The position numbers and the translations under genes were made by a program. A stretch of DNA of 64,000 bases from an uncultured Candidatus Saccharibacteria bacterium. GTDB taxonomy: Bacteria; Patescibacteriota; Andersenbacteria; UBA10190. This document shows, one piece after another, positions 1 to 64,000 of this stretch (positions within the stretch are counted from its first letter, which is position 1; each line of letters opens with the position of its first letter). The stretch lies in assembly GCA_964610055.1 (NCBI GenBank), contig CAZSUC010000001.1:70021-134020 (forward strand). Direction: 5' to 3'. The notes below the pieces were generated by a model. That model made no database searches. It was not told the origin of the DNA and saw only the letters and a list, made by a program, of their open reading frames with translations.

Positions 1-1763
1 TTTGCCAATTCTGCAGCCGCAGTTGAATATCCGCTCTGTTTTCGTGCAATTCCAGTCGTTGGTAGCTGAATTTTGTCAAACAGAATATAACGTAATTGCT
101 TAGTTGAATTGACATTAAACTCTTCTCCTGCCTGACTCCAAATCTCTTGCACTAATTTTTGCAATCTCGTTTCTACTTTTTTCTTTAGCCTCTCCAGCAC
201 TTCTCGATCTAATTTCACTCCCTCCAGCTCCATCGCCGCCAACACTGGCACTAATGGCACCTCTAACTCATTTAATACTATTCCTAATTTTTCTTCTTCA
301 ATTCTCACCGACAATTTCTTATACAGTTGCCATGCCACCCATGCATCTTCGGCCGCATAAGCCGCCACATCTTCTAGCGGCGCATTTAACAAACTTTTAT
401 TTTGATTATCCGTTCCAATTAAGTCAGTAATTGGAATACACGTATGTCCTAATTCAGTTAACGCAACCTCATCTAATCCATATTGTCTTTTCCCGGGATA
501 CAACACGTAACTAGCTAAGATTGAATCAAACGCAATCCCGCGTAACTCCACTCCTGCTTGTCGCATTACTTGCCAATCATATTTCAAATTATGTCCGGTT
601 TTTTTAATCCGACTGTCTTCTAATACATCCTTCCATTTTTTTGCGCTTTCTTGATCCACTGGTACATACCACGCTTCTACCTCTTCTGTCTCTCCTAGAA
701 ACGCAAAACTCATTCCTATTATCGGACTTACCCTGGCTCCTAATCCATCCGTTTCCGTGTCAAAAGCTATCATTGTTTGTCTTTTAAGTTTTCGATGTAA
801 TTCTTGCTCTAATGCCAATGTGTTTGCCAAACGCCAGCCCGACCACCGCTCTCTTGGCGACACTTTTTGCGTAATCGCTATATCCCTTTGCTCTTGCGGC
901 AATTTACTTACCAAACTTTTAAATCCCAACTCTAAAAACAGTGCCCGCGCTCGTTCAATATCATATTCTCCCCATCGAGACTCCTCCCAATCAATTTCTA
1001 ATGGAACATCTGTTCTAATTGTTGCTAAATCGCGACTAAAAACTGCTTGTTCTTCCTGGCCACGTAAACGTGTTTGTACTCGCTTAGGTAATTCGTCTAA
1101 ATGCTTAAAAACTTGTTCCAAAGCACCATACTGACCGATCAAATCCAGACTAGTTTTTTCTCCAATTCCTTTTACCCCCGGAATATTATCGCTTGTGTCT
1201 CCTCGCAACCCCTTAAAATCAACCATATTTTCCGGCCTAAATCCGTACTTCTCTTTAAATCTTTCTTTATTATAAATTTCCGCTTCTCCCACACCACGCT
1301 TTAACATATATACACCTACCGTCTCGCTAACTAACTGCAATTCATCCGCATCCCCCGTTACGATTACAACTTGCGCTTGCTGCTTCTCAGCCTGTTTAAC
1401 CAACGATCCAATCACATCATCAGCCTCAAACCCAGCCTGAAATTTTATTGGTATTCCTAAAACTTCTGCTACTTGTCGCACAATCTCAAACTGACTCACC
1501 AGCTCTGGCTCGGCCGACTTACGCTGTGCCTTATATTCCTCAAATTGAATATGCCGAAAAGTCGGCCCAGGCATATCAAAAGCAGCAATGACATAATCAG
1601 GTCGTAATTGCTGTACCACTTTTAATAAAGCTGTTACAAATCCATAAACCGCGTTCGTAGGCCGACCGTCCGGAGCATTCATCGGCGGTAAAGCATGATA
1701 AGCCCGGTGAATTAAAGCATGCGCATCTATTAACACTAATTTTCCCCTAACTTTATTCATCAT
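1..1763 (-). CDS. polA: DNA polymerase I, N-terminal 5'-3' exonuclease plus 3'-5' exo-like region; the C-terminal part continues beyond the window start
   Basis: Manual minus-strand translation from the ATG at about 1761-1763 gives MMNKVRGKLVLIDAHALIHRAYHALPP...GDTSDNIPGVKGIGEKT (FEN/5'-3' exo motifs). It is still in frame at position 3 (...QSGYSTAAAELA). The ORF is open to the window edge, so it is absent from the ORF track. Confidence 0.85.
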   Translation of the reverse strand, partial: MMNKVRGKLVLIDAHALIHRAYHALPPMNAPDGRPTNAVYGFVTALLKVVQQLRPDYVIAAFDMPGPTFRHIQFEEYKAQRKSAEPELVSQFEIVRQVAEVLGIPIKFQAGFEADDVIGSLVKQAEKQQAQVVIVTGDADELQLVSETVGVYMLKRGVGEAEIYNKERFKEKYGFRPENMVDFKGLRGDTSDNIPGVKGIGEKTSLDLIGQYGALEQVFKHLDELPKRVQTRLRGQEEQAVFSRDLATIRTDVPLEIDWEESRWGEYDIERARALFLELGFKSLVSKLPQEQRDIAITQKVSPRERWSGWRLANTLALEQELHRKLKRQTMIAFDTETDGLGARVSPIIGMSFAFLGETEEVEAWYVPVDQESAKKWKDVLEDSRIKKTGHNLKYDWQVMRQAGVELRGIAFDSILASYVLYPGKRQYGLDEVALTELGHTCIPITDLIGTDNQNKSLLNAPLEDVAAYAAEDAWVAWQLYKKLSVRIEEEKLGIVLNELEVPLVPVLAAMELEGVKLDREVLERLKKKVETRLQKLVQEIWSQAGEEFNVNSTKQLRYILFDKIQLPTTGIARKQSGYSTAAAELA

Positions 1764-2202
1764 TATTTCGCTTAATCATGATAATTCTTTGATCTTCTTG
1801 TTTACCATAATTAAACTTTATCCGACCAGTATATTTCCATCCTTTTGGCCACCGATTTCCCCACTCAATCATGGTTAACTTACCTTCTGCATCATCCCTA
1901 ATTGCTTGAACTGCCGGGTCAGTCGCAGCTTGTTGATCTGATAATCGATACAAATCTGCGTGCACTAATTTTTTAAATTTACTCTCAGTAAGTGGATATT
2001 CAGCCACAATATTAAAAGTCGGAGACGTCACTGGTTCTGCTATTTTTAATTCGCGCGCTATCGCTTGCACAAAACATGTTTTACCGCTACCCAGTTCTCC
2101 ATCTAACAACCAGATTTCTCCAGCCTGCGCTTCTCGCACAAATTGCGCTCCTTGAATCTGCATTTCCGCTACTCCTGATATTAATTTCATTCGCTTAACC
2201 AT
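1753..2202 (-). CDS. tsaE: tRNA threonylcarbamoyladenosine biosynthesis ATPase TsaE (YjeE family)
   Basis: P-loop GELGSGKT; 149 aa, typical TsaE size; overlaps the polA start. Confidence 0.75.
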   Translation of the reverse strand: MVKRMKLISGVAEMQIQGAQFVREAQAGEIWLLDGELGSGKTCFVQAIARELKIAEPVTSPTFNIVAEYPLTESKFKKLVHADLYRLSDQQAATDPAVQAIRDDAEGKLTMIEWGNRWPKGWKYTGRIKFNYGKQEDQRIIMIKRNNDE

Positions 2203-2983
2203 ACATTGCTAATAATCCCGCTAAAATCACTAAATAGATTGCAAATGGCGTTAAGGATATTCTTTCAATTAAACGCATAAATATACCGATCGCTGCCAGA
2301 CCACTTATAAACGCCATAAACAAACCAACACTTAACATTAATAGATCCTGTGATTGGTTTTGCTCTAATAAAGCTGGAACATGTGCCAAACCAGCCCCGG
2401 CAATAATTGGAGCTGACATCAAAAAAGAAAATTTAGCCGCTTGCTTACGACTCAGACCTCGCATTCTTCCTGCCGCCATCGTCATCCCTGATCGCGACAC
2501 TCCTGGTGCCAGCGCCAATACTTGGGCTAAGCCAATTATTACTGCGTCTTTCAAGGTAATATGTGACTTTCCTGTTTTTGCTAATGGCCACCGATCCATA
2601 ATCACTAATATCACCGCTGTTATCATCAATGCCCCAGCCAAAGATTTTGGTGAGCGAAACCATTCTTCTACTACCCCTTCAAAAGCATATCCCATTATAG
2701 CTGCCGGTACTGTTGCCACTGCCAAAGCTGCTATTAAACGCCTCTCTTTACTATCCATCCTTATATTCCACAATCCTTTCCCTAATTTCACCCACGTTCT
2801 CCAATAATAAGTTAACACTGCGCCCAGAGTGCCTAAATGCAGGATAGCATCAAACGCTACCCCACCTTCGTCAGAAATATGCAACCAAATTCGAGCCGCT
2901 AATAAGTGCCCACTCGAACTAACCGGCAAAAATTCCGTCAATCCTTGAATAATTGCCAAAATTATAACCTGACTAATAGTCAT
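2195..2983 (-). CDS. uppP: undecaprenyl-diphosphatase UppP/BacA
   Basis: Signature EFLPVSSSGHL near the N-terminus; polytopic, 262 aa. Confidence 0.85.
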   Translation of the reverse strand: MTISQVIILAIIQGLTEFLPVSSSGHLLAARIWLHISDEGGVAFDAILHLGTLGAVLTYYWRTWVKLGKGLWNIRMDSKERRLIAALAVATVPAAIMGYAFEGVVEEWFRSPKSLAGALMITAVILVIMDRWPLAKTGKSHITLKDAVIIGLAQVLALAPGVSRSGMTMAAGRMRGLSRKQAAKFSFLMSAPIIAGAGLAHVPALLEQNQSQDLLMLSVGLFMAFISGLAAIGIFMRLIERISLTPFAIYLVILAGLLAMYG

Positions 2984-3073
2984 ATTATCCTAAGCATAAT
3001 CGAATCTGTCATACTTTTGCACGCTTTCCCTCTTCACAACTATCCTCTCCCCCGCTAACATAAGAAGATTTAT

Positions 3074-4216
3074 ATGTCTCTACCAGAAACCCAACAAGCT
3101 CTTCAACTTATTCGACGTTCTCATAAAACCATGCTCGTTGTGCCTGAAAACACTTCAACTGATGCGCTTTCTTCTATGGTTGCCTTGTTTCTTGCCTTAC
3201 AAAACGATGACAACGACCATATTCACGAAATTAGCCCTCATCATATTCCCACTAATCTGCAATTCTTACCTGGCTCAAGTCAGGTGATGGTTAAACCACT
3301 TGCCCAACCTGAAATAATTCTAGACATTGCCTCTCCTTCTGGACAAACCGCTCAATTTCATACCACTTCCTTACAAGGTGGCGTGAAATTACATATTAGT
3401 CTCCCTGGTCACACTAACCTAACGCGCGATCAAATTGAGCTGTCAGTTCGCGCCCTGCCGTATGACCTTGTTATTACTTTTGGTGCTGAGGACTTAGAAA
3501 ATCTTGGCTCTCTTTTTTCTGACTATCCTGACTTTTTTTACAACACCCCTATCATCAACATCGACCATCGTGCTAGCAATGAACATTTTGGCACTGTTAA
3601 TTTAGTCGATCTAACCGCCGGATCCATCGCTGAAGTAACTTATAGCTTAATTGAGGCCCTTGGACCCAACACTATTGATTACCAGATTGCCACCGCACTC
3701 TATGCCGGTATTATCGCTGGCACCGATTCTTTTCAAAAACCATCAACCACTCCACGATCTTTTCAAATTGCTGCTCATCTTATTCAAAAAGAAGCTGATC
3801 GCGAAGCAGTCGTTCAGCATTTAGTCAAAACCAAGCCTCTCTCTTTACTGAAATTAACCGGCCGTCTTTATGCTCGATTACGCTATGACGAACATGCCCC
3901 TATGTTTTGGAGTCTAATTCGTACTCATGATTTTAATGAAAGCGGCGCCTCTCCTGCTGATATCCCGGCTGCCATGCACGAACTTTCTAATAACACTGCT
4001 GGCTATAGCGCTCTCTTCATAATCAGTGAACAATCCACCGGAACCTACGATCTTTTTCTTTCGCTGGGACCTGGATTATGGCGCCGTTCTCAGGATATTC
4101 AAACCGAACTCAGCGCTCAACGATATCACGGTCTCTTACGCGCTAGTTTATCTGCTCCTTCTCTCGAAGACGCCGAATCACAGGCTATCGAACAAATCCG
4201 CCATATCTTGGCTTAG
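3074..4216 (+). CDS. DHH/NrnA-like protein with degenerate catalytic motifs (probable inactive paralogue)
   Basis: ALYAGIIAGTDSFQK matches NrnA motif IV. The DHH motif is DHR (NIDHRASNEHFG). The N-terminal motif-I-like stretch (PENTSTDALSS) lacks the metal-binding His/Asp pair, and no GGGH was found. Confidence 0.45.
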   Translation: MSLPETQQALQLIRRSHKTMLVVPENTSTDALSSMVALFLALQNDDNDHIHEISPHHIPTNLQFLPGSSQVMVKPLAQPEIILDIASPSGQTAQFHTTSLQGGVKLHISLPGHTNLTRDQIELSVRALPYDLVITFGAEDLENLGSLFSDYPDFFYNTPIINIDHRASNEHFGTVNLVDLTAGSIAEVTYSLIEALGPNTIDYQIATALYAGIIAGTDSFQKPSTTPRSFQIAAHLIQKEADREAVVQHLVKTKPLSLLKLTGRLYARLRYDEHAPMFWSLIRTHDFNESGASPADIPAAMHELSNNTAGYSALFIISEQSTGTYDLFLSLGPGLWRRSQDIQTELSAQRYHGLLRASLSAPSLEDAESQAIEQIRHILA

Positions 4217-5899
4217 TTATTCCTCTGTTACTCTTTCAACTTCTTCTAAAGTTGTTATTTGGCTCAGAACCTTTAGGTAGCCATCTTGAGCAATTGTAGT
4301 CATCCCTCCTTGAAAAGCCGCTTCTCGTAATTGACTACTATCTGCCCCTTGTAAAATCAATTCTTCCACTCGCCCTTCAATTGGCATCACTTCAAACGCT
4401 CCTACTCGTCCTTGATACCCTGTTCCATTACAAACCGAGCATCCCTTTGCTCGTACTAATTTTACTTCTTGATCTAAAGCCTTTGGATCAAACACGTTTA
4501 CTGCCACACCTTGCATTGCATCTCGAATTCGATCCTTAATCCCTGCGTCTGCCACATACTCTTCTTGACACTCTTTGCATATTCGACGCACTAATCTTTG
4601 TGCAATGATGATATTTATCGCCGGAGCCAATACAAAAGGCTTAGCTCCCATATCTACTAATCGCGGAATTGCTCCCGGCGCATCATTGGTATGTAAAGTA
4701 GAAAACACTAAATGTCCCGTCAGTGCCGCATGAATTGCAACCTCTGCCGTTTCCTGATCTCTAATCTCGCCCACCATAATAACATCGGGATCTTGACGTA
4801 AAATTGCTCGCAACCCCTTCGCAAAAGTATAGCCAGCCCCTTCATCAATCTGAGTTTGTTCAACTCCCTTTAAGCGATACTCAATCGGGTTTTCTAAAGT
4901 AATAATCTTAATTTGTTCGTTATTAACCTCTTGTAGGAAAGAAGCCAAGCTCGTTGTCTTTCCTGAACCAGTCGGCCCTGTAACTAACACCATACCGTTA
5001 GTTAACTTTAATTGTCGCATTATAATATCGTAATCTCTCTGTTTCATCCCTAAATCTGTTATTTTAGCTGCTCGCGCTTCTCGATCTAAAATACGCATCA
5101 CTATATTTTCACCATTTCCTCCTGGCAACACCGATACTCGAATATCAAATGTTTTTTCACCAACTTTTAGCACAAAACTACCATCCTGAGGAACATCACG
5201 TACATTTAATTTCAAACGTGCCAAAACTTTAACTCGCGACAAAACTAAACTCCAAGCACTCCGCGGCACTTCAGTTATATCTTGCAACACTCCATCTATT
5301 CGATACCGCAATCGTACATTCTGCTCAGTCGCTTCTAAGTGCAAATCCGATGCCCCTATTTTCACTGCCCCTGCAACCAAAGTTGATAAAATCTCAGTTG
5401 GCGGCAATGACGCTACGTGCTGTCCTAATTCTTTCCAATTCTGCAAATCATCCTCAAATCCCCCCATTTTTTCTGTATTCACCCGTAATTCTCCGTCTGG
5501 TATCTCCGCTTCTTTTTGTTCTCGCCGATAACGCGATAAAGCAGTCGCTAAACTGCGCGGAGAAACTACATGAATTTGTGGTTCAACATTAAACTGCTTC
5601 CGCGCAATTTCCATGACCTGTCCTCGACGCGAATTAGCCGGATCAACCATTGCCACTCGCACATCCCGTCCCTGTCGATAAAATAAAACCGCCTCTTCTT
5701 TTTTTGCTATTCCTAAAGGCACATTTTCTAATATATCCGGATCAATCGGAAAAACGGTCAAATTAATATAAGGTAATTTTTCCATTTCCGCCCGATGACG
5801 CGCCAACCTTTCCTGCTGGTCGCTTGCCATATTCGACAACTGCGCCGCAATATCTTTGCGTCGCTCTCTTTCTACTTCATCCCTAATAAACTCCGACAT
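4217..5899 (-). CDS. pilB: type II/IV secretion family ATPase, PilB-like type IV pilus assembly ATPase
   Basis: Walker A GPTGSGKTT; GspE-type tetracysteine motif CKEC...CSVCNGTGYQGR; 560 aa. Confidence 0.8.
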   Translation of the reverse strand: MSEFIRDEVERERRKDIAAQLSNMASDQQERLARHRAEMEKLPYINLTVFPIDPDILENVPLGIAKKEEAVLFYRQGRDVRVAMVDPANSRRGQVMEIARKQFNVEPQIHVVSPRSLATALSRYRREQKEAEIPDGELRVNTEKMGGFEDDLQNWKELGQHVASLPPTEILSTLVAGAVKIGASDLHLEATEQNVRLRYRIDGVLQDITEVPRSAWSLVLSRVKVLARLKLNVRDVPQDGSFVLKVGEKTFDIRVSVLPGGNGENIVMRILDREARAAKITDLGMKQRDYDIIMRQLKLTNGMVLVTGPTGSGKTTSLASFLQEVNNEQIKIITLENPIEYRLKGVEQTQIDEGAGYTFAKGLRAILRQDPDVIMVGEIRDQETAEVAIHAALTGHLVFSTLHTNDAPGAIPRLVDMGAKPFVLAPAINIIIAQRLVRRICKECQEEYVADAGIKDRIRDAMQGVAVNVFDPKALDQEVKLVRAKGCSVCNGTGYQGRVGAFEVMPIEGRVEELILQGADSSQLREAAFQGGMTTIAQDGYLKVLSQITTLEEVERVTEE

Positions 5900-5909
5900 T
5901 TTTACCTAT

Positions 5910-6959
5910 TTATTCCTCAACACTTAATAATCTTATCAGTAATTCTCGAACTTTATTAGTGTCATGCACGGCAACCGCTCGTGGCACCACATCTCCCGCT
6001 TGTTTCTGCGGCATTTCAGCACAAACTAATTCTTCTGCTTGTAATTCATAAAAATGTTTATCGGCAGTAAAATGCACCCACTCTTGCCCCGAGACTAATT
6101 CCACCTCCGCCTCTCCCTTATTCGCTACCACCACATCCACTGAACGACCCAAGTAAGATTCATACACTCTCACAAAATCCTCTCCTGTCCATCCCGTTGT
6201 TTGACGTGGAGTAGTTAATAAAGTCATGACTACTATTAGTTTCGCTTGTGAAGCTTCTTGAATCGCTTTCCCCAAAGACGACAAAGCCAACGTTGGTAAA
6301 ATAGTACCGTAAGTATGCCCTGGCGCCACTACAATATGTGTTGCCTTTTTTATCGCTTCTGCCGCTCTTGGATTTAATGGCACATCTCCTTCCGCAAAAG
6401 TTACTCGCACATCCCCTGGCTTCCAATCTGGATCAGCTTGCAAGTTCACCTGATGCGCAATTGAATGCTCCCCTTCCCCTAAAAAGTTCTGACTACCATT
6501 AAATGCAATGTAAACCTGTTGAGTCAGTGTAGTTAGAGTAGTTGGTATCACGCCTGTATATTTTGGCACAGTTAAAATTCTAGCCATAGTTGCTATTGCT
6601 GTATCAATATCACTCGTCATCTCTAAAGCCGCTAAAAACATATTTCTTAACGAATGACCCTCAAAATCTCCGCTTACAAACCGATATTCTAAAGCTCGTA
6701 AAAATTCCTCTCCCCTCACATCACCATGGTAATTACTTAATGCCATTAAGCACTTAGACAGATCACCTAAAGCTGCGGTCTGATATTGTTTCCGTAGTCT
6801 CCCTGTCGACCCACCGTCATCTGCCATATGCACCAAAGCATATGCCGATGAAATCTTCTTTTCTTCAACTAACGGCTTAAAAACCGTCATTAAACGCGAA
6901 GTACCATTTCCGCCTCCTAGTACCACCACTTTTGATTCTCTTGATTCTGTTATGTTCAT
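5910..6959 (-). CDS. YvcK/CofD (UPF0052) family protein, gluconeogenesis-factor-like
   Basis: N-terminal VVVLGGGNGTSRL resembles the YvcK/CofD glycine-rich motif; about 350 aa. Confidence 0.5.
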   Translation of the reverse strand: MNITESRESKVVVLGGGNGTSRLMTVFKPLVEEKKISSAYALVHMADDGGSTGRLRKQYQTAALGDLSKCLMALSNYHGDVRGEEFLRALEYRFVSGDFEGHSLRNMFLAALEMTSDIDTAIATMARILTVPKYTGVIPTTLTTLTQQVYIAFNGSQNFLGEGEHSIAHQVNLQADPDWKPGDVRVTFAEGDVPLNPRAAEAIKKATHIVVAPGHTYGTILPTLALSSLGKAIQEASQAKLIVVMTLLTTPRQTTGWTGEDFVRVYESYLGRSVDVVVANKGEAEVELVSGQEWVHFTADKHFYELQAEELVCAEMPQKQAGDVVPRAVAVHDTNKVRELLIRLLSVEE

Positions 6960-7027
6960 AGTGCACTTGTAATGTTACACGCCTCCTCGCTACTGTCGAG
7001 TCAGTTATTTGAGCTCTTATTTATTTT

Positions 7028-9109
7028 CTAAATTTTCCAAACCGGCTCACCCGACCAGTAACCCCAGCCCATTAATAGCAAGCTTACTATTAGCCCAACT
7101 GTTATACTGATACCAAACTTCATTCCATCCCAATCCCATCCCGTCTTAGGCAGGCTACTCGCCCCACCACCAACACCACCTATTAAAACATCATCTTGTA
7201 TTCGTGGTAATATACGATATCCAGACCCTGTTTCCGACACTACCCCTACAATCGTCACGTCCATCCCTTTACTCATCTTTGGTTTTTGAATGCCAGTGTT
7301 AGCATTAATATATATCTTAACCTCACCACTACCATCATCAACATAAAAAACATTACCGCTAGTCGAAGTAACCGTCCCTGCTATTCTTACTAACCAACCT
7401 TCCGTCTCTTCTCCTACTTCACCTGTTTTAATTTCATGTGGTATTAACTCGCTATTACTACTAACTTTTGCCACACTTGTCTTTGCCGCTAATTTAACTC
7501 TTGCTTCCCCGCTTAATTCAGTTAATTCGCCTGTTAGCCTTACGGTGTCACCCAAGGTTAATTCCGGAAAACCATCATAGCTATATATTTGTATTCCCGA
7601 ACCAGATAAATATATCGTTCGTTCGCTTAACATTCCCGGGGCAACACTAACCACACCTTCAATAGTCACATTAGATCCTTTTTCTTGTTGCCTCACCTCC
7701 GCAATTGCAACCGTCACCGTTTGCTCACCATCCACATCACCCACAACACTTTCCTCTTCATCTTCTTCATCAACATCACCCTCACTCTCTTCTTCGTCTT
7801 CTTGTTCTGTAATTTTATTTTTTTCTCCCCGCGTTACTGTTGTCGTTATCTCCCAATCACCATCACTATTTCGAGCGTATGATTGCCCCTCTGGAATCAC
7901 GCCATATTCAATCTTATCCTTTTCCTCTCCATCTGGACTTTTTAGATAGATCGTAGAACCACCATTCTTAACTGTGTACGTCCACACTACATAACCATGC
8001 CCGTTAATCTGAATATCACTAATAACATGCGTGGTACTACCATAAACTAATTGCCAATCCGTTAAATCAACTTCATCCCCATCTTGGTTATACACCTCTA
8101 CAAATTCTTCCCCGCTATCCTTGCCTTCCGGATTAGGAAACACTTCATTTAAAATCATTGCGTCGCTATATTCTCTTTCTTGAATTATAACTTGTTTACT
8201 TGCCTCATCTTCTTCCGTGCCATCAGAAACCCTCAAGTTAATCGTATATTCACCCACATCCGCATATTTACATTTCATTATTACATCTGTACCTGTTTGA
8301 TCGTTTCCACAATCCCACTCATAACTTAATTCGTCTCCGTCGCTATCCTCTGAATTTTCTCCGCTAAATTCTAGTTCATCCCCCACTAGGCCTTCTTCTG
8401 GACCAGCCACTTCCGCCACCGGCGCATTATTAACTTCCAGTTCACTATTCTCTGCCCTAGGTGTCCCATACGCCCCTTCTTCTTCCCAAAACTCATTACT
8501 CTTACAACTCTCAGTCACACAAGTATGCCATCCTGTTACTGGATCACTATTCCTTTCCATTGATTGCCGCACTTCCTTCTTTATTCCCGCTGGCCAGCCA
8601 TCATCATTAATCTCGACCGTATCAATATCAATACACTCATCATCCTCACAAGCCTGTAATTTCAATTCTTCCCCATCATCTTTTAAAGATACAGCCGATT
8701 TAACCAAGTCAACTTCAATCGTGTCACTTAATAGCGACTTCGGATCGTCACTGTCGTAATGACTAATTAAAAAATAATCATTCGGCATTAAAATTCCACT
8801 CAGAGATAATGCACCGCTACTACCGGCTCCTGTAATTTGCCATCCATCTAAATCAATTTTTTGATCAGTTAAATTACGTAATTCAATCCATTCATCCGCA
8901 GTAGTACTAGACGAACTCCCCATCCACATTACTTCATTAATTATTACGCTTCCTGGCACAAACCCAGTTTCATCTTCAGTCACATCCGCATTCTCACTCG
9001 TATTTTCACTTTCTAGTACTTCCACACTCGGACTTACCTGCGCTTGTGCTACTGCCACTATCAACAACATTCCGATTCCCTCAATCAGGATTTTAATTTT
9101 CCATTTCAC
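7028..9109 (-). CDS. cell-surface protein with two lamin-tail domains, a PKD-like domain, acidic linkers and a C-terminal LPXTG-type sorting signal
   Basis: N-terminal signal peptide. LTD-like motifs VIINEVMWMG...WIELRN and MILNEVFPNPEGKDSGEEFVEVYN. PKD-like YEWDCGNDQTG...VSDGT. C-terminal LPKTG followed by a hydrophobic stretch and a short tail. Confidence 0.6.
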   Translation of the reverse strand: MKWKIKILIEGIGMLLIVAVAQAQVSPSVEVLESENTSENADVTEDETGFVPGSVIINEVMWMGSSSSTTADEWIELRNLTDQKIDLDGWQITGAGSSGALSLSGILMPNDYFLISHYDSDDPKSLLSDTIEVDLVKSAVSLKDDGEELKLQACEDDECIDIDTVEINDDGWPAGIKKEVRQSMERNSDPVTGWHTCVTESCKSNEFWEEEGAYGTPRAENSELEVNNAPVAEVAGPEEGLVGDELEFSGENSEDSDGDELSYEWDCGNDQTGTDVIMKCKYADVGEYTINLRVSDGTEEDEASKQVIIQEREYSDAMILNEVFPNPEGKDSGEEFVEVYNQDGDEVDLTDWQLVYGSTTHVISDIQINGHGYVVWTYTVKNGGSTIYLKSPDGEEKDKIEYGVIPEGQSYARNSDGDWEITTTVTRGEKNKITEQEDEEESEGDVDEEDEEESVVGDVDGEQTVTVAIAEVRQQEKGSNVTIEGVVSVAPGMLSERTIYLSGSGIQIYSYDGFPELTLGDTVRLTGELTELSGEARVKLAAKTSVAKVSSNSELIPHEIKTGEVGEETEGWLVRIAGTVTSTSGNVFYVDDGSGEVKIYINANTGIQKPKMSKGMDVTIVGVVSETGSGYRILPRIQDDVLIGGVGGGASSLPKTGWDWDGMKFGISITVGLIVSLLLMGWGYWSGEPVWKI

Positions 9110-9124
9110 CTCTTTATTTTAACA

Positions 9125-9616
9125 TCATTGATAAGTCGCTTGGTACAATAATCTTCCTCCTATCACCAAACCTAGTAGTGTAACTAGACCAACTACCACT
9201 ACTCCACCTGGCCATCCTATTAACAGCCACAACAAACTAACGCCTTGAGCAAACGTCATTACTTTACCAAATTTACCCATCCCAAAATCATATTCGCCGT
9301 GAAATAGCTTAATTGTTATTACCGGAATTAAAATAATATCTTTCATCGCAATCCCAATTCCGTAAGCCGGTAATTTTCCCATAGCCAACGCAACAACCAA
9401 ACCACCTATCAGCAGCAACCGATCAACTATTTTATCAAACCAATATCCAAATTTTGTTTCTTCTTTCAACCTTCTCGCCAACCAACCATCTAATGCATCC
9501 AACCCCCACGCCACGACAAACACCATCGCCGCCCCCATAACATTTCCTTGAATCAACCACCACACAAACCAACCACACATAACCAACCGTATCCCTGTCA
9601 CTATATTGGCCAACAT
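9125..9616 (-). CDS. pgsA: CDP-alcohol phosphatidyltransferase (PgsA-like)
   Basis: DALDGWLAR...G...D...D CDP-OH transferase motif; small polytopic protein. Confidence 0.7.
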   Translation of the reverse strand: MLANIVTGIRLVMCGWFVWWLIQGNVMGAAMVFVVAWGLDALDGWLARRLKEETKFGYWFDKIVDRLLLIGGLVVALAMGKLPAYGIGIAMKDIILIPVITIKLFHGEYDFGMGKFGKVMTFAQGVSLLWLLIGWPGGVVVVGLVTLLGLVIGGRLLYQATYQ

Positions 9617-9623
9617 AATTAAT

Positions 9624-10634
9624 TTATTCCATCTCTACTAAATGCGCTCTTCCTTCATCCGTTACCATCCTCCCTCGCGGCGTCCTCTCTAAAAATCCAC
9701 ACTGAATCAGAAATGGTTCAATCACTTCTTCTAAAGTACGTTCTTCTTCACCTGTTACTGCCGCCAAAGTTTGTAATCCTACTGGCCCACCATCAAAATG
9801 TTCCAACATGGCATTTAAAATTAACCTATCAGCCGCATCCAGTCCTTTATGATCAACCTCTAATAAACCCAATGCTTCAATCACAACTTCACGTGTTATC
9901 TGTCGCTGACTTGCCACTTGTGCATAATCACGCACACGTTTTAAAAGTCGATTAGCAATCCGCGGAGTCCTCCGGCATCGAGTCGCGATCTCTTTAATAG
10001 CCTCTTGATTAATTTCTATTTGCAACAATCTCGCTGACCTTTCCACAATTTGAGCTACTTCATCTTCAGTATAAAAAGTTAATCGATAATCCATTCCAAA
10101 CCGATCCCGCAACGGCGATCCTAACATCCCTGCTTTCGTTGTCGCCCCCACCAAAGTAAACCGCGGTAAATCTAACCGTAAAGTCTTCGCTCCTGGACCC
10201 TGCCCCACCACCAAATCCAAGGCGTAATCTTCCATCGCCGGATACAGCACTTCTTCAATTGAACGTTGCAAACGATGTATTTCATCAATAAACAGCACAT
10301 CACCTGGTTGCAAATTAGTTAGAATACCGGCCAAATCAGCCACTTTAGTTAAAGCCGGTCCAGCAGTCACTCGAATATTGGTTTGCAATTCATTAGCAAT
10401 AATTTTAGCCAAACTTGTTTTACCCAAACCCGGCGGACCCGCTAATAACACGTGTTCTAAAGCCTCTTGGCGCTGCCGTGCTGCCTCTAAAAACACCCTT
10501 AGAGACCGCTTCATCTGCTCTTGCCCCACAAACTCGTCTAGATTCTGTGGTCTAAGTGTCGCATCTAGTTGCCGGTCGTCTACATCCGCCCGCGCATCTA
10601 CTACCGTCATTGTTTCCGATTCTTCAATCGCCAT
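9624..10634 (-). CDS. ruvB: Holliday junction branch-migration helicase RuvB
   Basis: AAA+ [20 protein letters not shown] with RuvB-typical sequence throughout. The real start is probably the internal MAIEESE (about 10634) rather than the track start at 10697. Confidence 0.9.
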
Positions 10635-10862
10635 ACCCCTTACTATACCATACATTAGCCGAACAACGCATAAAGACACTTGACAAAATACAGTCAATCA
10701 CTTAAGATATTATGTTCTTCTTTTAACAACTGTAGACATTGCTTTTGTGGGGTATATGTCCAGATCGGATTGTGGTGGTGCCTAGCACGACCCTTTTCCT
10801 CGACACTTACCTTCTCGTGTCTACAGTTGTTTTTAGGAGAATAAAACCGGCATAATTCATCT

Positions 10863-11555
10863 ATGCCCCTACCACGCCACCCCCTTGCTTCCAGTTTTTT
10901 ATTTACCCTGGCTTTATTACTAATTCCAGCCAGCATTTACTTAGAAAAATTCCTCCCCAATACTTGGGATTCTCCTTTATTTCACCCTGCGTATTTAAAC
11001 GAATCTTCTTTTCACACTCCTACTCACACCGACGGAACTTATCTCCCCCCCCTTATTGATCAAGATACTGTCCTAACTCCCGATCAAAACCCTGTCCTTT
11101 TACCCCGCACCACCACAGTAACTTCTAATGCAACACTCACTATCCAAGCCGGTACCGAGATTTACACCAACGAATTCAGCTCTTTAATTATTGCCGGCAC
11201 CCTAAATATAACTGGACAAGAAAATCAATCAGTCCTTTTCACCACCAACGAAACACACTCTGATAATCAAACCTGGAATGGAATTATTTTATTACCTAGC
11301 AGTAAAAGCTATATCGATTTTACCCATATCACCCATGGAGTTCCCGCCCTTACCTGCGAATCAGGTAGCTCTGCTTTTATTGATCACTCTTCTCTATCCT
11401 CCCCTGTTCTTTCTGTTTTCTCGTCTTCCTCCAACTGCTATATTACGAATTCTCGATTAATCAGTGCTCGCGACGGTATGCATATTATCAACTCCCATCC
11501 CACTCTAACCAATATTACCTATTCTATTGCGAAAAAAGCCGTAGTCGAGTATTAA
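10863..11555 (+). CDS. hypothetical secreted/membrane-anchored protein, possible beta-helix repeats
   Basis: Hydrophobic N-terminus, Thr/Ser/Asn-rich, repeated TIQAGTEI / LNITGQEN-type segments. No family recognised. Confidence 0.35.
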   Translation: MPLPRHPLASSFLFTLALLLIPASIYLEKFLPNTWDSPLFHPAYLNESSFHTPTHTDGTYLPPLIDQDTVLTPDQNPVLLPRTTTVTSNATLTIQAGTEIYTNEFSSLIIAGTLNITGQENQSVLFTTNETHSDNQTWNGIILLPSSKSYIDFTHITHGVPALTCESGSSAFIDHSSLSSPVLSVFSSSSNCYITNSRLISARDGMHIINSHPTLTNITYSIAKKAVVEY

Positions 11556-11564
11556 TATCCTACT

Positions 11565-12281
11565 ATGTCCGGACATTCAAAATGGCATCGCATTAAACAT
11601 CAAAAAGCCAAAACCGATAGCCAACGCAGCAAGCTTTTTGGTCGTCTAAGTCGTGAAATCAGAGTCGCCGCTCAAGCTGGCAGCAAAGACCCAGATCTCA
11701 ACGCGGCTTTACGAGAAGCAATCGAACGAGCTAAAAAATTTAATCTTCCCCAAACTAATATTGATCGACTTCTTAATAAGGACGCTGCCAGTCTTTCTAC
11801 TGTTACTTATGAAGGCTATGGTCCCAACGGAGTTGCTATTCTTATTGAAGCCACAACCGACAATACCAACCGAACCGTTTCGGAAATGCGCACCATATTT
11901 AAACAACATGGCGGCAGTTTAGGCGAGCCAGGTAGTGTGCGCTGGAAATTCTCCCCTTCCCTCCACCTTACAGCTCACCTCCAATCGTTAATCTCTCCCG
12001 AAGAAATCGAATTAGAATTAATTGACGCGGGTGCCGATGACATTAACTACGAAAATCCAGTTTTATCTATCACCAGTGCGCCTACCACAGAAAATAATCT
12101 ACTTCCCATTTTAACTAAATATAACGCCACTGACGTTTTCATCGAACAAACTCTTGTCGTACCAACTAATCAAAAAATTTCACTAACTCCATCCGACCAA
12201 GCTAAATTATTACAACTACTTGATGCTATTAGCGATCAAGACGATGTTGAAGTTGTTTATCATGATGCACAGTTGAATTAA
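11565..12281 (+). CDS. yebC: YebC/PmpR family DNA-binding regulator
   Basis: N-terminal MSGHSKWHRIKHQKA and AAQAGSKDPDLNAALR are family signatures. Confidence 0.9.
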   Translation: MSGHSKWHRIKHQKAKTDSQRSKLFGRLSREIRVAAQAGSKDPDLNAALREAIERAKKFNLPQTNIDRLLNKDAASLSTVTYEGYGPNGVAILIEATTDNTNRTVSEMRTIFKQHGGSLGEPGSVRWKFSPSLHLTAHLQSLISPEEIELELIDAGADDINYENPVLSITSAPTTENNLLPILTKYNATDVFIEQTLVVPTNQKISLTPSDQAKLLQLLDAISDQDDVEVVYHDAQLN

Positions 12282-12338
12282 ATAAAGTATTGACTTTTAT
12301 ATTTCGCCAGTACATAACAACTACGGTACAATTTACTT

Positions 12339-12833
12339 ATGATTATCCTTGGTCTTGATCCTGGTATTGCGCGCACTGGTTTCGGAATTATCCGCGCCCA
12401 TCAATCACCCGACTTTCTTCGTTGTGGTTGCCTTACCACCACTCCTAATGAACCCACGGCTGATCGTCTCTTTCGTCTTGGCCAAGACCTAACTAAACTT
12501 ATTCAACAATTTCATCCTGACCAGGCTGTTATTGAAACTGTGTTCTTTGGTAAAAATGCTAAAACTGCCATGCTTACTGCTGAGACCCGAGGCACTTTAA
12601 TTTATGTCCTTCGCCAACACCATATTCCTGTTTTTAATTTAACTCCCCTACAAATTAAATCGCGCTTAACCGGTTACGGCTCCGCTTCTAAACAACAAAT
12701 TCAAAGCATGGTTGTTAAGCGCTTAAGCTTAACCAACGCCCCTCAACCAGACGATGCCGCTGATGGACTGGCGGCCGCTCTTTGTTTAGCTGAAGAGCCC
12801 CTTTCTTTTGCCCCACTCTATTCTTTTTCATAA
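12339..12833 (+). CDS. ruvC: crossover junction endodeoxyribonuclease RuvC
   Basis: MIILGLDPGIARTGFGII start with RNase H-like catalytic Asp; 164 aa. Confidence 0.85.
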   Translation: MIILGLDPGIARTGFGIIRAHQSPDFLRCGCLTTTPNEPTADRLFRLGQDLTKLIQQFHPDQAVIETVFFGKNAKTAMLTAETRGTLIYVLRQHHIPVFNLTPLQIKSRLTGYGSASKQQIQSMVVKRLSLTNAPQPDDAADGLAAALCLAEEPLSFAPLYSFS

Positions 12834-12837
12834 TCAT

Positions 12838-14400
12838 ATGCACTTTACTAAAACATTTACATTAATCTTTTTAACGCTTTTATTTGCGACTGCTTTCCCT
12901 ATTATCTCTCTTGCTCAAACTGCCATCCCCGATCCTGAAAACGCAGAAAACCCAACCGTCACCGCTAATGCTGGCCCGGATCGCAAAACTCTAGTCAATA
13001 AAAAAATATCTTTCGACGCCACTGAATCAGAAATTTCAAACGAAACCGAACTTCAAGAAACCCTCTGGAATTTTGGTGACGGCACTCGAGTTACTGGCGA
13101 AAAAGTCACACATGCCTATATTCGCCCTGGTACTTATACTGTCAAACTAACCCTCACCACCTCCTCGGGGAGCTATGAAGACACTGCCACTGTTGAAGTT
13201 TTTAACCGAGTCATGATTCTTTTAGCAGATGACAACGTCTCAGATGATCAAATTAATCTTTTCCAACAACAAGCCGCTGAAGAGGACTTGCTCTTGCTCT
13301 CGCTTAAATCCAAAAGCAGCGGACCAGAAGCTGTTATTGAAGAAGAATTAACCCAGCAACTAATTGCTGCTCGTGAAGATTTTAGTCAGGCCGAACTTAT
13401 TGTTAGCTGGACCACTGGTAGTGTTGGCGCTAATGTTTTATCCAAATTTGCTCAACACATCAAACAAGCTGACGAACTTTCATTTAAAGATTTAAACCTG
13501 GAAAACAAAGGATTAATTATTCTTTCCGACACACCTTTTCCAGTTATCTCCCCAACCGCTCAAAACACTTACGACCAACTCAATCCCCAATACGTTCTCT
13601 TAACTCGTCCCGACGCTTTTTCTCTTTTTTTCTCCGCCCAAACTCCGGATGAAGCTCGAGAAAATGTTATGTCTGCTCACATCGAGCACCGAGTCTTAGG
13701 AGCATTCTCTAGTCGCACTACCAGCGGGCTTACCGCTACCAACTTCATGTCTTTTGGTGTTAGCTATCTAGTTAACAACGGTATTCCTATTAACAACATC
13801 CTTCTTATCTTGCTCATTCCTGTTATCGCCACTATTCTTGCTTTTGCTCGGCAAGTTATCGGACTCAAGGCTTTTGGTTTAGTCACCCCCGCTATTACCA
13901 CCCTCGCCTTTCTTGTTATGGGATTAAAAGTTGGTCTCACTGTTTTCTTAGTTGTCTTACTGTCCGGCACTATTACTCGCTTTATTTTGCGCCGCTTTCA
14001 TCTTCTTTATCTGCCGCGCATGGCTCTAGTTCTAACAACCGCCAGCCTCGCTATTCTACTCATGTTTGGTGCTTATGCTTCCACTAGCGACATGACTTCT
14101 GTTTCTTTCTCTATTTTCCCCATCTTGATTCTTATTATCCTGGCTGAAGAATTTATCGCAGTTCAGTTTAGTCGCGGCTTACGAACCGCTATGCGCATCA
14201 CTGCCTGGACTTTAATCCTGTCTATCGTTTCGTATTACATTGTAAGTTGGGAAATTCTCCGCACCTTCCTCTTGTCCTACCCTGAAGTTATTCTATTAAG
14301 CTTCCCTGTTAACATCTTACTCGGCCGCTTTAGCGGACTACGTTTAGTTGAATATGTTCGCTTCCGAGAATTATTACGCTATGTCCCTCCTGCCGAGTAA
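12838..14400 (+). CDS. membrane protein with signal peptide, extracellular PKD domain and a C-terminal 6-7 helix TM module (7TM-type)
   Basis: Likely start MHFTKTF (signal peptide ending SLA/QT). PKD-like NFGDGTRVTGEKVTHAYIRPGTYTVKLTLTTSSG. The C-terminal 200 aa is almost entirely hydrophobic helices. Confidence 0.55.
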   Translation: MHFTKTFTLIFLTLLFATAFPIISLAQTAIPDPENAENPTVTANAGPDRKTLVNKKISFDATESEISNETELQETLWNFGDGTRVTGEKVTHAYIRPGTYTVKLTLTTSSGSYEDTATVEVFNRVMILLADDNVSDDQINLFQQQAAEEDLLLLSLKSKSSGPEAVIEEELTQQLIAAREDFSQAELIVSWTTGSVGANVLSKFAQHIKQADELSFKDLNLENKGLIILSDTPFPVISPTAQNTYDQLNPQYVLLTRPDAFSLFFSAQTPDEARENVMSAHIEHRVLGAFSSRTTSGLTATNFMSFGVSYLVNNGIPINNILLILLIPVIATILAFARQVIGLKAFGLVTPAITTLAFLVMGLKVGLTVFLVVLLSGTITRFILRRFHLLYLPRMALVLTTASLAILLMFGAYASTSDMTSVSFSIFPILILIILAEEFIAVQFSRGLRTAMRITAWTLILSIVSYYIVSWEILRTFLLSYPEVILLSFPVNILLGRFSGLRLVEYVRFRELLRYVPPAE

Positions 14401-15703
14401 AAACCAAACCGATATTCTTGGTTTAAACGCCCGCACACTTCAATACATTCGTCGGGCTAATTCCGGTGCCGCCACTCGGCTCGCCAACAATAAACTTGCT
14501 ACTAAAAAAGCTCTTCAAAAAGCCGGCATTGGCACACCACGACTGTTCGCCCGCATTGCCTCTCGCCAAGAATTAAGTCGTTTCCGCTGGACTAAACTCC
14601 CCTCTTCTTTTGTCCTAAAACCCAATTCTTCTTCCGGCGGCAGCGGTATTATTGTTATCTTTGGTCGTAACAAAAAAGGTAACTGGGTCAAAGCTGATCG
14701 CACCGAGATCCTTATCCCACAACTACGTAATCATGTCATGGATATTTTGGACGGTAATTTTTCAGCTAGCAATATTCCCGACGTTTCTTTTTTTGAACAG
14801 CGAGTTAAATTACACAGCTCCCTTAAACCATATTGCGTCCGCGGTGTACCGGACGTTCGCGTTCTTGTTTACAATCTCGTCCCCGTTATGGCCATGTTAC
14901 GTTTACCCACCGAAGAATCAGGCGGCAGAGCCAATCTACACGCTGGCGGCATTGGAGTTGGAATTGATTTAATCAATGGTTATGCCACAACCGCTATTCA
15001 TCGCGGCCGCATTATTGAGAATTTACCAGACAAACGTCTGAGCTTTAGCAGCCTCCGCATCCCCAACTGGAATGAGATTTTACTTATTGCCAGCCGCGCT
15101 GCCCGTGCCACCAATCTTAATTACGTTGGAGTCGATATTGCCATTGATCGCGATGATGGCCCACTTGTCCTTGAAATCAATGCTCGCCCCGGCCTCGATA
15201 TTCAGTTCGCAAATATGACCCCACTTAAAAATCGTCTCCGTCGCATTGAAGGTTTGCGTATCAAAGGCCCCGAAAAAGGCGTCCAATTAGCTAAAACGCT
15301 TTTTGGCGAAGACATTCTCCAGGAAATTGAGGATATTTCCGGTCGCCTTGTTCTTGGTATTGAAGAAACAGTCACTTTAATTGACTCTCAAGGTCAACCT
15401 CACCCCTTGCGCGCCAAAATCGATACAGGAGCTTATCGCACCACAATTGATGAGTCGTTAGCCACAAAATATGGCTTACATACCCCTATTCTTAAACACC
15501 AACACGTTCGTGCTGCTCTCGGGGCTAGCATTAGACCGGTTGTTGAAATATCATTTTTATTACAGAATCGCCTAGTTAAAACAGAAGCTTTTATCACCGA
15601 TCGGTCTCACATGAACTATGATGCTATTATCGGTCGCCGTGATTTAAAAGGTTTTCTAGTCGATCCAACTAAACCTGAAAAATTTATTCAAAATATTAAA
15701 TGA
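14354..15703 (+). CDS. RimK-like ATP-grasp ligase fused to a C-terminal retropepsin-like (putative ATP-dependent zinc protease/DUF785-type) domain
   Basis: ATP-grasp features (VLKPNSSSGGSGIIV, ...ANLHAGGIGVGID..., LEINARPGL). The C-terminal roughly 120 aa carry DTGA (KIDTGAYRTTIDE), a retropepsin-type motif. The start is ambiguous (14348 TTG, 14354 ATG or 14381 ATG). Confidence 0.6.
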   Translation: MFASENYYAMSLLPSKNQTDILGLNARTLQYIRRANSGAATRLANNKLATKKALQKAGIGTPRLFARIASRQELSRFRWTKLPSSFVLKPNSSSGGSGIIVIFGRNKKGNWVKADRTEILIPQLRNHVMDILDGNFSASNIPDVSFFEQRVKLHSSLKPYCVRGVPDVRVLVYNLVPVMAMLRLPTEESGGRANLHAGGIGVGIDLINGYATTAIHRGRIIENLPDKRLSFSSLRIPNWNEILLIASRAARATNLNYVGVDIAIDRDDGPLVLEINARPGLDIQFANMTPLKNRLRRIEGLRIKGPEKGVQLAKTLFGEDILQEIEDISGRLVLGIEETVTLIDSQGQPHPLRAKIDTGAYRTTIDESLATKYGLHTPILKHQHVRAALGASIRPVVEISFLLQNRLVKTEAFITDRSHMNYDAIIGRRDLKGFLVDPTKPEKFIQNIK

Positions 15704-15772
15704 AGTCTCTCTCTTTGCAGAAAACCGGCAATATGCTAATAGTTTTATGCTTGTTAGATTATAAAGAAACAT

Positions 15773-18610
15773 ATGGCCCAACGTCGTTTCTCTCGCCATC
15801 AAAACGTTCGCTCTCGATTAAAGATTAAATCCAAGCGCCCCACCACTCGCTTGATTCTTGGCGTTGCTTTTATTACTGGTAGCCTCTTTTTTCTAGTTAG
15901 CGCAGCCGTTGTTCTTTGGTGGAGTAAAGATTTACCCAATCCACAAAACATTGCCTCTCATCGCATCTCTGAATCAACTAAAATATACGATCGTACCGGT
16001 GAACACATTCTTTATGAGATTGGCGACATTCATCGCACCACCATCACCCTTGACCAAATGTCACGCTACATTCGCCAAGCCACTATTGCCGCCGAAGATA
16101 GTCAGTTTTACGAACATCATGGCCTTGATTTTAAAGGCATTATTCGCGGCGTTATTCTTAAACCTTTAACCGGTCGTCGCGCTCAAGGCGGATCCACTAT
16201 TACTCAACAGCTTATTAAAAATGCTCTTTTATCATCCGAGCGCACCATTCAACGTAAAGCCAAAGAAGCTGTTCTTGCTCTTGAACTAGAGCAACGTTTC
16301 AGTAAAGACGAAATTTTAGAAATGTACCTTAATGACATTCCCTACGGCGGACAAACTTACGGTATTGAAGCAGCTTCTAAGACTTTCTTCAATAAATCAG
16401 CCGCGGATTTATCTCTCGCTGAAGCAAGCTACCTCGCTGCTCTCCCTCAATCGCCTTCTTACTACTCTCCTTACGGGTCTCATTTTGAGGACTTAAAAGC
16501 TCGTCAAGAATATATCTTAGATCGCATGGCCAACCTCGACATGATTACAGAAGAACAGGCCAATTCCGCAACTAACGAAGAAGTGTCTTTTCAACCACGC
16601 CAAGAATCTATCACGGCGCCACATTTCGTTTTTTATGTGAAAGAATTACTTGAAGAAGAATACGGTGAGCGCCTAATTGAACAAGGAGGACTTGATATTA
16701 TTACTACCCTCGACCTAGACCTGCAAAAAGACGCCGAGGAAGCCTTAAAAACCCAAAAAGACACTTTAAACAGTCTTGGTGCGTCTAACGCTGCTCTTGC
16801 CGCCATTGATCCACGTACCGGTGATATTTTAGCCATGGCTGGATCAATTGATTACTTCGACGAAAGTATCGACGGCAATGTTAACGTCACTATCCGTCAC
16901 CGCTCCCCCGGATCATCAATCAAGCCCTTTGTTTATGCCTCTGCTTTTACTAAAGGCTTAACTCCTGACACTATTTTAGTCGACGCTGAAACTAATTTTG
17001 GCCAGGACTATATTCCTAAAAACTACGACTTATCCGAACATGGACCTGTTAGTATCCGCACCGCCTTAGCTAATTCACTAAACATCCCAGCTGTAAAGGC
17101 TCTTTATTTAGCCGGCGTTAAAGAGGCCACTGAACTCGCTCGCAATATGGGCATGACTTCTTTAACTGATCCTGACCGATACGGTTTATCATTAGTTCTT
17201 GGGGGCGGAGATGTTCGTTTACTTGATGAAGTCTCTGCCTACGGAGTTTTTGCTAATGACGGCACCCATTACGACCACCGTGCTATTCTAAAAGTCTCCT
17301 CAAAAGAAGAAACCCTAATTGACGTTACTGATGAATCCCCTCAAGGCGAGCAAGTTTTAGATCCTCAGATTGCTCGCGAAATTACCGATATCCTCTCTGA
17401 TAATAACGCCCGTGCTCTAACTTTTGGCTTGTCTAGTTCTCTCCAACTCGGCAGTCGCCCCGTAGCGGCCAAAACCGGCACCACCCAAGAATATCGCGAT
17501 GGTTGGACCATGGGATACACTCCTTCTTTAGTTGCCGGCGTCTGGGTTGGGAATAACGACTATACCCCTATGAAAGACAGCTCTGCCGGAGCTCGTACCG
17601 CTGCTCCTGTTTGGAACAAATTTATGCGTTTAGCCTTAGAAAACCAACCAATTGAGCAATTTGTGGAGCCAGATCCTATCGAAAACATTCCGCATGCTAT
17701 CTTACGAGGAGAATTACCTGAAATAAAAGTTAAATGGGAAGAAGAAACTCAAACCGCTTATACTATTGACTGCCCTGTTGCGGTTGGAGAAACCAGAACC
17801 TTTAAAGAATTGCACAGCATCCTCTTTTACATTAATCGCAACAACCCCCTGGGAGACCCTCCTGCCGAAGCTGAAAATGACTCTCAATTCGCTAACTGGG
17901 AAGAAGGAGTCGCTAAATGGCGCACTAAACATAACGAGGAAAACAAAGACAATCCTGACGAAATTCAATACACCTCTTCTCTACCAGAACCAACTTGTAA
18001 CCTAACTAACAGCGACGATATTCCCAAAGTGACCATTACCGAACCCAACACTACCATTCTTCATGACAGCCCCGTCACCGTTAAAGCTGAAGTAGAATCA
18101 AATCAATCCATTCAAGAAGTTCGATTTCTTTTAGATGGCGAAGAAATCGCTCGCCGTACTTCCGAACAGCCTTACACTGCCAGTTTTTCTTTCGCTCAAA
18201 ATTTCTCCGGCAGAAAGACGCTGGAAATATTAGCAATTACCACCGAAAAACTTATTGGCCGCGCTCACCGCACTTTTATCATCAACCCCGACGACTCTCC
18301 TCCTAGCGTTACTTTTCACACCCCTAAAGATGGAGAAAACCTCTCTTCTCCTAATTTCCCATACACCATTAAAGTTACAGCTACGGACCCCAGCGGAATT
18401 GAACTAGTCGATGTTTTATACCGCAAACAAGGCGAAACGTCCTCACATCGTATTGGTCAAACATCCGCCGTTGCCGCTACCGCTCCTAATCGTTATGAGG
18501 TCACTTGGTCAGATCCTCCTGGTACGGGCAATTTTGAAATATACCTTCGCGTTTACGATAAGACCGGAAACTTTGTCGAAACAAACGCTCATACTGTCTC
18601 GATTAATTAA
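15773..18610 (+). CDS. class A penicillin-binding protein (PBP1A-type transglycosylase/transpeptidase) with a roughly 250 aa C-terminal beta-rich extension
   Basis: GT51 motifs (EDSQFYEHHGLD, GGSTITQQL), transpeptidase SxxK (SPGSSIKPF) and KTGT; N-terminal TM anchor. Confidence 0.9.
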   Translation: MAQRRFSRHQNVRSRLKIKSKRPTTRLILGVAFITGSLFFLVSAAVVLWWSKDLPNPQNIASHRISESTKIYDRTGEHILYEIGDIHRTTITLDQMSRYIRQATIAAEDSQFYEHHGLDFKGIIRGVILKPLTGRRAQGGSTITQQLIKNALLSSERTIQRKAKEAVLALELEQRFSKDEILEMYLNDIPYGGQTYGIEAASKTFFNKSAADLSLAEASYLAALPQSPSYYSPYGSHFEDLKARQEYILDRMANLDMITEEQANSATNEEVSFQPRQESITAPHFVFYVKELLEEEYGERLIEQGGLDIITTLDLDLQKDAEEALKTQKDTLNSLGASNAALAAIDPRTGDILAMAGSIDYFDESIDGNVNVTIRHRSPGSSIKPFVYASAFTKGLTPDTILVDAETNFGQDYIPKNYDLSEHGPVSIRTALANSLNIPAVKALYLAGVKEATELARNMGMTSLTDPDRYGLSLVLGGGDVRLLDEVSAYGVFANDGTHYDHRAILKVSSKEETLIDVTDESPQGEQVLDPQIAREITDILSDNNARALTFGLSSSLQLGSRPVAAKTGTTQEYRDGWTMGYTPSLVAGVWVGNNDYTPMKDSSAGARTAAPVWNKFMRLALENQPIEQFVEPDPIENIPHAILRGELPEIKVKWEEETQTAYTIDCPVAVGETRTFKELHSILFYINRNNPLGDPPAEAENDSQFANWEEGVAKWRTKHNEENKDNPDEIQYTSSLPEPTCNLTNSDDIPKVTITEPNTTILHDSPVTVKAEVESNQSIQEVRFLLDGEEIARRTSEQPYTASFSFAQNFSGRKTLEILAITTEKLIGRAHRTFIINPDDSPPSVTFHTPKDGENLSSPNFPYTIKVTATDPSGIELVDVLYRKQGETSSHRIGQTSAVAATAPNRYEVTWSDPPGTGNFEIYLRVYDKTGNFVETNAHTVSIN

Positions 18611-18882
18611 CCTTCCATTTTTACTACAATTTTATTTAGCTTATATTTAGCCATTTTTTGCAAGTGGGATTTTATTTCAAATTCCAATAAATATACTTCT
18701 TGTCGATTAGCGCTTGATCCTACTCTAACCCGAGCTACTCCTTTTTTAATTTCGTCACAATACACCGCCTGAACCAATAATCTTTCTCTTAAAAAATCCT
18801 GCACCAGTATTCGTAAATCACTTTCTTCCCATATTTTTGGTTTCTCGCTGCTTAAAAATACGTTTTTTATTGGCTCAAACAT
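18607..18882 (-). CDS. DUF721/DciA-like small protein downstream of recF
   Basis: 91 aa. Segment GVARVRVGSSANRQEVYLLEFEIKSHL resembles the DUF721 core (L-v-v-ss-wa-eL). Synteny with dnaA-dnaN-recF. Confidence 0.4.
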   Translation of the reverse strand: MFEPIKNVFLSSEKPKIWEESDLRILVQDFLRERLLVQAVYCDEIKKGVARVRVGSSANRQEVYLLEFEIKSHLQKMAKYKLNKIVVKMEG

Positions 18883-19975
18883 CCTGACTAACCATAATTT
18901 TATTATTATTTACCTCAATTCCAATCTTTCTTAAATCTAACACATGCGCATTATTTCTTTGTTGTAAGACTGACGGAACCTTTGTACAGGTTAAAAATGT
19001 TTGTGCGTTCGGTAAGTTTAATAACAATAAATCCTGATGCTTCTCGTCTAACTCGCTCAAAACTTCATCCAATAAAATTACTGGCCTTTCTCTTGTTATT
19101 TGATAAATATATTGGTGAGCAATTAACTTCAATGCAATAACCAAACTACGCATCTGTCCTTGAGACAATATCGCCGCCACAGGTTTATTGTCTATTATTA
19201 TTTCCAAGTCATCACGATGCGGACCATACATTGTATAACCATATTTGCTCTCATATCTAAAAGATTTTTTTAATTCCTCTAACAATTGCTTTGAATCAGA
19301 GCAACTAGCTATTAAATTACATTGAAAATCCAATTTTTCCCCCGAAATACTTTCAAAAACACTATTTAAGCGAGTTTGTGTAAAATCAATAAAACTACGT
19401 CGCTGTTGCCAAACATCTTCCGCGTAATCAGCTAGCACTTGCGACCATACTTCTAATTCAGAGTATCCTGATACCTTTTTTAAAATAGAATTTCTTTGCT
19501 TTAACGCTCTTTGATATTGAACTAAAGCTGATACATACGTCGGAGCGCTTACTAAAATACTATTTAAAAAGTTTCGCCGCTGCGCTGGCCCACGAGTAAA
19601 TATAAAAGTATCCTCTGGTAAAAAAACTACCAACGGATATCGACTAAAAAAAGTAACCAGAGATGCTGGTTGCCCATTTTCTTCTATTCTTAATTTCTTT
19701 GTTGATACTTGATAACGAACACCTAAAACAGCTTCTTCTTGCCCTTTAACCACTACCCCACCTACTCCTACATAATCCTCACCCCACCGCGCACACTCAT
19801 TTACACTTGCTCGAAAAGACTTCCCTCTTAACAGAAAAGCCAGTGCCTCTAAAAAATTAGTTTTCCCTGAAGCGTTCGGAGCTGCTGCTACCAACAAAGC
19901 GTTCCCTGGTAAATCTATCTCATCTACCTGGGTAAAATTACGGAAATTATACAGTGATATTTTGTTTAGATTCAT
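18875..19975 (-). CDS. recF: DNA replication and repair protein RecF
   Basis: N-terminal Walker A APNASGKTN; SMC-like C-terminal LLDEVLSELD; 366 aa. Confidence 0.9.
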   Translation of the reverse strand: MNLNKISLYNFRNFTQVDEIDLPGNALLVAAAPNASGKTNFLEALAFLLRGKSFRASVNECARWGEDYVGVGGVVVKGQEEAVLGVRYQVSTKKLRIEENGQPASLVTFFSRYPLVVFLPEDTFIFTRGPAQRRNFLNSILVSAPTYVSALVQYQRALKQRNSILKKVSGYSELEVWSQVLADYAEDVWQQRRSFIDFTQTRLNSVFESISGEKLDFQCNLIASCSDSKQLLEELKKSFRYESKYGYTMYGPHRDDLEIIIDNKPVAAILSQGQMRSLVIALKLIAHQYIYQITRERPVILLDEVLSELDEKHQDLLLLNLPNAQTFLTCTKVPSVLQQRNNAHVLDLRKIGIEVNNNKIMVSQDV

Positions 19976-19995
19976 ATTCCCCCTTAATCGTACCC

Positions 19996-21105
19996 TTAAG
20001 TCACCTGAATAGGCATCACAATATACGTGTGCACAATATCATCCTCAACTGGCTTAAATAACGTAGGACCATTATTACCCACTGAGCCTACTTTTATTTC
20101 ATTACCTGGTAAATGCTGAGCTCCTTCTAATAAGTATTGAATGTTAAATAACGCTTCCACATCCTCTCCCTCGCCACTAAAAGCAATTTCTGCGCGCCCT
20201 TCCCCTGTCTCGCTTCCAACAACCTGTAAAACCACTTTATCTCCTCCCGGTTGTATATTCATCTTAATCCTCTTCGTGTCACGCGGCAGAAAGACACTTA
20301 GCGTTTTAAGCGCCCTAGTTAATTCCTCCTTATTCACCTGTCCTTCCACTACAAATTTTGAAGGTATTATTTGTTTATAGTCAGGATATTTACCTTCAAC
20401 CAATCGCGAAGAAAACTCAATCCCAACTCCAACCACCGACACTAAACTATCTCCCGGAATAAACGTCACGTCTTTCTGATCAGAAAACAACCTAATAATC
20501 TCTTGAGCACTATTTAAAGGTAACAACACTCCTATGTCCCCTCTTTCATTACTAGACACCGTTACACCTTCCTCTACTAATCTAAAACTATCAGTTGCGG
20601 CCATTATCACTTTATCATTAGAAAAACTTAAAAATATGCTGTGAATTTCTGGTCTAACTTCATCTCGTGCTGCCGCAAAGACAGTTCTGTTTAACGCTTG
20701 GCAAAACTTATCCGCTGGTAAAGAAAAACCACCTTCTGTCGGTTTTTGTGGCAACATTGGAAAGTCATCTTCATTTCCTACGGTAAAAACAGCTTTATAT
20801 CCTTTAGTCACAACCCTCAACATCTTCTCTTGGCTTTCTAAGCGCAACGGTTCACTGCTCGGTAATTGCTGAACAAACTCTAAAAATTTACGAGCCGGAA
20901 CAGCCACAGTCCCCTCTTCTTCCACCTTTCCTGGAACAATTGTATAAACACCTACTTCTAGGTCTGTGCTAGTTAAATTCAATACACCATCTTGTAATCG
21001 TAGTAGTACATTATCTAAAACAGGTAATTGTCTGTTTCTTCCTGCAATAGGCGTAACCTTACTCAACCCTTTTACTAAATTATCTTGTGTACAAATAAAT
21101 TTCAT
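19996..21105 (-). CDS. dnaN: DNA polymerase III beta sliding clamp
   Basis: MKFICTQDNLVKGLSKV...VLDNVLL start; 369 aa; located between dnaA and recF. Confidence 0.9.
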   Translation of the reverse strand: MKFICTQDNLVKGLSKVTPIAGRNRQLPVLDNVLLRLQDGVLNLTSTDLEVGVYTIVPGKVEEEGTVAVPARKFLEFVQQLPSSEPLRLESQEKMLRVVTKGYKAVFTVGNEDDFPMLPQKPTEGGFSLPADKFCQALNRTVFAAARDEVRPEIHSIFLSFSNDKVIMAATDSFRLVEEGVTVSSNERGDIGVLLPLNSAQEIIRLFSDQKDVTFIPGDSLVSVVGVGIEFSSRLVEGKYPDYKQIIPSKFVVEGQVNKEELTRALKTLSVFLPRDTKRIKMNIQPGGDKVVLQVVGSETGEGRAEIAFSGEGEDVEALFNIQYLLEGAQHLPGNEIKVGSVGNNGPTLFKPVEDDIVHTYIVMPIQVT

Positions 21106-21360
21106 TATGGTTCGTAACTAATAAATATATGTTTGTATTAGTAGTTAATAGGCTTTTAAAAAACAGTGTAAATTCAAGTTTAATAGCTTAACAGACTAAT
21201 TTATTTTGTGAATATTATGTGTAATTTATCTGGATATTATCTGGAAAACTAATTTATTTTGTGAATATTTATGTGGATATTTTATCTTTTTAGAAACAGG
21301 TGGGGAAAAACAAGAAGTTATTATGATTTTATAAACACTTTTTCCTCTGTTTTTACAACC
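21106..21360. promoter_or_regulatory. AT-rich dnaA-dnaN intergenic region with DnaA-box-like 9-mers and a 22-bp direct repeat; candidate DNA-unwinding-element half of a bipartite oriC
   Basis: About 78% AT. TGTGAATAT occurs twice and TGTGGATAT once; each has one mismatch to the DnaA-box complement TGTGGATAA. Perfect direct repeat ACTAATTTATTTTGTGAATATT at 21196-21217 and 21248-21269. Confidence 0.55.
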
Positions 21361-22773
21361 CTATGCGTATAACTTTTCTTTTATAAAATTAATATCTTGA
21401 ACTAACTCTTCATCATGCTCTAATAACTTTTCTATTTTTTCACAAGCATGCATAGCGGTTGTGTGGTCTCTTCCTCCGAATAAATCACCTATAGTTGGAA
21501 AAGAAGCGTTATTCTCTTTTCTTAATAAATACATAGCAACTTGGCGCGGTCTTACGATTTCTTTTTTACGACATTTTCCTTGTAATTCATCTTGAGACAA
21601 GTTGAAGTATGTACTTACTGTCTGAACTACTTTATTAGAATCAACTGTCCTCTGCTGTGGTCGATCCATAATCTCACTTAAAATACTTTCCGTATAAGAC
21701 AAAGTAGCTGTTCTCTTATTTAACTCGCAATGAGCTATTACTCTGTTTAATGCCCCTTCTAGCTCACGAACGTTTTTTTGGATATTTTTAGCAATAAAAG
21801 CTAATGCCTCTTCTTCTATAGTTACATCGCTTTGAGCTGCTTTCTCTGAGAGGATAGCTAATCTTGTTTCGTAGTCTGGTTGTTTTATATCAACCAGCAT
21901 TCCTCCGCTTAATCTTGATCGAAGTCTCTCTTCTAGCGTTGGGATTAAACCTGGGGATCGGTCACTGCTTAAAACTATTTGTTTGTTAGAATTATATAAA
22001 GCGTTAAATGTGTGAAAAAGCTCTTCCTGTACTTTACTTTTTCCTGCCATAAACTGAACGTCATCTATCATTAGAAGGTCAACATTACGATAAGTGTCTT
22101 TAAATAACTGGGTGTTTTGCTCTCTGATTGACTGAACAAAGTCGTTTAAAAACTTTTCCGAAGAAACATATACTACTCGAGCAGTTGGTGAGCCTTGTAA
22201 AACCGTGTTTCCAATTGCATGCATGAGATGGGTTTTTCCTAAACCGACTCCTCCGTATATAAACAAAGGATTATAAGCTGTTCCTGGCTGGGACGAAACG
22301 GCTTTACAGGCTGCATGTGCTACCTCGTTATTTGGCCCAATTACAAAAGTGTCAAAAGTATATTTTGGATTAAGTGTTTGCGGTAGTGACTTGTTGTTAA
22401 ATTGCATCCCAGTTCTGATCGGAGCCATAACCGGAGCAGAATTATTGTTTTGAGTGATTACTGGCTCTTTTCTGTTCTTTTGTACCACTATTCTTGGGTT
22501 GGATTTTACTGGGCGGAAAGAAGTGTTTTCGGATTGAATAATAAACTTAACTACCTTAACTGATTTATCTAAACTACTTAATTCTTCTAATATTGGTTCT
22601 TTATACTTTCTTGATAACCATTCATGGGCAAAAGCTGACGGCGTTAAGACCGTTGCTACTCCATCTTTTATTTCTTTTATACTTGTTCCCCTAAACCAAG
22701 TTAAAAAATTACCTTGGCTCACTCGAAGCTCGAGTTGCCCTAATGCCGCTTTCCATAACTGCTCAGTATTCAT
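21361..22773 (-). CDS. dnaA: chromosomal replication initiator DnaA
   Basis: AAA+ GGVGLGKTHL, C-terminal DNA-binding domain. The probable start is the internal MNTEQLWKAAL (22773), because the track start at 22836 overlaps a consensus DnaA box. Confidence 0.9.
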   Translation of the reverse strand: MNTEQLWKAALGQLELRVSQGNFLTWFRGTSIKEIKDGVATVLTPSAFAHEWLSRKYKEPILEELSSLDKSVKVVKFIIQSENTSFRPVKSNPRIVVQKNRKEPVITQNNNSAPVMAPIRTGMQFNNKSLPQTLNPKYTFDTFVIGPNNEVAHAACKAVSSQPGTAYNPLFIYGGVGLGKTHLMHAIGNTVLQGSPTARVVYVSSEKFLNDFVQSIREQNTQLFKDTYRNVDLLMIDDVQFMAGKSKVQEELFHTFNALYNSNKQIVLSSDRSPGLIPTLEERLRSRLSGGMLVDIKQPDYETRLAILSEKAAQSDVTIEEEALAFIAKNIQKNVRELEGALNRVIAHCELNKRTATLSYTESILSEIMDRPQQRTVDSNKVVQTVSTYFNLSQDELQGKCRKKEIVRPRQVAMYLLRKENNASFPTIGDLFGGRDHTTAMHACEKIEKLLEHDEELVQDINFIKEKLYA

Positions 22774-22828
22774 TAGCTCTTCCCCCTTATCAAATCCTTT
22801 AAATAAAGTACTTAGAATATTAACACGG

Positions 22829-22887
22829 TTATCCACAGGTGTGTAGTTAACTTATCCCCTATTATCTGTGGATAATTTGGGGATAAG
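22829..22887. promoter_or_regulatory. cluster of four DnaA boxes upstream of dnaA (autoregulatory region / second half of oriC)
   Basis: TTATCCACA (22829-22837, perfect), CTTATCCCC (22851-22859), TGTGGATAA (22867-22875, perfect reverse) and GGGGATAAG (22879-22887). Together they form a quasi-palindrome. Confidence 0.7.
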
Positions 22888-22942
22888 TCTTATAAAAAGT
22901 GTAAAAGTTGACCAGTTAGCAAATAACAGGTAATCTATCTTT

Positions 22943-23080
22943 ATGCCAAAAAGAACATTTCAACCCAGTAAGCGTCGTCGCTCTCGCCGTCTTGGTTTCT
23001 TAAAGCGCGCTAAAGAGCACGCCAAGGTTATTAACCGTCGCCGTCAAAAAGGTCGGTCTCGCGTAACTCCTACTATTTAG
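22943..23080 (+). CDS. rpmH: 50S ribosomal protein L34
   Basis: Manual translation MPKRTFQPSKRRRSRRLGFLKRAKEHAKVINRRRQKGRSRVTPTI; below the ORF-track size cut-off. Confidence 0.9.
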   Translation: MPKRTFQPSKRRRSRRLGFLKRAKEHAKVINRRRQKGRSRVTPTI

Positions 23081-23089
23081 CTCTGTATT

Positions 23090-23434
23090 ATGCTGCCGGC
23101 TTCACATCGCCTTCGCAGCGCCCAAGAAATTAAACAAGCGCTTGCAACTGGAAAATGGTACCGGAATTCTTTTGTGCAAATCTGCTTTGCTTCAGATTCG
23201 TCATCTGAGCTTAAAATAGCCTGCGTTGTGGGAAAAAAAGTTTCATTATCAGCGGTGAAGAGGCACCGTTATCAGCGTTGGCTCCGTATCGCCGCTTTAA
23301 CCGAAATTGTGCAGTCTCCTCGTACTTTTAATGGCCGCATAGTGCTTATTGCTAATCCTGATATTGTAAAACTTGATTTATCAAGTATCTCTAAGCAAAT
23401 AAATTTGCTCTTAAAATCTATTTCTGATGTTTAA
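23090..23434 (+). CDS. rnpA: RNase P protein component
   Basis: 114 aa, basic; position after rpmH; RnpA-like sequence. Confidence 0.8.
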
Positions 23435-23669
23435 TTGGATTTTACGTTTAATCATTTGTTCTTTAAGAGCTTATCGGTTGACTTTTTCTCCGGATCATGG
23501 GCTATTTAAAAAAATCTATCCTTATGGCGTGTGTCGTTTCACTCCCACTTGCTCGGTGTATACTGAACAGGCGCTAATAAAACATCAATGGCGCGGCCTT
23601 TTTTTAGGTCTTAAACGAATTTTAAGATGCAACCCTTTTGTTAGGGGTGGATATGATCCTGTTCCATAA
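23427..23669 (+). CDS. yidD: membrane protein insertion efficiency factor YidD
   Basis: [19 protein letters not shown]-like motif and RCNPF; 80 aa. Confidence 0.85.
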
Positions 23670-23708
23670 TCAGTTTTATTTACTTTTTTCTCGTGTATAT
23701 TAAAAGCA

Positions 23709-24461
23709 ATGAACTTATTCTCTTTTGTTTACAATACTTTTCTTTTTGAGCCGCTTTTTAATTTATTAGTTGGTGTTACTAACGTTTTGCCTGGTCATTA
23801 TATTGGCGTCTCAATTATTTTTGTAACTCTGTTTGTGCGTATTATCCTGTTGCCGTCTTCCCTGCACCAAGCCCGGCAAATGCAAAACAACCAAAATAAA
23901 ATGGGAGATCTGCAGCACAAGTTGAAGGATATTCAAAAAATGTATCAAGACGACAAAGCTAAACAAGCCGAGGCTACAATGGCTCTTTATCGAGAGTCAG
24001 GAGTTAACCCGGCTAGCGGTTGTTTGCCCCTCTTAATTCAGCTCCCTATCCTTATCGCTTTGTACCGCGTGTTTTTAGTTGGCATCGGTCCAGAAACATA
24101 TCATTTTTTATACGGATTTGTTGCTCACCCAGAATCTGTCCAAACTGTCTTTTTTGGAGCTTCCTTAATCGAACCCAATATTGTTTTAGGTGTTATTGCT
24201 GGTTTTTTCCAATTCTTGTTAATGAAATTTTTCTCCGGCACAAGCTCTGCTGCACCTGGCTCAAACGAAGAAACTGCTCAAATGATGGCTTCTATGCAAA
24301 AAAATATGGCCTATATGTTTCCTGTTATGACGGTATTTATCGCTCTACAAGTTCCTTCTGCTCTTGCCTTATACTGGATAGCATCCACTATTTTTGGAAT
24401 TATTCAGCAGTATTATTTCAAACGCGTCTTACATCTATCTTCTAACACTCCTACTATATGA
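23709..24461 (+). CDS. yidC: membrane protein insertase YidC (short Oxa1-like form)
   Basis: 250 aa polytopic protein with conserved LPLLIQLPILIALY region; synteny rnpA-yidD-yidC-jag. Confidence 0.8.
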   Translation: MNLFSFVYNTFLFEPLFNLLVGVTNVLPGHYIGVSIIFVTLFVRIILLPSSLHQARQMQNNQNKMGDLQHKLKDIQKMYQDDKAKQAEATMALYRESGVNPASGCLPLLIQLPILIALYRVFLVGIGPETYHFLYGFVAHPESVQTVFFGASLIEPNIVLGVIAGFFQFLLMKFFSGTSSAAPGSNEETAQMMASMQKNMAYMFPVMTVFIALQVPSALALYWIASTIFGIIQQYYFKRVLHLSSNTPTI

Positions 24462-24970
24462 GCGAAAATTTCACCTCCGAATCTCTTAGTTTAATTGAAG
24501 AACATGTTCGTCGATTTATGGACAGCATGGGTTTTGAAGAAGCGGTGGTTAACTGTCATCACAACACTGAGTCAGGATCAGGGCTTGATGAGAATAATAT
24601 TGTTTCTCGCTTAATAATAGCTATTGATGCTGGTGATGAGGGGCGGCTTTTAATTGGTAGTCATGGGCAACACTTGTCCGCTCTTCAGCATGTTTTACGC
24701 TCAATTCTTAAGCGACATTTATCTTCCGGTGTCATCGTAAGTATTGATGTTAATAATTATCGTGTTCGTCGCGAGCGGTCATTAGTTAGTTTGGCCGAAA
24801 GTTCTGCTCGTCGCGCTCAAGATCAAGGGCGTACAGTTGTGTTAGATCCAATGAACGCTTTTGATCGTCGCGCGGTCCATTCTGCCTTGTCTTCCTGGGA
24901 TGGTATTAAGACTGAAAGTATTGGCGAGGAGCCAAATCGCCGAGTCGTAATTCGACCTAGTCTTTTATAG
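24458..24970 (+). CDS. jag: Jag/KhpB RNA-binding protein (KH + R3H)
   Basis: C-terminal R3H-like VVLDPMNAFDRRAVHSAL; position after yidC. Confidence 0.75.
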   Translation: MSENFTSESLSLIEEHVRRFMDSMGFEEAVVNCHHNTESGSGLDENNIVSRLIIAIDAGDEGRLLIGSHGQHLSALQHVLRSILKRHLSSGVIVSIDVNNYRVRRERSLVSLAESSARRAQDQGRTVVLDPMNAFDRRAVHSALSSWDGIKTESIGEEPNRRVVIRPSLL

Positions 24971-24975
24971 GTTTA

Positions 24976-26391
24976 GTGTCGTCTGTTTTTACCAATACTT
25001 TTATTGCGTCTTTTGGTCGGGTTCTCAACACCGGTTTAGGAATTATTACAGTCGCTTTAATTACGCGCCAGCTCGGACCATCTAATTATGGCGCTTTTAT
25101 TTTGCTTCTCTCTTTCGGAACAATCGTCCAACTTATCTCGGATGCTGGTTTGTATTTAACTTTTACCAAAGAAGTTGCTCAGTCGCCCGCACCTATTCAT
25201 TTATTGTCAGAAGTTATTAGTTTACGTTTATTTCTGTTGCTTTTAGCTTTTATTAGTGGCGCTCTCTTGTTTCCTTTTATTCCTTCTTTGCACGGATGGT
25301 TTAAAGCTTATTTATTAATTGCCCTCGGTTTAATTTTTCAATCCCTTAGTCAATTATTAGTTGGTGTTTTTCAGTATCAAAGCGAAATCTGGCGAGCTAC
25401 TCTCGGTGATTTATTTGGTCGTGTCGTTCAAATTCTGTTATTGATTGGTTTGTGGACATTTTCCTCGAGTGTTGTGAGTATTGCTTTAATTTTTGCTGTC
25501 AGTACCGCTTTTACTCTCTTGCTTCATCAAATACTGCTTCCTCGCCCATTTCTTTTTTCTTTGCGAATTAATTTAACTTCTTGGCGACGGTTATTAAAAG
25601 TATCTTGGCCGTTAGGGCTGATGCTGTTTTTAAACGCCATCTATTTTCGAGTGGATACTCTTATCCTTTCTTTTTTTCGAGACGCTGCCGAGGTTGGTCG
25701 TTATGGAGTAGCTTACCGTGTTATTGAGAGCAGTTTATTCTTTCCGGCTATGTTAGGGGGGTTACTGCTGCCTCATATTAGCGCCGCTCTTTCTCGTCAC
25801 GATCTTTCAACGGCCTCTCGGTATCTTAGTGAAGGTTTACGATTAATTTTAGCGGTTATTATACCTCTGCTCGTTATTTTAATATTTTTAGGACGGCCAG
25901 TTATCTATCTGGTGTCAGGGACTCAGTTTTTAAGCTCTGCGCCAATCTTAGCCACACTATCATTTGCTTTGTTGATTATGTATTTTGGCAATCTGTTTGG
26001 TTTTGTTTTGGTTGCTCTTAATAAACAAAAAACCTTGTTAAAATTATCTGCCTTTTTAGTTATTTTTAATCTCTGCCTTAATTTAATTTTTATTCCTCTT
26101 GGCGGTGCCTTAGCAGCCGCCTGGACTACGGTGTTTACAGAGTTAATTTCAGCTGGAACTGCTGGTATTCTGGTTTTTCGTGCTTTCCCTTTTTATCTGC
26201 CTCTAAGGTTCTGTGCCCGAGTTCTTTTAGTTGGTTTGATTGGCCTGTGTTCAGTCTGTCTTTCCTCGTTTTTGTCGGGGTTAGAGCAAGTTATTTTAGT
26301 TGGACTTATTTTAGTGGTTGCTACTCTGATCTTTCGTGTCGTCTCCAAAAAAGAACTTTCCCTTTTACGCACAATCCGCACCTATGCCTAG
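24976..26391 (+). CDS. polysaccharide biosynthesis protein, MOP/Wzx-like oligosaccharide flippase
   Basis: 471 aa with about 12-14 TM helices; N-terminal GRVLNTGLGIITVALITRQLGPSNYGAF is typical of Wzx/PST-family proteins. Confidence 0.65.
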   Translation: MSSVFTNTFIASFGRVLNTGLGIITVALITRQLGPSNYGAFILLLSFGTIVQLISDAGLYLTFTKEVAQSPAPIHLLSEVISLRLFLLLLAFISGALLFPFIPSLHGWFKAYLLIALGLIFQSLSQLLVGVFQYQSEIWRATLGDLFGRVVQILLLIGLWTFSSSVVSIALIFAVSTAFTLLLHQILLPRPFLFSLRINLTSWRRLLKVSWPLGLMLFLNAIYFRVDTLILSFFRDAAEVGRYGVAYRVIESSLFFPAMLGGLLLPHISAALSRHDLSTASRYLSEGLRLILAVIIPLLVILIFLGRPVIYLVSGTQFLSSAPILATLSFALLIMYFGNLFGFVLVALNKQKTLLKLSAFLVIFNLCLNLIFIPLGGALAAAWTTVFTELISAGTAGILVFRAFPFYLPLRFCARVLLVGLIGLCSVCLSSFLSGLEQVILVGLILVVATLIFRVVSKKELSLLRTIRTYA

Positions 26392-27316
26392 TTGTGACGT
26401 TATTATTCCGACTTACAATTCTGAAGCTACGATTAAGCCAACCTTGTCTGCTCTTTTAGCTCAAAAATATCCTAGTAACTGGAAAATTAAAATAATCATC
26501 AGCGATGATGGCTCTCGTGATCAAACCGTTGATTTGGCCCAAAAAATTCTGTCTAGTTATAAACTTTCTTCCTTTTCTATTATTTCTCATTCTCACGTCG
26601 GAGCTGCCGCCGCTCGTAATCGTGCCCTAAAATCATCCTGTTCCGATCTAGTTTTTTTTCTTGGGGCTGATATTATTCTTCGTCCATATGCACTTGCGGA
26701 GCACTTTACTTACCACCAGCAATATTCTCAAAACAACTACGCCGCTCTTGGTGTGGTTGTTTGGGATCCCCTGATCAAACCTTCTCCTTTTATGGAATGG
26801 CTTGTACATGGTGGTCCTCAGAATGATTTTGATTCTATCATGCATTCAAATTTTGCCGATCCCTCTCGTTATTTTTATGGGTCTCACTTGTCTCTCAAAC
26901 GCTCTTTTCTTGAGTCCAGTTTTTTTAGCGAACAATTTCATGGCTATGGCTGGGAGGATTTAGAGCTAGGAAGTCGCTTGGCGGATCAAGGACTGCGCTT
27001 GAAAGTTTTGTCTCAAGCTATCGGTCATCACCGCCATCTCAATTCTTTAAGCGCGGTTTTTCGTCGTCAAAAAACAATTGGTTATAATCTATATCTTTGG
27101 CACAAGCAACGTCCTGACTTAGGGCTTATTCCTTCCTCCTCTTTCGTTAAGAGGCTTAAACGCAGACTTTTTTATTGGTCTGGTGCTCGTTTCTGTCTCT
27201 ATATTCTTTTACAATGTACTTATCGCTATTTCTCTACTCCAAAATTATTCGCCATTATAACGGCCTCTGCTTTTTGGGATGGTATAAAAAAAGCTGAAAA
27301 TAGCCAAAAAGTCTAA
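26384..27316 (+). CDS. family 2 glycosyltransferase
   Basis: CDVIIPTYNSE...ISDDGSRD (GT-A fold DxD region); start taken at the internal MPSCDV. Confidence 0.75.
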   Translation: MPSCDVIIPTYNSEATIKPTLSALLAQKYPSNWKIKIIISDDGSRDQTVDLAQKILSSYKLSSFSIISHSHVGAAAARNRALKSSCSDLVFFLGADIILRPYALAEHFTYHQQYSQNNYAALGVVVWDPLIKPSPFMEWLVHGGPQNDFDSIMHSNFADPSRYFYGSHLSLKRSFLESSFFSEQFHGYGWEDLELGSRLADQGLRLKVLSQAIGHHRHLNSLSAVFRRQKTIGYNLYLWHKQRPDLGLIPSSSFVKRLKRRLFYWSGARFCLYILLQCTYRYFSTPKLFAIITASAFWDGIKKAENSQKV

Positions 27317-27370
27317 ATTTCCACCTAGTTATCCACTATTACCCTGTATTTTCCACATACTTATTCACAC

Positions 27371-28231
27371 ATGATTCCACAAACTAGAAAATTTTTTGTA
27401 ATACTTGTCCATTACGGATCTCCTGATGCTACCAATTTGGCTATAAATTCACTTCTTTCTGGTACTTTGGTTCCTCGTCACATTCTTGTGGTCGATCATG
27501 GTGATAGTCCTTTCTCTCTACATTGGAACCCTAGACAAGTTACCGTTGTTCGTCCTCATTCAAACTCTGGCTATGCTGCTGGATGTAACCTTGGCTTAGG
27601 TTGGCTTGGTCAGCAAGGTGTCTCGCCTCGTGATATTATCGTTTGTGCGAATAATGATTTAATTTTTTCCACCTCTACTCTGGCTGTCATGTCTGATTGG
27701 TGGCATGCCACATCGTGTGCTGATGCCTTAGCCTCTCCTGTTATTATTGAACCCTCTGGTCGGGTCTCTCAAATTTCCTCGGTTAATTGTTTAACTGGCC
27801 GCGCTCTTCCATATTGCGCTTATTCAAAATTTAATTTTCTTTTTAATTTTCCATATTTACATGGCGCTTGTTTATCTGCTCCTTATTCAGTCTGGATGAG
27901 TCTTGGCGGCTGGCCCGTTGGATTTGATATGTACTGGGAAGATGTTTTTTTAAGCCGTTTTGCTTCTCTTCACAATATTAAATTAAGCATTATTACTAAA
28001 ACTAAAGTAACTCATTCTACTTCCCCTGCGCGTAAACCGTCTGCTAAGCAGTCTTATTATTTGGTTCGTAATGGAGCCTGGGTTATGTCGCATATTTCTC
28101 CTTGGTACTGGCGCCGGTGGTGGCGTCTTTGGAATTATTCGCGTTATCTTTGGCATCTGGCTTTACGGCACGACCAAATTTATCGTCCGTTAGCTGAATC
28201 TTTCTCTTTTACTCCTTATGCGCGTACATGA
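27371..28231 (+). CDS. family 2 glycosyltransferase-like protein
   Basis: FFVILVHYGSPDATNLAINSL...VVDHGDSP; GT2/rhamnosyltransferase-like N-terminus. Confidence 0.55.
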   Translation: MIPQTRKFFVILVHYGSPDATNLAINSLLSGTLVPRHILVVDHGDSPFSLHWNPRQVTVVRPHSNSGYAAGCNLGLGWLGQQGVSPRDIIVCANNDLIFSTSTLAVMSDWWHATSCADALASPVIIEPSGRVSQISSVNCLTGRALPYCAYSKFNFLFNFPYLHGACLSAPYSVWMSLGGWPVGFDMYWEDVFLSRFASLHNIKLSIITKTKVTHSTSPARKPSAKQSYYLVRNGAWVMSHISPWYWRRWWRLWNYSRYLWHLALRHDQIYRPLAESFSFTPYART

Positions 28232-28986
28232 TTATGGCATCTATTGGAGCCGTTGTTGTTACATATAATTCCCAGGCACACATCGTAAAGACTATCCATA
28301 GTTTATGGGGTAATGGTGTGAGCGATATCTTTGTTATTGATAACAACTCTAGTGATTCAACCGTTAAAATCCTCAACCGTCTTGGTGTGTCCTGTATTAG
28401 AAATCCTGGTAATTATGGGTTTGGGTTATCATCTAATTTTGGGTCTTTTTACGCAAATAATCCTTATTTACTTTTTTTAAATCCAGATGCTCGCTTAGAT
28501 TCATTCGCCTTGTCTCGAGCTTTAAACCATCTTACTGCTAATGACAGCTGCGCCGGGGTTGGTTTAACTTTACGTAATCACAAAGGGCAACCTGAGCCGT
28601 TTAGTTTCGGCTCTCCTGTTAATCCTGCCACTTTTATCTTTCGTCGATTGCCTTTTAAAAAAATCGGCTGGGTTTCAGCGGGCGCGTTATTGATTCGTCG
28701 CTCAGTTTTTTGTGATATTACGGGTTTTGACCCTCGTTTCTTTTTGTATTGGGAAGATGTTGATCTAGGTACTCGCCTACTTAATCATGGCTGGTCTTTA
28801 AGTCGAGCTGATAATGCTTCGGTGTCACATATTCGGGGCGCTAGTTTTGTTGACAATCAATCAAAAACCTTGTTTTACGATATTAGCGCTGACAAATACT
28901 TCCGAAAACACTATGCTGCACCGATATGGCTTCTTTATCGATGGCTTCGTCGTTTTTACCGCTACTCCTCCTCGCAGGCGCGTTAA
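28228..28986 (+). CDS. family 2 glycosyltransferase
   Basis: AVVVTYNSQAHIVKTIHSL...FVIDNNSSDSTVKIL and a later WEDVD motif. Confidence 0.7.
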   Translation: MIMASIGAVVVTYNSQAHIVKTIHSLWGNGVSDIFVIDNNSSDSTVKILNRLGVSCIRNPGNYGFGLSSNFGSFYANNPYLLFLNPDARLDSFALSRALNHLTANDSCAGVGLTLRNHKGQPEPFSFGSPVNPATFIFRRLPFKKIGWVSAGALLIRRSVFCDITGFDPRFFLYWEDVDLGTRLLNHGWSLSRADNASVSHIRGASFVDNQSKTLFYDISADKYFRKHYAAPIWLLYRWLRRFYRYSSSQAR

Positions 28987-31508
28987 TTGTCGTGGCAACG
29001 GTCTGGTTAATTCGTTTTCGTAATGCTCAATTATTTCTCTTAGCTTTTTCCTTATTAGCTGGACAGCTTATTCGTGTGCCTTTGCCTGGTCAGGGTGGCG
29101 GTTTATTGCTTAGTGATATTGCTGTTCTGATCGTCTTGTTTTCTATCTTTTTAGATTTTATAAGACATAGACATGAGCTTGATTACATTAAATCGCAGTC
29201 TGCTCTAGTTATACTTTTCCTTTTTTTACCTTTTATTTTTTGGTCAGGTTTTACCTTGATTATTAATTCGTCTTGGTTGCTTTGGTCACAAATTTTAATC
29301 GCGGCTTCGTATTGGATTAGACTAACTGCTTATTTATTGGTTTTTCCTGCTCTAATTTGGCGTTTTGCTCGATACCCCCATGACCGTATTGTTATGCAAA
29401 AATATTTTCTCTGGGCTGTTTATGGAGTAATTGGATTGGGGCTAATTCAATTATTGTTTTTACCTCAACTTGATACTCTCGGAAAGTTTGGCTGGGATCC
29501 TCATCAGTTTCGTTTGGTGTCAACCTGGCTTGATCCTAATTTCGTCGGAGGATTTTTGTGTATCGGACTTTTTACTCTTCTTGCCTATAAAACTCGTTTG
29601 CGACCCGTCTCTGTATTTGTCACTCTTAGTGCTTTAATCTTAACCCGGTCTCGTAGTTCTTGGCTTGCGTTATTGCTCGTTATTCTACTCATTTCTCCTG
29701 TGATGATTTTTATGAGACTTCGGCGCTTATCACGTCCTCGTTTAGTATTGACTGCTAGTTTATTTAGCTTATTAGGCTTATTCCTTACACTTTTCATTCT
29801 TTTTCTCGGCAATCGTGCTCTCGGCCTTATAACTTACGATCCTACTGTTCAACTGCGCCAATCCTCTCTCTTGTCTGTCTGGCAAATCGTTCAAACGCAC
29901 CCCTTCGTTGGTGTTGGGTATAATGCTTATCAATTTACTGCTCTGCAATCAGGTTTGATTAGCGATTTTAATATCCATTCGCGCGCCGGAGCGGATAATA
30001 GTTTTTTAACGCTCTGGGTAACGACAGGCTTAATTGGAGTTATTTTATTTTGTCTGCCCTGGGTCGTTTTGATTTGGCTGCACTTTCGTCATTATTTACG
30101 CATCAATCAAGCTCTTTCTTTTGCTGTTATTTGCGCTATTTTGTTCCTGTTTTTTCAAGCCCAGTTTGTTAATAGCTTTCTTTATGCTCACTTGCTTTTA
30201 AGCGTGATTATACTTAGTGCGATTAGTTTTTATCCTGTCTCAGATCATTGTCTTTCGGTCAAAACAATCCGTCCTTTATTTTTTTTCTTGCCTAGGCGAA
30301 TTTTTCCTATTAGTTTTCTTATTTGTCTTATACCCGCTTATCTGATTCGTTTTCGTCTTTTTAACATCCCTACTAATCTCTTTGAGGTTTTTGTCTTAAT
30401 ATATTTTTGTTTTATTTTAATAATTCCTTCGTGTCGAAAAAAATGTCAGCAATCTACGCGACAAATACCCCTTCTCTTTTTGCTTACAATTACGTTTTTT
30501 GTTATTGCCTCTATTGTTTCTGTTATTATTTCACCTAATCTTTTGTCTAGTCTTGGGGTGTTAAAGGGGTGGATTATTATTCCGTTAATATTTGGTTGGC
30601 TGGTTTTTGTATCCATTACTCCTAATAACGCCAAATCTTTTGTGATTTTACCGCTTGCTTTTATTGGGGCGTTTTCTGCCCTGATTAGTTTATCTCAGCT
30701 TGGTACAACTAATCGTATTTATGGGTGGTATGATGTTCCTAATTCATTAGCACTTTGGTTAGCTCCTATTTTTGTTCTGACTTTCTGGGGCGGTCTAAAT
30801 CACTCTCGTTATCATCGTCTTTTTCTGTATCTTTCTCTTCCTATAGCTATTGCCTTGCTAGCAACTCAGTCTGTTAGTGGAATGATCGCCATTATTATTT
30901 CATTGGGTTCGGGAGCCTGTTTTTGGATTTCATCTATTAGTCGCCGCCATGTTTTAATTATCTTGGCTCTTAGTTTAGTTATTATTATAAGTTATCTTAG
31001 TGTAACTAACCGTCTTAATTATCTCTTTTTGCCGCTTACCGAACATCACCCTAATTCTATTTCCGTTCGTTTTCAGCTCTGGGACGTTTCATTAACACTT
31101 CTTAGTCAACACGGGTTGCTAGGAATTGGTTTAGGCCAATTTGAACCCGCTTATCAATCAGAAATTCATCGTCGTTTTGCTGTTTCGTATAAACCTACTC
31201 CATTACCCGAGTTCGTTTTTCGTGATCCGCATAACTTATTCTTTTCTTTTTGGCTCAACACCGGAATTATCGGTTTGGCCTCATTTTTAGCCTTGTTGTT
31301 TATTATTTTCCGCTACACTTTTCACAGCAAAAATCTTACCAGTAATCAAAAAGGCCTCATCTTGGCTTTAATTTGCTTATTAGTTTTTGGTTTAAGCGAC
31401 ACTATTTACTGGAAAAATGACCTCTCGGTGTTATTCTGGCTGCTGATTTTTTTACTTCTTAAATATTCTCATCCTGGGTCTTGGCACAAACCGTCTTTAC
31501 ATATATAA
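28926..31508 (+). CDS. large polytopic membrane protein with two O-antigen ligase/Wzy-like modules
   Basis: 860 aa, more than 20 TM helices. Two segments resemble Wzy_C (LTRSRSSWLALLLVILL and ATQSVSGMIAIIISLGSG regions). The start is uncertain because it overlaps the upstream GT2. Confidence 0.5.
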   Translation: MASLSMASSFLPLLLLAGALIVVATVWLIRFRNAQLFLLAFSLLAGQLIRVPLPGQGGGLLLSDIAVLIVLFSIFLDFIRHRHELDYIKSQSALVILFLFLPFIFWSGFTLIINSSWLLWSQILIAASYWIRLTAYLLVFPALIWRFARYPHDRIVMQKYFLWAVYGVIGLGLIQLLFLPQLDTLGKFGWDPHQFRLVSTWLDPNFVGGFLCIGLFTLLAYKTRLRPVSVFVTLSALILTRSRSSWLALLLVILLISPVMIFMRLRRLSRPRLVLTASLFSLLGLFLTLFILFLGNRALGLITYDPTVQLRQSSLLSVWQIVQTHPFVGVGYNAYQFTALQSGLISDFNIHSRAGADNSFLTLWVTTGLIGVILFCLPWVVLIWLHFRHYLRINQALSFAVICAILFLFFQAQFVNSFLYAHLLLSVIILSAISFYPVSDHCLSVKTIRPLFFFLPRRIFPISFLICLIPAYLIRFRLFNIPTNLFEVFVLIYFCFILIIPSCRKKCQQSTRQIPLLFLLTITFFVIASIVSVIISPNLLSSLGVLKGWIIIPLIFGWLVFVSITPNNAKSFVILPLAFIGAFSALISLSQLGTTNRIYGWYDVPNSLALWLAPIFVLTFWGGLNHSRYHRLFLYLSLPIAIALLATQSVSGMIAIIISLGSGACFWISSISRRHVLIILALSLVIIISYLSVTNRLNYLFLPLTEHHPNSISVRFQLWDVSLTLLSQHGLLGIGLGQFEPAYQSEIHRRFAVSYKPTPLPEFVFRDPHNLFFSFWLNTGIIGLASFLALLFIIFRYTFHSKNLTSNQKGLILALICLLVFGLSDTIYWKNDLSVLFWLLIFLLLKYSHPGSWHKPSLHI

Positions 31509-31921
31509 GGAGATTGACAATCATCGTTGTCTTGGCATAAAGGATTTTGCAGCTCACTCGCTAATTGCGGGTTAATCGTATTTAGTATTAGATACGAAGC
31601 CAGAGCCAAAACAATCCCAAACAAAGCAGATTTTATCCACGTTTTCGCTGTTTCCACTTGACCTCCATTTCCGCCCGCTGTCATGTATAAATACCCTCCC
31701 ACCACAACTGCAATAACCCCCGCGACAACTATAAGCGCCATAAATAATTGAAATATTTTATTTATATAAGCCACAAAACCAGATTGTGCCACTGCGTCAA
31801 TGCTTCCAGAAAATCCAGGAATAGCTACCTCGAAATCGCCAAAATCAGCCCTCGTTATAGGTGTTCTAACAGTCAATAACAAAATCGCTATGCTAACCCC
31901 AATGATTATCTTCTTTAACAT
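31469..31921 (-). CDS. small secreted two-helix protein, candidate VirB2/TrbC-like pilin, with a Cys-rich C-terminal tail
   Basis: Signal peptide followed by two long hydrophobic helices separated by the loop TAGGNGGQVETAKTW (pilin-like topology). C-terminal CQDNDDCQSPYICKDGLCQDPG. Confidence 0.35.
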   Translation of the reverse strand: MLKKIIIGVSIAILLLTVRTPITRADFGDFEVAIPGFSGSIDAVAQSGFVAYINKIFQLFMALIVVAGVIAVVVGGYLYMTAGGNGGQVETAKTWIKSALFGIVLALASYLILNTINPQLASELQNPLCQDNDDCQSPYICKDGLCQDPG

Positions 31922-31938
31922 AACCTTATTTTATCTGC

Positions 31939-32556
31939 TTATTTACCAAAAGCATAATTCATCACCCCAGAAACACCGTTTACTATTACACTTCCTATCT
32001 GTCCTACACCATGGGCCGCGCTATTTGCTATCAGATTTCCTACGTACCCTAACCCTGTCACAGAATTAGATAATATATCGATGTCAGTAATACTTAAAAT
32101 TATTAGAACGCTAATCAATATAGCTGTTCCTATTATCATCCATTGTAATATTGTTCCGGCTATTATCCCCCAAAACAGCCATTTTCCAACAACACTACCC
32201 GCTAATTGATCTCCTAAAAATGCGCCTATAATTCCTCCTAACCATGTCCCTGCCCCTGGTAATATAAAAGACCCTATTGCCGCTCCAATCACAGATCCTA
32301 ACCATACCCCAATTTTTCTTCTGGTTTTTTTCTCCAAGGAGTCTTTTTTTTGAGAATGGTTCTTGTTTTTCTGCAATGCTAATTTATTTTTAGCATAATC
32401 AACACCTCGAGATATTACCATGTTGCTTAAGTCCTGCGGCTGTGACACATGCTGCTTTGGTTTTTTTGTTTCTGAGCGTCTCAGCTGAGCTGCCTTTAAT
32501 CTTGCTGCCCTGACTTTTTCTTCCTTGTCTCTGTCTTGTTGGTTTAAACTAGGCAT
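31939..32556 (-). CDS. hypothetical membrane protein (Lys/Arg-rich N-terminus, glycine-zipper TM helices)
   Basis: GxxxG-rich hydrophobic C-terminal half; no family recognised. Confidence 0.35.
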   Translation of the reverse strand: MPSLNQQDRDKEEKVRAARLKAAQLRRSETKKPKQHVSQPQDLSNMVISRGVDYAKNKLALQKNKNHSQKKDSLEKKTRRKIGVWLGSVIGAAIGSFILPGAGTWLGGIIGAFLGDQLAGSVVGKWLFWGIIAGTILQWMIIGTAILISVLIILSITDIDILSNSVTGLGYVGNLIANSAAHGVGQIGSVIVNGVSGVMNYAFGK

Positions 32557-32563
32557 TAACTAA

Positions 32564-34414
32564 CTATACCTCGTTTGATTTCCTTTGCGCGGCCATCTCT
32601 TGTTTTGCTGCTTCAATCGCTAGAACTTGCTGAGGATCTGATGTAATAATTTGATCCTCAGCATAACTCGCTACAATTTTAATCGCCACATGTTTTAATC
32701 CGGCAAAAAAGATTCCTTCTCCTACATCGCTTTCTAATAATCTAAACTTTTCATGATCAGTTAAATAAAATACATCTCCTAATAAGTCGATCGCAGCCGG
32801 TGATTGACGCAGTAATAGTTGAATCGAAGAATTAGTGACAATTGGCTTGCCGTATTTTGATTGCAGAAAATCAGAAATATCCTGAGTGATTGTCGTAACG
32901 CCCAAGTAATACTTTCGTGCTCTTTTTGCCATTGAAAACAAGAAACGAGCTGATTCTTCGTGCTGCATCATAATCCAAGCCTCGTCTATAACTAGTAATC
33001 TTTTTTTAAGCTGACTCCGGATCCTATTCCAAATAAATCCTAAAATAACATACATTGCTATTGGTCTTAATTCGTCTTCCATGTCTCTCACATTAAACAC
33101 GACTAATTGTTGATTTAAATCAATATTTGTTGGTCGATTAAACACTCCTGCAAATGTACCCTCTACAAAACGCTCTAATCGTACCGCAATATTTCCTCCT
33201 CCTTCCATGTCTCGCATGATATTGAAAAAATCTTGCAACGTTGGCGTTTCCGGCTTATTCCAGCGCGTTTGCGGAGTAATATCTTTAATCGCATATGCTT
33301 CCCAGAGTCCGCGGTCAACCAACCCCTGTTCTTCAGGTGATAGTCCGTCTACCATTAGCGAAATCAATCCTACTAAACGCACGATATTTTCCCTCAAAAC
33401 TCCTTCTGGACTATCTTCTTCTCCTAGTTCTGGTAAATCGAATGGATTAATACGATGATCAGATGCAATGGCAATTTTTAAGTATGCTCCTCCCACTGCC
33501 TCAGCTAGATAACGATATTCTTGTTCTGGGTCAATTACCATTACTTCCGTTCCAAACATTAAACTGCGTAAAATCTCTAACTTTACCGTATATGATTTAC
33601 CAGCTCCGGATTTGGCAAAAATTACCATATTTGCATTCTCTAATCCAAATCGATCAAATAAAACTAAACTGGAATTATGTAAATTAATGCCATATAAAAC
33701 GCCAGAGTCCGATGTTAAGTCAGAACTTACAAAAGGAAAGCTAGTTGATAGTGGTGAAGAATTCATGTTGGTATTTACCATTAACTCATCCCGACCCAAT
33801 GGTAATGTTGAGGTAAAACCTTGTTCCATTTGGAATAACGCTGGTTTTGTATAAACTAAACGTCCTTCTAATAACACCTCAACCTGCGAGATGATGTCGT
33901 CTAATTCTTCCTCTGTCTTACCGTATATAGTTAGATACAAACCAAACTGAAAAAACTTTTCTGTACCTTGAACTAATCGATCACGTAATTCTTCAATATC
34001 ACGAAAAGCCGTTTCTAACTGTGGATCTCTGATTTTTCCAGCCTCGGCTTGCATTGAAATTGACGCCGATACTTGAGTCGCTCTCTTTCTTAATTCTTTC
34101 AGAATACTACTTGAACTTTGCGGATAAACAAACATCCCAACGTCAAATTCAATGTCAAAATTAACAATTGGCGCGAACCAATTCGTATCTAAATAACGAG
34201 GATATGTGATCACAAACAAGGTTTGGGCAAAACGACCATCTATCTCAATATACCTCGGAGTTACCCGAAAAGCGCTTGGAGCCACAATGTCTCGTAAAGA
34301 TGATACTCCTTGATTGTATTGATTAATTGCAGCCTGGTCTTCGACACTTGATGTCGATTTTTTTGCTCCTTCTTTTCCTTTTAAAAAAGTAGTTACGTCT
34401 CCTAAAACTCCCAT
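32564..34414 (-). CDS. virB4: VirB4/TraC/CagE-family T4SS ATPase, C-terminal ATPase portion
   Basis: Walker A MVIFAKSGAGKSYTV, Walker B LLVIDEAW; 616 aa. The ATG at 34412-34414 has GGAGG six nt upstream. Confidence 0.8.
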   Translation of the reverse strand: MGVLGDVTTFLKGKEGAKKSTSSVEDQAAINQYNQGVSSLRDIVAPSAFRVTPRYIEIDGRFAQTLFVITYPRYLDTNWFAPIVNFDIEFDVGMFVYPQSSSSILKELRKRATQVSASISMQAEAGKIRDPQLETAFRDIEELRDRLVQGTEKFFQFGLYLTIYGKTEEELDDIISQVEVLLEGRLVYTKPALFQMEQGFTSTLPLGRDELMVNTNMNSSPLSTSFPFVSSDLTSDSGVLYGINLHNSSLVLFDRFGLENANMVIFAKSGAGKSYTVKLEILRSLMFGTEVMVIDPEQEYRYLAEAVGGAYLKIAIASDHRINPFDLPELGEEDSPEGVLRENIVRLVGLISLMVDGLSPEEQGLVDRGLWEAYAIKDITPQTRWNKPETPTLQDFFNIMRDMEGGGNIAVRLERFVEGTFAGVFNRPTNIDLNQQLVVFNVRDMEDELRPIAMYVILGFIWNRIRSQLKKRLLVIDEAWIMMQHEESARFLFSMAKRARKYYLGVTTITQDISDFLQSKYGKPIVTNSSIQLLLRQSPAAIDLLGDVFYLTDHEKFRLLESDVGEGIFFAGLKHVAIKIVASYAEDQIITSDPQQVLAIEAAKQEMAAQRKSNEV

Positions 34415-34415
34415 A

Positions 34416-35117
34416 TTAACCTCCTCGTGGTTTTAATTCCTCGACTTGTAACTGGCTAGCGTTTTGTAGTCGTTGGTTTCTGCTTGTTACTGGATTATAA
34501 GCATTGTAATACAATTCTAATAATTCTTGAGTCTGCAACGGCACCACTCGTAATCCCATGCCACGCAATCCCGTGGCCACCTGATTCGCGCGTTGCAATA
34601 ATTGGGTGCGGTTATGTTCAAATTCCTGGGCGTTCATTTTAAATTGCCCTGTTGCACCCTTAACTCCTCGCCCGACTCGTTCAAATACACCTTCCTTTTT
34701 ATTCTGCTGTGCTGCAAACGGAACCGTAATAAAAAACGTTTTTGTCATAATATCACTATTTTTAACCAGTTCACCGACAAAATTAATATACTCATCCATT
34801 TGTAACCGCAATAATTCGTTCTGCTGCTTATCTCTTAATATTTTAACTTGTTCTAAATAAGGCGTAATATCCATTTTTCGACTACTCACGTTCACCTGCA
34901 CTGGAAAATCCAAGCTATTTAAAAAGTCTTGATAAGCATAAATAATAGCGTCCTGTTCATCCTGAGATTTTAGGGCAAAATTAATTGAAGACACCATCAA
35001 AACCATTCGCATGGTACCGTCATTTAAAATTGCCACTCCGTCTCGAATTTCGCTAATTCGAACCAATTGCTGGGATGGACGACCTTTTATTACCCCTGAC
35101 TGCATTTCTTGAGCCAT
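34416..35117 (-). CDS. VirB4 N-terminal domain (CagE_TrbE_VirB-like) encoded as a separate ORF
   Basis: VRISEIRDGVAILNDGTMRMVLMVSSINFALKSQDEQDAIIYAYQDFLNSL resembles the N-terminal region of VirB4/TrbE. Its stop TAA at 34416-34418 lies inside the SD-ATG spacer of the downstream ATPase ORF. Confidence 0.55.
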   Translation of the reverse strand: MAQEMQSGVIKGRPSQQLVRISEIRDGVAILNDGTMRMVLMVSSINFALKSQDEQDAIIYAYQDFLNSLDFPVQVNVSSRKMDITPYLEQVKILRDKQQNELLRLQMDEYINFVGELVKNSDIMTKTFFITVPFAAQQNKKEGVFERVGRGVKGATGQFKMNAQEFEHNRTQLLQRANQVATGLRGMGLRVVPLQTQELLELYYNAYNPVTSRNQRLQNASQLQVEELKPRGG

Positions 35118-35137
35118 GCCCTCTAGTATACCAGATT

Positions 35138-35584
35138 TTATGTTTTAACTTCTGTCTCACCGCCAATAATATCCGTTTCGTCCTCTTGAACTACATGTCC
35201 TTGGGTCTCAAGCTCGCGCGCTCTTTCTGCCAAGCTGAGGCTTGGACCAGTCTGAGCAATTAATTCACCATATTCATCTCCGCTTACGCTTAATAATTTT
35301 AATTGATTAGTCCTTCTCCAAATATATAGTTGTCCTTTCCCGTAAAATGTCACCGCATTCATTACGACCTGAAACAATGTCTTCTGATTAATTTTTACAT
35401 GAGCAAACATGACTGCTAGTCCAATTACTGGCAATGCTATGGTTAAAAACAACGATAAATCAACCACTAAAAACACTGGTATTAAACCAAGCACCGCTCC
35501 GACGTAAATTAAAAATTGTCGCAAAGTTAATGGCCCAACAACCTTATCTTCAATATCGACGAATTGTGGAACTTGAAAACGCAT
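35138..35584 (-). CDS. PrgI-family / VirB3-like small T4SS membrane protein
   Basis: MRFQVPQFVDIEDKVVGPLTLRQFLIY followed by two TM helices, the pattern of Gram-positive PrgI/VirB3 analogues; sits immediately upstream of VirB4. Confidence 0.5.
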   Translation of the reverse strand: MRFQVPQFVDIEDKVVGPLTLRQFLIYVGAVLGLIPVFLVVDLSLFLTIALPVIGLAVMFAHVKINQKTLFQVVMNAVTFYGKGQLYIWRRTNQLKLLSVSGDEYGELIAQTGPSLSLAERARELETQGHVVQEDETDIIGGETEVKT

Positions 35585-36120
35585 TAGTAGTTAAACCGCC
35601 GCCGTTCCCCGGTTGGTTTATCGCTTATTGACGGCAATGTTAAAGGTGGGCGTTTTGTTTGTTCCTGTGTTTTTAAATCCAGTACGTTTCGCACTCCTGC
35701 CGCTGGACCTGAAGTCGTCGATTGATCAGTTGATTGGGCTGTTGTGTTTTCTGACTTTAATTTTTCTAAGTATTGATTATATTCCATTGCCACCGGAGCA
35801 AATAATTCTTGTTCAATCTGGCGAGATACATTAGCTGCCGCATTTGTAGGAACACCAACTTCACTTACAAGACTACTCTCAAAATTCTTCCATTCTTTAA
35901 TTCCTAAAAACACTGACAAATACAAGAATATCACTTTCTCATATTTACTATCCGGTATATGATTTTCTCTTAAAATACCTAAAATAAAAGAGCCTATTTT
36001 ACCGGACGATAATAAGCGTTTAATGTTTTCTGGCGCCTGACTAAAACGGGATAAATATTGCTTTTCTGTCACTTCCGGATATTTCAACAATATTCTAATT
36101 GGAGCTTTAACTTCTTCCAT
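35584..36120 (-). CDS. hypothetical protein in T4SS-like operon
   Basis: 178 aa, one central hydrophobic segment; no family recognised; 1-nt overlap with the neighbouring genes. Confidence 0.4.
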   Translation of the reverse strand: MEEVKAPIRILLKYPEVTEKQYLSRFSQAPENIKRLLSSGKIGSFILGILRENHIPDSKYEKVIFLYLSVFLGIKEWKNFESSLVSEVGVPTNAAANVSRQIEQELFAPVAMEYNQYLEKLKSENTTAQSTDQSTTSGPAAGVRNVLDLKTQEQTKRPPLTLPSISDKPTGERRRFNY

Positions 36121-36123
36121 AAA

Positions 36124-37992
36124 TTATTTATTCTTCTTATCCTTTATTCTTCTTTCTGCTTTATGCAGAGCCTCAATTAATTTTTCATCATTGGTATTAT
36201 ATATTTCTTGTTTTGTGGCATCTGACATTTTCTCAACCATAGCATCGTTATTTAATACAGCTGTTACTCTGGTTCTGTCAGCGTCAGATTTCATATTCTT
36301 CACCATTGTCACAGTCATGTTATTTGTCTCTTCCGTTGTTAACTGCTCTCCTACTCGTTCGTCCCTTAAAACTGTCGGTGATGTTCTACTAATAGCGGAT
36401 AGGTTTCCTTGCGTAACGCCTCTAGAGCGTAAATCACTTGCTTGATTTTTAGCTTCTTTTGTTTTAGCGCGTTCTTTTGAATCAATCGCGTTATAAGCCT
36501 TAGTTCCCCATGACTTTTTCATTTTCTCTTCTTCCGTCTTTTTATCGGCATCTTCCCATGACTTAACAAGCGATCGCACTGGTCGAGTGACTCCCTTGTA
36601 TGCCTTTTGTGCTCCTATAGCACCCAAAAAACCTACTGGACCTGCCACCATTGTGCCAACAGTTTTTGGATTATTCCAAGTCCATTGAGCTGCTGATTTT
36701 GCCTTACCCTTTACCGTGTTTAAAACTTCTCCCGCTCCCGCCATGCCCGCAATCTTTCCAGCCGAAGCTGCTGCCAGCATTAAAGCTATTGAAATAATAA
36801 TATTTAACACTTCGGATAATTCTCTTGGCACTCCTGTGCCTGCTTTAATTGCGCCTCCGCCAATTACGGTTGCTAAAATTAAAATCAAAAGGGCAATTGG
36901 CCCAAATAACACCCATGCAATAAATTGCGTCCACCACTTTCTTGCTAATCCATCTGCTCCTGGAATCGCAATCGCTAAATATGCTGCCGGAGAAGCAATT
37001 AATAATAAAATTAACATAATATATCTTATCAAAAACCCAATCGTTGCTCCTGCCATTCCGATTACCAGTCCCCACGCCAGTATAGTTGTTTTAAGAACAT
37101 TAATTGGCCCACTCCAACTATCTCCTTCGGTCGGTAAATAATAACTGACTCCAAATGCGGTAGTTTGATAAAAATGATAACTTAAATAACCACTTTGTTT
37201 TAAAATATCCGTTCCCAAATTAGTTAAACTGCTAGTTGTTACTGTTCTAACTAACACAGCCATAGCTAATCTGGAAGCATCAATAATGATACCGCCGATT
37301 ACTAAACTAAAATTGATGAGCAAAGCAGCTGCTAGTAATCGAGGCAAAAAGCGTTTTGGTTGAAATTGATCCAGCCTTAAAGTAAAAGCAAATGCTATAA
37401 ATAATAGCGCCAAGATAAAACCGAGATTGGCAAACCCCTGTACAACCGGCCAACCCGCCTGAACCATCGGGTTAGTTACAAAACTTCCAATCGAAATAAA
37501 CCAAGTTAGTAAAAATGAACATAACCATAATATCCAAATTGCCAAATTTACCCCCATGCTAAAGGCTCCGTTTAAAAACCAAATAAGTTTTAATTGCCAC
37601 CAGTCCGGCTTTGTTTCGGAATCAGTTTCTGTTATTTGTGCTGCTTGCTCAGCCGTACAAGCAACTAAGTATGGTCTTTTTTCTGTTTTACCTTCACCTA
37701 AAATATCAGAACCAAGAACATCTGAATATCCATTAAGATTTACTAATAAATAATTTTCTGGATAAGAAAGGATTATGTCGTCATCGCTTACACCCCAAAC
37801 CGCCTTTACACATCCTAGATTCTTTAATTCCTCATAAGTCATCGATGTACGTTTTGAGATCGATATATCTCCTTCGTTTATATAATGACTATTATCTTGC
37901 GCAATAATATGTTTTCCTGGAATTAATAAAACACTCCCCATCAAAAAGACGAACAAAGCATTTTTAAAATAACTATTCATTAACTTGAGCAT
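36124..37992 (-). CDS. polytopic membrane protein, VirB6/TrbL-like candidate
   Basis: 622 aa; signal peptide, extracellular N-terminal region, then at least 7 TM helices and a charged C-terminal tail; positioned in the operon like VirB6 analogues. Confidence 0.4.
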   Translation of the reverse strand: MLKLMNSYFKNALFVFLMGSVLLIPGKHIIAQDNSHYINEGDISISKRTSMTYEELKNLGCVKAVWGVSDDDIILSYPENYLLVNLNGYSDVLGSDILGEGKTEKRPYLVACTAEQAAQITETDSETKPDWWQLKLIWFLNGAFSMGVNLAIWILWLCSFLLTWFISIGSFVTNPMVQAGWPVVQGFANLGFILALLFIAFAFTLRLDQFQPKRFLPRLLAAALLINFSLVIGGIIIDASRLAMAVLVRTVTTSSLTNLGTDILKQSGYLSYHFYQTTAFGVSYYLPTEGDSWSGPINVLKTTILAWGLVIGMAGATIGFLIRYIMLILLLIASPAAYLAIAIPGADGLARKWWTQFIAWVLFGPIALLILILATVIGGGAIKAGTGVPRELSEVLNIIISIALMLAAASAGKIAGMAGAGEVLNTVKGKAKSAAQWTWNNPKTVGTMVAGPVGFLGAIGAQKAYKGVTRPVRSLVKSWEDADKKTEEEKMKKSWGTKAYNAIDSKERAKTKEAKNQASDLRSRGVTQGNLSAISRTSPTVLRDERVGEQLTTEETNNMTVTMVKNMKSDADRTRVTAVLNNDAMVEKMSDATKQEIYNTNDEKLIEALHKAERRIKDKKNK

Positions 37993-39557
37993 TGGTCAGG
38001 GAATAAACTGCAAAACGCATCCCCTAATGAATTTTGAATACTGCTCCAGATATCATCTACGCTAACACAAAAACCACAGCTATCGTTTGTGGCTTCATCA
38101 TGACGAAAAGTATCATTTGTTAATGCTAATAAAGCTGCTCGTGATCCACTCTCAAGCTTTGGATCAATTGCACTTACATTAGGAGATAAATCAGTTTTTG
38201 GCTCATCGTAAAAGTCGTACAGTCCGTTATATAATCCAGCAATAACGTCAAAAATACCCGCCACTTCTCCGCTCTCAGAACCTTCGCTTGTCTGGTCACT
38301 ACGTATTCCTTGTACGGTTCCGCTATCGCTACTACCGCGATCAACTAACTGTTGAGATCCTGGTGTATCACCTATTTCCGAATTAGCATATTTCAAATCT
38401 GTCACTTCTCGACTTAACGTGCCCGCTAATTCCCCTAACATGGCAATTTTAGCGCTCGCCGGTGTTGTAATTTCTCGGCTAATTGTTCTGTAATATACTC
38501 CGTTAGCACCTGCTGCATTAGCAGTTGATACTCCTGCTACGGTACCAGAAGTACTACCAGTTGCAATTACTTTTTCAGTATCCGCTTTCGCTCCATCTTG
38601 TTGTTCTGTAGACAATTGGCTCGCAACTTGATCTCCCGCAGAAATAGCACTTGAGAGAAAACTTGTTGGTGCATTCGCTAGTTGAGTAAGTTTATGAAAT
38701 ATTTCATCATCTGGAGCGCTGTCAGATAATGTTATTTCGCCTGTCTCGTCGTCTTCCACTAAATAATCAAATAAATTTGGATCAATTGCGGAATCGGTTT
38801 GAGGCCATGTACTCAAATGATTTACTGCCGCTTGTTGGGTGTCAGTTGTAGCATTTTCTCTTAAAGCAGCTAAGTTTGAATCAAATGGCAAAATATAATT
38901 AGGAGCATCTGAATCAGTCGTATCCGCTGCTTTTGATCTTAAATTTTGATCAGTAGACATGCCAGAATTCATAGCCGCCCCAATCCCAATCTCAATCTGC
39001 GCAGCTTGATTTTGAGCGCTTGTAACAAAAGCCGTGTCCTGATCTTGCAATGGTCCTGCCTCTGTACTACACGCTGCTCGTCCCAAGGCTCTTTCGCAAA
39101 ACACCCGCACCAATTCATCTGTATAATTTCGACGCGCTTTTTCTAGGCTCGATTGCTGTAGCTGATAGGCTGTCCATAAATCATTGCCTTCTAAGGTTAT
39201 ATTTCGCGTCACTACCGCTGCTAAATCCGTTTTAGTCGCATCTAACGCATCGTCTGATTGTGCCTCGAATCCCGCCTCGGTTCTTTTGTCTAATAAACTT
39301 TCTCGTGAAAAACTATCATCTTCATCGGCTGGCTCCACATAATCAGCCTGATCTAAGGCCGCTAAAATATTAAAAAACAATTGTTGTTGCCCTACTGCCG
39401 TGTAAAAAACAGCATGTGGATCAGCATGCGCAGACGGTATTGCACCTAAAAGGCCAAATATTAGCACAAACAATAGAATCAACGCAGTCCCGCGCAATTT
39501 TGTCACACTCAAACTTTGCCTACGGCCAGGCTTTTCCATGCGCTTATTATATACCAT
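37980..39557 (-). CDS. secreted Ser/Thr/Ala-rich protein with Cys-rich C-terminus
   Basis: N-terminal signal/anchor (LILLFVLIFGLLGAIPSAHA). C-terminal SCGFCVSVDD...FCSLFPDQCSS. Confidence 0.4.
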   Translation of the reverse strand: MVYNKRMEKPGRRQSLSVTKLRGTALILLFVLIFGLLGAIPSAHADPHAVFYTAVGQQQLFFNILAALDQADYVEPADEDDSFSRESLLDKRTEAGFEAQSDDALDATKTDLAAVVTRNITLEGNDLWTAYQLQQSSLEKARRNYTDELVRVFCERALGRAACSTEAGPLQDQDTAFVTSAQNQAAQIEIGIGAAMNSGMSTDQNLRSKAADTTDSDAPNYILPFDSNLAALRENATTDTQQAAVNHLSTWPQTDSAIDPNLFDYLVEDDETGEITLSDSAPDDEIFHKLTQLANAPTSFLSSAISAGDQVASQLSTEQQDGAKADTEKVIATGSTSGTVAGVSTANAAGANGVYYRTISREITTPASAKIAMLGELAGTLSREVTDLKYANSEIGDTPGSQQLVDRGSSDSGTVQGIRSDQTSEGSESGEVAGIFDVIAGLYNGLYDFYDEPKTDLSPNVSAIDPKLESGSRAALLALTNDTFRHDEATNDSCGFCVSVDDIWSSIQNSLGDAFCSLFPDQCSS

Positions 39558-40463
39558 TTATGACAGGTTGTATTTCGTTTCTAAGGCAGTAACTGCTTGT
39601 TCTATCTCATTAAACACATCAGCTAAGTCCCCAATCTTTTTAGCCCCAATCAAGCCTTTAACTAAATCACCAGGCATCTCTGTCATCATCTCGACCGCAT
39701 CCGCCAGGGCCGTTGAAGCGGCAATATATTTTTTGTGCAAATCAACCACTTCTTCCGGCGCAGAAATGCTTTTTAGTACTAATACATTTTGACGTAATGC
39801 TAAAAGCATGTTTTTCATTTGATCTGGATCAACCAATTGACGGGCAAACGCCTCTTCAATATCACTGCTGCTCACCGCCGTTAAATCTTTGTTATGAGTA
39901 GCAGAAATACTATCTAAATAAGCTTTAATTGCCTCTGCTCCTGTCGTATTTTCTGTTTTAATATCCGTATCGGATATAGTTGGCAATAATTCGCCCGCAT
40001 TCTCATTTATATATGCTGTAATATTGTCTTCGCTCATAATTTCTGCCTGATCAATATCTCGCGGCAAGCCACTTAAATACTTTCCAGTTTCTGTACTAGT
40101 ATCAAACACAGCCTCACCTGTTTCAGGCTTAATTTCATCGTTTGGACCAGCTGTTAATGGATCTCGCCCTAATTGAATTTCATCTAAGTCATCCACTCCG
40201 TCTGAATCAGTATCAGCATTATTTGGGTCAGTTTGATATAATACTTCAAAGCTATCTGGAATTCCGTCTCCATCAGAATCTGTCGTTCCGGCCACTTCCC
40301 CAGCGTTCGGTGTTGGCGAAGCTTGCGCAATTTGCTGACCCCCGCTGTCTTTAGTTGCTAAATGATACAAGGCGACCCCTCCTTGCCATAAGCCATACGT
40401 CAAACCGAAAGCCATCGCTGTAACCAATGCAGTTGTTAAACCTAGTCTATTCGTTGCTTTCAT
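39558..40463 (-). CDS. secreted protein with thrombospondin-type-3-like Ca-binding Asp repeats (paralogue of 42860-43822)
   Basis: DSDGDGIPDSFEVLYQTDPNNADTDSDGVDDLDEIQLGRDPLTAGPND; signal peptide. Confidence 0.5.
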   Translation of the reverse strand: MKATNRLGLTTALVTAMAFGLTYGLWQGGVALYHLATKDSGGQQIAQASPTPNAGEVAGTTDSDGDGIPDSFEVLYQTDPNNADTDSDGVDDLDEIQLGRDPLTAGPNDEIKPETGEAVFDTSTETGKYLSGLPRDIDQAEIMSEDNITAYINENAGELLPTISDTDIKTENTTGAEAIKAYLDSISATHNKDLTAVSSSDIEEAFARQLVDPDQMKNMLLALRQNVLVLKSISAPEEVVDLHKKYIAASTALADAVEMMTEMPGDLVKGLIGAKKIGDLADVFNEIEQAVTALETKYNLS

Positions 40464-40488
40464 ATAAATTTATCATATCACAATTTTT

Positions 40489-42888
40489 TTAGAGCCAAGG
40501 TTCAGTATGCCTTGTGTCTAACAAACACTCTTCTGTTGAGGTGACATACATGTCCAGCTTTGTAATTGGTTGGCCTGAACCACACGTCGCCACTCCACCA
40601 CCACTGCTCACAACTTCTCCGCAATGACAACTACAATCGGTCGCCCAGTAAGGATCTCCGGGCTCTCCTCCGCATGGCGTTCCTGAAACAGCTGCATCTT
40701 CAATAACCGTATTTTCACCCCCACTAACATATTCTGGAGGGGCGATGACACCAGCTTTAGCTGGCGCATTTCCACCCTCACCCTTTAAAACAAACTCCGG
40801 ATAACCATTCGACTCGCACCAAGTTGTCTCTACCGCCGCCGCAAATTCAGTCGCCTCCATACAGTCTGTCGCCACAGTTTTTGGTGCATCTAAAGCCACT
40901 TCCCAATATTCCAAGCGAATTTTATCATCCGCTGATTTATCATCATCCGCTTGAGTCTCATAAGTTGCTCTCCAAACCGCGTTAAATCCTAGTCGCCATC
41001 TCTCCGGCATTAAAATAATCAAATTATTAAGTGGTTCCTTATCGTCATTATCAAATTGGTCTAAAGCCTGATTAGCTAAATTCTGCCATTCATCTGGGCC
41101 AGAAGTATTATCCTCTCCTGTAAATGTCAAAAATGATAGCTGAGTTTGAGTATAGGTAGTTGTACGATTATCTAAATTTTCTTCATATGCTTGTTTTACT
41201 GCTACTAAGGATGCTTCTAAACCACCGTCATTTGCTTCTCCGGGACAAGCTATCCCAATTGATTCTTTTGCGTTTGCAATCGCCGCCCGCGCAACTGGAT
41301 CAAATTTTTCCTTTCGATCAGTTTGCATCTCAGCATAATTATTAGCCAACTCTTTTTGAGCTGATTCTGTTTGCTGCTGCCAATTACTATAGGCCTGAGT
41401 TAGTTCTTGCCTAGCTGCATCGGTGTCTTTGTTCCCGTCTAACACCGCTCCTAATGTGTCAATAACGCTCTGAGCATGATCATAATATATCTCCCTTAAT
41501 TTTTCTTTAGCTGCAATCTTGTTTTTTATCCCTAATAATTCATTTTCATGAACCAGGGTAGAAAAATTTCTCCCACTTTGCCATAACGGTTTCATATATG
41601 GAGCTGCTGGATCATCTTCGCGCAAGAAAGCATCTTGAAAAGATGGATCAGACACTACGTCATCAGCTAAAACGCTACACTCTCCGGGTAAAATTACCGC
41701 AATCGCTTCTAAAAATCTCTTTCCTAATTTCATGGCTTCATACCATGGCGTGGCCACATCAAATCTATTGCCTAAATCTGGTATTGAATCAACGCACCCA
41801 ACCTCTCCCGGACCGCAAATAATTGCCGGTTGTTTAGAAGCTAGCGGGGCAGAAGAAACATCCGGTGCTGAACAGTCATTACTAGGAATAATATGTGTGG
41901 TCACTGTTTTTTGGGCATTGTCACATTTTGACTTACAGCTATCAAAACAATTCTCCTTACACTCTTCTAAATTATCCTCGCATTGAGCTTTACAAGATTC
42001 TTTGCCACTTGTCCCGTCTGGCGCTTCCAGGTAACACCAATACTCCGGTAATGTATTGGGATCGTCTAACCACTCCCATCCTTCTGGTAAGGTGCCTGGC
42101 CTTATCGGCGGACAAGGTCTTATATATGTTCCCGGTAAGTTCACAATTTCACCACCGCTCAATTCTCCTTCCGTATCTTCGTCTTCTATCTCTTCACAAT
42201 CTTCAATACATATATCATATTCTTTCTCGCATTCCTCATAGCAATTTGGAATACATTTTTCCATGCATCTATATTTGTCATGTAAATTAGCGCAACTATA
42301 AAAAGAAGCCGTTACTTTTGCTGTTGCGGGAGCAATCGCTTCTACAAACGTTACTGTTACAGTTAAATCTAGCTCTTGGCCGGCATTAAAAGCATATAAT
42401 GGGTCATTTAAAAACTCCCCCACCTGCGCGCCCACATAATCATCCGGCAGGTCATTATTAATAATTTTTGCTCCGTCCGGTGCGTCAAAAGTAATTTTTA
42501 AGTTATACGCTGGCCCAGTTCCCACATTACGAATATAAACCCGATAGGTTATCGAATCCCCCTCAATTACGCAATAATCTTTATTAATTAAGAAAATCTC
42601 AATCTCAGGTGAGCCCGCGTTAACGTCACATGATGGCGCTGGCCCTATCATGGCAGCGACGTCTACTCCGTCTGTTGCCGCCTCAACACGTGGATCAGAA
42701 TTAAAATTACGCGAGATATATTTACTAGTAAATTTCTGATAATTAAAATCTTGTGATATTGGTACTGATATTTCTGCTTTTGTTTCCATCGGTAGCCACC
42801 ACCAGCTCAGACCTATCAGTAATCCTGCTAGCCACTTCGCCTTGTTTCGTCTGTGCATACTATTCGACTGAATTGGCCAACCGTTCAA
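40489..42888 (-). CDS. large secreted cysteine-rich acidic protein (799 aa)
   Basis: Signal/anchor at the N-terminus. Dense CxxxC/CxC blocks (CMEKCIPNCYEECEKEYDICIEDCEE, CKAQCEDNLEECKENCFDSCKSKCD). C-terminal CSCHCGEVV...TCGSG. Confidence 0.45.
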   Translation of the reverse strand: MNGWPIQSNSMHRRNKAKWLAGLLIGLSWWWLPMETKAEISVPISQDFNYQKFTSKYISRNFNSDPRVEAATDGVDVAAMIGPAPSCDVNAGSPEIEIFLINKDYCVIEGDSITYRVYIRNVGTGPAYNLKITFDAPDGAKIINNDLPDDYVGAQVGEFLNDPLYAFNAGQELDLTVTVTFVEAIAPATAKVTASFYSCANLHDKYRCMEKCIPNCYEECEKEYDICIEDCEEIEDEDTEGELSGGEIVNLPGTYIRPCPPIRPGTLPEGWEWLDDPNTLPEYWCYLEAPDGTSGKESCKAQCEDNLEECKENCFDSCKSKCDNAQKTVTTHIIPSNDCSAPDVSSAPLASKQPAIICGPGEVGCVDSIPDLGNRFDVATPWYEAMKLGKRFLEAIAVILPGECSVLADDVVSDPSFQDAFLREDDPAAPYMKPLWQSGRNFSTLVHENELLGIKNKIAAKEKLREIYYDHAQSVIDTLGAVLDGNKDTDAARQELTQAYSNWQQQTESAQKELANNYAEMQTDRKEKFDPVARAAIANAKESIGIACPGEANDGGLEASLVAVKQAYEENLDNRTTTYTQTQLSFLTFTGEDNTSGPDEWQNLANQALDQFDNDDKEPLNNLIILMPERWRLGFNAVWRATYETQADDDKSADDKIRLEYWEVALDAPKTVATDCMEATEFAAAVETTWCESNGYPEFVLKGEGGNAPAKAGVIAPPEYVSGGENTVIEDAAVSGTPCGGEPGDPYWATDCSCHCGEVVSSGGGVATCGSGQPITKLDMYVTSTEECLLDTRHTEPWL

Positions 42889-43822
42889 TTTCTTGAGTGA
42901 TCAACGGGTAGTATTGTCTATCAATCGTATCTAACTGTTGTAAAGCCACGAGCGATCTAATTGGATCCGTATTCCATAATGCAATCTCATCTAAAGTCGC
43001 TGCTAATAACTCAGTGTATCCTAATAACAATTTATGTAAGGCAACGGCTGTCGTTGGTGCCTTCTCGTCAAATAAAGATTGCTGATATTGTCTTACTTGC
43101 AAGCTCATAGAATCAATCCTGGCAGTATTATTATTCGTATATAACTCATCTAACGCCTTAGATAAGGTCTGGGAATCGGATAATTGCTGAATAGATCTTG
43201 CCTGATTAAGATATAAACTCAAAGTTAAAGTAGAATTATCAGTTGTTGTTTGAATAGCTGACTCTTGCACGGTTGGCAGCTTAGTAATAATTGATTGGGT
43301 CTGCGCATAAGCAATCATGTTTGCTGTTGTTGTTTCTTCTGTGCTATGAGTTTGAGTGTATGCTTCGGTTAAATTTGATTTCTCGGCATATAAATCTAAG
43401 TCAGATTCAAAATACTGATCTACTTGTAATGGAGCTAAATCTAGCGCTTGCAAATCCTGACCCGGTTCATAATTATCAGGCAAGGTATCATTAGGCCCAG
43501 CAATTGTTGGATTATGTTGGTTAGTCACCTCATCTCCATCTAAATATCCGTCTCCGTCTGTATCTGCTGTATAAGCATCTGTTCCCCATAAAGCCTCATC
43601 AGCATTAATCAATCCATCCTGATCCGCATCACCATTTGGATCTTCTTCTGCTAGTCTTTGTGTTCCTTCGCTCGCAACCAATAATACCGGAGTGCTTGTT
43701 GCAACTTCTGTGGTGTCTGTACTTGTATTACTTCGCAAGCGCTGAATTACCAATACCACCGTGCCTGCTATCATGCCGACAATAAGCACAATTAAAATAC
43801 CCAAAATTAAACGTCGTGGCAT
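42860..43822 (-). CDS. membrane-anchored protein with thrombospondin-type-3-like Ca-binding Asp repeats (paralogue of 39558-40463)
   Basis: N-terminal TM helix; DADQDGLINADEALWGTDAYTADTDGDGYLDGDEVTNQHNPTIAGPND, colinear with the repeat block of the paralogue. Confidence 0.5.
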   Translation of the reverse strand: MPRRLILGILIVLIVGMIAGTVVLVIQRLRSNTSTDTTEVATSTPVLLVASEGTQRLAEEDPNGDADQDGLINADEALWGTDAYTADTDGDGYLDGDEVTNQHNPTIAGPNDTLPDNYEPGQDLQALDLAPLQVDQYFESDLDLYAEKSNLTEAYTQTHSTEETTTANMIAYAQTQSIITKLPTVQESAIQTTTDNSTLTLSLYLNQARSIQQLSDSQTLSKALDELYTNNNTARIDSMSLQVRQYQQSLFDEKAPTTAVALHKLLLGYTELLAATLDEIALWNTDPIRSLVALQQLDTIDRQYYPLITQEIERLANSVE

Positions 43823-43842
43823 AGCCTCTAGTATACCACGAC

Positions 43843-44679
43843 TTACTTAGAATAAAGTGTGTGATATAGATTAACCCACTGTTTTACAGCTAGCTCTTGT
43901 GGGCGTTGTTCCGCCTTAATACCGGCTTTAACCAACATATCTTGCATCACTTCCAGACTAACATTTTGTTCTTTTGCCAGCACTCCCCCCATCTGTTTGC
44001 GCTTATTTTGGAAACACAATTTGGCTAACGCTAAAACTTCCTCTCTTCTTATCGGAGTTAATTGCTCGGTATTTTGTGGAATAATGCGAACAATTGCTGA
44101 TTGAACTTTTGGTTTTGGCCAAAAACAGTCAGCCGAAATCGTATGCACGTATTCTACTCTTCCCCACAATTGAGCTGCTAAACCGATTAAACTCATTTGA
44201 GGCGGACTTGCCGCTAAACGCTCTCCCACTTCTCTTTGGACAATTAAAACCACCTGATCTGGTTGAGGATTTAACTGTGTTATTCTTCGTACGATCCAGC
44301 CTGATAAATTATACGGAATGTTTCCTACGATTTGATATGGCATTTGTTGTGCCCAGATTTCTTTTCTTAAATCCCCTTCAATCACTTCTAAAGAATTTCC
44401 CGCTGTTTCGCCTTCTTTTAACACTTGGAGTAATGTTTTATCCCGTTCAATCGCTCGCACTCTCATTCCTGCCGCCAGCATATCATCAGTTAACGCTCCT
44501 AAGCCTGCTCCTAGCTCAGTGATTGCATGAGCTGCACTCTCTTTTGTTATATCCGCTATCTTTTTTGCTATTTGCGGGCACACTAAAAAATTCTGTCCAT
44601 TTTGCCGCGATGTCATTTGTCCCACCTTTTTAAAAACAGTCTTAATATGTGACGCTTGAAATTTCTGTTCGTGTGTCAT
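43843..44679 (-). CDS. rsmA: 16S rRNA (adenine1518/1519-N6)-dimethyltransferase RsmA/KsgA
   Basis: QNFL...ITELGAGLGALT SAM-binding motif; 278 aa. Confidence 0.85.
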   Translation of the reverse strand: MTHEQKFQASHIKTVFKKVGQMTSRQNGQNFLVCPQIAKKIADITKESAAHAITELGAGLGALTDDMLAAGMRVRAIERDKTLLQVLKEGETAGNSLEVIEGDLRKEIWAQQMPYQIVGNIPYNLSGWIVRRITQLNPQPDQVVLIVQREVGERLAASPPQMSLIGLAAQLWGRVEYVHTISADCFWPKPKVQSAIVRIIPQNTEQLTPIRREEVLALAKLCFQNKRKQMGGVLAKEQNVSLEVMQDMLVKAGIKAEQRPQELAVKQWVNLYHTLYSK

Positions 44680-44680
44680 A

Positions 44681-46804
44681 TTAGCTGGGCTGGCTTATTC
44701 CTGCGTCGACCTGTCTTATCCCGTAACCTTCAAATACACATGTAATTATACTATTCTGCGCCTCAACCACAATTCCGGCTCCAAACACCGGGTGATGAAA
44801 TTGATCCCCAACTTCATATATTGCATATGTCGGCTCACTCTCATCTTGAGTCGTTATGTTTATATATGACGGCGTCTCGTTATCTGTGTCCCATCGCTCT
44901 ACTGTTTCTGGTAAAGCCGTTAAAAATCGAGACGGTTGCTTCCATAATAATTCGCCGTGTAAAGCTCGTTGTTGTGCCCAGGTTAAAACTAATTTTTGTC
45001 GCGCTCTTGTCATGCCTACGTACAGTAGTCGCCGCTCCTCTTCTAAATTTGCCTGGCTATCCACGCTATTTGCGTGTGGCAGTAAATCTTCTTCACAACC
45101 AACTAAATAAACATGTTTAAATTCCAGCCCCTTTGCTGCGTGTAGTGTCATGCACGTCACCTTGTCTTGGCTGTCCGATTTATTTGATTCAGTCGCATCT
45201 AAATCAGTTAACAGGGCTACCTCTTCCATAAATGCCGTAATATCAGCATGTTGGCTCGCAACGTTGAGTAACTGATCAATATTTTCTGCTCGTTCTTCGT
45301 TATCTGGTTGTCGGTTTAAATAAGTTAAATACCCACTTGTTAGCAATAGTTTTTCTAACACCTCCTTAACATTGGCATATGGCTGGCTCGCTATCCGTAA
45401 GGCTCGCTGTAACGGCTGCATACTGGTTATTTGTCGATCAGATAAAACTCCTGGTATTGTTGCCGCTGCCATAATTGATAAGCTGTTATTCTGAGCAGCG
45501 TTCATAATCTTAGCTACGGTTTTAGGGCCAATACCGCTCATAAAATTTTTCGCCAATCTTTGAAAAGCCAATGCCGCGTTTGGATTAACGGCTAGATGCA
45601 ATAACGCCAACGCATCTTTTATCTCCGCTCGATCATAAAACTTAACTCCGCCTACAATTACATACGGTACGCTATGCCGGACGAACTCTTCTTCAAATAG
45701 TCGTGATTGAGCATTGGTACGATACAATATCGCAATATCGGTTGGGCGCCCTCCTTCTGTTAAGTGTGCTTTAATTTGCTGCCTAACCCACGCGGCCTCT
45801 TGTTTGTCTGATGGCAAATTAATTACTTGTACTGCTTCCCCGTTTTTAGCTTCTGTCCATAATTCCTTATGCTTTTGTTCTTGATTTTCTTTAATCACCT
45901 CATTTGCTGCCTTCAGGATCGCCCCAGTTGAACGGTAGTTTTGTGTTAGATATATAATCTTGCATCCCGGGAAATGTTCTTCAAATCTTAAAATATGATC
46001 CACTCTTGCTCCTCTCCAGGAATAAATAGCTTGATAATCATCACCTACCGCGCATAGATTCTGATCCTGACTAAGCAATAATCGTAACAATTCGTCTTGC
46101 ACTTGATTGGTGTCCTGATATTCATCTACTGACAAATATCGCCAACGTTGCTGGTAAAGTTGGCGCACCTTTTCGTTGTCTCGCAGTAATTTTAAGGGCT
46201 CTAAGATTAAATCATCAAAATCAAAGCAATCTTGTTTTTGTAATTGGGCTGAATATTTTCCGTACACCTGAGCCGCAACTTCGATTAGCTGTCCGTTACG
46301 TTGTGTGAGCAATTGTTCTGGCGATAAGCCATCATTTTTTGCTCGTGAAATCACGCCGCGGATTGATTTTGGTGTCCATTGTTTCGGATTAATATTTAAA
46401 GCTAACATGATTTGTTTAACCATTCTTTCTCCGTCCTGAGTATCTAAAATTGTAAAGCTAGGAGACCGGTTAATCTGATTATGTTGTTCTCTGAGCATCC
46501 TCGCTCCTAAACTATGAAAAGTGCCAATCGCTATCGGCAAATGCTCCGCTCCTCCTAAAAGAACCGCTAGTCTTTCCTTCATTTCTCGCGCTGCTTTATT
46601 CGTAAAAGTCACTGCCATAACCTCGCTCTTATTCGCTATATTTTGCGCTAATAAGTTTGCTATTCTATGTGTCAAAGTTCGGGTTTTGCCAGACCCAGCT
46701 CCCGCTAAAATCAAAACTGGGCCTTCTAGGGTTTCAGCTGCTTCTCTCTGCTTTTCGTTTAAGCCATCTAATGGATTGGACATAGTGCCAATTGTAAATG
46801 ACAA
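44681..46804 (-). CDS. UvrD/PcrA-family ATP-dependent DNA helicase
   Basis: Walker A AGAGSGKTRTLTHRIA; helicase motifs throughout; C-terminal Tudor-like tail; 707 aa. Confidence 0.9.
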   Translation of the reverse strand: MSFTIGTMSNPLDGLNEKQREAAETLEGPVLILAGAGSGKTRTLTHRIANLLAQNIANKSEVMAVTFTNKAAREMKERLAVLLGGAEHLPIAIGTFHSLGARMLREQHNQINRSPSFTILDTQDGERMVKQIMLALNINPKQWTPKSIRGVISRAKNDGLSPEQLLTQRNGQLIEVAAQVYGKYSAQLQKQDCFDFDDLILEPLKLLRDNEKVRQLYQQRWRYLSVDEYQDTNQVQDELLRLLLSQDQNLCAVGDDYQAIYSWRGARVDHILRFEEHFPGCKIIYLTQNYRSTGAILKAANEVIKENQEQKHKELWTEAKNGEAVQVINLPSDKQEAAWVRQQIKAHLTEGGRPTDIAILYRTNAQSRLFEEEFVRHSVPYVIVGGVKFYDRAEIKDALALLHLAVNPNAALAFQRLAKNFMSGIGPKTVAKIMNAAQNNSLSIMAAATIPGVLSDRQITSMQPLQRALRIASQPYANVKEVLEKLLLTSGYLTYLNRQPDNEERAENIDQLLNVASQHADITAFMEEVALLTDLDATESNKSDSQDKVTCMTLHAAKGLEFKHVYLVGCEEDLLPHANSVDSQANLEEERRLLYVGMTRARQKLVLTWAQQRALHGELLWKQPSRFLTALPETVERWDTDNETPSYINITTQDESEPTYAIYEVGDQFHHPVFGAGIVVEAQNSIITCVFEGYGIRQVDAGISQPS

Positions 46805-46844
46805 GGCTTTTTTTGTCGCTTAAATCACGCAATAATTTTAAATA

Positions 46845-48269
46845 ATGTCAAGATTGTATCATGCTTCTAGGTCTGGTATTATGCCTCAACGTAACAGTAA
46901 ACACCTAATACCAAACTTATCTTTACAGCGGGGTGCGTGCGCAGGAAAGATTTTAGCGAGGGGACCGCATCCTTATAAAGGGGTTTTCGGTATTTTACAT
47001 CGTCCACAACATTCTTTAGATTCGTCTAAAGAGCATTTGCCAGGACTCGAGGAGGAAAAAGCAGAGCGTCAATCACGCTCTTCTCGCCGTCATTTAGTCT
47101 CGTTACAGTCACAACGGAGTACAGTTAATTTTAACCTAATTAAAGCACTTACCTCTAAAAAAACAGCGGTTCATGCCGCTTTTTTGCTTTTAATTATAAT
47201 CACTGTTTTTCAGGGTCGATCCATGTCAGGCGCCACTGACACCTCTATGCTATATAACCTGATTGCCGGTGATGAAATAGTTGAAGGTCCTCTTGATCCT
47301 TCAGCTTATGCCCAAACCGACGCTCCTGGCATTGGCGGAGCTCGTTTAGCCGCTGCTGAAGGTGGATTATCTGTTGAGATTATTACTTTTGATGATCCTG
47401 AGGTTGAGTTTGCCGCCACTTTAGGCGGCAATGCTGTGATTGCTCCGCTTTCTCCTATTGTCGCTGAGCCCGGGTCTAACGAAGAATCAGAAACTAGCTC
47501 AGACGATAGCCAGAAGAAAACTGAACCGTTTATCTACACCGTTGAAGACGGCGATACTATCGCTGGGATTGCTGCCAAATTTGATATCAGCACTAATACT
47601 GTCTTATGGGCTAACGGGCTTTCTAGTCGTGATGTTATTAATACCGGTGATCATCTTACTATCCTGCCTACTACTGGTGTCTTGCATACCGTTAAGTCCG
47701 GTGAAACTATCTCTGAAATTGCTGAAGAATATGATGTCGATGCTGACGAAATTGTTGCTTTTAATAACATCGACGAATCCAAAATTCGTATTGGACAAAA
47801 ATTAATCATTCCGGATGGATATATCCAATCAACTTCGTCATCGAGCAGCTCTAGTAGTAATCCAGTCGCCACTGTTGATGATGGCCCTGTTCCTGCTTCC
47901 GCCACGGTTACTGGTTCTGGTCTAGTCTGGCCAACAACAACCAAGCATATTTCTCAATACTTTGTCTGGGGTCATACTGGAATCGATATTGATAATCGTG
48001 CTAAACCTCCGGTCTATGCTGCTGCCTCTGGTACAGTTGAGTATGCTGGTTGGCTTGGCGGTTATGGTAATCTCATCATCATTAACCATGGCAATGGTTT
48101 GCAAACCTATTATGCTCACTTAGAGAAGTTCTATGTTAGCAAAGGCGAAACCGTAACCGCCGGAGCTGCTATCGCCAAGATGGGCTCCACTGGTCGTTCC
48201 ACCGGTCCTCACTTGCACTTTGAAGTTCGTCGTAACGGCTCCCCTATCAATCCGTTAGGAATGTTTTAA
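46845..48269 (+). CDS. peptidoglycan hydrolase with two LysM domains and a C-terminal M23 metallopeptidase domain
   Basis: LysM (YTVEDGDTIAGIAAKFDIS...; HTVKSGETISEIAEEYDVD...). M23 (HTGIDID...HLHFEV). Long N-terminal region with one TM segment; the exact start is uncertain. Confidence 0.8.
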   Translation: MSRLYHASRSGIMPQRNSKHLIPNLSLQRGACAGKILARGPHPYKGVFGILHRPQHSLDSSKEHLPGLEEEKAERQSRSSRRHLVSLQSQRSTVNFNLIKALTSKKTAVHAAFLLLIIITVFQGRSMSGATDTSMLYNLIAGDEIVEGPLDPSAYAQTDAPGIGGARLAAAEGGLSVEIITFDDPEVEFAATLGGNAVIAPLSPIVAEPGSNEESETSSDDSQKKTEPFIYTVEDGDTIAGIAAKFDISTNTVLWANGLSSRDVINTGDHLTILPTTGVLHTVKSGETISEIAEEYDVDADEIVAFNNIDESKIRIGQKLIIPDGYIQSTSSSSSSSSNPVATVDDGPVPASATVTGSGLVWPTTTKHISQYFVWGHTGIDIDNRAKPPVYAAASGTVEYAGWLGGYGNLIIINHGNGLQTYYAHLEKFYVSKGETVTAGAAIAKMGSTGRSTGPHLHFEVRRNGSPINPLGMF

Positions 48270-48280
48270 AATCGCGCTGG

Positions 48281-48814
48281 TCAAAGCAAATTTTTAAGTC
48301 GTAATAATCCGTAAGCACTAATTGTTGGAGCATCAGTTATGTCTCCCTCGGTAATTGCTTTCTCTAATTTATTTTGATCCATGATAACTCTTTTTAACCC
48401 AGCTTCTGTGATTTCTAAATCATTCTCCTTTTGCGTGAGACTCGTCGCGAAATAAATATGAAAACCTTGATTGCTGTATCCAGGTGCATTGTATAAAAAA
48501 CCGACCTGAATCATATCTTTAGCTACCAATCCAGTCTCTTCTGATAATTCTGCTTTTGCTAGTTTTAGCGGATCCTTATTAGGGTCATCTTCGTGTTTTC
48601 CTTGCGGAAACTCAATCGAATTTTGTTTAACAGGATATCTAAATTGCTCTACTAAATGGAAGCTTTTGCCATCAAATGGGATTATTAAAACAAAGTCAGA
48701 TTTATCAACAACGCCATAAATACCTTTATGTCCGTTAGAAAATTCTACCTCATCTTCTTTTACTTTCATCCATTTGTTTTCGTAAACAATTTTAGTTGAA
48801 AGTTTTTTAATCAT
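48281..48814 (-). CDS. NUDIX hydrolase (ADP-ribose pyrophosphatase-like)
   Basis: Nudix box GKHEDDPNKDPLKLAKAELSEETGL (variant of GX5EX7REUXEEXGU). Confidence 0.75.
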   Translation of the reverse strand: MIKKLSTKIVYENKWMKVKEDEVEFSNGHKGIYGVVDKSDFVLIIPFDGKSFHLVEQFRYPVKQNSIEFPQGKHEDDPNKDPLKLAKAELSEETGLVAKDMIQVGFLYNAPGYSNQGFHIYFATSLTQKENDLEITEAGLKRVIMDQNKLEKAITEGDITDAPTISAYGLLRLKNLL

Positions 48815-48820
48815 ATATGA

Positions 48821-48892
48821 GCGGGTAGCGGGAATCGAACCCGCCTCTTGACCTTGGAAGGGTCACATAATAGCCACTATACCATACCCGCT
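48821..48892 (-). tRNA. tRNA-Gly (anticodon TCC)
   Basis: Manual fold. Acceptor GCGGGTA/TACCCGC, anticodon stem TGACC/GGTCA with loop CTTCCAA, T-arm GCGGG TTCGATT CCCGC. Coordinates +/-2. Confidence 0.8.
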
Positions 48893-48904
48893 TAAAAGAA
48901 CTTC

Positions 48905-48979
48905 TGGTCGGGGCGCCGGGAATCGAACCCGGTCTACATGCTCCCAAAGCATGCGTACGAGCCGGTATACTACGCCCCG
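48905..48979 (-). tRNA. tRNA-Pro (anticodon TGG), CCA encoded
   Basis: Acceptor CGGGGCG/CGCCCCG + A + CCA, anticodon stem CATGC/GCATG with loop TTTGGGA, T-arm CCGGG TTCGATT CCCGG. Coordinates +/-2. Confidence 0.8.
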
Positions 48980-48996
48980 ATTTTACCCACAGTAAC

Positions 48997-49029
48997 GGGG
49001 AAAAGCCCAAAAGTAAAGCGCCTTTCCCC
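48997..49029 (-). terminator. hairpin downstream of the HU gene (weak intrinsic terminator candidate)
   Basis: The minus-strand sequence GGGGAAAGGCGCTTTACTTTTGGGCTTTTCCCC is about 14 nt after the hup stop. The T tract is partly inside the stem, so terminator function is uncertain. Confidence 0.3.
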
Positions 49030-49043
49030 TGAATAGTTTTTAC

Positions 49044-49322
49044 CTATTTTACTGCTTCTTTGAGCGTTTTTCCTGGCCTAAATTTCGCTACTCGGACTGA
49101 CGGTACTTGGATTTTTTCTTCTGGATTACGTGGGTTAACACCCGGACGTCCTTTTCGTTCTCGTGCTTCAAAAATACCAAAACCAGTTAAATTCACTTTC
49201 TCCCCACCCGATAGTTTATCCGTAATCTCATCCAAAAAAGTGTTAATTGTTTCTTCTACATCTTTGCGCTGAAGCCGAGTGGCGTCAGTAACTTTATCAA
49301 TGAGTTTTTGCTTATTAATCAT
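49044..49322 (-). CDS. hup: DNA-binding protein HU
   Basis: 92 aa; GFGIFEARERKGRPGVNPRNPEE with the conserved RNP arm. Confidence 0.9.
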   Translation of the reverse strand: MINKQKLIDKVTDATRLQRKDVEETINTFLDEITDKLSGGEKVNLTGFGIFEARERKGRPGVNPRNPEEKIQVPSVRVAKFRPGKTLKEAVK

Positions 49323-49355
49323 AATATTCTTTTAATTAAACCTTATATTCTCCCT

Positions 49356-50150
49356 TTATTCAGCATTCAGGATTTTACGCACTATCTCAAGTTTTGTTGC
49401 CCTTCCTGTTGCTGGATCGACGTCCAAGAAAAGTGCCCCTACCTCTAACGGCCCTTTCTCTTCAATCGTTGGCTTTTGTTTTATCTGGGTAAGAAACCCA
49501 CGAATAATACTACGGTCTATCCCGATAACTGACAAGTAGCTTCCGTTCATACCAACGCTAGTTACATAACCGCAGCCTTGAGGCAAAATCTGAGCATCCG
49601 CGGCTGGCACGTGCGTATGTGTCCCCCATACCGCCGATAATCTTCCGTCAGCATACCATCCCATTGCCCGCGCTTCGCTTGAAGCCTCCACGTGAAAATC
49701 TAAGAGCTTAATCTGGCATCGCTTTACGTCTTCTTTTTGCAGAATTTCATCCAAGTAGATAAATGGATTCAATGGATCATTTTTGAAAAACACCTGCCCT
49801 TGTAAATTAATTACTGCCACCTCCCATGCTCCTTTTTGAATAATTTGATATCCGCGTCCTGGTACTCCTGCCGGATAATTTGCCGGACGTATAATTGGCC
49901 ATTTTGGATTATCTAACAATGGTATGCCTTGCGCGTTATCCCAGGCATGATCACCAGTTGTATATACGTCTACTCCCCATTGATGTATCTCCTCCATCGC
50001 TGCTATTGATATGCCTTTCCCGTGAGCGATATTTTCAACATTTACAATCACTACTTCAGGGTCATATTCTTCTTTTAGAATTGGCAATGCGCGTTTAATC
50101 GCCTCGCGACCTGGTTCTCCGACTACGTCTCCAAAAATCAAAAATTTCAT
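49356..50150 (-). CDS. ymdB: YmdB-like metallophosphoesterase (2',3'-cyclic-nucleotide phosphodiesterase family, TIGR00282-like)
   Basis: MKFLIFGDVVGEPGR start (internal Met of the track ORF); GDHAWDN metallophosphatase motif. Confidence 0.7.
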   Translation of the reverse strand: MKFLIFGDVVGEPGREAIKRALPILKEEYDPEVVIVNVENIAHGKGISIAAMEEIHQWGVDVYTTGDHAWDNAQGIPLLDNPKWPIIRPANYPAGVPGRGYQIIQKGAWEVAVINLQGQVFFKNDPLNPFIYLDEILQKEDVKRCQIKLLDFHVEASSEARAMGWYADGRLSAVWGTHTHVPAADAQILPQGCGYVTSVGMNGSYLSVIGIDRSIIRGFLTQIKQKPTIEEKGPLEVGALFLDVDPATGRATKLEIVRKILNAE

Positions 50151-51193
50151 AGAGCTATCGGCGCTATTCTCCATTTTTCGTCTTGCATCATAATTCGACC
50201 GCTAATTTCAAACCCGCTTGCTAATTTATGCCCCCCTCCTCCTAACTTTTTTGCAATCACGCTTACGTCTACCCCTTTATGCGGCTCGCTTCGTAAGCTA
50301 CCTTTAATTTTTCCCGGTTCGTACTCAGTTAATAACATAGTAAATTTTGTGTCTGGTAATGTATTTAATAAATTTACCACACCTGACAAATCATCTAATG
50401 TTGCCCCGCACTCATTTAAATCCCGATATGTTATCACTGATACTCCTGCCCCAGTTTTGTGATTAATCATAATTCTCGACAACGCTTTCCCCCAAATTCG
50501 TAAACTCGGCAAATCTTTTTTCTGATAAGTTTCATGAGCGATGTGAGCTAACCGTGCTCCTTTGCCCATTAAATCTGATGCCATAACTAAAATATCTGGA
50601 GTCGTTGAGTCGTGCATAAAAGATCCAGTATCCGTAAAAATTCCCGTTAATAAACAAGTTGCTATGTCGCGAGTAATTGGTACTCGGGTTAGCTTAAATA
50701 TTTCTGTTAAAATCTGAGTTGTCGCCGCCGCTTCTGGTACCACTAAAGACAAAGTCGTTTCCTGTTTATTATCATAATGATGATCAATCGTAATTGTTTG
50801 CGGATGAACCAAAAATTCCGCTTCTAAATGAGTGCGATATAGCTGAGTTGAATCCAAGGCAACCAAGACATCAAAATCATCAGTTTTTGGTTTTGTTGTT
50901 GTTAATTCCTGAAAGCTAGGCAAAAAACTCAAATCATCTGGCGCCGGATCAGGCACGTAAGCCGTAACGCTTTTCCCTTGCATACGTAGGGCGTGCATTA
51001 AAGCCAAAATTGATCCTACGGCATCCCCGTCGGGATGTTCATGGGCTGCTAATAGTACTGAATGAGCATCTCGCAAAATTTGAACAATTTGCTCAGCTAC
51101 TCGCTTCTGACTGTTATCCAATAATCCTTCTGGCCTATTCCAGCTCTGCCAAAGTTTCGTTGATTTTTTGAGAGTGTTGTGCTCCATGGTCAA
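50147..51193 (-). CDS. nrnA: bifunctional oligoribonuclease / pAp phosphatase NrnA (DHH-DHHA1)
   Basis: HEHPDGDAVGS motif I; DHHA1 GGGH (KKLGGGGHKLASG). The start is uncertain because the track start overlaps rbfA by 59 nt. Confidence 0.75.
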   Translation of the reverse strand: MTMEHNTLKKSTKLWQSWNRPEGLLDNSQKRVAEQIVQILRDAHSVLLAAHEHPDGDAVGSILALMHALRMQGKSVTAYVPDPAPDDLSFLPSFQELTTTKPKTDDFDVLVALDSTQLYRTHLEAEFLVHPQTITIDHHYDNKQETTLSLVVPEAAATTQILTEIFKLTRVPITRDIATCLLTGIFTDTGSFMHDSTTPDILVMASDLMGKGARLAHIAHETYQKKDLPSLRIWGKALSRIMINHKTGAGVSVITYRDLNECGATLDDLSGVVNLLNTLPDTKFTMLLTEYEPGKIKGSLRSEPHKGVDVSVIAKKLGGGGHKLASGFEISGRIMMQDEKWRIAPIAL

Positions 51194-51467
51194 TCCGTAA
51201 GCTTATGCGCGGCAGTGGCTTAAAGTCAAGTTGACGATTAAATTCTCCTTGCAAGTCATACATTTGCGGCTTCAATAAATCCAAGATTTCCTCTTCCCGA
51301 CTGTCGGGATAAACGTACAGCCAAATTGTGCTCGATTTTAAATTATGCGTTGTGTCTACTCGAGATATAGTGACCATTACATCGGCTGGTAGTTCTGCTT
51401 CTTCATGCAAAATTTCACCAAATAATCGTTGAATGTGTTTATTTACTTTTTCAATTCGACTCGACAC
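51135..51467 (-). CDS. rbfA: ribosome-binding factor A
   Basis: 110 aa, RbfA-like KH fold sequence; synteny immediately downstream of infB. Confidence 0.75.
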   Translation of the reverse strand: MSSRIEKVNKHIQRLFGEILHEEAELPADVMVTISRVDTTHNLKSSTIWLYVYPDSREEEILDLLKPQMYDLQGEFNRQLDFKPLPRISLRIDHGAQHSQKINETLAELE

Positions 51468-51484
51468 AGTAATCTTGCCTTATT

Positions 51485-53443
51485 TTACTTCTCTTCGTTT
51501 GGCTTACGACGCACCTTATCTTCTCGGTAAATCTCCAAGACATCGCCTTCTTTAATTTTTCCTTTACCCTCATAGGTTAAGCCAATTTGATCACCTTGTT
51601 GGGCATGGGTAATTTTTTGTCGTTCTCTCTGTAATTCACTGATATTACCTTCGCCCATCCTCTCTTTTTCTTTACCAACTTTACGCCAAATCACGGCGCG
51701 CGCACCTTCTTCAGCGGTTCCGTTTACCAACTCCCCTCCCACAATTTTTTTCTTTTGCGTGGAGAAGAAAATTTTCAATACTTTTAATATGCCTAAATCG
51801 GTTCGAATAATATCCACCGGTAGTCGGTCTTCAATCTCCTGGCGGGCGTCATCAATCAATTCGTAAATCACTTTAAATGACTTAACCGCAACCTTTTCCT
51901 TGTCTGCTAACTTCTTCGCCATGCCCCCAATATTTACATTAAAAGCGTAAATTAGCGCGCTTCCCGCCTTAGCCGTTAACACGTCAGAATCAGATACTGA
52001 TCCAACATCGGATCGGATAATTGATAATCTTACATCCGTCGGCACCATCGCTGTTATTGTTTCGCGCAATGCTTCTAAAGATCCGCGTGAATCTGCTTTT
52101 AACACTAATGCTAAAACCTTACGTTCATCATTCTCGTCTACCTTGCTTAAAGTTTTGATCGGCGCTCTTGTACCGGCTGCTTTTGACCGTGCCTCTTCTT
52201 TTTCTTCAACTACCTGCATAACTTCTCCTGCTTCAGGTACACCATTCAATCCTACTAACGTCACCGGAGTTGATGGCGTGGCTTCTGCAATCGTCTTATT
52301 GCGAAAATCAATCAATCTGCGTACGTGTCCGGTCACCTGTCCAATTACCACATTATCTTTTGTCCGCAATGTTCCGGTATGCACCAAGACTGTTGCTAGT
52401 GGTCCCAAGTGTTTATCCAATTTACTTTCCACTATTGAACCCAATGCCGGCCGATCAAAAATGGCTTTTGGCTCTACGATCTCATTGGTTAGCATTATCA
52501 TTTCCAATAAATCTTCAATTCCCTGTTTCTTTAACGCTGACACCTCCACCATCACAGTCTTACCACCCCATTCTTCCGGTACTAAATCTAAATCAGACAA
52601 TTCCTTTTTTACTCGCTCAATATTTGCTTCTGCTTTATCAATCTTATTAATCGCAACAATAATCGGCACATCTGCTGCCTTAGCGTGGTTAACCGCTTCT
52701 TTAGTCTGTGGCTTCACCCCGTCATCAGCTGCTACTACTAAAATCGCAATATCCGCTACCGATGCTCCGCGCTTCCGCATGAATTCAAATGTTTCGTGAC
52801 CCGGAGTATCAATAAACGTAATAGTTTTTCCTTTGTAATCCACCTGATAACTGCTAATTGCCTGAGTGATTCCTCCCGCTTCTTTAGCTGCCACGTTAGA
52901 CGATCTAATTGCGTCTAGCAGCGTTGTCTTGCCGTGATCAACGTGTCCCATAATAGTTACCACCGGCGGACGGCTTTGTTGTTGACTCGGGTCTTCTTTC
53001 TTCAGGATTTCTTCTAGCTTCTCTGGAGTTAACACGTCCTCTTCTAATTTAGCTGCACTTTCTTCTGTCCTGTACCCCAAATCTTCTGCAATAATCGCCG
53101 CTGTTTCATAATCAATGTCGTCATTCAAAGTCGCCATAACTCCATTCTTTAACAGCACTGACAATATTTCTCCGACCGGTAATTCTAGGGCGTTAGCGAA
53201 GTCGGTTACCTTTACAATTGGCGATAACTTAATTGTCTGTCCTCTCAACTCCTCGCGTCTTTTTTGTTCTTTGATATGTCGGCGAATTCTACCAACGGCA
53301 TTCTGATCCAAGTTCTTCTGCCCTTCACTTACCCTAATACCAACCAAGCGCATAATTCCAAACAATTGCCCCTCCGACAGCCCCAATTCTTGCTGTAAAT
53401 CAATAATTTTGGTTACGGACTTGGTTCTGCCTTTGATCTTCAT
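51485..53443 (-). CDS. infB: translation initiation factor IF-2
   Basis: G domain IMGHVDHGKTTLLDAIR, DTPGHE, NKID; 652 aa. Confidence 0.95.
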   Translation of the reverse strand: MKIKGRTKSVTKIIDLQQELGLSEGQLFGIMRLVGIRVSEGQKNLDQNAVGRIRRHIKEQKRREELRGQTIKLSPIVKVTDFANALELPVGEILSVLLKNGVMATLNDDIDYETAAIIAEDLGYRTEESAAKLEEDVLTPEKLEEILKKEDPSQQQSRPPVVTIMGHVDHGKTTLLDAIRSSNVAAKEAGGITQAISSYQVDYKGKTITFIDTPGHETFEFMRKRGASVADIAILVVAADDGVKPQTKEAVNHAKAADVPIIVAINKIDKAEANIERVKKELSDLDLVPEEWGGKTVMVEVSALKKQGIEDLLEMIMLTNEIVEPKAIFDRPALGSIVESKLDKHLGPLATVLVHTGTLRTKDNVVIGQVTGHVRRLIDFRNKTIAEATPSTPVTLVGLNGVPEAGEVMQVVEEKEEARSKAAGTRAPIKTLSKVDENDERKVLALVLKADSRGSLEALRETITAMVPTDVRLSIIRSDVGSVSDSDVLTAKAGSALIYAFNVNIGGMAKKLADKEKVAVKSFKVIYELIDDARQEIEDRLPVDIIRTDLGILKVLKIFFSTQKKKIVGGELVNGTAEEGARAVIWRKVGKEKERMGEGNISELQRERQKITHAQQGDQIGLTYEGKGKIKEGDVLEIYREDKVRRKPNEEK

Positions 53444-53515
53444 AGGCTCTTACTTTACCTTAAAATACTTGCTTTGTCGAACAAAATCCGGGAAAATACT
53501 CTAAGTCGTTACTTT

Positions 53516-53603
53516 GGACAGGTCGCATAGCTGGTCGAGTGCGCCGCTCTCGAAAAGCGGTAGGGATGCAAGTCTCTCGTGGGTTCGAATCCCACCCTGT
53601 CCG
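53516..53603 (+). tRNA. tRNA-Ser (anticodon CGA), long variable arm
   Basis: Acceptor GGACAGG/CCTGTCC, anticodon stem CCGCT/AGCGG with loop CTCGAAA, variable arm about 18 nt, T-arm GTGGG TTCGAAT CCCAC. Confidence 0.75.
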
Positions 53604-53610
53604 CCTAAAA

Positions 53611-53640
53611 CAAAACCCGCTCCTTTAGGGGGCGGGTATT
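53611..53640. terminator. bidirectional intrinsic terminator shared by tRNA-Ser (+) and the 5S rRNA 3' end (-)
   Basis: Plus strand AAAACCCGCTCCTTTAGGGGGCGGGTATTGTT. Minus strand CCCGCCCCCTAAAGGAGCGGG followed by TTTTGTTTTA. Confidence 0.6.
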
Positions 53641-53644
53641 GTTA

Positions 53645-53762
<118 letters not shown>

Positions 53763-53991
53763 ATTAATAATTGCTATTATCAATACTCGAAGGTCCTAAT
53801 TTTCGAGTGAATATATTTGAAGATAACCAACTTAGTAACTAACGATAATACATCACTAGTCAAGTCAACATACGTTCATACAACTGGACCTATTAGTACG
53901 GATCGGCTCAACACATTACTGTGCTTACACCTTCCGCCTATCAACCTGGTCATCTTCCAGGGGTCTCATAATGAAACTTTATCTTAGAGTG

Positions 53992-54023
<32 letters not shown>

Positions 54024-54215
54024 ACCAGCCCGACTTAGCTACCCAGCCATGCTCCAGTAACGGAACAACTGGTACACCAGAGGTCGGTCCCTTCCGGTCC
54101 TCTCGTACTAGGAAGGACGCTCCTCAAGTTTCCACGCCTGCGACAGATAGGGTCCAACCTGTCTTGCGACGGTTTGAACCCAGCTCGCGTATCGCTTTCA
54201 TTGGCGAACAGCCAA

Positions 54216-54247
<32 letters not shown>

Positions 54248-54261
54248 GTGAGCCGACATCG

Positions 54262-54586
54262 CTGTCATTATCTTCTTGTTTCCAAAAAGCATAGACTATG
54301 CCTTCATCTCGGACAGTGCTTTAGACTGATGTGTCATAGCATCTGTTTTTTTACCGAGAGCCAGCCTTTTGCCCGCTTTTAAATCTTAATCTTCAAGCGA
54401 GCCTCCCCTTTCGGGTCAGTCGTTACGGGGCCTACATGTATGCAGGCTTCCCACGGTGTTGTCTTCTGTTCTAATGAACAGGTCAGAGTTCGCCGTTTTT
54501 AGCTGGTTTATATTTAATCTGTTTTATTTTCGAAAAGACTTTGGATCAGCACTCAAGGATCTCTCCTTGGGCACCCCGATATATTA
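54262..54586 (-). mobile_element. ORF-less group I intron (about 325 nt) in 23S between E. coli-equivalent U2500 and C2501
   Basis: Exon sequence GGCACCU|CGAUGUCGG is contiguous in E. coli 23S but here is split by 325 nt. The intron begins UAAUAUAUCGGGGUGCC; GGGUGCC can pair with the 5' exon GGCACCU (U-G at the splice site), forming P1. The intron ends in G. It contains an S-element-like GGCAUAGUCUAUGC. Confidence 0.75.
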
Positions 54587-54623
54587 AGGTGCCAAACCCC
54601 ACCGTCTATGTGGACTATTGGGT

Positions 54624-54660
<37 letters not shown>

Positions 54661-55139
54661 ATGATCTTCCGCTCTTCTACGTGAGAACGGTCGGTTCACT
54701 AAGCTCCACTTTCGTGTCTGCGCGACATGTACGTCTTGCAGTCAAGCCGGCTTATGCCTTTACACTCTAAAGCCCGATTTCCATCCGGGCTGAGCCGACC
54801 TTATAGGCTCCTCCGTTACAATTTGGGAGGAATCCGCCCCAGATAAACTACCCGCCAGGCACTGTCCGGGTGGTGGTTTCACACCACGTCGTTAGACGCG
54901 TCAAACATAAAGGGTGGTATCTCATTGTTGGCTCCGGTCCGTCCTAAGACAAACCATCATAGCCTCCCACCTATACTGAGCAACATGCTCGACGTGCCAA
55001 TACCAAGCTGTAGTGAAGCTCCACGGGGTCTTACCGTCTAGCCGCAGGGTGGCGGCATCTTTACCGACAATGCAATTTCGCCGGGTCCTTCGTTGAGACA
55101 GTTCTCCAGTCGTGACGCCATTCGTGCGGGACAGAACTT

Positions 55140-55893
55140 CATGTTCTAACCCTTTCTTTCGAAAGGCATAGACTATATTTTCATTCTCTAAAGCAAATTC
55201 AATATTTCCTGTAGATATATTTTTCTTTCCACGGAAACACTGAGCATATTGCTAGTTAGATCCAAAATTTCTCGCAATCCATCCCTTGTAAGATGGTTAC
55301 CGCGGGCAATGATTTTACATATGATTTTGAATTGTTCAAAATCGCGTTGTTTAGCAGATAAAAGTGGATACTTTTCAAAATGTGGAATTATTATCCTATT
55401 AATATCTTTGATACTACGCGTCTCATAATGAGCGGTCTTATCAGTTGATGAATAACGGATAGTGCCACATTGAAAGTAACTAAGCATAAGCTCAAGTACT
55501 TCTATTCTGTTTATCTTCTGCCCGACAGAGAAACTAGGACGTACCTCCCAGCCAACTAAGAGTTTAGGTCTCTTAACTATGGAGACGGAAAAACATCCTT
55601 CCCCATCAGTATAACCAGAGATATATGCTCTTAATTGTTGTTTGCTTTTTGAGAAGCCGGCGTCTGATAAAGATTGATGTATCATAATCTGATTCTCTAT
55701 CTCACTTTTGGCTAAGTGCTTGAGCACATTAGCGTTCAGATCAGTCGTTACGGGGTCAATCTGTTGTTGAAACAGACGACTTCCCACGGTATTACCCATG
55801 TCCATATTATAACATAATACGAACACTAGGGCTTCACCGTTATCAGCCGGATTCTTTAATTCATGGTCGCCCATGAATTCAGGCGAATTCTTC
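55140..55893 (-). mobile_element. group I intron (about 754 nt) in 23S after E. coli-equivalent U1951 (helix 69-71 region), carrying a homing endonuclease ORF
   Basis: Exon GGCAGGU|AAGUUCUGUCC matches E. coli GGGU1951|AAGUUCCGACC after removal. The 5' exon ends in U and the intron ends in G. IGS-like GCCUG occurs near the intron 5' end. An S-element-like AAAUAUAGUCUAUGCC occurs near the 3' end. Confidence 0.75.
55188..55685 (-). CDS. single-motif LAGLIDADG homing endonuclease encoded within the 23S intron
   Basis: The YISGYTDGEGCFSV LAGLIDADG motif starts about 23 aa after Met (MIHQSLSDAGF...), I-CreI-like spacing. The track ORF extends in frame upstream to a GTG at the exon boundary (55895), which is unlikely to be the real start. 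About 166 aa. Confidence 0.7.
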   Translation of the reverse strand: MIHQSLSDAGFSKSKQQLRAYISGYTDGEGCFSVSIVKRPKLLVGWEVRPSFSVGQKINRIEVLELMLSYFQCGTIRYSSTDKTAHYETRSIKDINRIIIPHFEKYPLLSAKQRDFEQFKIICKIIARGNHLTRDGLREILDLTSNMLSVSVERKIYLQEILNLL

Positions 55894-57026
55894 ACCTGCC
55901 AAGGAATTTCGCTACCATAGGACCGTTATAGTTACGGCCGGCGTTCATCGGCGCTTGGCCCCCCAGCTTGCACCAGGGGGATTAACGTTCCGACACTGGC
56001 CAGGCGTCAGCTCCTATACATACTCTTTCGAGTTCGCAGGAACCTGTGTTTTTGCTAAACAGTCGCTAGAGATCGTGCGCTGCGCCCGTCACAACCTTGC
56101 GGCTGCAACGGGAGCCCTTATTGCGAACTTACGGACGCTTTTTTGCCGAGTTCCTTAACGAAGGTTCTCCCGATCACCTTGGTACTCTTACACCAACCCA
56201 CCTGTGTCGGTTTGTGGTACGGGCGGCTAGACAGACGAATGAGTGACGCTTTTCCAGGAAGCTGCTTTCATACCGGAGGCTTGGTCTTGCGACCGCACTC
56301 TCCCGCATAACTTCGCCGTTTAAATTGGACACTCGGATTTACCTAAGTGTCCCGACTAATGTTATGCGCAGGATAAGTCATATGTCCTGTTTATTTCCGC
56401 AACTTCGTCACGCCCCTCAAACTGTCTAACCGGCGCAGGAATATCAACCTGCTGTCCATCGCCTACGCGTTTCCGCCTCGGCTTAGGCCCGGCTAACCCT
56501 GGGCTGATTTACATTGCCCAGGAAACCTTGGGTTTCCGGTGGCAGGGAATCTCACCCTGCTTATCGCTACTCATGCCACCATTCTCTCTTCCGTCCGCTC
56601 CACCGTGCCTCACAGCACGACTTCAACGCAAAGGCCATGTTCAAATAGAAATGGCCGGACGAAATGCTCGCCTACCAATCCGAACCTAATCGGTTCGGAC
56701 CCCGTGTCATCGGTACTTATCTTGAGCCCCGGTACATTATTCGGCGCAAGGTCGCTTGACGAGTGAGCTATTACGCTATCTTTAACAGATGGCTGCTTCT
56801 AAGCCAACTGCCTCGCTGTTTCAGCAACCTCACCACCTTAACCACTTAGATAAGATTCAGGGACCTTAGACTACGGTCTGGGCTGTTTCCCTTTTGAGCG
56901 CGGAGCTTAGCCCCCGCGTTCTGACTCCCGTGATTACGCCAATAGCATTCGGAGTTTGCTAGGGTCCCCCCGCTTGCGCGGGGAAGAGCCCTTGCAGCGC
57001 TCTACCACTATTGGTTACTACACGAG

Positions 57027-57062
<36 letters not shown>

Positions 57063-57442
57063 TGCCAGGTTCGATTGGAATTTCTCCGCTATCCACAAGT
57101 CATCCGATGGTATTGCACAGCCAAACGGTTCGGGCCTCCACGCAGTATTACCCGCGCTTCACCCTGCTCATGGATAGATCACCTGGTTTCGGGTCTCGTG
57201 CATGCTACTCTCTATCTAATTCTTCTCTCGTACTATCCTTGCGGACAGTCCGGAAAAGAAAAAGATAGAAACGCGCTATTAACACTCGCTTTCGCTCCGC
57301 CTACGCAATGTAATTGCTTAAGCAAAAGCAGCATACAGCGAACTCGGTGGCTCGTTCTGCAAAAAGCACGCCGTCACCCCACTTGCGTGGGGCTCCGACT
57401 CAATGTAGGTATGCGGTTTCAGGTCTATTTCATTCCCCTTCC

Positions 57443-57489
<47 letters not shown>

Positions 57490-58378
57490 ATGGTCGTATT
57501 TAGTCTTAGGAGGATCAATTGACCTGTGCTAAAAGCACAAGACAATTGATTGCATGTAGTTCTCCTTGCTTCAGACGGGATTTCACATGTCCCGCCGTAC
57601 TCAGGTTAATAGCAATCTTTTAAAACGTATCTTTCATATACGCGACTCTTACGCTCTTTGGTGGGGCATTCCAGCCGCCTTCTATTAGACAAACGTTTAT
57701 AAATGACTCGCGCTCCATAAACGCGCGAACGCTACTACCATCTACTCTCTCTTAGCAACGCTTTATGGGCTTACACTAAGAAAGTTTGGACTGTTCCCGT
57801 TTCGCTCGCCACTACTCAGGGAATATAATCACTATCTTCTTACCAGGAATTGCCTGTTCTCTTCTTACCTGTGACCTTGCGGTCTCCAGGAAAAAGAGAA
57901 CGGGATTCAAGATAGAAATAGTAATCGTTTTTTTCTTTTCCTCTGGCTACTAAGATGTTTCAGTTCGCCAGGTTCGCTCCACTTAAGCCTTGCAGCTTAA
58001 GGGTAACTTTGGGATGAACCAAAGTGGGTTTCCCCATTCGGACATCTGCGGATCAAAGGTTGCTCAGCACCTCCCCGCAGCTTATCGCAGCCGGCCGCGT
58101 CCTTCATCGCCGTCCATTGCCAAGGCATCCGCCGCATACCCTTACGGTGTATGACGTACCTAACTTGACTAGCGGTGTGTTACCGCTAAATCGCCTCTTG
58201 TTTATATATTATGTGATCGTTTTGAATTACTTTTGTCGGTTATCTTCACTATATTCAATTGGCAAAGTGCCGTCTTTTCTGTGTCTCAACCATACAAACC
58301 ACAGAAAAAAACCTTCAAGTTCTTTATCTGTGTCTTGTATGACTTAATCTGTTCGGGCCAAAAAGAAGGAGCTTCGGG

Positions 58379-58412
58379 TTTTAAAACCGCTTCCAGAGGA
58401 AGCGGTTTTAAA
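58379..58412. other. perfect palindromic hairpin in the 23S leader region
   Basis: TTTTAAAACCGCTTCC AGA GGAAGCGGTTTTAAAA (12-bp stem flanked by A/T tracts). Confidence 0.5.
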
Positions 58413-58493
58413 GGAGAGCTGGGCCCATAGGGCTCTACTCGCCGCTTCTTAGAGGTCTGCAGTAGGATAATTTAAACTGCATAATTAACAGCT

Positions 58494-58521
58494 AGTATAC
58501 TTGACCTTATAAACCTGTCAA
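58494..58521 (-). promoter_or_regulatory. near-consensus sigma70-type promoter directed toward the 23S-5S genes
   Basis: The minus strand reads TTGACA-N16-TATACT, located about 320 nt upstream of the 23S 5' end and downstream of a terminator-like hairpin. Confidence 0.5.
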
Positions 58522-58538
58522 GTGATCTTTTTTCAACG

Positions 58539-58564
58539 TTAAAACCCGGTTTCCCGGGTTTTAA
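58539..58564 (-). terminator. intrinsic terminator-like hairpin after the membrane-protein gene and before the 23S promoter
   Basis: AAAACCCGG TTT CCCGGGTTTT palindrome; on the minus strand the stem CCCGG/CCGGG is followed by TTTTAAC. Confidence 0.45.
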
Positions 58565-58616
58565 CCGACTGCTGCGCAGCCATTGCTTTTGTGTTTCCTG
58601 TCACCAGGACTCGTGT

Positions 58617-59357
58617 CTACTTACTCTTATCTAAGAAGTCAGATTCGACTTTCTGTAGCCACTTCGCCGCCATATCTTTGCCTCCTAAGCCAAAGGCTAA
58701 GCCTCCAGCTAAGGCTGTCATTGCGAATAAAGCGGTTAATAAACTGTTGATTAAAGCCTCGGCAACCTTGAGCTGAATCAAAGCAGCCATTATTGCAAAA
58801 ATAATGATTGCCCACTTGCTCACTCCTGCGATTGCACCTCCGCTTGAAAAACCGGCAGCTTTAACACTGGCATTAACTGTCTTGGAGACAAAATTTGCCA
58901 GCACTACCGCGATGATCAAGATTAAAGCAGCAACAACTACGTTCGGTACATACGCCAACACTTGGCGCAAGAAACCTGATACGTCGTCTAGCCCCAAAAT
59001 ATCCGTTGCAGCCAACAAAGTTACTGCGATCAAGAACCATTTAATTACCTCGCCAAAAAGTCGAGGAATATTAACTTTCACGTTAGCGCGCGCTGCCGCA
59101 TTCTGCAGACCGGTCAAGTTATCAAAAGCCTGGTTTACGCGTAAAACCACTAACCCCTTTTCAATTAGACGACCCACTGCAACCGCTAGGGCCCAACCTA
59201 ATGAAAAGACTATTACAGCCGCAATCAAGTCAGGCAAAAATGTTATAAATTCATTCCACAATCCAGTGAGCGAACTTATAATAGCATCCCCCCAAGCCGA
59301 CACTGATCCTGAGCCTCCTCCGCTCGCAGCTTGTATATCATAAGGCATCACGCTCAC
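58617..59357 (-). CDS. membrane protein with repeated conserved TM-helix modules (MscS-associated TM_helix-like)
   Basis: 246 aa; repeated LPDLIAAVIVFSLGWALA...GRLIEKG / VPNVVVAALILIIAVVLANFVSK pattern; located inside the 16S-23S spacer. Confidence 0.4.
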   Translation of the reverse strand: MSVMPYDIQAASGGGSGSVSAWGDAIISSLTGLWNEFITFLPDLIAAVIVFSLGWALAVAVGRLIEKGLVVLRVNQAFDNLTGLQNAAARANVKVNIPRLFGEVIKWFLIAVTLLAATDILGLDDVSGFLRQVLAYVPNVVVAALILIIAVVLANFVSKTVNASVKAAGFSSGGAIAGVSKWAIIIFAIMAALIQLKVAEALINSLLTALFAMTALAGGLAFGLGGKDMAAKWLQKVESDFLDKSK

Positions 59358-59478
59358 CTCCTCTCAAGGAAATAATGAAGGATTTAACTCTTATTGGCCT
59401 AAACATACATCTTGCTTTTTGCTCTGTCAAAAAAGCGGGTTGCTGTCTTGCGACAACAACCCGTTCAAAACCAAAACA

Positions 59479-60120
59479 CTACTGGTTTTTCTTCCGAGCC
59501 AAGAATTCAAGCCCCTTGCCTACCTCAACGTTGATGGGAATCCCCTGCTTGCACAGCGGGCAATCTGCTTCATCCCAGGCGTCGAGCGTGACATTCGCCA
59601 GTGTGAACAGCTTTGGCACGTCTGCCAAATCCGCCGCCGTCACTCCTCCACGGTTGCAGAGAGCGCCAAGGCCAACCACCTCGCCTCCAACCGCTCTTAC
59701 GGCTTCCACTACCTTCCGAGCGGAACCGCCGGTCGTGAGCACGTCCTCTACTACCAGCACGCGCCTGCCGGTAATAAGTTTGTTGTACCCGCGCCTGATG
59801 ACGAATGTATCGCCAGCTTCTGATTTCTCGGAGTAAACGGCTAACACGTCTTTCCCGGAAGAAAGGGCGTAAGCTGTCCATTGGCTCAAGACCACGCCCC
59901 CGATAGCTGGGCCACACACCACTTGCACATTGTCGTTCGCGAAATTCGCTGCGATATGGCCGCAAAGCCACTCAGGGCACCGGGGGCGCACGTAAACCGC
60001 ATCCTTGTTGACGTATGCCGTACCATGCTTGCCCGACGTATACACGATATGGTCGCCGGTAATTACCGCTCCCACTTCGTGCAAAATCCGCAACACTTCT
60101 TCTGACGTAGATCCTGACAT
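59479..60120 (-). CDS. type I phosphoribosyltransferase (orotate PRTase-like)
   Basis: PRPP-binding motif VLVVEDVLTTGGSARK; 213 aa, the size of PyrE. About 60% GC versus about 42% in flanking DNA, which is why several overlapping stop-free ORFs appear on both strands. Confidence 0.6.
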   Translation of the reverse strand: MSGSTSEEVLRILHEVGAVITGDHIVYTSGKHGTAYVNKDAVYVRPRCPEWLCGHIAANFANDNVQVVCGPAIGGVVLSQWTAYALSSGKDVLAVYSEKSEAGDTFVIRRGYNKLITGRRVLVVEDVLTTGGSARKVVEAVRAVGGEVVGLGALCNRGGVTAADLADVPKLFTLANVTLDAWDEADCPLCKQGIPINVEVGKGLEFLARKKNQ

Positions 60121-60304
60121 AGGTCACCTCTGATTCAGTGCCTGATTGAAAGTACAAAACAGCCTGACCATCAAGCTGCTCCTGCCCTTAACTTAGGTAA
60201 TCAGCCTTAAATAGTCAAAACGCCCAGCGGGTGCCGTTTGTACAAAACGGCTCTGATCCCGCTGGGCTAAATCAGCCCCCAACCACACAGTAATCTTATA
60301 TCCG

Positions 60305-60375
60305 TGGACCTGAGGAGAATCGAACTCCTATCTCCCGGATGCAAACCGGGTGCTCTGCCACTAAGCTACAGGCCC
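60305..60375 (-). tRNA. tRNA-Ala (anticodon TGC)
   Basis: Acceptor GGGCCTG/CAGGTCC (G-U), anticodon stem CCCGG/CCGGG with loop TTTGCAT, T-arm GGAGTTCGATTCTCC. Confidence 0.8.
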
Positions 60376-60423
60376 TTCTAACCGTAATCTCACTGTACTG
60401 ACCCTTTTCAGTTTGTCAAAACC

Positions 60424-60672
60424 CTAGTCCCCGCCTACTCCAAATAAAAACAAAACTCTTTGAATAAACAGATTATACAAATCAAATGCCAGCATAAAAC
60501 CGCCAAAAATCAAAAATGTCCCAAATACTTTCCATGACATCCACCGCGCATTAACCGCTCCGAATATCTCGCTTATGTCTCCAAAATTTCGCAGCATCAT
60601 ATCTGTATATCTTACGCATATATATCCAGCTGCCATAATAAGCGCTCCTAAAATAAATAGTCCAAAGCTCAT
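60424..60672 (-). CDS. small hypothetical membrane protein (82 aa, two predicted TM helices)
   Basis: Hydrophobic segments flank a short loop; no family recognised; sits between the cca gene and tRNA-Ala. Confidence 0.35.
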   Translation of the reverse strand: MSFGLFILGALIMAAGYICVRYTDMMLRNFGDISEIFGAVNARWMSWKVFGTFLIFGGFMLAFDLYNLFIQRVLFLFGVGGD

Positions 60673-60690
60673 TTCCGTATTCTAACACAC

Positions 60691-62163
60691 TTATACATGA
60701 TATTTCCCCCGAATTTCGTTTTCACGGCGCTTTTCTTCTTCTTCTTTGGCTGCTTCGCCTAATCTCTTTAATTCCTCCGGATCTTTGTCTTTGAGTTTTT
60801 CTGCTTCTTTTATTAAATATTCCCGTGTATTTTTAAGTGGATCATTTAACACTTGAGCCAATAACGCGTTTAAAATACCGCCAATTTGCGGGCTTGGTTT
60901 TAGACCTAAGTCTGTCATTAAATCTTTGCCATTAATTGCCAACTGGTTCACCGTCACTGGTTCACTCGCCGCTTTTTCTACCAGAAATTGCAGATGACGC
61001 AAACGATACGGCTCTGCTTTTGGCACCCCCGATCCTTTGCGTTCCGCAATCCGCAATTTTATTAAATCATCGAAATTTTCTTGGCCTACTCGTCGCAATA
61101 ATCGGCGCGCGCCCGCTTCTGTCACTTTGCCAATATCATAGTAAAACATATGGTGTCTTACTAAATGAGTAACTTGCTTTATAAAATCATTTGAGAATCG
61201 CAATCGCTTTAATATGTTTTCTGTCATTTTTGCGCTCACAACATCATGTCCATAAAACGTATATTCACTTCCCTTGCGTCTGCGCGTGCGTGGTTTGCCA
61301 ACATCATGCAATAACGCCGCCCACCGCACCTGCGGCACATATTCATATTGAGCCGCAAATTGCAGTGACTTTATTAAATGAGTAAAAACATCATATTTAT
61401 GGTGCAAATTTTGCTCAATCCCTACTCCTTCTGCTAACTCTGGCATAATCTCTTGAAGCAATCCTGACTGTTGCAGCATTGCTAAACCGCTTTCCGGATG
61501 ATCACTCCCAATAATTTTATTTAATTCATCTCTAATTCGTTCTTGTGAAACTACTTTTATATTCCCGCTCATCGCACACAAACTATTCCAAGTCTCTTGC
61601 TCTATTTCAAAGTCTAATTGTGTTGCTAATCGAACCGCGCGCAATAAGCGCAAAGCATCTTCTTCAAACCTTTCTTTTGGATTTCCAACCGCTCTGATTT
61701 TTTGATCATGTAAATCTTTAATGCCGCCAAAATGGTCAATAATTGCCAGGCCATCAATAATAACGCTATTCGGTTGAGGCGCTGTTTCTGTGTTGGCCGC
61801 TAATGCGTTAATTGTAAAATCTCGCCGCGACAAATCCTCGGTCAAAGAAGTCGTAAAATCAACTTTATCCGGATGCCGTTGATCGCTGTATTGTCCCTCT
61901 GTGCGATAAGTTGTAACTTCAATCTCTTTTAATGACTCATCAAGTGTGTCATTTAACACACTTACCGTTCCAAACTTATTTTTATAAAAACTCTTAGGTA
62001 AAGCTTTTTGAATTTCATCTGGAGTTGCATTAGTTGTCACGTCCCAATCATGTGGAGTTCGTCCCAATAACAAATCCCGCACGCATCCACCCACAGCGTA
62101 GGCTTCAAAGCCTGCTTTTTGTAATGTCGCGATTACTGTTTGTACTTCAACCGGAATCGTCAT
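60691..62163 (-). CDS. cca: CCA-adding tRNA nucleotidyltransferase with HD domain
   Basis: Pol-beta head GGCVRDLLLGRTPHDWDV; HD motif LLHDVGKP; 490 aa. Confidence 0.8.
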   Translation of the reverse strand: MTIPVEVQTVIATLQKAGFEAYAVGGCVRDLLLGRTPHDWDVTTNATPDEIQKALPKSFYKNKFGTVSVLNDTLDESLKEIEVTTYRTEGQYSDQRHPDKVDFTTSLTEDLSRRDFTINALAANTETAPQPNSVIIDGLAIIDHFGGIKDLHDQKIRAVGNPKERFEEDALRLLRAVRLATQLDFEIEQETWNSLCAMSGNIKVVSQERIRDELNKIIGSDHPESGLAMLQQSGLLQEIMPELAEGVGIEQNLHHKYDVFTHLIKSLQFAAQYEYVPQVRWAALLHDVGKPRTRRRKGSEYTFYGHDVVSAKMTENILKRLRFSNDFIKQVTHLVRHHMFYYDIGKVTEAGARRLLRRVGQENFDDLIKLRIAERKGSGVPKAEPYRLRHLQFLVEKAASEPVTVNQLAINGKDLMTDLGLKPSPQIGGILNALLAQVLNDPLKNTREYLIKEAEKLKDKDPEELKRLGEAAKEEEEKRRENEIRGKYHV

Positions 62164-62190
62164 ATTAACCAGTATACATCCTTCCTACAG

Positions 62191-62264
62191 TGGGCACGCC
62201 TGGGCTCGAACCAGGGACCTCTTCATTATCAGTGAAGTGCTCTAGCCAGCTGAGCTACGTGCCC
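62191..62264 (-). tRNA. tRNA-Ile (anticodon GAT)
   Basis: Acceptor GGGCACG/CGTGCCC + A, anticodon stem CTTCA/TGAAG with loop CTGATAA, T-arm CCTGGTTCGAGCCCAGG. Confidence 0.85.
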
Positions 62265-62303
62265 GTGACCCTTATTTAACCCTCTAATCTGTATTTATGC
62301 AAG

Positions 62304-62335
62304 CAAAAACCCGGGATTATCTACCCGGGTTTTGC
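62304..62335. terminator. palindromic hairpin between the 16S 3' end and tRNA-Ile (terminator or processing stem)
   Basis: CAAAAACCCGGG ATTATCTA CCCGGGTTTTG; the same A-stem-T architecture on both strands. Confidence 0.4.
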
Positions 62336-62510
62336 TATGTGAATGTATTGCTATGCGCGAGTCGCAAACAGCTTGCCTCTTCCTCGTTCCGCATATTTAA
62401 AATGGAAGGAACGATTTCCATGTATTTAGCTGTTATCCTCGAGGGACAACAGTCGACCTTCTAGGCAATCTAAACTTGTCGCCAAGTCCTAGATTGTTTG
62501 TCAAATCCCT

Positions 62511-64000
<1,490 letters not shown>

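Follow-up and report, generated by a model that had tools for sequence, protein, structure and literature searches.

A group I intron with a LAGLIDADG homing-endonuclease gene at site L1951 of a bacterial 23S rRNA gene

Here we describe a 754-nt insert in the 23S rRNA gene of the 64-kb window (the whole stretch of DNA analysed), a subgroup-IA-type group I intron that carries an open reading frame for a single-motif LAGLIDADG protein. Insertion site, ribozyme fold, protein and distribution of relatives together make it very probable that this is a mobile intron with a homing endonuclease, situated at L1951 of a single 23S gene. The element is a further member of an already described, widespread class of L1951 introns and introduces no new principle.

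Insertion site and boundaries

The 23S rRNA gene occupies 53871..58156 on the minus strand (Rfam LSU_rRNA_bacteria, 2257 bits) and is 4286 nt long, as against 2925 positions in the model. On its downstream side Rfam places a 5S gene, on its upstream side a 16S gene truncated at the 5' end; a gene for a CCA-adding enzyme, whose product is 60–68% identical to Ca. Andersenbacteria proteins, lies between the 16S and 23S genes. Alignment to the LSU model leaves about 756 extra nt, flanked by ...CCUUGGCAGGU and AAGUUCUGUCC (flanks also given as ...GAAAUUCCUUGGCAGGU / AAGUUCUGUCCCGCACGAAUGG). Read on the minus strand, the first intron base is G 55893, from which the sequence runs GAAGAAUUCGCCUG..., and the intron ends in ...GAACAUG (...UUAGAACAUG) with its terminal (omega) G at 55140; the last base of the 5' exon is U 55894, and the 3' exon, AAGUUC, begins at 55139. 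These boundaries cannot slide, because the letters at the exon and intron ends do not match (U/G and G/A) and the mature sequence has to read GGU-AAGUUC.

When the 240-nt spliced junction is compared with E. coli 23S rRNA, the two give one uninterrupted alignment, in which the U at the exon end corresponds to position 1950 of the annotated 2903-nt E. coli rrl copy. Since the known landmark A2503 falls at 2502 in the same copy, the exon-end U becomes U1951 in the standard numbering. By E. coli numbering the insertion thus falls precisely at the U1951/A1952 junction, a site within the helix 71 loop of domain IV, adjoining helix 69. The intron-less 23S site reads ...GAAATTCCTTGGCAGGT followed directly by AAGTTCTGTCCCGCACGAATGG... 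(longer form, GGTAGCGAAATTCCTTGGCAGGTAAGTTCTGTCCCGCACGAATGG), and its E. coli-type version is ...TTGTCGGGTAAGTTCCGACC....

An earlier note on this DNA had proposed that removing 55140-55893 gives back GGU-AAGUUC, and both the LSU alignment and the E. coli junction alignment show its coordinates and site to be correct; the exon-final U and intron-final G that it named can be read directly from the sequence. All the elements it claimed are present, with the correction that every one of them lies on the minus strand (Table 1).

Table 1. The L1951 intron and its elements; positions are those of the window
Feature	Position	Strand	Remarks
Group I intron L1951	55140..55893	-	754 nt; LSU covariance-model alignment, sequence reading, E. 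coli numbering
P1, exon strand CAGGU	55894..55898	-	pairs with GCCUG; U 55894 makes the splice-site U•G
Internal guide sequence GCCUG (P1 3' strand)	55880..55884	-	complementary to exon CAGGU
P10, guide GAAUU	55886..55890	-	pairs with 3' exon AGUUC 55134..55138
P2 hairpin AAUUCAUGG-GCGA-CCAUGAAUU	55858..55879	-	GNRA-type loop; compensatory changes in 8/9 pairs
P3, 5' strand CCGGC	55846..55850	-	partner 55657..55661; 100% paired, 3 covarying pairs
P4-P5-P5a domain	55786..55840	-	P4 ACGGU/ACCGU, J4/5 GAA, P5 GCCC/GGGU, P5a UAUUAU/AUAAUA
P6/P6a hairpin GGG-AA-GUC-G-UCUGUU ... AACAGA-UU-GAC-CCC	55752..55785	-	95% paired, 5 covarying pairs
P7, 5' strand GACU (guanosine-binding helix)	55743..55746	-	J6/7 GUAAC before; partner AGUC 55171..55174
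P7.1 hairpin GCUAA-U-GUGC UCAA GCAC-UUAGC	55711..55733	-	independent folding in almost all 34 members
P7.2 hairpin GAUAGAG ... CUUUAUC	55666..55701	-	holds the ORF start codon
Homing-endonuclease gene	55188..55685	-	165 aa + stop, single LAGLIDADG_1; ATG 55685..55683, TAG 55188..55190
P3, 3' strand GCCGG	55657..55661	-	within ORF, codons D-A-G of the conserved 'SDAG'
P8, 5' strand UUCUCAAAAAGCAAA	55641..55655	-	complementary to 55184..55197, one A·A mismatch
P8, 3' strand UUUGCUUUAGAGAA	55184..55197	-	ORF stop codon inside
J8/7 UGAAAAUAU + P7 3' strand AGUC	55171..55183	-	conserved 'AUAUAGUC' element; confident Rfam Intron_gpI alignment
P9 hairpin CCUUUC-GAAA-GAAAGG	55151..55166	-	87% paired, 5/6 pairs covary
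3' exon, first bases AAGUUC (A1952...)	55134..55139	-	LSU alignment, sequence; AGUUC pairs in P10

The group I ribozyme and its proposed splicing

A secondary structure was derived from the window sequence and set against an alignment of 34 ORF-deleted introns, that of the window and those of 33 genomes. Standard pairs fill 90.5% of the cells, versus 36–47% when the partners are slid by 1–3 columns, and the covariation score is 0.404, versus 0.07–0.11 in the slid controls, with some bias in favour of the structure over these controls since it was taken from the window sequence itself. Compensatory two-sided changes occur in 31 of the 58 pairs, and none of 500 shuffles reaches any of the observed pairing measures. 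Covariation is heavy in P2, P6, P8 (where the first five pairs, 83% paired, covary without exception) and P9, and in the three closest relatives, which have the exon variant and intron start of the window, the P2 and P6a stems are entirely different in sequence yet paired. P4 is 100% paired with two covarying pairs, one of 4 types, and P5 is 94% paired; the family covariance model described below aligns in the P4-P5-P5a domain. P7 is invariant in all 34 introns, which amounts to conservation only, with no covariation support for its pairing. The stretch from P7 to P3' is predicted independently in almost all 34 members to form two hairpins of unrelated sequence, and it is these two, P7.1 and P7.2 between P7 and P3', that constitute the signature of subgroup IA.

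The pairing between exon and guide is maintained in a manner that points to use. The covarying pair of P1 is GC in 25 introns, UA in six and AU in three, with the U•G present in all 34, and the guide follows the helix 71 variant of its host (CGGGU/GCCCG and CUGGU/GCCAG, as well as the CAGGU/GCCUG of the window); such exon-matched changes are hard to account for unless P1 is in use. The GCCUG that the earlier note had called IGS-like, near the intron start, is thereby identified as the guide, complementary to the exon end. The four inner pairs of P10 are paired in 76.5% of cases across the family and change on one side only, the exon strand being fixed. At the other end of the intron, the S-element-like sequence of that note, AUAUAGUCUAUGCC, is there as well, and no part of the Rfam group I match aligns better; ATAGTC is invariant in the L1951 intron family.

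A covariance model of the P3–P7 core, built from the 33 foreign introns only and hence without the window sequence, finds exactly two matches in the 64-kb window, at 55739..55854 and 54414..54510. The first, the core of the L1951 intron, scores 101.6 bits (E = 3e-22); the second is considered below. The generic Rfam model (Intron_gpI, RF00028) reaches 24.7 bits on the L1951 intron versus a gathering score of 50 (E ~1e-3), in an alignment that is confident only at the 3' end, AUGAAAAUAUAGUCUAUGCCUUUCGAAAGAAAGG, and that misplaces P1–P6 inside the ORF. We attribute this weak score to the ORF of ~470 nt in P8 and to the IA-specific P7.1 and P7.2 rather than to a missing ribozyme. The L1951 intron of one relative (L070) gives no Rfam match at E ≤ 0.01, in a locus where another intron upstream scores 54.9 bits with Rfam; as this intron is missed too, low Rfam sensitivity is a property of the L1951 family. 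The Rfam check that had been suggested for the insert thus has a divided outcome, below the cut-off with RF00028 and strongly positive with the family model, and the group I reading itself is upheld by that model together with the covarying core helices (P7, again, being invariant). The 754-nt insert is confirmed as a subgroup-IA-type group I intron.

The sub-threshold Rfam score would also suit an intervening sequence of the kind that RNase III excises without ligation, which would leave a fragmented 23S rRNA and make the likeness to group I introns incidental; such sequences are common in bacterial 23S genes, probably in those of the CPR too (PMC11270868). This explanation is extremely improbable in view of the family-model match at E = 3e-22 and of covariation that supports ten helices, including the P3/P7 pseudoknot (P7 itself invariant), and no long terminal stem joins the two ends of the insert. 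The RNase III intervening sequences known to us are, moreover, single extended hairpins at other helices.

With a group I intron in place, we propose that the guide GCCUG of the precursor would pair with the exon CAGGU to form P1, with the U•G at the splice site, as the fold implies, and that a free guanosine bound in P7 would attack after U1951. The terminal G 55140 would then occupy the guanosine site while P10 (GAAUU:AGUUC) holds the 3' exon, and exon ligation would restore helix 71 (GGU-AAGUUC). From this modelled fold, splicing in vivo is to be expected.

An alternative in which the intron is never removed, and mature 23S rRNA tolerates it, would resemble the L1931 case of Simkania negevensis; for this organism two papers (PMC1995217, PMC11270868) cite an 'unspliced group I intron in 23S rRNA'. 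We consider it very unlikely here: P1 and P10 are maintained although they matter only to the choice of splice site, the guide covaries with the exon of its host, and a terminal G is found in all members examined. In addition, 754 nt in the loop of helix 71 beside helix 69 would hardly be harmless, and a single rRNA operon is usual in CPR genomes (PMC11270868).

The LAGLIDADG protein and its relatives

The ORF fills the loop of P8 and runs through the 3' strand of P7.2, P3' and both strands of P8. A single LAGLIDADG motif, YISGYTDGEG, had been claimed at I-CreI-like spacing from a Met, and motif and ORF are there; the extent of the ORF as listed is too long. The listed form of 235 aa (55188..55895), which starts at a GTG inside the exon, was rejected on the ground that its upstream part is a translation of the ribozyme core, and the database-annotated form of 228 aa (P0001), which extends into P2, is also too long. 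In an AF2 prediction of P0001, pLDDT is 31–63 for residues 1–75 and >93 from residue 78. Just two blocks upstream of SDAG are conserved among the aligned proteins: MGNTVGSR, which is translated P5'-P4'-P6 RNA, and DPVTTD, which is translated J6/7-P7. Most homologues begin two codons ahead of SDAG. Homologues and pLDDT together make ATG 55685..55683 (M71 of the listed ORF) the likely start, which puts the acidic residue of the motif at position 29 (E29).

Membership of the LAGLIDADG family is clear from sequence comparison. The proposed search with PF00961 returns a match over the full profile (1-102) at 94.3 bits, where the cut-off is 23.1 (E = 9.5e-27), and all 29 of the family-invariant columns are kept in the window protein, among them the acidic E of YISGYTDGEG. 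In PDB sequence searches each half of the I-OnuI-family enzymes matches (E = 1e-40 to 1e-30), as does the single-domain I-TnaI (PDB 5gkk; E = 9e-22). The core predicted by AF2 consists, in P0001 numbering, of H78-92, E93-101, E109-120, H125-134, E138-142, E147-152 and H155-168, a predicted alpha-beta-beta-alpha-beta-beta-alpha fold as expected for LAGLIDADG proteins. Foldseek aligns this model to solved LAGLIDADG enzymes with probability 1.00, the best match being I-TnaI (TM 0.89 on the target, rmsd 1.7 Å over 144 columns, 31% identity).

The closest known enzymes share some features with the window protein and differ from it in others. I-TnaI is likewise a single domain of about 150–170 aa and the best structural match, with only about 31% identity. 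It comes from the L1931 intron of Thermotoga, and its DNA target would then differ from that of the window protein. The I-OnuI family (I-PanMI, I-LtrWI, I-SmaMI, I-CpaMI and others) gives the strongest PDB sequence matches, its halves being ~30–40% identical, but its members are fused two-domain monomers of ~300 aa from fungal mitochondria that recognize asymmetric sites, whereas the single-domain window protein would need to dimerize. I-CreI, from L2593 of the Chlamydomonas chloroplast 23S gene, is the archetypal homodimeric LAGLIDADG enzyme (~160 aa). The window protein is like it in having one near-N-terminal motif, the acidic G-D/E-G residue, its size and an rRNA group I intron as host, and unlike it in 23S site and in its distant sequence; I-CreI is absent among the best 60 PDB sequence matches listed.

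By analogy with I-CreI, I-TnaI and I-ShaI, the last being an active, I-CeuI-like homodimeric CPR enzyme of a neighbouring site (PMC11270868), the 165-aa protein would act as a homodimer. The cleavage target of such a dimer would be intron-less 23S rDNA near 1951/1952, a stretch that is nearly palindromic because it encodes the two strands of helix 71; repair from an intron-bearing copy would spread the intron (homing). Dimerization and site-specific cleavage are thus what we would anticipate from these comparisons.

The gene is intact and under purifying selection. With respect to the three closest relatives dN is 0.24–0.32 and dS is saturated (dN/dS 0.16–0.18 where computable), and low dN in the face of saturated dS shows that the gene is maintained by selection. 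Selection of this kind shows that the protein matters and leaves its function unspecified, and it would equally be felt by a protein that had ceased to be a mobility nuclease and is kept as a maturase assisting ribozyme folding, or that serves as both. Some LAGLIDADG proteins are maturases, the PDB matches include an 'mRNA maturase' (2ab5), and the overlap of the ORF with P7.2, P3' and P8 couples RNA and protein tightly. This reading is nevertheless unlikely: the acidic E of DGEG and all other family-invariant residues are retained, active homing would be expected to give just such a sporadic distribution over many phyla at a single site, and nuclease activity is known for the related CPR enzyme I-ShaI (PMC11270868).

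That distribution is broad. The window protein has 1329 database homologues, and its relatives extend to 346 species-representative genomes; the best 80 of these 346 include 44 Actinomycetota and 22 CPR as well as Dormibacterota, Chloroflexota, Gemmatimonadota and others. Among these best 80 loci, 66 could be anchored on both 23S flanks, and all 66 introns are inserted right before AAGUUC, measure 690–810 nt and end in G; in the remaining loci one flank is absent or matches the anchor poorly. The three closest relatives (65–73% amino acid identity) are also at L1951. The L1951 family is thus abundant outside the CPR, and the earlier note, which had described such introns as rare in most bacteria but recurrent in CPR-like lineages and organelles, understated their spread. 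The scatter over several phyla at one site fits repeated horizontal homing, an argument that has been made in the same form for rDNA introns (Haugen et al., PMC1995217).

Two published data sets place the window intron more closely. Coxiella burnetii carries at the same site the group I intron Cbu.L1951, with 720 nt (here 754) and a single-motif LAGLIDADG ORF of 157 aa (here 165), in a gammaproteobacterium rather than a CPR host (PMC1995217, Table 1). According to a published rule, the introns of a given rDNA site, and likewise the endonuclease genes, make up a single clade (PMC1995217); by this rule the window intron and protein would be homologous to those of Coxiella. For the CPR, a survey reports insertions in 82% of 23S genes (Tsurumaki et al., 2024; PMC11270868), about 45% of them with a match to the Rfam group I model; the sites at which LAGLIDADG_1 ORFs are concentrated are 1917, 1931, 1952, 2593, 2604 and 2657 (PMC11270868). 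The window intron resembles the '1952' insertions of that survey in host group, site class, Pfam family, single domain and group-I-like flanks; the survey lists this class without secondary structures or an enzyme test from '1952' (PMC11270868). The Coxiella L1951 intron was reportedly found by Raghavan and co-workers in 2007 to self-splice and to belong to subgroup IA3.

Host, second intron and meaning

Protein similarity places the host, whose source contig measures 698,565 bp, within the CPR (Patescibacteria) and close to Ca. Andersenbacteria. The flanking 23S exons, when compared with the 80 loci, are similar at a flat ~71–78% and carry no taxonomic signal.

The same 23S gene contains a second group I intron, at L2500, which has no ORF; it is the other match in the window (54414..54510), with 64.7 bits in the foreign-intron core model and 41 bits in RF00028. 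We discarded the idea that it arose by recent duplication of the L1951 intron, since its core is no closer to that of the window's L1951 intron than to foreign ones.

The presence of two introns in one 23S gene invites comparison with Coxiella, for whose two 23S introns Raghavan and colleagues are said to have proposed, in 2008, a role as a growth brake. If the L1951 and L2500 introns acted in this way in a reduced-genome symbiont, beyond being selfish passengers, then splicing, or the freed intron RNAs, might limit maturation of the 50S subunit or bind ribosomes via the guide sequences. We regard such a role as quite unlikely.

In the literature searched we found no biochemically characterized enzyme for the L1951 site, so that the 165-aa protein may reasonably be considered as a source of a new meganuclease specificity, one that would target the nearly universal 23S sequence around helix 71. 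What we add to the description of the L1951 family is a set of 66 introns with anchored flanks, a secondary structure backed by covariation and a covariance model that works for the core, which aids annotation of introns that the generic Rfam model largely misses. With its intact gene for a homing endonuclease, the window intron is a clean and complete example of the group I introns of bacterial rRNA genes.

[quoted passage not shown] It carries no ORF, forms a P1 of GGCACCU/GGGUGCC and ends in G. Rfam's Intron_gpI model scores it at 41 bits (E about 1e-8), short of the gathering score, and the core model of the L1951 family, which was built from foreign introns only, scores it at 64.7 bits. 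The motifs ACCGUGGGAAG...CCCCGUAACGACUGA and GAUGAAGGCAUAGUCUAUGC are common to this intron and the L1951 family, and among L1951 introns the window's own copy is not specifically nearer to it than foreign ones are. Two smaller insertions relative to the bacterial model lie in domain I; neither gives a group I signal, and each could be an expansion segment or an intervening sequence of the RNase III type.

The 16S and 23S genes share one strand and stand about 4.3 kb apart, and the interval between them (58157..62512) contains two tRNA genes and four protein ORFs.

Features in and around the rRNA genes, with the additional intron at locus L070 (window coordinates unless a locus is named)
Feature	Position	Strand	Remark
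Group I intron, L2500	54262..54586	-	325 nt; same gene as the L1951 intron
Insertion, ~100 nt	about 57828..57927	-	23S domain I
Insertion, ~45 nt	about 57513..57557	-	23S domain I
tRNA gene	62191..62264		16S-23S interval
CCA-adding enzyme ORF	60691..62163		16S-23S interval
Membrane ORF, 82 aa	60424..60672		16S-23S interval
tRNA gene	60305..60375		16S-23S interval
Phosphoribosyltransferase-like ORF	59479..60120		16S-23S interval; named by eye
Membrane protein, 246 aa	58617..59357		16S-23S interval
tRNA gene, 88 nt	53516..53603	+	directly downstream of 5S, opposite strand, convergent
Group I intron	L070:47-314		Saccharibacteria locus; Rfam 54.9 bits, above gathering score

Reading frame of the endonuclease

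Upstream of its likely start, the endonuclease frame stays open for 70 codons (55686..55895, minus strand), spanning the entire 5' half of the ribozyme and reaching the exon. Several relatives likewise have a frame that is open from P5' onward; as a result, gene callers predict proteins with N-terminal extensions, which in fact are translated ribozyme core.

Distribution of the endonuclease family

Genes for relatives of the window endonuclease occur in 346 species-representative genomes. Among the best 80 of these 346, six loci bear the label Ca. Saccharibacteria, a group in which rRNA introns have been reported to be almost wholly lacking (PMC11270868). At one of the 80 loci, L070, the additional group I intron lies about 50 nt upstream of the L1951 intron, a spacing that recalls the closely set L1917/L1951 pair of Coxiella. 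CPR genomes account for 22 of the best 80 of 346 and Actinomycetota for 44, the latter including Thermoleophilia, Gaiellaceae and Acidimicrobiia, many of them soil MAGs. Thus L1951 introns seem to be common in some soil lineages outside the CPR.

Follow-up and report, generated by a model that had tools for sequence, protein, structure and literature searches.

In an Andersenbacteria-like member of the Patescibacteria (CPR), the ancestral 16S-tRNA-Ile-tRNA-Ala-23S-5S operon has probably become a stable, expanded and modular locus, which would be transcribed as several units and not as one precursor. The host has a tiny genome, of which this is the single rRNA locus. In the window, by which we mean the whole 64-kb stretch of DNA analysed, the order on the minus strand is 16S, a hairpin, tRNA-Ile(GAT), cca, an 82-aa membrane ORF, tRNA-Ala(TGC), a pyrE-like phosphoribosyltransferase (PRTase), a membrane protein with MscS-type helices (msc), a hairpin, TTGACA-N16-TATACT, 23S and 5S. 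The 16S-23S spacer measures 4,356 bp and contains two tRNA and four protein genes, all co-directional with the rRNAs. An earlier note on this DNA had given the same order, a spacer of ~4.3 kb and the canonical Ile and Ala spacer tRNAs, and its placement is right in every detail according to Rfam, ARAGORN, Pfam, a promoter scan and folds. The features are as follows.

62513..64000, minus strand: 16S rRNA gene (Rfam SSU_rRNA_bacteria match of 1409 bits to model positions 18-1533)
about 62300..62335, minus strand: post-16S hairpin AAAACCCGGG-loop-CCCGGGTTTTT, terminator-like, about 180 nt past the 16S 3' end (fold)
62190..62264, minus strand: tRNA-Ile(GAT) (ARAGORN and Rfam)
60691..62163, minus strand: cca, 490-aa tRNA nucleotidyltransferase of class II, CCA-adding type (Pfam)
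60424..60672, minus strand: 82-aa predicted membrane protein, conserved partner of cca (homologues after cca)
60392..60419, minus strand: promoter-like TTGACA-N16-TACAGT, 16 nt 5' of tRNA-Ala (scan, 10/12)
60304..60375, minus strand: tRNA-Ala(TGC) (ARAGORN and Rfam)
60222..60267, minus strand: long hairpin 3' of tRNA-Ala, then GTTTTGAC, terminator-like (fold of 60160-60303, z = -3.0)
59479..60120, minus strand: pyrE-like phosphoribosyltransferase, 213 aa (PF00156)
59436..59463, minus strand: intrinsic-terminator-like hairpin (12 pairs) and T6, 3' of the PRTase gene (scan, fold)
59402..59430, minus strand: promoter-like TTGACA-N17-TATGTT, 44 nt 5' of the msc-like gene (scan)
58617..59357, minus strand: msc-like membrane protein, 246 aa (Pfam PF05552 TM-helix repeats only, MscS-type)
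about 58541..58570, minus strand: terminator-like hairpin TTAAAACCCGG-GAAA-CCGGGTTTTAA 3' of msc (fold, z = -4.4)
58494..58521, minus strand: predicted 23S-5S promoter, TTGACA-N16-TATACT (scan, 11/12 match)
58159..58321, minus strand: leader of the 23S gene, with the 5' arm of its processing stem (duplex with 53784-53869)
53871..58156, minus strand: 23S rRNA gene, 4,286 nt (Rfam LSU, 2257 bits)
53784..53869, minus strand: 23S-5S spacer, with the 3' arm of that stem (duplex with the 23S leader)
53645..53761, minus strand: 5S rRNA gene (Rfam 5S, 92 bits)

The 5' end of the 16S gene (about 17 nt), its leader and its promoter lie beyond the window edge. The length of the 23S gene is due to two group-I-intron-like insertions, overlooked in the earlier note, at 54272-54597 and about 55150-56150; their Intron_gpI matches are sub-threshold (41 and 24.7 bits), and the second insertion encloses a LAGLIDADG ORF (55188-55895, PF00961).

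Since rRNA genes are the classic break and join points of metagenome assemblies, and the GC content of the PRTase gene is deviant, the layout might be thought a chimeric contig joined from three pieces, one with 16S, one protein-coding and one with 23S. The probability of this is negligible. The whole span is recovered at 100% identity by independent per-run assemblies; a single-run DNA-metagenome contig (L021, SRR8925806) is 100% identical to window positions 62740-58032, from inside 16S to inside 23S; the same architecture occurs in eight more genomes, which come from different studies and were built with different assemblers; and lineage-conserved rRNA leader and trailer elements sit at the junction regions. 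A 698,565-bp NCBI contig also contains a gene from the locus. The misassembly against which the earlier note had cautioned is thus effectively refuted.

Comparison with eight genomes of the same clade, named Candidatus Andersenbacteria (L001 and L042-L048), reveals the order 16S...tRNA-Ile...cca-small TM...tRNA-Ala...msc-23S-5S in each, within spacers of 3,885-9,638 bp. The genes for cca, the small TM protein and msc occupy the same positions in nine out of nine genomes, with identities of 60-68%, 30-47% and 62-68% respectively; in each of the eight relatives the msc-like orthologue lies just 5' of the 23S promoter. Judged by this synteny, at least nine genomes have one stable architecture, 16S > tRNA-Ile > cca > small TM > tRNA-Ala > msc > 23S > 5S, and cca, the small TM protein and msc are the old core of the clade. 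The protein genes of the spacer are genuine and conserved. The cca product presents the domains PF01743, PF12627, PF01966 and PF13735 (PolyA_pol head, RNA-binding, HD and tRNA_NucTran2_2), and the NCBIfam CCA equivalogs are its top matches, yet under their cutoffs. The 82-aa protein has no family match in Pfam or NCBIfam, and its homologues are found directly 3' of cca in L001, L002, L025, L033-35 and L042-48. The msc-like protein more probably starts at the ATG at 59348, giving 243 aa. Linkage of this neighbourhood to 16S is not universal, since in L025 atpAGD lies immediately upstream of cca; 16S-tRNA-Ile...cca is present in L002 and L003.

The PRTase gene, absent from every related spacer examined, is by contrast with cca not regularly resident between 16S and 23S. 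Its GC content is 0.567 (GC3 0.64) vs 0.411 +/- 0.029 for the genome, its top NCBIfam match is TIGR01367 (138 bits, under the cutoff of 150), and its homologues in other CPR, at 65-70% identity, adjoin pyrF. From composition and distribution, it is a recent, high-GC, genome-specific acquired cargo. The relatives carry variable cargo of their own, including ectoine-synthase-like, Na/Ca exchanger, DsbA-like, methyltransferase/epimerase and GIY-YIG genes, and protein genes on the opposite strand are found within the spacers of L001, L042, L043 and L048. Cargo is inserted at several points of the locus and in variable number, here as one PRTase gene. Such variation between relatives, together with a PRTase gene that is genome-specific and a compositional outlier, is what ongoing random erosion would produce, the four genes being recent accidental insertions in this genome only, with no conserved organisation. 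This is highly improbable, however, given that the positions of cca, the small TM gene and msc are the same in all nine genomes, and that distant Patescibacteria without rRNA nearby also have a cca...msc neighbourhood in which cca adjoins tRNA genes. Erosion of the operon, as the earlier note had framed it, is the wrong picture: the order has been kept in at least nine genomes, with the PRTase gene as the sole recent addition.

The promoters and terminators described here are predicted from consensus matches and backed by their conservation; we know of no experimental characterisation of CPR promoter specificity. The predicted 23S-5S promoter is the sole site of at least 11/12 on either strand of the window, and it is conserved 290-547 nt 5' of 23S in nine out of nine genomes amid divergent surrounding sequence, while a near-consensus promoter lies 5' of 16S in all five genomes with that region available. 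Only 19 sites of at least 11/12 occur in the nine loci (407 kb of strand-bases): nine upstream of 23S, five upstream of 16S, four upstream of msc and one upstream of orf-tRNA-Ile-cca (L043). The opposite strand of the nine loci has none, and in 20 kb of neighbouring window sequence promoter-like sites are not in excess (49 vs 47.3 +/- 7.3 expected). The scan also identified promoter-like and terminator-like sites within the spacer that the earlier note had overlooked. The site 5' of msc has an equivalent 44-64 nt 5' of the gene in six of the nine genomes, with three 12/12 matches; conservation in the relatives of the site 5' of tRNA-Ala is not clear. In the window, the interval from the post-16S hairpin to tRNA-Ile yielded no convincing promoter; a 10/12 site, TTCACA-N16-GATAAT, overlaps the hairpin itself. 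This hairpin and T-run has equivalents in L001 and L003 with compensating stem changes, and recurs at a similar distance in L045, L046, L043, L047, L048 and L042; we propose that it acts as a 16S terminator or attenuator. The post-msc hairpin is its sequence twin, the motif AAACCCGG...CCGGGTTT occurring in the window only at these two hairpins, where chance would give 0.

All of the 23S processing stem is downstream of the 23S promoter. The leader-trailer duplex is predicted at -72.2 kcal/mol vs -37.9 +/- 3.9 for shuffled trailers, with z of -8.0 in the window and of -7.7, -10.8 and -7.3 in L043, L045 and L046 respectively. Because the leader holds the 5' half of this long stem, which pairs with the 23S-5S spacer, 23S maturation would need nothing upstream. 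Alignment of the 23S leaders reveals two elements upstream of the 5' arm of the stem: the hairpin GAAGCGG...CCGCTTCCTCTGGA, which is conserved, and a boxA-like motif, which L046 and L047 also have in their 16S leaders. For 16S, whose leader is outside the window, the duplex test for a leader/trailer stem was not significant in the relatives.

The conserved promoters (9/9 and 5/5), the stem position, the post-16S hairpin with its T-run and the relatives' antisense genes strongly favour separate transcription units for 16S and for 23S-5S, as the earlier note had suggested. The 16S unit would have its own strong promoter outside the window and end, or be strongly attenuated, at the hairpin and T-run about 180 nt downstream. 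A second unit, tRNA-Ile-cca-small TM, may depend on transcription that reads through the 16S hairpin, or else on a weak local promoter. The tRNA-Ile-cca gap of 26 nt leaves no room for a promoter, so that the cca mRNA must share a transcript with tRNA-Ile, from which tRNA processing would free it; a tight junction (20-27 nt) is seen in the window, L002, L043, L046 and L047. The tRNA-Ala, PRTase and msc genes each have promoter-like and/or terminator-like signals of their own, and the mRNAs and tRNAs between the rRNAs are therefore probably not co-transcribed as one block, contrary to the earlier suggestion. The last unit would be 23S-5S, transcribed from its own near-consensus promoter with a boxA-like element in the leader.

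The boundary between these units may not be entirely sharp, as the lack of a convincing promoter 5' of tRNA-Ile makes some read-through from 16S necessary or likely, and the co-directional spacer genes make a long read-through transcript physically possible. A single operon is conceivable if rather unlikely: a long 16S-to-5S precursor would start at the 16S promoter, with the tRNAs, mRNAs and 23S cut out of it, the hairpins serving as processing or stability elements and the internal TTGACA/TATACT as a secondary booster promoter only. Every gene of the window spacer is indeed on the rRNA strand, tRNA-Ile follows the 16S hairpin by only about 40 nt with no good promoter in between, and boxA-like antitermination motifs are present, with nusB encoded upstream of 16S in relatives; canonical rrn operons too have a second boxA in the spacer. 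Against this, the 23S promoter, conserved in all nine genomes, matches the consensus as strongly as the 16S promoter does, the post-16S hairpin and T-run is kept, with compensatory changes, whichever gene comes next, and a strong terminator is predicted after the PRTase gene. Furthermore, tRNA-Ala is inverted in L045 and both tRNAs are inverted in L042; neither these inversions nor the antisense protein genes inside relatives' spacers are compatible with a single precursor being obligatory, and the lineage overall would not rely on one.

The canonical bacterial rrn operon is arranged 16S-tRNA-Ile-tRNA-Ala-23S-5S, usually with a spacer of roughly 0.4 kb. The present locus shares its gene order, orientation, spacer tRNA identity, 23S flanking processing stem and boxA-like leader motif, but its spacer is about 10 times as long and, besides four protein genes, has promoter and terminator signals inside it.

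Among known systems, unlinked rRNA genes, defined by an ITS over 1,500 bp, were surveyed by Brewer et al. ('Unlinked rRNA genes are widespread among Bacteria and Archaea', bioRxiv 10.1101/705046), who list Patescibacteria/CPR explicitly as a clade rich in them and find the trait phylogenetically conserved, most unlinked pairs being very distant (mean about 410 kb). Here too the 16S-23S distance is far above 1.5 kb and the trait is phylogenetically conserved, but unlike most of those pairs the genes are adjacent, ordered and on one strand, with both spacer tRNAs and conserved intervening genes; that survey gives distances and not spacer content. In Borrelia burgdorferi, slow-growing and with a reduced genome, three independent transcripts were shown experimentally: 16S-tRNA-Ala, tRNA-Ile and 23S-5S, the last tandemly duplicated (PMC3037291). 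The likeness lies in a single 16S followed by a multi-kb spacer with tRNA-Ala and tRNA-Ile and then 23S-5S, although B. burgdorferi belongs to another phylum, has another tRNA order and duplicated 23S-5S, and has no reported cca/msc core; its transcripts are proven, whereas ours are deduced from sequence. Helicobacter pylori and Wolbachia/Rickettsia/Buchnera have 16S and 23S-5S split into separate transcription units (PMC6582327, PMC7761764), as is proposed here, each unit having its own RNase III processing stem; the arrangement is associated with a small genome and a host-dependent lifestyle. Their units lie at distant chromosomal sites, while here they are neighbours with conserved genes between them. 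The earlier description of the layout as atypical for bacteria holds against the textbook operon, but the layout does not form a novel class, given the unlinked rRNA genes of Patescibacteria and B. burgdorferi; because relatives share the layout and such genes are already known in Patescibacteria, it represents a known phenomenon. The spacer proteins themselves would have ordinary jobs, namely nucleotide salvage, a membrane channel-like function and CCA addition to tRNAs without an encoded CCA, among which are the tRNA-Ile(GAT) and tRNA-Ala(TGC) of the locus (3' flanks A|CTG and A|CGG respectively).

[quoted passage not shown] Canonical bacterial rrn spacers contain only tRNAs and processing signals and are typically shorter than 1 kb. 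The locus keeps the canonical order of 16S, tRNA-Ile, tRNA-Ala, 23S and 5S on a single strand, but departs from a tRNA-only spacer in its four conserved or real protein genes, and its gap exceeds the 1,500 bp between closest edges beyond which rRNA genes are classed as unlinked (Brewer et al., bioRxiv 10.1101/705046). The gene order, four ORFs, spacer size and promoter-like site before 23S described in the earlier note were all borne out by Rfam, ARAGORN, Pfam and a sequence scan.

Features of the rRNA locus in the window
62513-64000, minus strand, 16S rRNA gene, cut by the window edge (Rfam)
62190-62264, minus strand, tRNA-Ile(GAT) (Rfam and ARAGORN)
60691-62163, minus strand, cca, 490 aa, with PolyA_pol head, RNA-binding, HD and tRNA_NucTran2_2 domains
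60424-60672, minus strand, small hydrophobic membrane (TM) ORF, 82 aa
60304-60375, minus strand, tRNA-Ala(TGC) (Rfam and ARAGORN)
59479-60120, minus strand, PRTase gene (PF00156)
58617-59357, minus strand, msc, membrane protein with MscS-type TM helices (PF05552)
58521-58494, minus strand, predicted 23S promoter TTGACA-N16-TATACT, 11/12 match
53871-58156, minus strand, 23S rRNA gene, 4,286 nt (Rfam and ARAGORN placement)
53645-53761, minus strand, 5S rRNA gene (Rfam and ARAGORN placement)

The cca product matches PF01743 (7.7e-36), PF12627, PF13735 and PF01966, which is the architecture of a class II tRNA nucleotidyltransferase (PolyA_pol head, RNA-binding neck and body, HD domain); its top NCBIfam matches are CCA equivalogs, both below cutoff (283.6 versus 438.8 and 282.9 versus 290 bits), the level at which full CCA-adding specificity would be told apart from CC-adding, A-adding or poly(A) polymerase activity. 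An HD domain is a feature of the bacterial multifunctional Cca. No family match to the 82-aa protein was returned by the Pfam and NCBIfam scans. The msc product reaches 74.5 bits against the NCBIfam 'msc' model, under its cutoff of 100, and at E <= 0.01 only PF05552 was detected, the MscS core of pore-lining helix and beta domain (PF00924) not being found.

An artefactual origin of this arrangement, raised in the earlier note as a possible chimera at 58.2-62.5 kb, was examined against independent sequence and rejected. A protein identical to the window cca product occurs on three per-run Logan contigs and on a 698,565-bp NCBI contig. The longest Logan contig (L021), assembled from a DNA shotgun metagenome of digestate from a biogas plant, is 100% identical to window 62740-58032 over 4,709 bp, from 228 nt within 16S to 125 nt within 23S and thus across the whole spacer; the same layout recurs in eight further genomes.

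Related loci were drawn from genome and metagenome collections and exact-protein look-ups, and rRNAs, tRNAs and homologues of the window proteins were mapped on them. The nearest cca proteins, at 60-68% identity, are named Candidatus Andersenbacteria (Parcubacteria group, Patescibacteria). Eight same-clade relatives (L001 and L042 to L048) share the complete arrangement of 16S, tRNA-Ile, cca, small TM, tRNA-Ala(TGC), msc and 23S(-5S), with spacers of 9,638, 8,505, 6,981, 6,871, 3,885, 4,322, 4,850 and 6,915 bp, while the portion from 16S through tRNA-Ile to cca is seen on two short contigs, L002 and L003. The invariant set consists of cca, a TM protein of about 83 aa and msc; the remainder is variable. 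L001 has two unknown ORFs, an ectoine-synthase-like cupin and, on the opposite strand, a PMT-like glycosyltransferase; L002 has a Na/Ca exchanger, L003 a DsbA-like protein, L042 an opposite-strand Lum_binding gene, L043 an opposite-strand methyltransferase and epimerase, and L048 both a GIY-YIG and a Clp_N ORF. The GIY-YIG endonuclease-like ORF of L048 (8778-9086) lies immediately 3' of the spacer tRNA-Ile and suggests that spacers have grown partly via mobile elements. Erosion, the term under which the locus was originally framed, is the wrong word for what is a conserved modular architecture built around a constant set of cca, small TM and msc. The MAGs of L001, L002 and L003 carry the title 'uncultured Candidatus Saccharibacteria bacterium', a label that looks unreliable, since by cca, by msc and by the layout of the rRNA locus they group with proteins named Candidatus Andersenbacteria.

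Promoter-like signals recur at comparable positions in these loci. Each of the nine genomes (the window and its eight relatives) has one single site matching at 10/12 or better within 600 nt upstream of 23S; in every case it pairs an exact TTGACA with TATAnT at a spacing of 16-17 and lies downstream of msc, 290-547 nt before 23S. A promoter-like site of this type stands 181-332 nt upstream of 16S in all five genomes with that region available. In the 407 kb of strand-bases that make up the nine loci, matches at 11/12 or better number only 19, none of them on the opposite strand: nine precede 23S, five 16S, four msc, and one, in L043, an orf-tRNA-Ile-cca string. The site before 23S is the only such one in the window, and no excess of promoter-like sites was found in its adjacent 20 kb. 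On alignment, both hexamers form invariant islands amid divergent sequence.

A strict finder places a GC-rich hairpin with a T-run some 180-280 nt after 16S in L001, L045, L046 and the window itself; inspected folds show it in L042, L043, L047 and L048 as well, and its stems have compensatory differences (CCCGGG/CCCGGG, CCCACC/GGTGGG, CACGCC/GGCGTG). Since it is present regardless of the gene that follows, it would belong to the 16S unit. A strong terminator-like signal comes after PRTase, and hairpins lie downstream of tRNA-Ala and msc. The promoter-like site of tRNA-Ala (TTGACA-N16-TACAGT, 10/12) is not clearly conserved in three other loci (L001, L024, L025), and msc has a promoter-like site of its own that is kept in six of the nine genomes. 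With such signals tRNA-Ala, PRTase and msc would form inner units, and the canonical pattern of a promoter only upstream of 16S and no terminator before 5S is, by prediction, absent. The hairpins at window 62307-62332 and 58542-58561, which bracket the inserted block (the first behind the 16S trailer, the second shortly ahead of the predicted 23S promoter), share the motif AAACCCGG...CCGGGTTT, found nowhere else in the 64 kb (0 expected by chance); their equivalents in L001 bear no mutual resemblance, and the shared motif may reflect coincidence, duplication or gene conversion.

The alternative, an obligatory single precursor running from 16S to 23S, is compatible with the one-strand order of the window but not with what is seen in its relatives. 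The tRNA-Ala of L045 (11697-11768, 96% identical to that of the window) and both tRNA-Ile and tRNA-Ala of L042 (1014-1088 and 5744-5816) lie on the strand opposite to the rRNAs, which shows that these spacers have undergone small local inversions, and four relatives carry opposite-strand protein genes within the spacer. An obligatory single precursor is thereby ruled out for the relatives. Together with the predicted promoters before 23S (nine of nine) and 16S (five of five) and the terminator-like hairpin, these antisense genes suggest, indirectly, that 16S and 23S are not co-transcribed, which is what unlinked means in functional terms, and that the earlier note was largely right in proposing separate transcription units; it overstated the novelty.

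Processing signals are predicted for 23S. The canonical long-range helix flanking 23S (the RNase III processing stem) forms between its leader (58321-58159) and the 23S-5S spacer (53869-53784), with a duplex energy of -72.2 kcal/mol where shuffled trailers give -37.9 +/- 3.9. Equivalent stems in L043, L045 and L046 (z -7.3 to -10.8) always start beyond the predicted promoter, on its downstream side. Two further elements of the leader are a hairpin, GAAGCGG...CCGCTTCCTCTGGA, which is conserved, and a boxA-like motif, ACTTTGACAAtTGAAT, which L046 and L047 also have in their 16S leaders. On these predicted signals the 23S unit would be self-contained. For the 16S leader/trailer stem, whose leader falls outside the window, RNAduplex on the 200-nt flanks of L044 to L048 gave non-significant z of 0 to -2.2, values that, given the high background of the method with long sequences, speak neither for nor against such a stem. 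In those five genomes a conserved string nusB-rnc-(DUF456)-smc-rpsP-KH(KhpA)-trmD-DUF212 runs up to the predicted 16S promoter, so that genes for the rRNA transcription and processing factors NusB and RNase III (rnc) sit just upstream of the rRNA locus. A tRNA-Ser(CGA) at window 53516-53605 (plus strand) converges on 5S from directly downstream, and one is found shortly after 5S in L043, L045 and L046 too, on variable strands.

The 23S gene owes its length of 4,286 nt to two group-I-intron-like insertions (54272-54597 and about 55150-56150; Rfam Intron_gpI 41 and 24.7 bits, both under the gathering score), the larger of which carries an ORF for a single-domain LAGLIDADG_1 homing endonuclease (55188-55895). 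In relatives 23S extends up to 6.2 kb and 16S measures 2.1-2.3 kb; rRNA introns of this LAGLIDADG-bearing kind are already documented for CPR.

The start codon of cca lies 26 nt from the 3' end of tRNA-Ile in the window and 20-27 nt in L002, L043, L046 and L047, so that cca would have to be transcribed together with tRNA-Ile. No convincing promoter was found between the post-16S hairpin and tRNA-Ile in the window, which leaves read-through of that hairpin as the simplest source of cca transcripts. A 10/12 site overlapping the hairpin in the window and L046 was considered as a tRNA-Ile promoter and found unconvincing, since in L046 transcription would start at the hairpin itself; L043 instead has its strong promoter-like site before orf-tRNA-Ile-cca. 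A CCA-adding enzyme is essential where tRNA genes lack an encoded CCA. Of the 63 tRNA genes examined in the window and in 15 related loci, just 5-8 encode a 3' CCA (the range reflecting a shift ambiguity of +/-1 nt at tRNA 3' ends), leaving at least 55 of 63, both spacer tRNAs of the window included, dependent on its addition; the enzyme must therefore be essential here. That the spacer of Andersenbacteria is a selected 'translation-apparatus' arrangement and not a neutral relic, with cca transcriptionally fused to tRNA-Ile across the 20-27 nt gap and expressed because the conserved 16S terminator is leaky, strikes us as improbable; were it true, cca expression would be coupled to 16S transcription, and the capacity for tRNA 3'-end maturation to rRNA promoter activity, in organisms in which an encoded CCA is missing from nearly all tRNA genes.

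The association of cca with tRNAs extends well outside the window clade. In distant Patescibacteria (L005-L010, L016, L017, L026-L032, L036 and L040) a widely conserved neighbourhood sets cca, tRNA-Pro(CGG) and tRNA-Ala(CGC) against an opposite-strand group of tRNA-His, tRNA-Lys(CTT) and tRNA-Arg(TCG), and genes for CDP-alcohol transferase, PHP, CarS-like, msc-like, DAK2/DegV and thiolase proteins come next downstream. In such distant loci with cca 46-50% identical, the msc homologue is 2-3 kb downstream and no rRNA occurs within 10 kb. As cca is embedded in tRNA clusters there without nearby rRNA, the cca-tRNA-msc neighbourhood is older than its inter-rRNA position. This recurrent adjacency across Patescibacteria suggests, as a hypothesis, co-expression; a lineage-wide and so far undescribed tRNA-cca co-expression strategy would belong to the improbable reading above. 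A possible intermediate arrangement is L003, where positions 1-3347 hold 16S, tRNA-Ile-Phe-Gly-Lys-Val, cca (53% identical), the DsbA-like gene and a tRNA-Ala(CGC), the anticodon type that follows cca in the distant CPR, unlike the canonical spacer TGC type. One locus, L025, is an exception to 16S linkage, with atpA-G-D immediately upstream of cca.

Among family models PRTase comes nearest to the Thermus-type PyrE (TIGR01367, 138.2 bits versus a cutoff of 150.25), and its GC of 0.567 (GC3 0.64) is more than 5 SD from the genome background, equal-sized windows elsewhere having 0.411 +/- 0.029 with a maximum of 0.488. No counterpart was found in any related spacer, and the nearest homologues (65-70% identity) belong to other CPR lineages, where they adjoin pyrF (OMP decarboxylase; homologues at 69-70% in that position), a gene not found within the window. 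Absence from related spacers, outlying composition and homologues in other CPR lineages together mark PRTase as recently acquired, genome-specific cargo; it seems to be a salvage gene that arrived by horizontal transfer and stands as an orphan. An origin outside the CPR was rejected on the affiliation of those best homologues, as was transfer of a cca...pyrE block of the kind present at another locus, L051, whose cca is only 34% identical and has other surroundings.

Unlinked rRNA genes are common and phylogenetically conserved in several clades, Patescibacteria among them (Brewer et al., bioRxiv 10.1101/705046), but the spacer content was not described in that survey and is given here for the window locus. 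Borrelia burgdorferi has a single 16S, a long spacer with tRNA-Ala and tRNA-Ile, and then 23S-5S, expressed as three independent transcripts (PMC3037291); it shares the long tRNA-bearing spacer with the Andersenbacteria-type locus, the transcripts being experimentally proven in Borrelia and predicted here. Further split cases are known from Helicobacter, Wolbachia and Buchnera (PMC6582327, PMC7761764). In a literature that is incompletely searchable, which makes this weak evidence, we found no description of the Andersenbacteria arrangement, of protein-coding genes in CPR spacers or of a spacer-resident cca. This locus leaves present views of how rRNA operons evolve unchanged. It provides a concrete, well-conserved example of what fills the gap between unlinked rRNA genes in CPR, the split being accompanied by a predicted second rRNA-type promoter and a predicted self-contained 23S processing stem. 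For rRNA-operon amplicon methods and for binning that relies on 16S-23S linkage, introns and spacers of 4-10 kb will defeat standard primers and length filters. The locus also offers a natural system for 16S:23S stoichiometry without co-transcription in minimal genomes.

Follow-up and report, generated by a model that had tools for sequence, protein, structure and literature searches.

Layout of the split rRNA locus

The window, i.e. the whole 64-kb stretch of DNA that was analysed, carries an rRNA locus whose genes all lie on the minus strand in the order 16S, tRNA-Ile, cca, 82-aa ORF, tRNA-Ala, pyrE, MS-channel-like gene, 23S and 5S. Judged from its sequence, the host is an Andersenbacteria-like Patescibacterium; the best named homologs of the cca product were all from Candidatus Andersenbacteria, at 58-68% identity. 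The following features were annotated:

62513..64000, minus strand: 16S rRNA gene, its 5' end beyond the window edge (Rfam RF00177, 1409 bits)
62190..62264, minus strand: tRNA-Ile(GAU) (ARAGORN and Rfam)
60691..62163, minus strand: gene of the CCA-adding tRNA nucleotidyltransferase (cca), native, between the two spacer tRNAs (Pfam PF01743, PF12627, PF01966, PF13735)
60424..60672, minus strand: 82-aa membrane ORF, native, conserved after cca (ORF list; orthologs of 40-47% identity in the related loci L019-L024)
60392..60419, minus strand: promoter-like site upstream of tRNA-Ala, TTGACA, 16 nt, TACAGT (consensus scan only)
60304..60375, minus strand: tRNA-Ala(UGC), left border of the variable slot (ARAGORN and Rfam)
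60121..60303, minus strand: structured leader of 183 nt from tRNA-Ala to pyrE, probably part of the insert (fold and GC)
59479..60120, minus strand: pyrE-like orotate phosphoribosyltransferase ORF, 213 aa, the GC-rich island proper (ORF list, Pfam, NCBIfam and PDB)
59436..59463, minus strand: terminator-like hairpin, 12-bp stem followed by TTTTTT, 15 nt past the pyrE stop (consensus scan and sequence)
59402..59430, minus strand: promoter-like site of the MS-channel-like gene, TTGACA, 17 nt, TATGTT, native (scan; boxes conserved in relatives)
58617..59357, minus strand: gene of an MS_channel_1st_1 membrane protein, 246 aa, native, downstream of the slot (Pfam PF05552, E 1.6e-19)
58494-58521, minus strand: promoter-like site upstream of 23S, 11 of 12 consensus positions matched (consensus scan)
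53871..58156, minus strand: 23S rRNA gene with insertions (Rfam RF02541, 2257 bits)
53645-53761, minus strand: 5S rRNA

The 16S-23S spacer (58157-62512) measures 4356 bp (4.36 kb) and thus exceeds the 1500-bp criterion for "unlinked" rRNA genes, a criterion taken from Brewer et al. (bioRxiv 10.1101/705046), who name Patescibacteria among the clades in which unlinked rRNA genes are frequent. The window resembles these unlinked operons of Patescibacteria in its 16S-23S distance of 4356 bp; it differs from them in that its rRNA genes are still neighbours in canonical order and orientation, and in that conserved protein genes (cca, the 82-aa ORF and the MS-channel-like gene) together with a variable slot are located between 16S and 23S. 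No description of such an arrangement of conserved protein genes plus variable slot was found in the literature searched. A preceding sequence-only reading of this DNA had placed a GC-rich phosphoribosyltransferase gene "in the rRNA spacer". The ORF does exist there, between 16S (62513-64000) and 23S (53871-58156), but the term has to be qualified: because internal promoter-like and terminator-like sites occur in the spacer, the term split rRNA locus fits better than that of a single operon. The T-run of the hairpin at 59436-59463 overlaps the -35 box of the MS-channel-like gene.

The leader between tRNA-Ala and pyrE (60121-60303) has two hairpins, the first of them long and trailed by GUUUU, the second by a U-rich tract, and carries the ribosome-binding site GAGGTGA. 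Its minimum free energy of -75.2 kcal/mol (z -5.3) was not reached by any of 200 shuffled versions, and its GC content of 0.486 compares with a maximum of 0.434 among 11 other intergenic regions. A search for riboswitches or known leaders gave no relevant Rfam family at E <= 1, and no homolog of the leader was present in any fetched locus.

The pyrE-like gene and its product

The ORF at 59479-60120 starts with ATG and ends with TAG. Residues 56-175 of its product matched Pfam PF00156 (E 4.5e-14, 52.5 bits against a cut-off of 26.3), and the PRPP-binding loop is present as motif VLVVEDVLTTGGS at residues 121-133; a PF00156 match above the gathering score together with this loop identifies a type I phosphoribosyltransferase. 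The best NCBIfam model by far was TIGR01367 (pyrE_Therm), aligned full-length over residues 9-197 with E 2.2e-40 and a score of 138.2 bits, which lies just under the equivalog cut-off of 150.25; TIGR00336 scored 61.4 against a cut-off of 106.8. The nearest solved structures were all orotate phosphoribosyltransferases (OPRTs), with 4paw at E 2.1e-18 and 5hkf, 5hkl, 2p1z and 3m3h at E 1e-8 to 5e-10. LCNRG of the window protein aligns with VVDRA of the solved OPRTs, and SEK with VRK, whereby the Arg of the DR motif and the Lys of the flexible loop are kept, and a C-terminal CPLC motif is common to the window protein and 4paw. Both the type I PRPP loop and the membership in the orotate phosphoribosyltransferase family, as claimed in the sequence-only reading, are borne out by these matches, by which the ORF is a member of the pyrE-family OPRTs.

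OPRT converts orotate and PRPP to OMP and PPi, and OMP then requires PyrF. For the genomic context of the family, 58 homolog loci were drawn from genomes and metagenomes, with the neighbours confirmed by Pfam PF00215 (pyrF) and PF01180 (pyrD). The gene of OMP decarboxylase (pyrF, one of two types) was located directly upstream of pyrE in about 33 of these loci, and that of dihydroorotate dehydrogenase (pyrD) nearby in about 11. These pyrF and pyrD neighbours in the relatives are the strongest functional evidence that the homolog family is genuine pyrE. A conserved linkage of the phosphoribosyltransferase to rRNA genes across the family was considered and rejected, as blastn with the 16S, 23S and 5S of the window detected no rRNA in the 58 loci. 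In the window itself, tblastn and Pfam searches over 51 ORFs returned neither pyrF nor pyrD nor any other pyr gene; the missing pyrimidine-pathway neighbours pointed out earlier are thus missing throughout the 64 kb, about 9% of the genome, and within these 64 kb pyrE is an orphan copy. Pyrimidine synthesis is described in general statements as patchy in Patescibacteria (PMC12239599, PMC11974145); a literature search for pyrE or orotate phosphoribosyltransferase in Patescibacteria or the candidate phyla radiation returned no papers.

In comparison with the Thermus-type OPRT (TIGR01367, 4paw), the window copy shares the full-length match, the PRPP loop VLVVEDVLTTGGS, the CPLC motif and a family with homologs in pyrD-pyrF-pyrE operons, and differs by its sub-cut-off score, divergent residues 41-55 and the lack of an adjoining pyrF or pyrD. 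Within the family, 16 of its residues were found in at most 3 of 168 members; they cluster at residues 41-55 (VRPRCPEW..GH), and changes at two columns conserved in at least 95% of members (H to R and A to S) are among them. The closest family member is 72% identical to the window copy, whereas the family median for nearest neighbours is 90%. Together with the score of 138.2 against 150.25 and the lack of pyrF and pyrD in 64 kb, this divergence would suit an acquired pyrE that is by now functionless or repurposed, i.e. an orphan phosphoribosyltransferase that is decaying or has shifted to another base. We consider such a fate unlikely, though not far-fetched: the frame is full length and undamaged, 65 of the 67 columns conserved in at least 95% of the family are kept, including the PRPP loop, the LCNRG Arg and the loop Lys, the gene is flanked by a good ribosome-binding site (GAGGTGA) and by the terminator-like hairpin, and a pyrF may be located in the roughly 90% of the genome beyond the window.

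Composition of pyrE in the window and in other lineages

With the 64-kb window as host reference, the pyrE ORF has a GC content of 0.567 and a GC3 of 0.640, as compared with means of 0.411 (sd 0.036) and 0.336 (sd 0.057) for the other 51 ORFs. The earlier count of 60% G+C at positions 59581-59640 is exact, and the neighbouring genes, stated there to be lower, range from 0.378 to 0.459. Codon usage and tetranucleotides, named in the sequence-only reading as checks, deviate in the same gene: its codon-usage deviation (z -6.1) is the worst among 52 ORFs and its tetranucleotide distance (z 5.1) is larger than that of any 642-bp window in the protein-coding part. Among the window ORFs, pyrE is the strongest outlier in GC3 as well as in codon usage and tetranucleotides, and the compositional island proposed from the letters is real, with sharp anomalies in all three measures. 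Two details of that proposal were corrected. Of the "five overlapping stop-free frames", five long stop-free stretches do exist, but they are distributed over four frames, and no position is covered by more than four of them. The sliding-window GC peak is unique among protein-coding genes, but the rRNA genes reach similar values (0.55).

The same protein was re-coded 20,000 times with the synonymous codon frequencies of the host, leaving the amino-acid sequence unchanged. GC3 of the re-coded versions was 0.336 +/- 0.032 and did not exceed 0.467; none of the 20,000 thus reached the observed 0.640 (z = 9.4). An origin of the GC richness in the amino-acid composition was rejected on this basis, since the protein written in host codons gives a GC of 0.461 and a GC3 of 0.336. 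Among two-fold codons, the fraction of C in those ending in C or T was 0.27 in the host and 0.68 in the pyrE ORF, and the fraction of G in those ending in G or A was 0.29 and 0.52, respectively; the G+C fraction at four-fold sites was 0.36 and 0.64. A shift at all classes of synonymous sites speaks for a general mutational background and against tRNA adaptation. Translational selection was rejected because the genes of HU (GC3 0.28) and IF-2 (0.40), abundant proteins of the host, lack a GC3 enrichment, as does that of DnaK (0.35) in L069, and because G/A-ending and four-fold sites are shifted as well. A position effect of the rRNA locus was likewise rejected, the GC3 of the neighbours not being comparably shifted (cca 0.33, 82-aa ORF 0.36, MS-channel gene 0.44). 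No support was obtained for an RNA element within the ORF or for a constraint from an overlapping feature, the excess being spread along the whole gene, with no site-specific synonymous conservation among low-GC hosts.

GC3 of pyrE was further compared in 25 other lineages with enough flanking ORFs. In 11 low-GC hosts its average excess over the local mean was +0.11, and in 5 of them it ranked first among the ORFs. Strong islands occurred in L053 (+0.25, z 5.8), L069 (+0.27, z 4.5), L068 (+0.27, z 6.0) and L028 (+0.145), and negative values in L025 (-0.10), L010 (-0.05) and L051 (-0.05), the range between hosts being -0.10 to +0.31. In L068 the adjacent pyrF was also shifted (GC3 0.69); in L069 pyrF had a GC3 of 0.43 as against 0.62 for pyrE. 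A regression of gene GC3 on host GC predicted 0.50 at 42%, and the window gene, at 0.64, was the most extreme case at +2.3 residual sd. The window gene stands above the family trend, but some of its excess in GC is shared by pyrE genes of low-GC Patescibacteria in general and does not go back to a one-off event only. In 5 of 27 lineages, as against 4% expected (p 0.004), the 1 kb upstream of the pyr module contained a tRNA gene. The pyr module is accordingly either recurrently mobile or under a GC-raising force. The scatter of the excess, including its negative values, and the tRNA adjacency are better fitted by repeated transfer followed by amelioration than by a uniform constraint; a gene-specific GC-raising force, e.g. 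biased gene conversion, could explain part of the signal.

Related loci, donor search and origin of the gene

Three relatives were compared at the locus (L019/L020, L021/L022 and L023/L024), all of them distant, with 16S identities of 81-89% over the aligned parts. L019, L021 and L023 have the order 16S, tRNA-Ile, cca, 83-aa ORF, tRNA-Ala, slot, MS-channel gene, 23S, 5S, with cca 62-68%, the small ORF 40-47% and the MS-channel protein 62-67% identical to their counterparts in the window. No pyrE homolog was found in the fetched regions of these loci (0 of 3). Where the window carries pyrE, the slot of L023 is empty, that of L021 holds a methyltransferase and an epimerase gene on the opposite strand, and that of L019 four other genes. 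The tRNA-Ala gene is present in all relatives; its inversion in L019 and L023 is one more indication that the slot has been rearranged. The slot cargo of the relatives is compositionally host-like and the foreign look is limited to the cargo of the window, so that variability of the slot alone is no proof of foreign origin.

The TTGACA box, the 5'UTR box ATCCTTCATTA and the ribosome-binding site GAGAGGAGGTG of the MS-channel gene are conserved in the window, L019, L021 and L023. Because this promoter and 5'UTR are conserved, the right edge of the insert was placed between the pyrE stop and the hairpin at 59463; with the 3' end of tRNA-Ala as left edge, the insert comprises at most about 840 bp.

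At the protein level, the window PyrE is 64-72% identical to Patescibacterial copies and 53-57% identical to those of Oscillochloris (Chloroflexi), and by these identities it falls inside the Patescibacterial radiation. The closest PyrE (P0009/L068, 70-72%) is from a genome whose cca is just 34% identical to that of the window; for L001 the values are 51% for cca and 64% for PyrE. The ranking by PyrE identity thus conflicts with that by the host marker. Identification of the donor by phylogeny did not succeed: a neighbour-joining tree of 53 sequences with 100 bootstraps gave no resolution (bootstrap 37% or less), the best sister of the window PyrE having 37%, and named taxa were scattered, e.g. 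three Saccharibacteria and two Wildermuthbacteria. Best identities of about 72%, both for protein and for nucleotide sequence, did not reveal a donor, and near-identical pyrE genes in unrelated hosts were absent from the sample, in which the maximum cross-host nucleotide identity was 80%. Pfam detected no integrase or recombinase gene in the spacer, no relative was found in the viral contigs, and a search for flanking direct repeats or a duplicated tRNA end gave just short, chance-level repeats; of the signatures of mobility (integrase, att repeats, phage or plasmid carrier, tRNA adjacency), only the last is present. Counted against an acquisition were the lack of a donor, the 37% bootstrap, the lack of mobility signatures and the family-wide GC3 enrichment.

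Horizontal acquisition of pyrE into a variable, tRNA-adjacent slot of the split rRNA locus is the best-supported explanation, with a probability of roughly 0.65, because the anomalous composition coincides with presence/absence at a conserved syntenic site. The acquisition suggested in the sequence-only reading thereby gains an independent line of support, in that three relatives keep the surrounding gene order without pyrE and have other cargo or nothing in the slot. The window shares with tRNA-adjacent, horizontally acquired islets the sharp anomaly in GC, codon usage and tetranucleotides, the position of pyrE immediately 3' of a tRNA gene, and the presence/absence polymorphism among relatives at a slot of varying cargo; it differs from them in that one gene stands alone, with no integrase, direct repeats or phage carrier found.

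Most likely, the insertion between tRNA-Ala and the MS-channel-like gene brought in one gene on a piece of about 0.8 kb (roughly 59464-60303), the donor most likely being another Patescibacterium of roughly 50-55% GC. In such donors, pyrE would normally follow pyrF, often with pyrD, in one operon. As to the direction and timing of the transfer, we infer that the gene came from such a donor into the present host, recently enough for its third codon positions to be still undrifted toward the AT-rich host usage. Transcription would proceed from the tRNA-Ala promoter or from a promoter in the leader and end at the hairpin at 59436-59463, and a joint tRNA-Ala/pyrE transcript possibly starts at the promoter-like site at 60392-60419. 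The predicted product should catalyse the reaction of orotate and PRPP to OMP and PPi, an activity that would be useful only with a pyrF elsewhere in the genome. The salvage or auxotrophy-compensating role put forward in the sequence-only reading is accordingly a conjecture, as OPRT by itself leads no further than OMP. The varied excess of pyrE and pyrFE islands across hosts is as predicted by episodic transfer followed by amelioration.

Alternatively, pyrE might be an old vertical resident, perhaps left over from an ancestral cca ... pyrF-pyrE neighbourhood, in which a gene-specific force keeps GC3 high and which the relatives have lost; GC-biased gene conversion tied to frequent homologous recombination, or selection at synonymous sites, would be the force in question. 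The excess of pyrE over host GC3 in most low-GC Patescibacteria (+0.11 on average in 11 lineages, top-ranked in 5), the 0.50 at 42% host GC given by the family regression alone, the proximity of cca and pyrE in L001, L068 and the window, and the longish branch of the window PyrE with no close donor all agree with long residence. A uniform constraint, however, would not produce an excess that ranges from -0.10 to +0.31 among hosts and is unequal in the adjacent pyrF and pyrE (0.43 and 0.62 in L069), nor is there site-specific synonymous conservation, the excess running along the whole gene. The three relatives with the full flanking order have no pyrE, but unrelated cargo in two cases and an empty slot in L023, and the leader, without counterpart in relatives, is GC-rich too, so that an old resident appears rather improbable. 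An assembly chimera or contamination, with a fragment of a GC-richer organism joined into the rRNA region, would suit a short, sharply bounded island at a type of locus that is frequently misassembled, but its likelihood is close to negligible, since independent assemblies of SRR8925806, SRR8925775 and SRR8925805 match window positions 58032-62740 at 100% identity with no gaps, the matching contigs of the three runs extend across both junctions, from the end of 16S to the beginning of 23S, and the region is therefore not an assembly artefact.

Taken alone, the acquisition of pyrE in the window is a well-documented but ordinary gene transfer; a mobile cassette and a cargo slot are the more interesting lead. 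As a tentative and joint proposal, which we would sooner bet against than on, Patescibacteria may recurrently exchange a cassette made up of the minimal pyr(D)FE module, which leads from orotate to UMP, or of pyrE by itself, the cassette often landing beside tRNA genes and forming a GC3-rich islet in many low-GC lineages. Andersenbacteria, for their part, may conserve a split rRNA locus in which cca and the genes of two membrane proteins stand among the rRNA and tRNA genes and the tRNA-Ala border serves as a cargo slot. Patescibacteria have tiny, patchy metabolisms, and nucleotide supply is central to their dependence on hosts. If the proposal is true, a pyrE that moves alone and a foreign-looking pyr module in many lineages would suggest that genes completing nucleotide synthesis are traded within the radiation, which would complicate metabolic reconstructions from gene presence or absence. 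The locus shows, moreover, that the genes between the rRNA genes of these bacteria do not form one fixed unit, but a conserved core with a variable slot, and such a layout matters for rRNA-based binning and assembly.

A further point against an acquisition is that L001 and L068, which are distant genomes, also have cca and pyrE only a few genes apart, which leaves room for an old linkage of the two genes with loss in relatives.

Leader and genomic surroundings of pyrE

The leader 5' of the window's orotate phosphoribosyltransferase gene pyrE (60121-60303) was found to be unusually strongly structured (z -5.3). It contains two hairpins, with a U-rich tract after each of them, and could act both as terminator of tRNA-Ala and as attenuator. 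Comparison with known RNA families gave no match for the leader, and no homologs were found elsewhere. The gene of the CCA-adding tRNA nucleotidyltransferase, cca, was located one to three genes away from pyrE in the window as well as in two distant genomes, represented by the loci L001 and L068, whose cca is 51% and 34% identical to that of the window, respectively.

Neighborhoods of cca and pyrE
60691-62163 (cca) and 59479-60120 (pyrE), window
1170-2553, L001
1744-5758, L068

This proximity suggests an association beyond chance level, though it was observed post hoc. Islets of pyrE, sometimes together with pyrF, that are rich in GC at third codon positions (GC3; +0.15 to +0.27 relative to local ORFs) were present in several other Patescibacterial genomes, and in 5 of 27 lineages the pyr module had a tRNA gene less than 1 kb upstream of it (p 0.004).

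GC3-rich pyrE islets
4254-5758, L068
9201-10639, L069
1086-1784, L053
4844-5464, L028

PRPP is the co-substrate of PyrE. In the Andersenbacteria-like locus L023, a PRPP synthase gene (17056-17988) was localized immediately 3' of the 5S rRNA gene; the corresponding position in the window (53444-53644) held tRNA-Ser only, and no PRPP synthase gene was present in the window's 64 kb.

Split rRNA locus and insertion in the 23S rRNA gene

An arrangement of cca, an 82/83-aa membrane ORF and a MS_channel_1st_1 gene between 16S and 23S was common to Andersenbacteria-like genomes.

Split rRNA locus
58157-62512, window
1-9160, L019
1-7590, L021
7711-13050, L023

Most top cca homologs were carried on contigs of 2-8 kb, as expected if rRNA genes break assemblies on both sides. 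As read from the sequence, the CCA end is encoded in neither spacer tRNA. Some relatives had spacer tRNA genes in the orientation opposite to that of the rRNA genes, as seen for tRNA-Ala in both L019 and L023 and for tRNA-Ile in L019. This orientation is suggestive of local inversion events bordering the variable slot at tRNA-Ala.

Inverted spacer tRNA genes
1014-1088 and 5744-5816, L019
11697-11768, L023

The window's 23S rRNA gene (53871-58156) had a length of 4286 nt versus 2925 nt of the model, and contained an insertion of about 0.75 kb (55138-55895), which was not present in L019, L021 and L023. Rfam intron families gave no hit to the insertion at gathering score. One protein is encoded by it:

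55188-55895, minus strand, LAGLIDADG homing endonuclease, 235 aa (PF00961, E 9.5e-27)

Other gene clusters of the window

The region 18875-24970 looks like a replication-origin neighborhood: a recF-like gene, dnaN and dnaA share a strand, and the opposite strand carries rnpA, yidD, yidC and a jag-like gene. The GC content of the window showed a trough of 0.283 at 21001-21600, where the GC skew also changed. A probable type IV secretion or conjugation-like apparatus is encoded by a further cluster (31469-43822), whose products are a T4SS pilin, a TraG/VirB4-like ATPase, a PrgI-like protein and a number of large proteins that matched no Pfam family.
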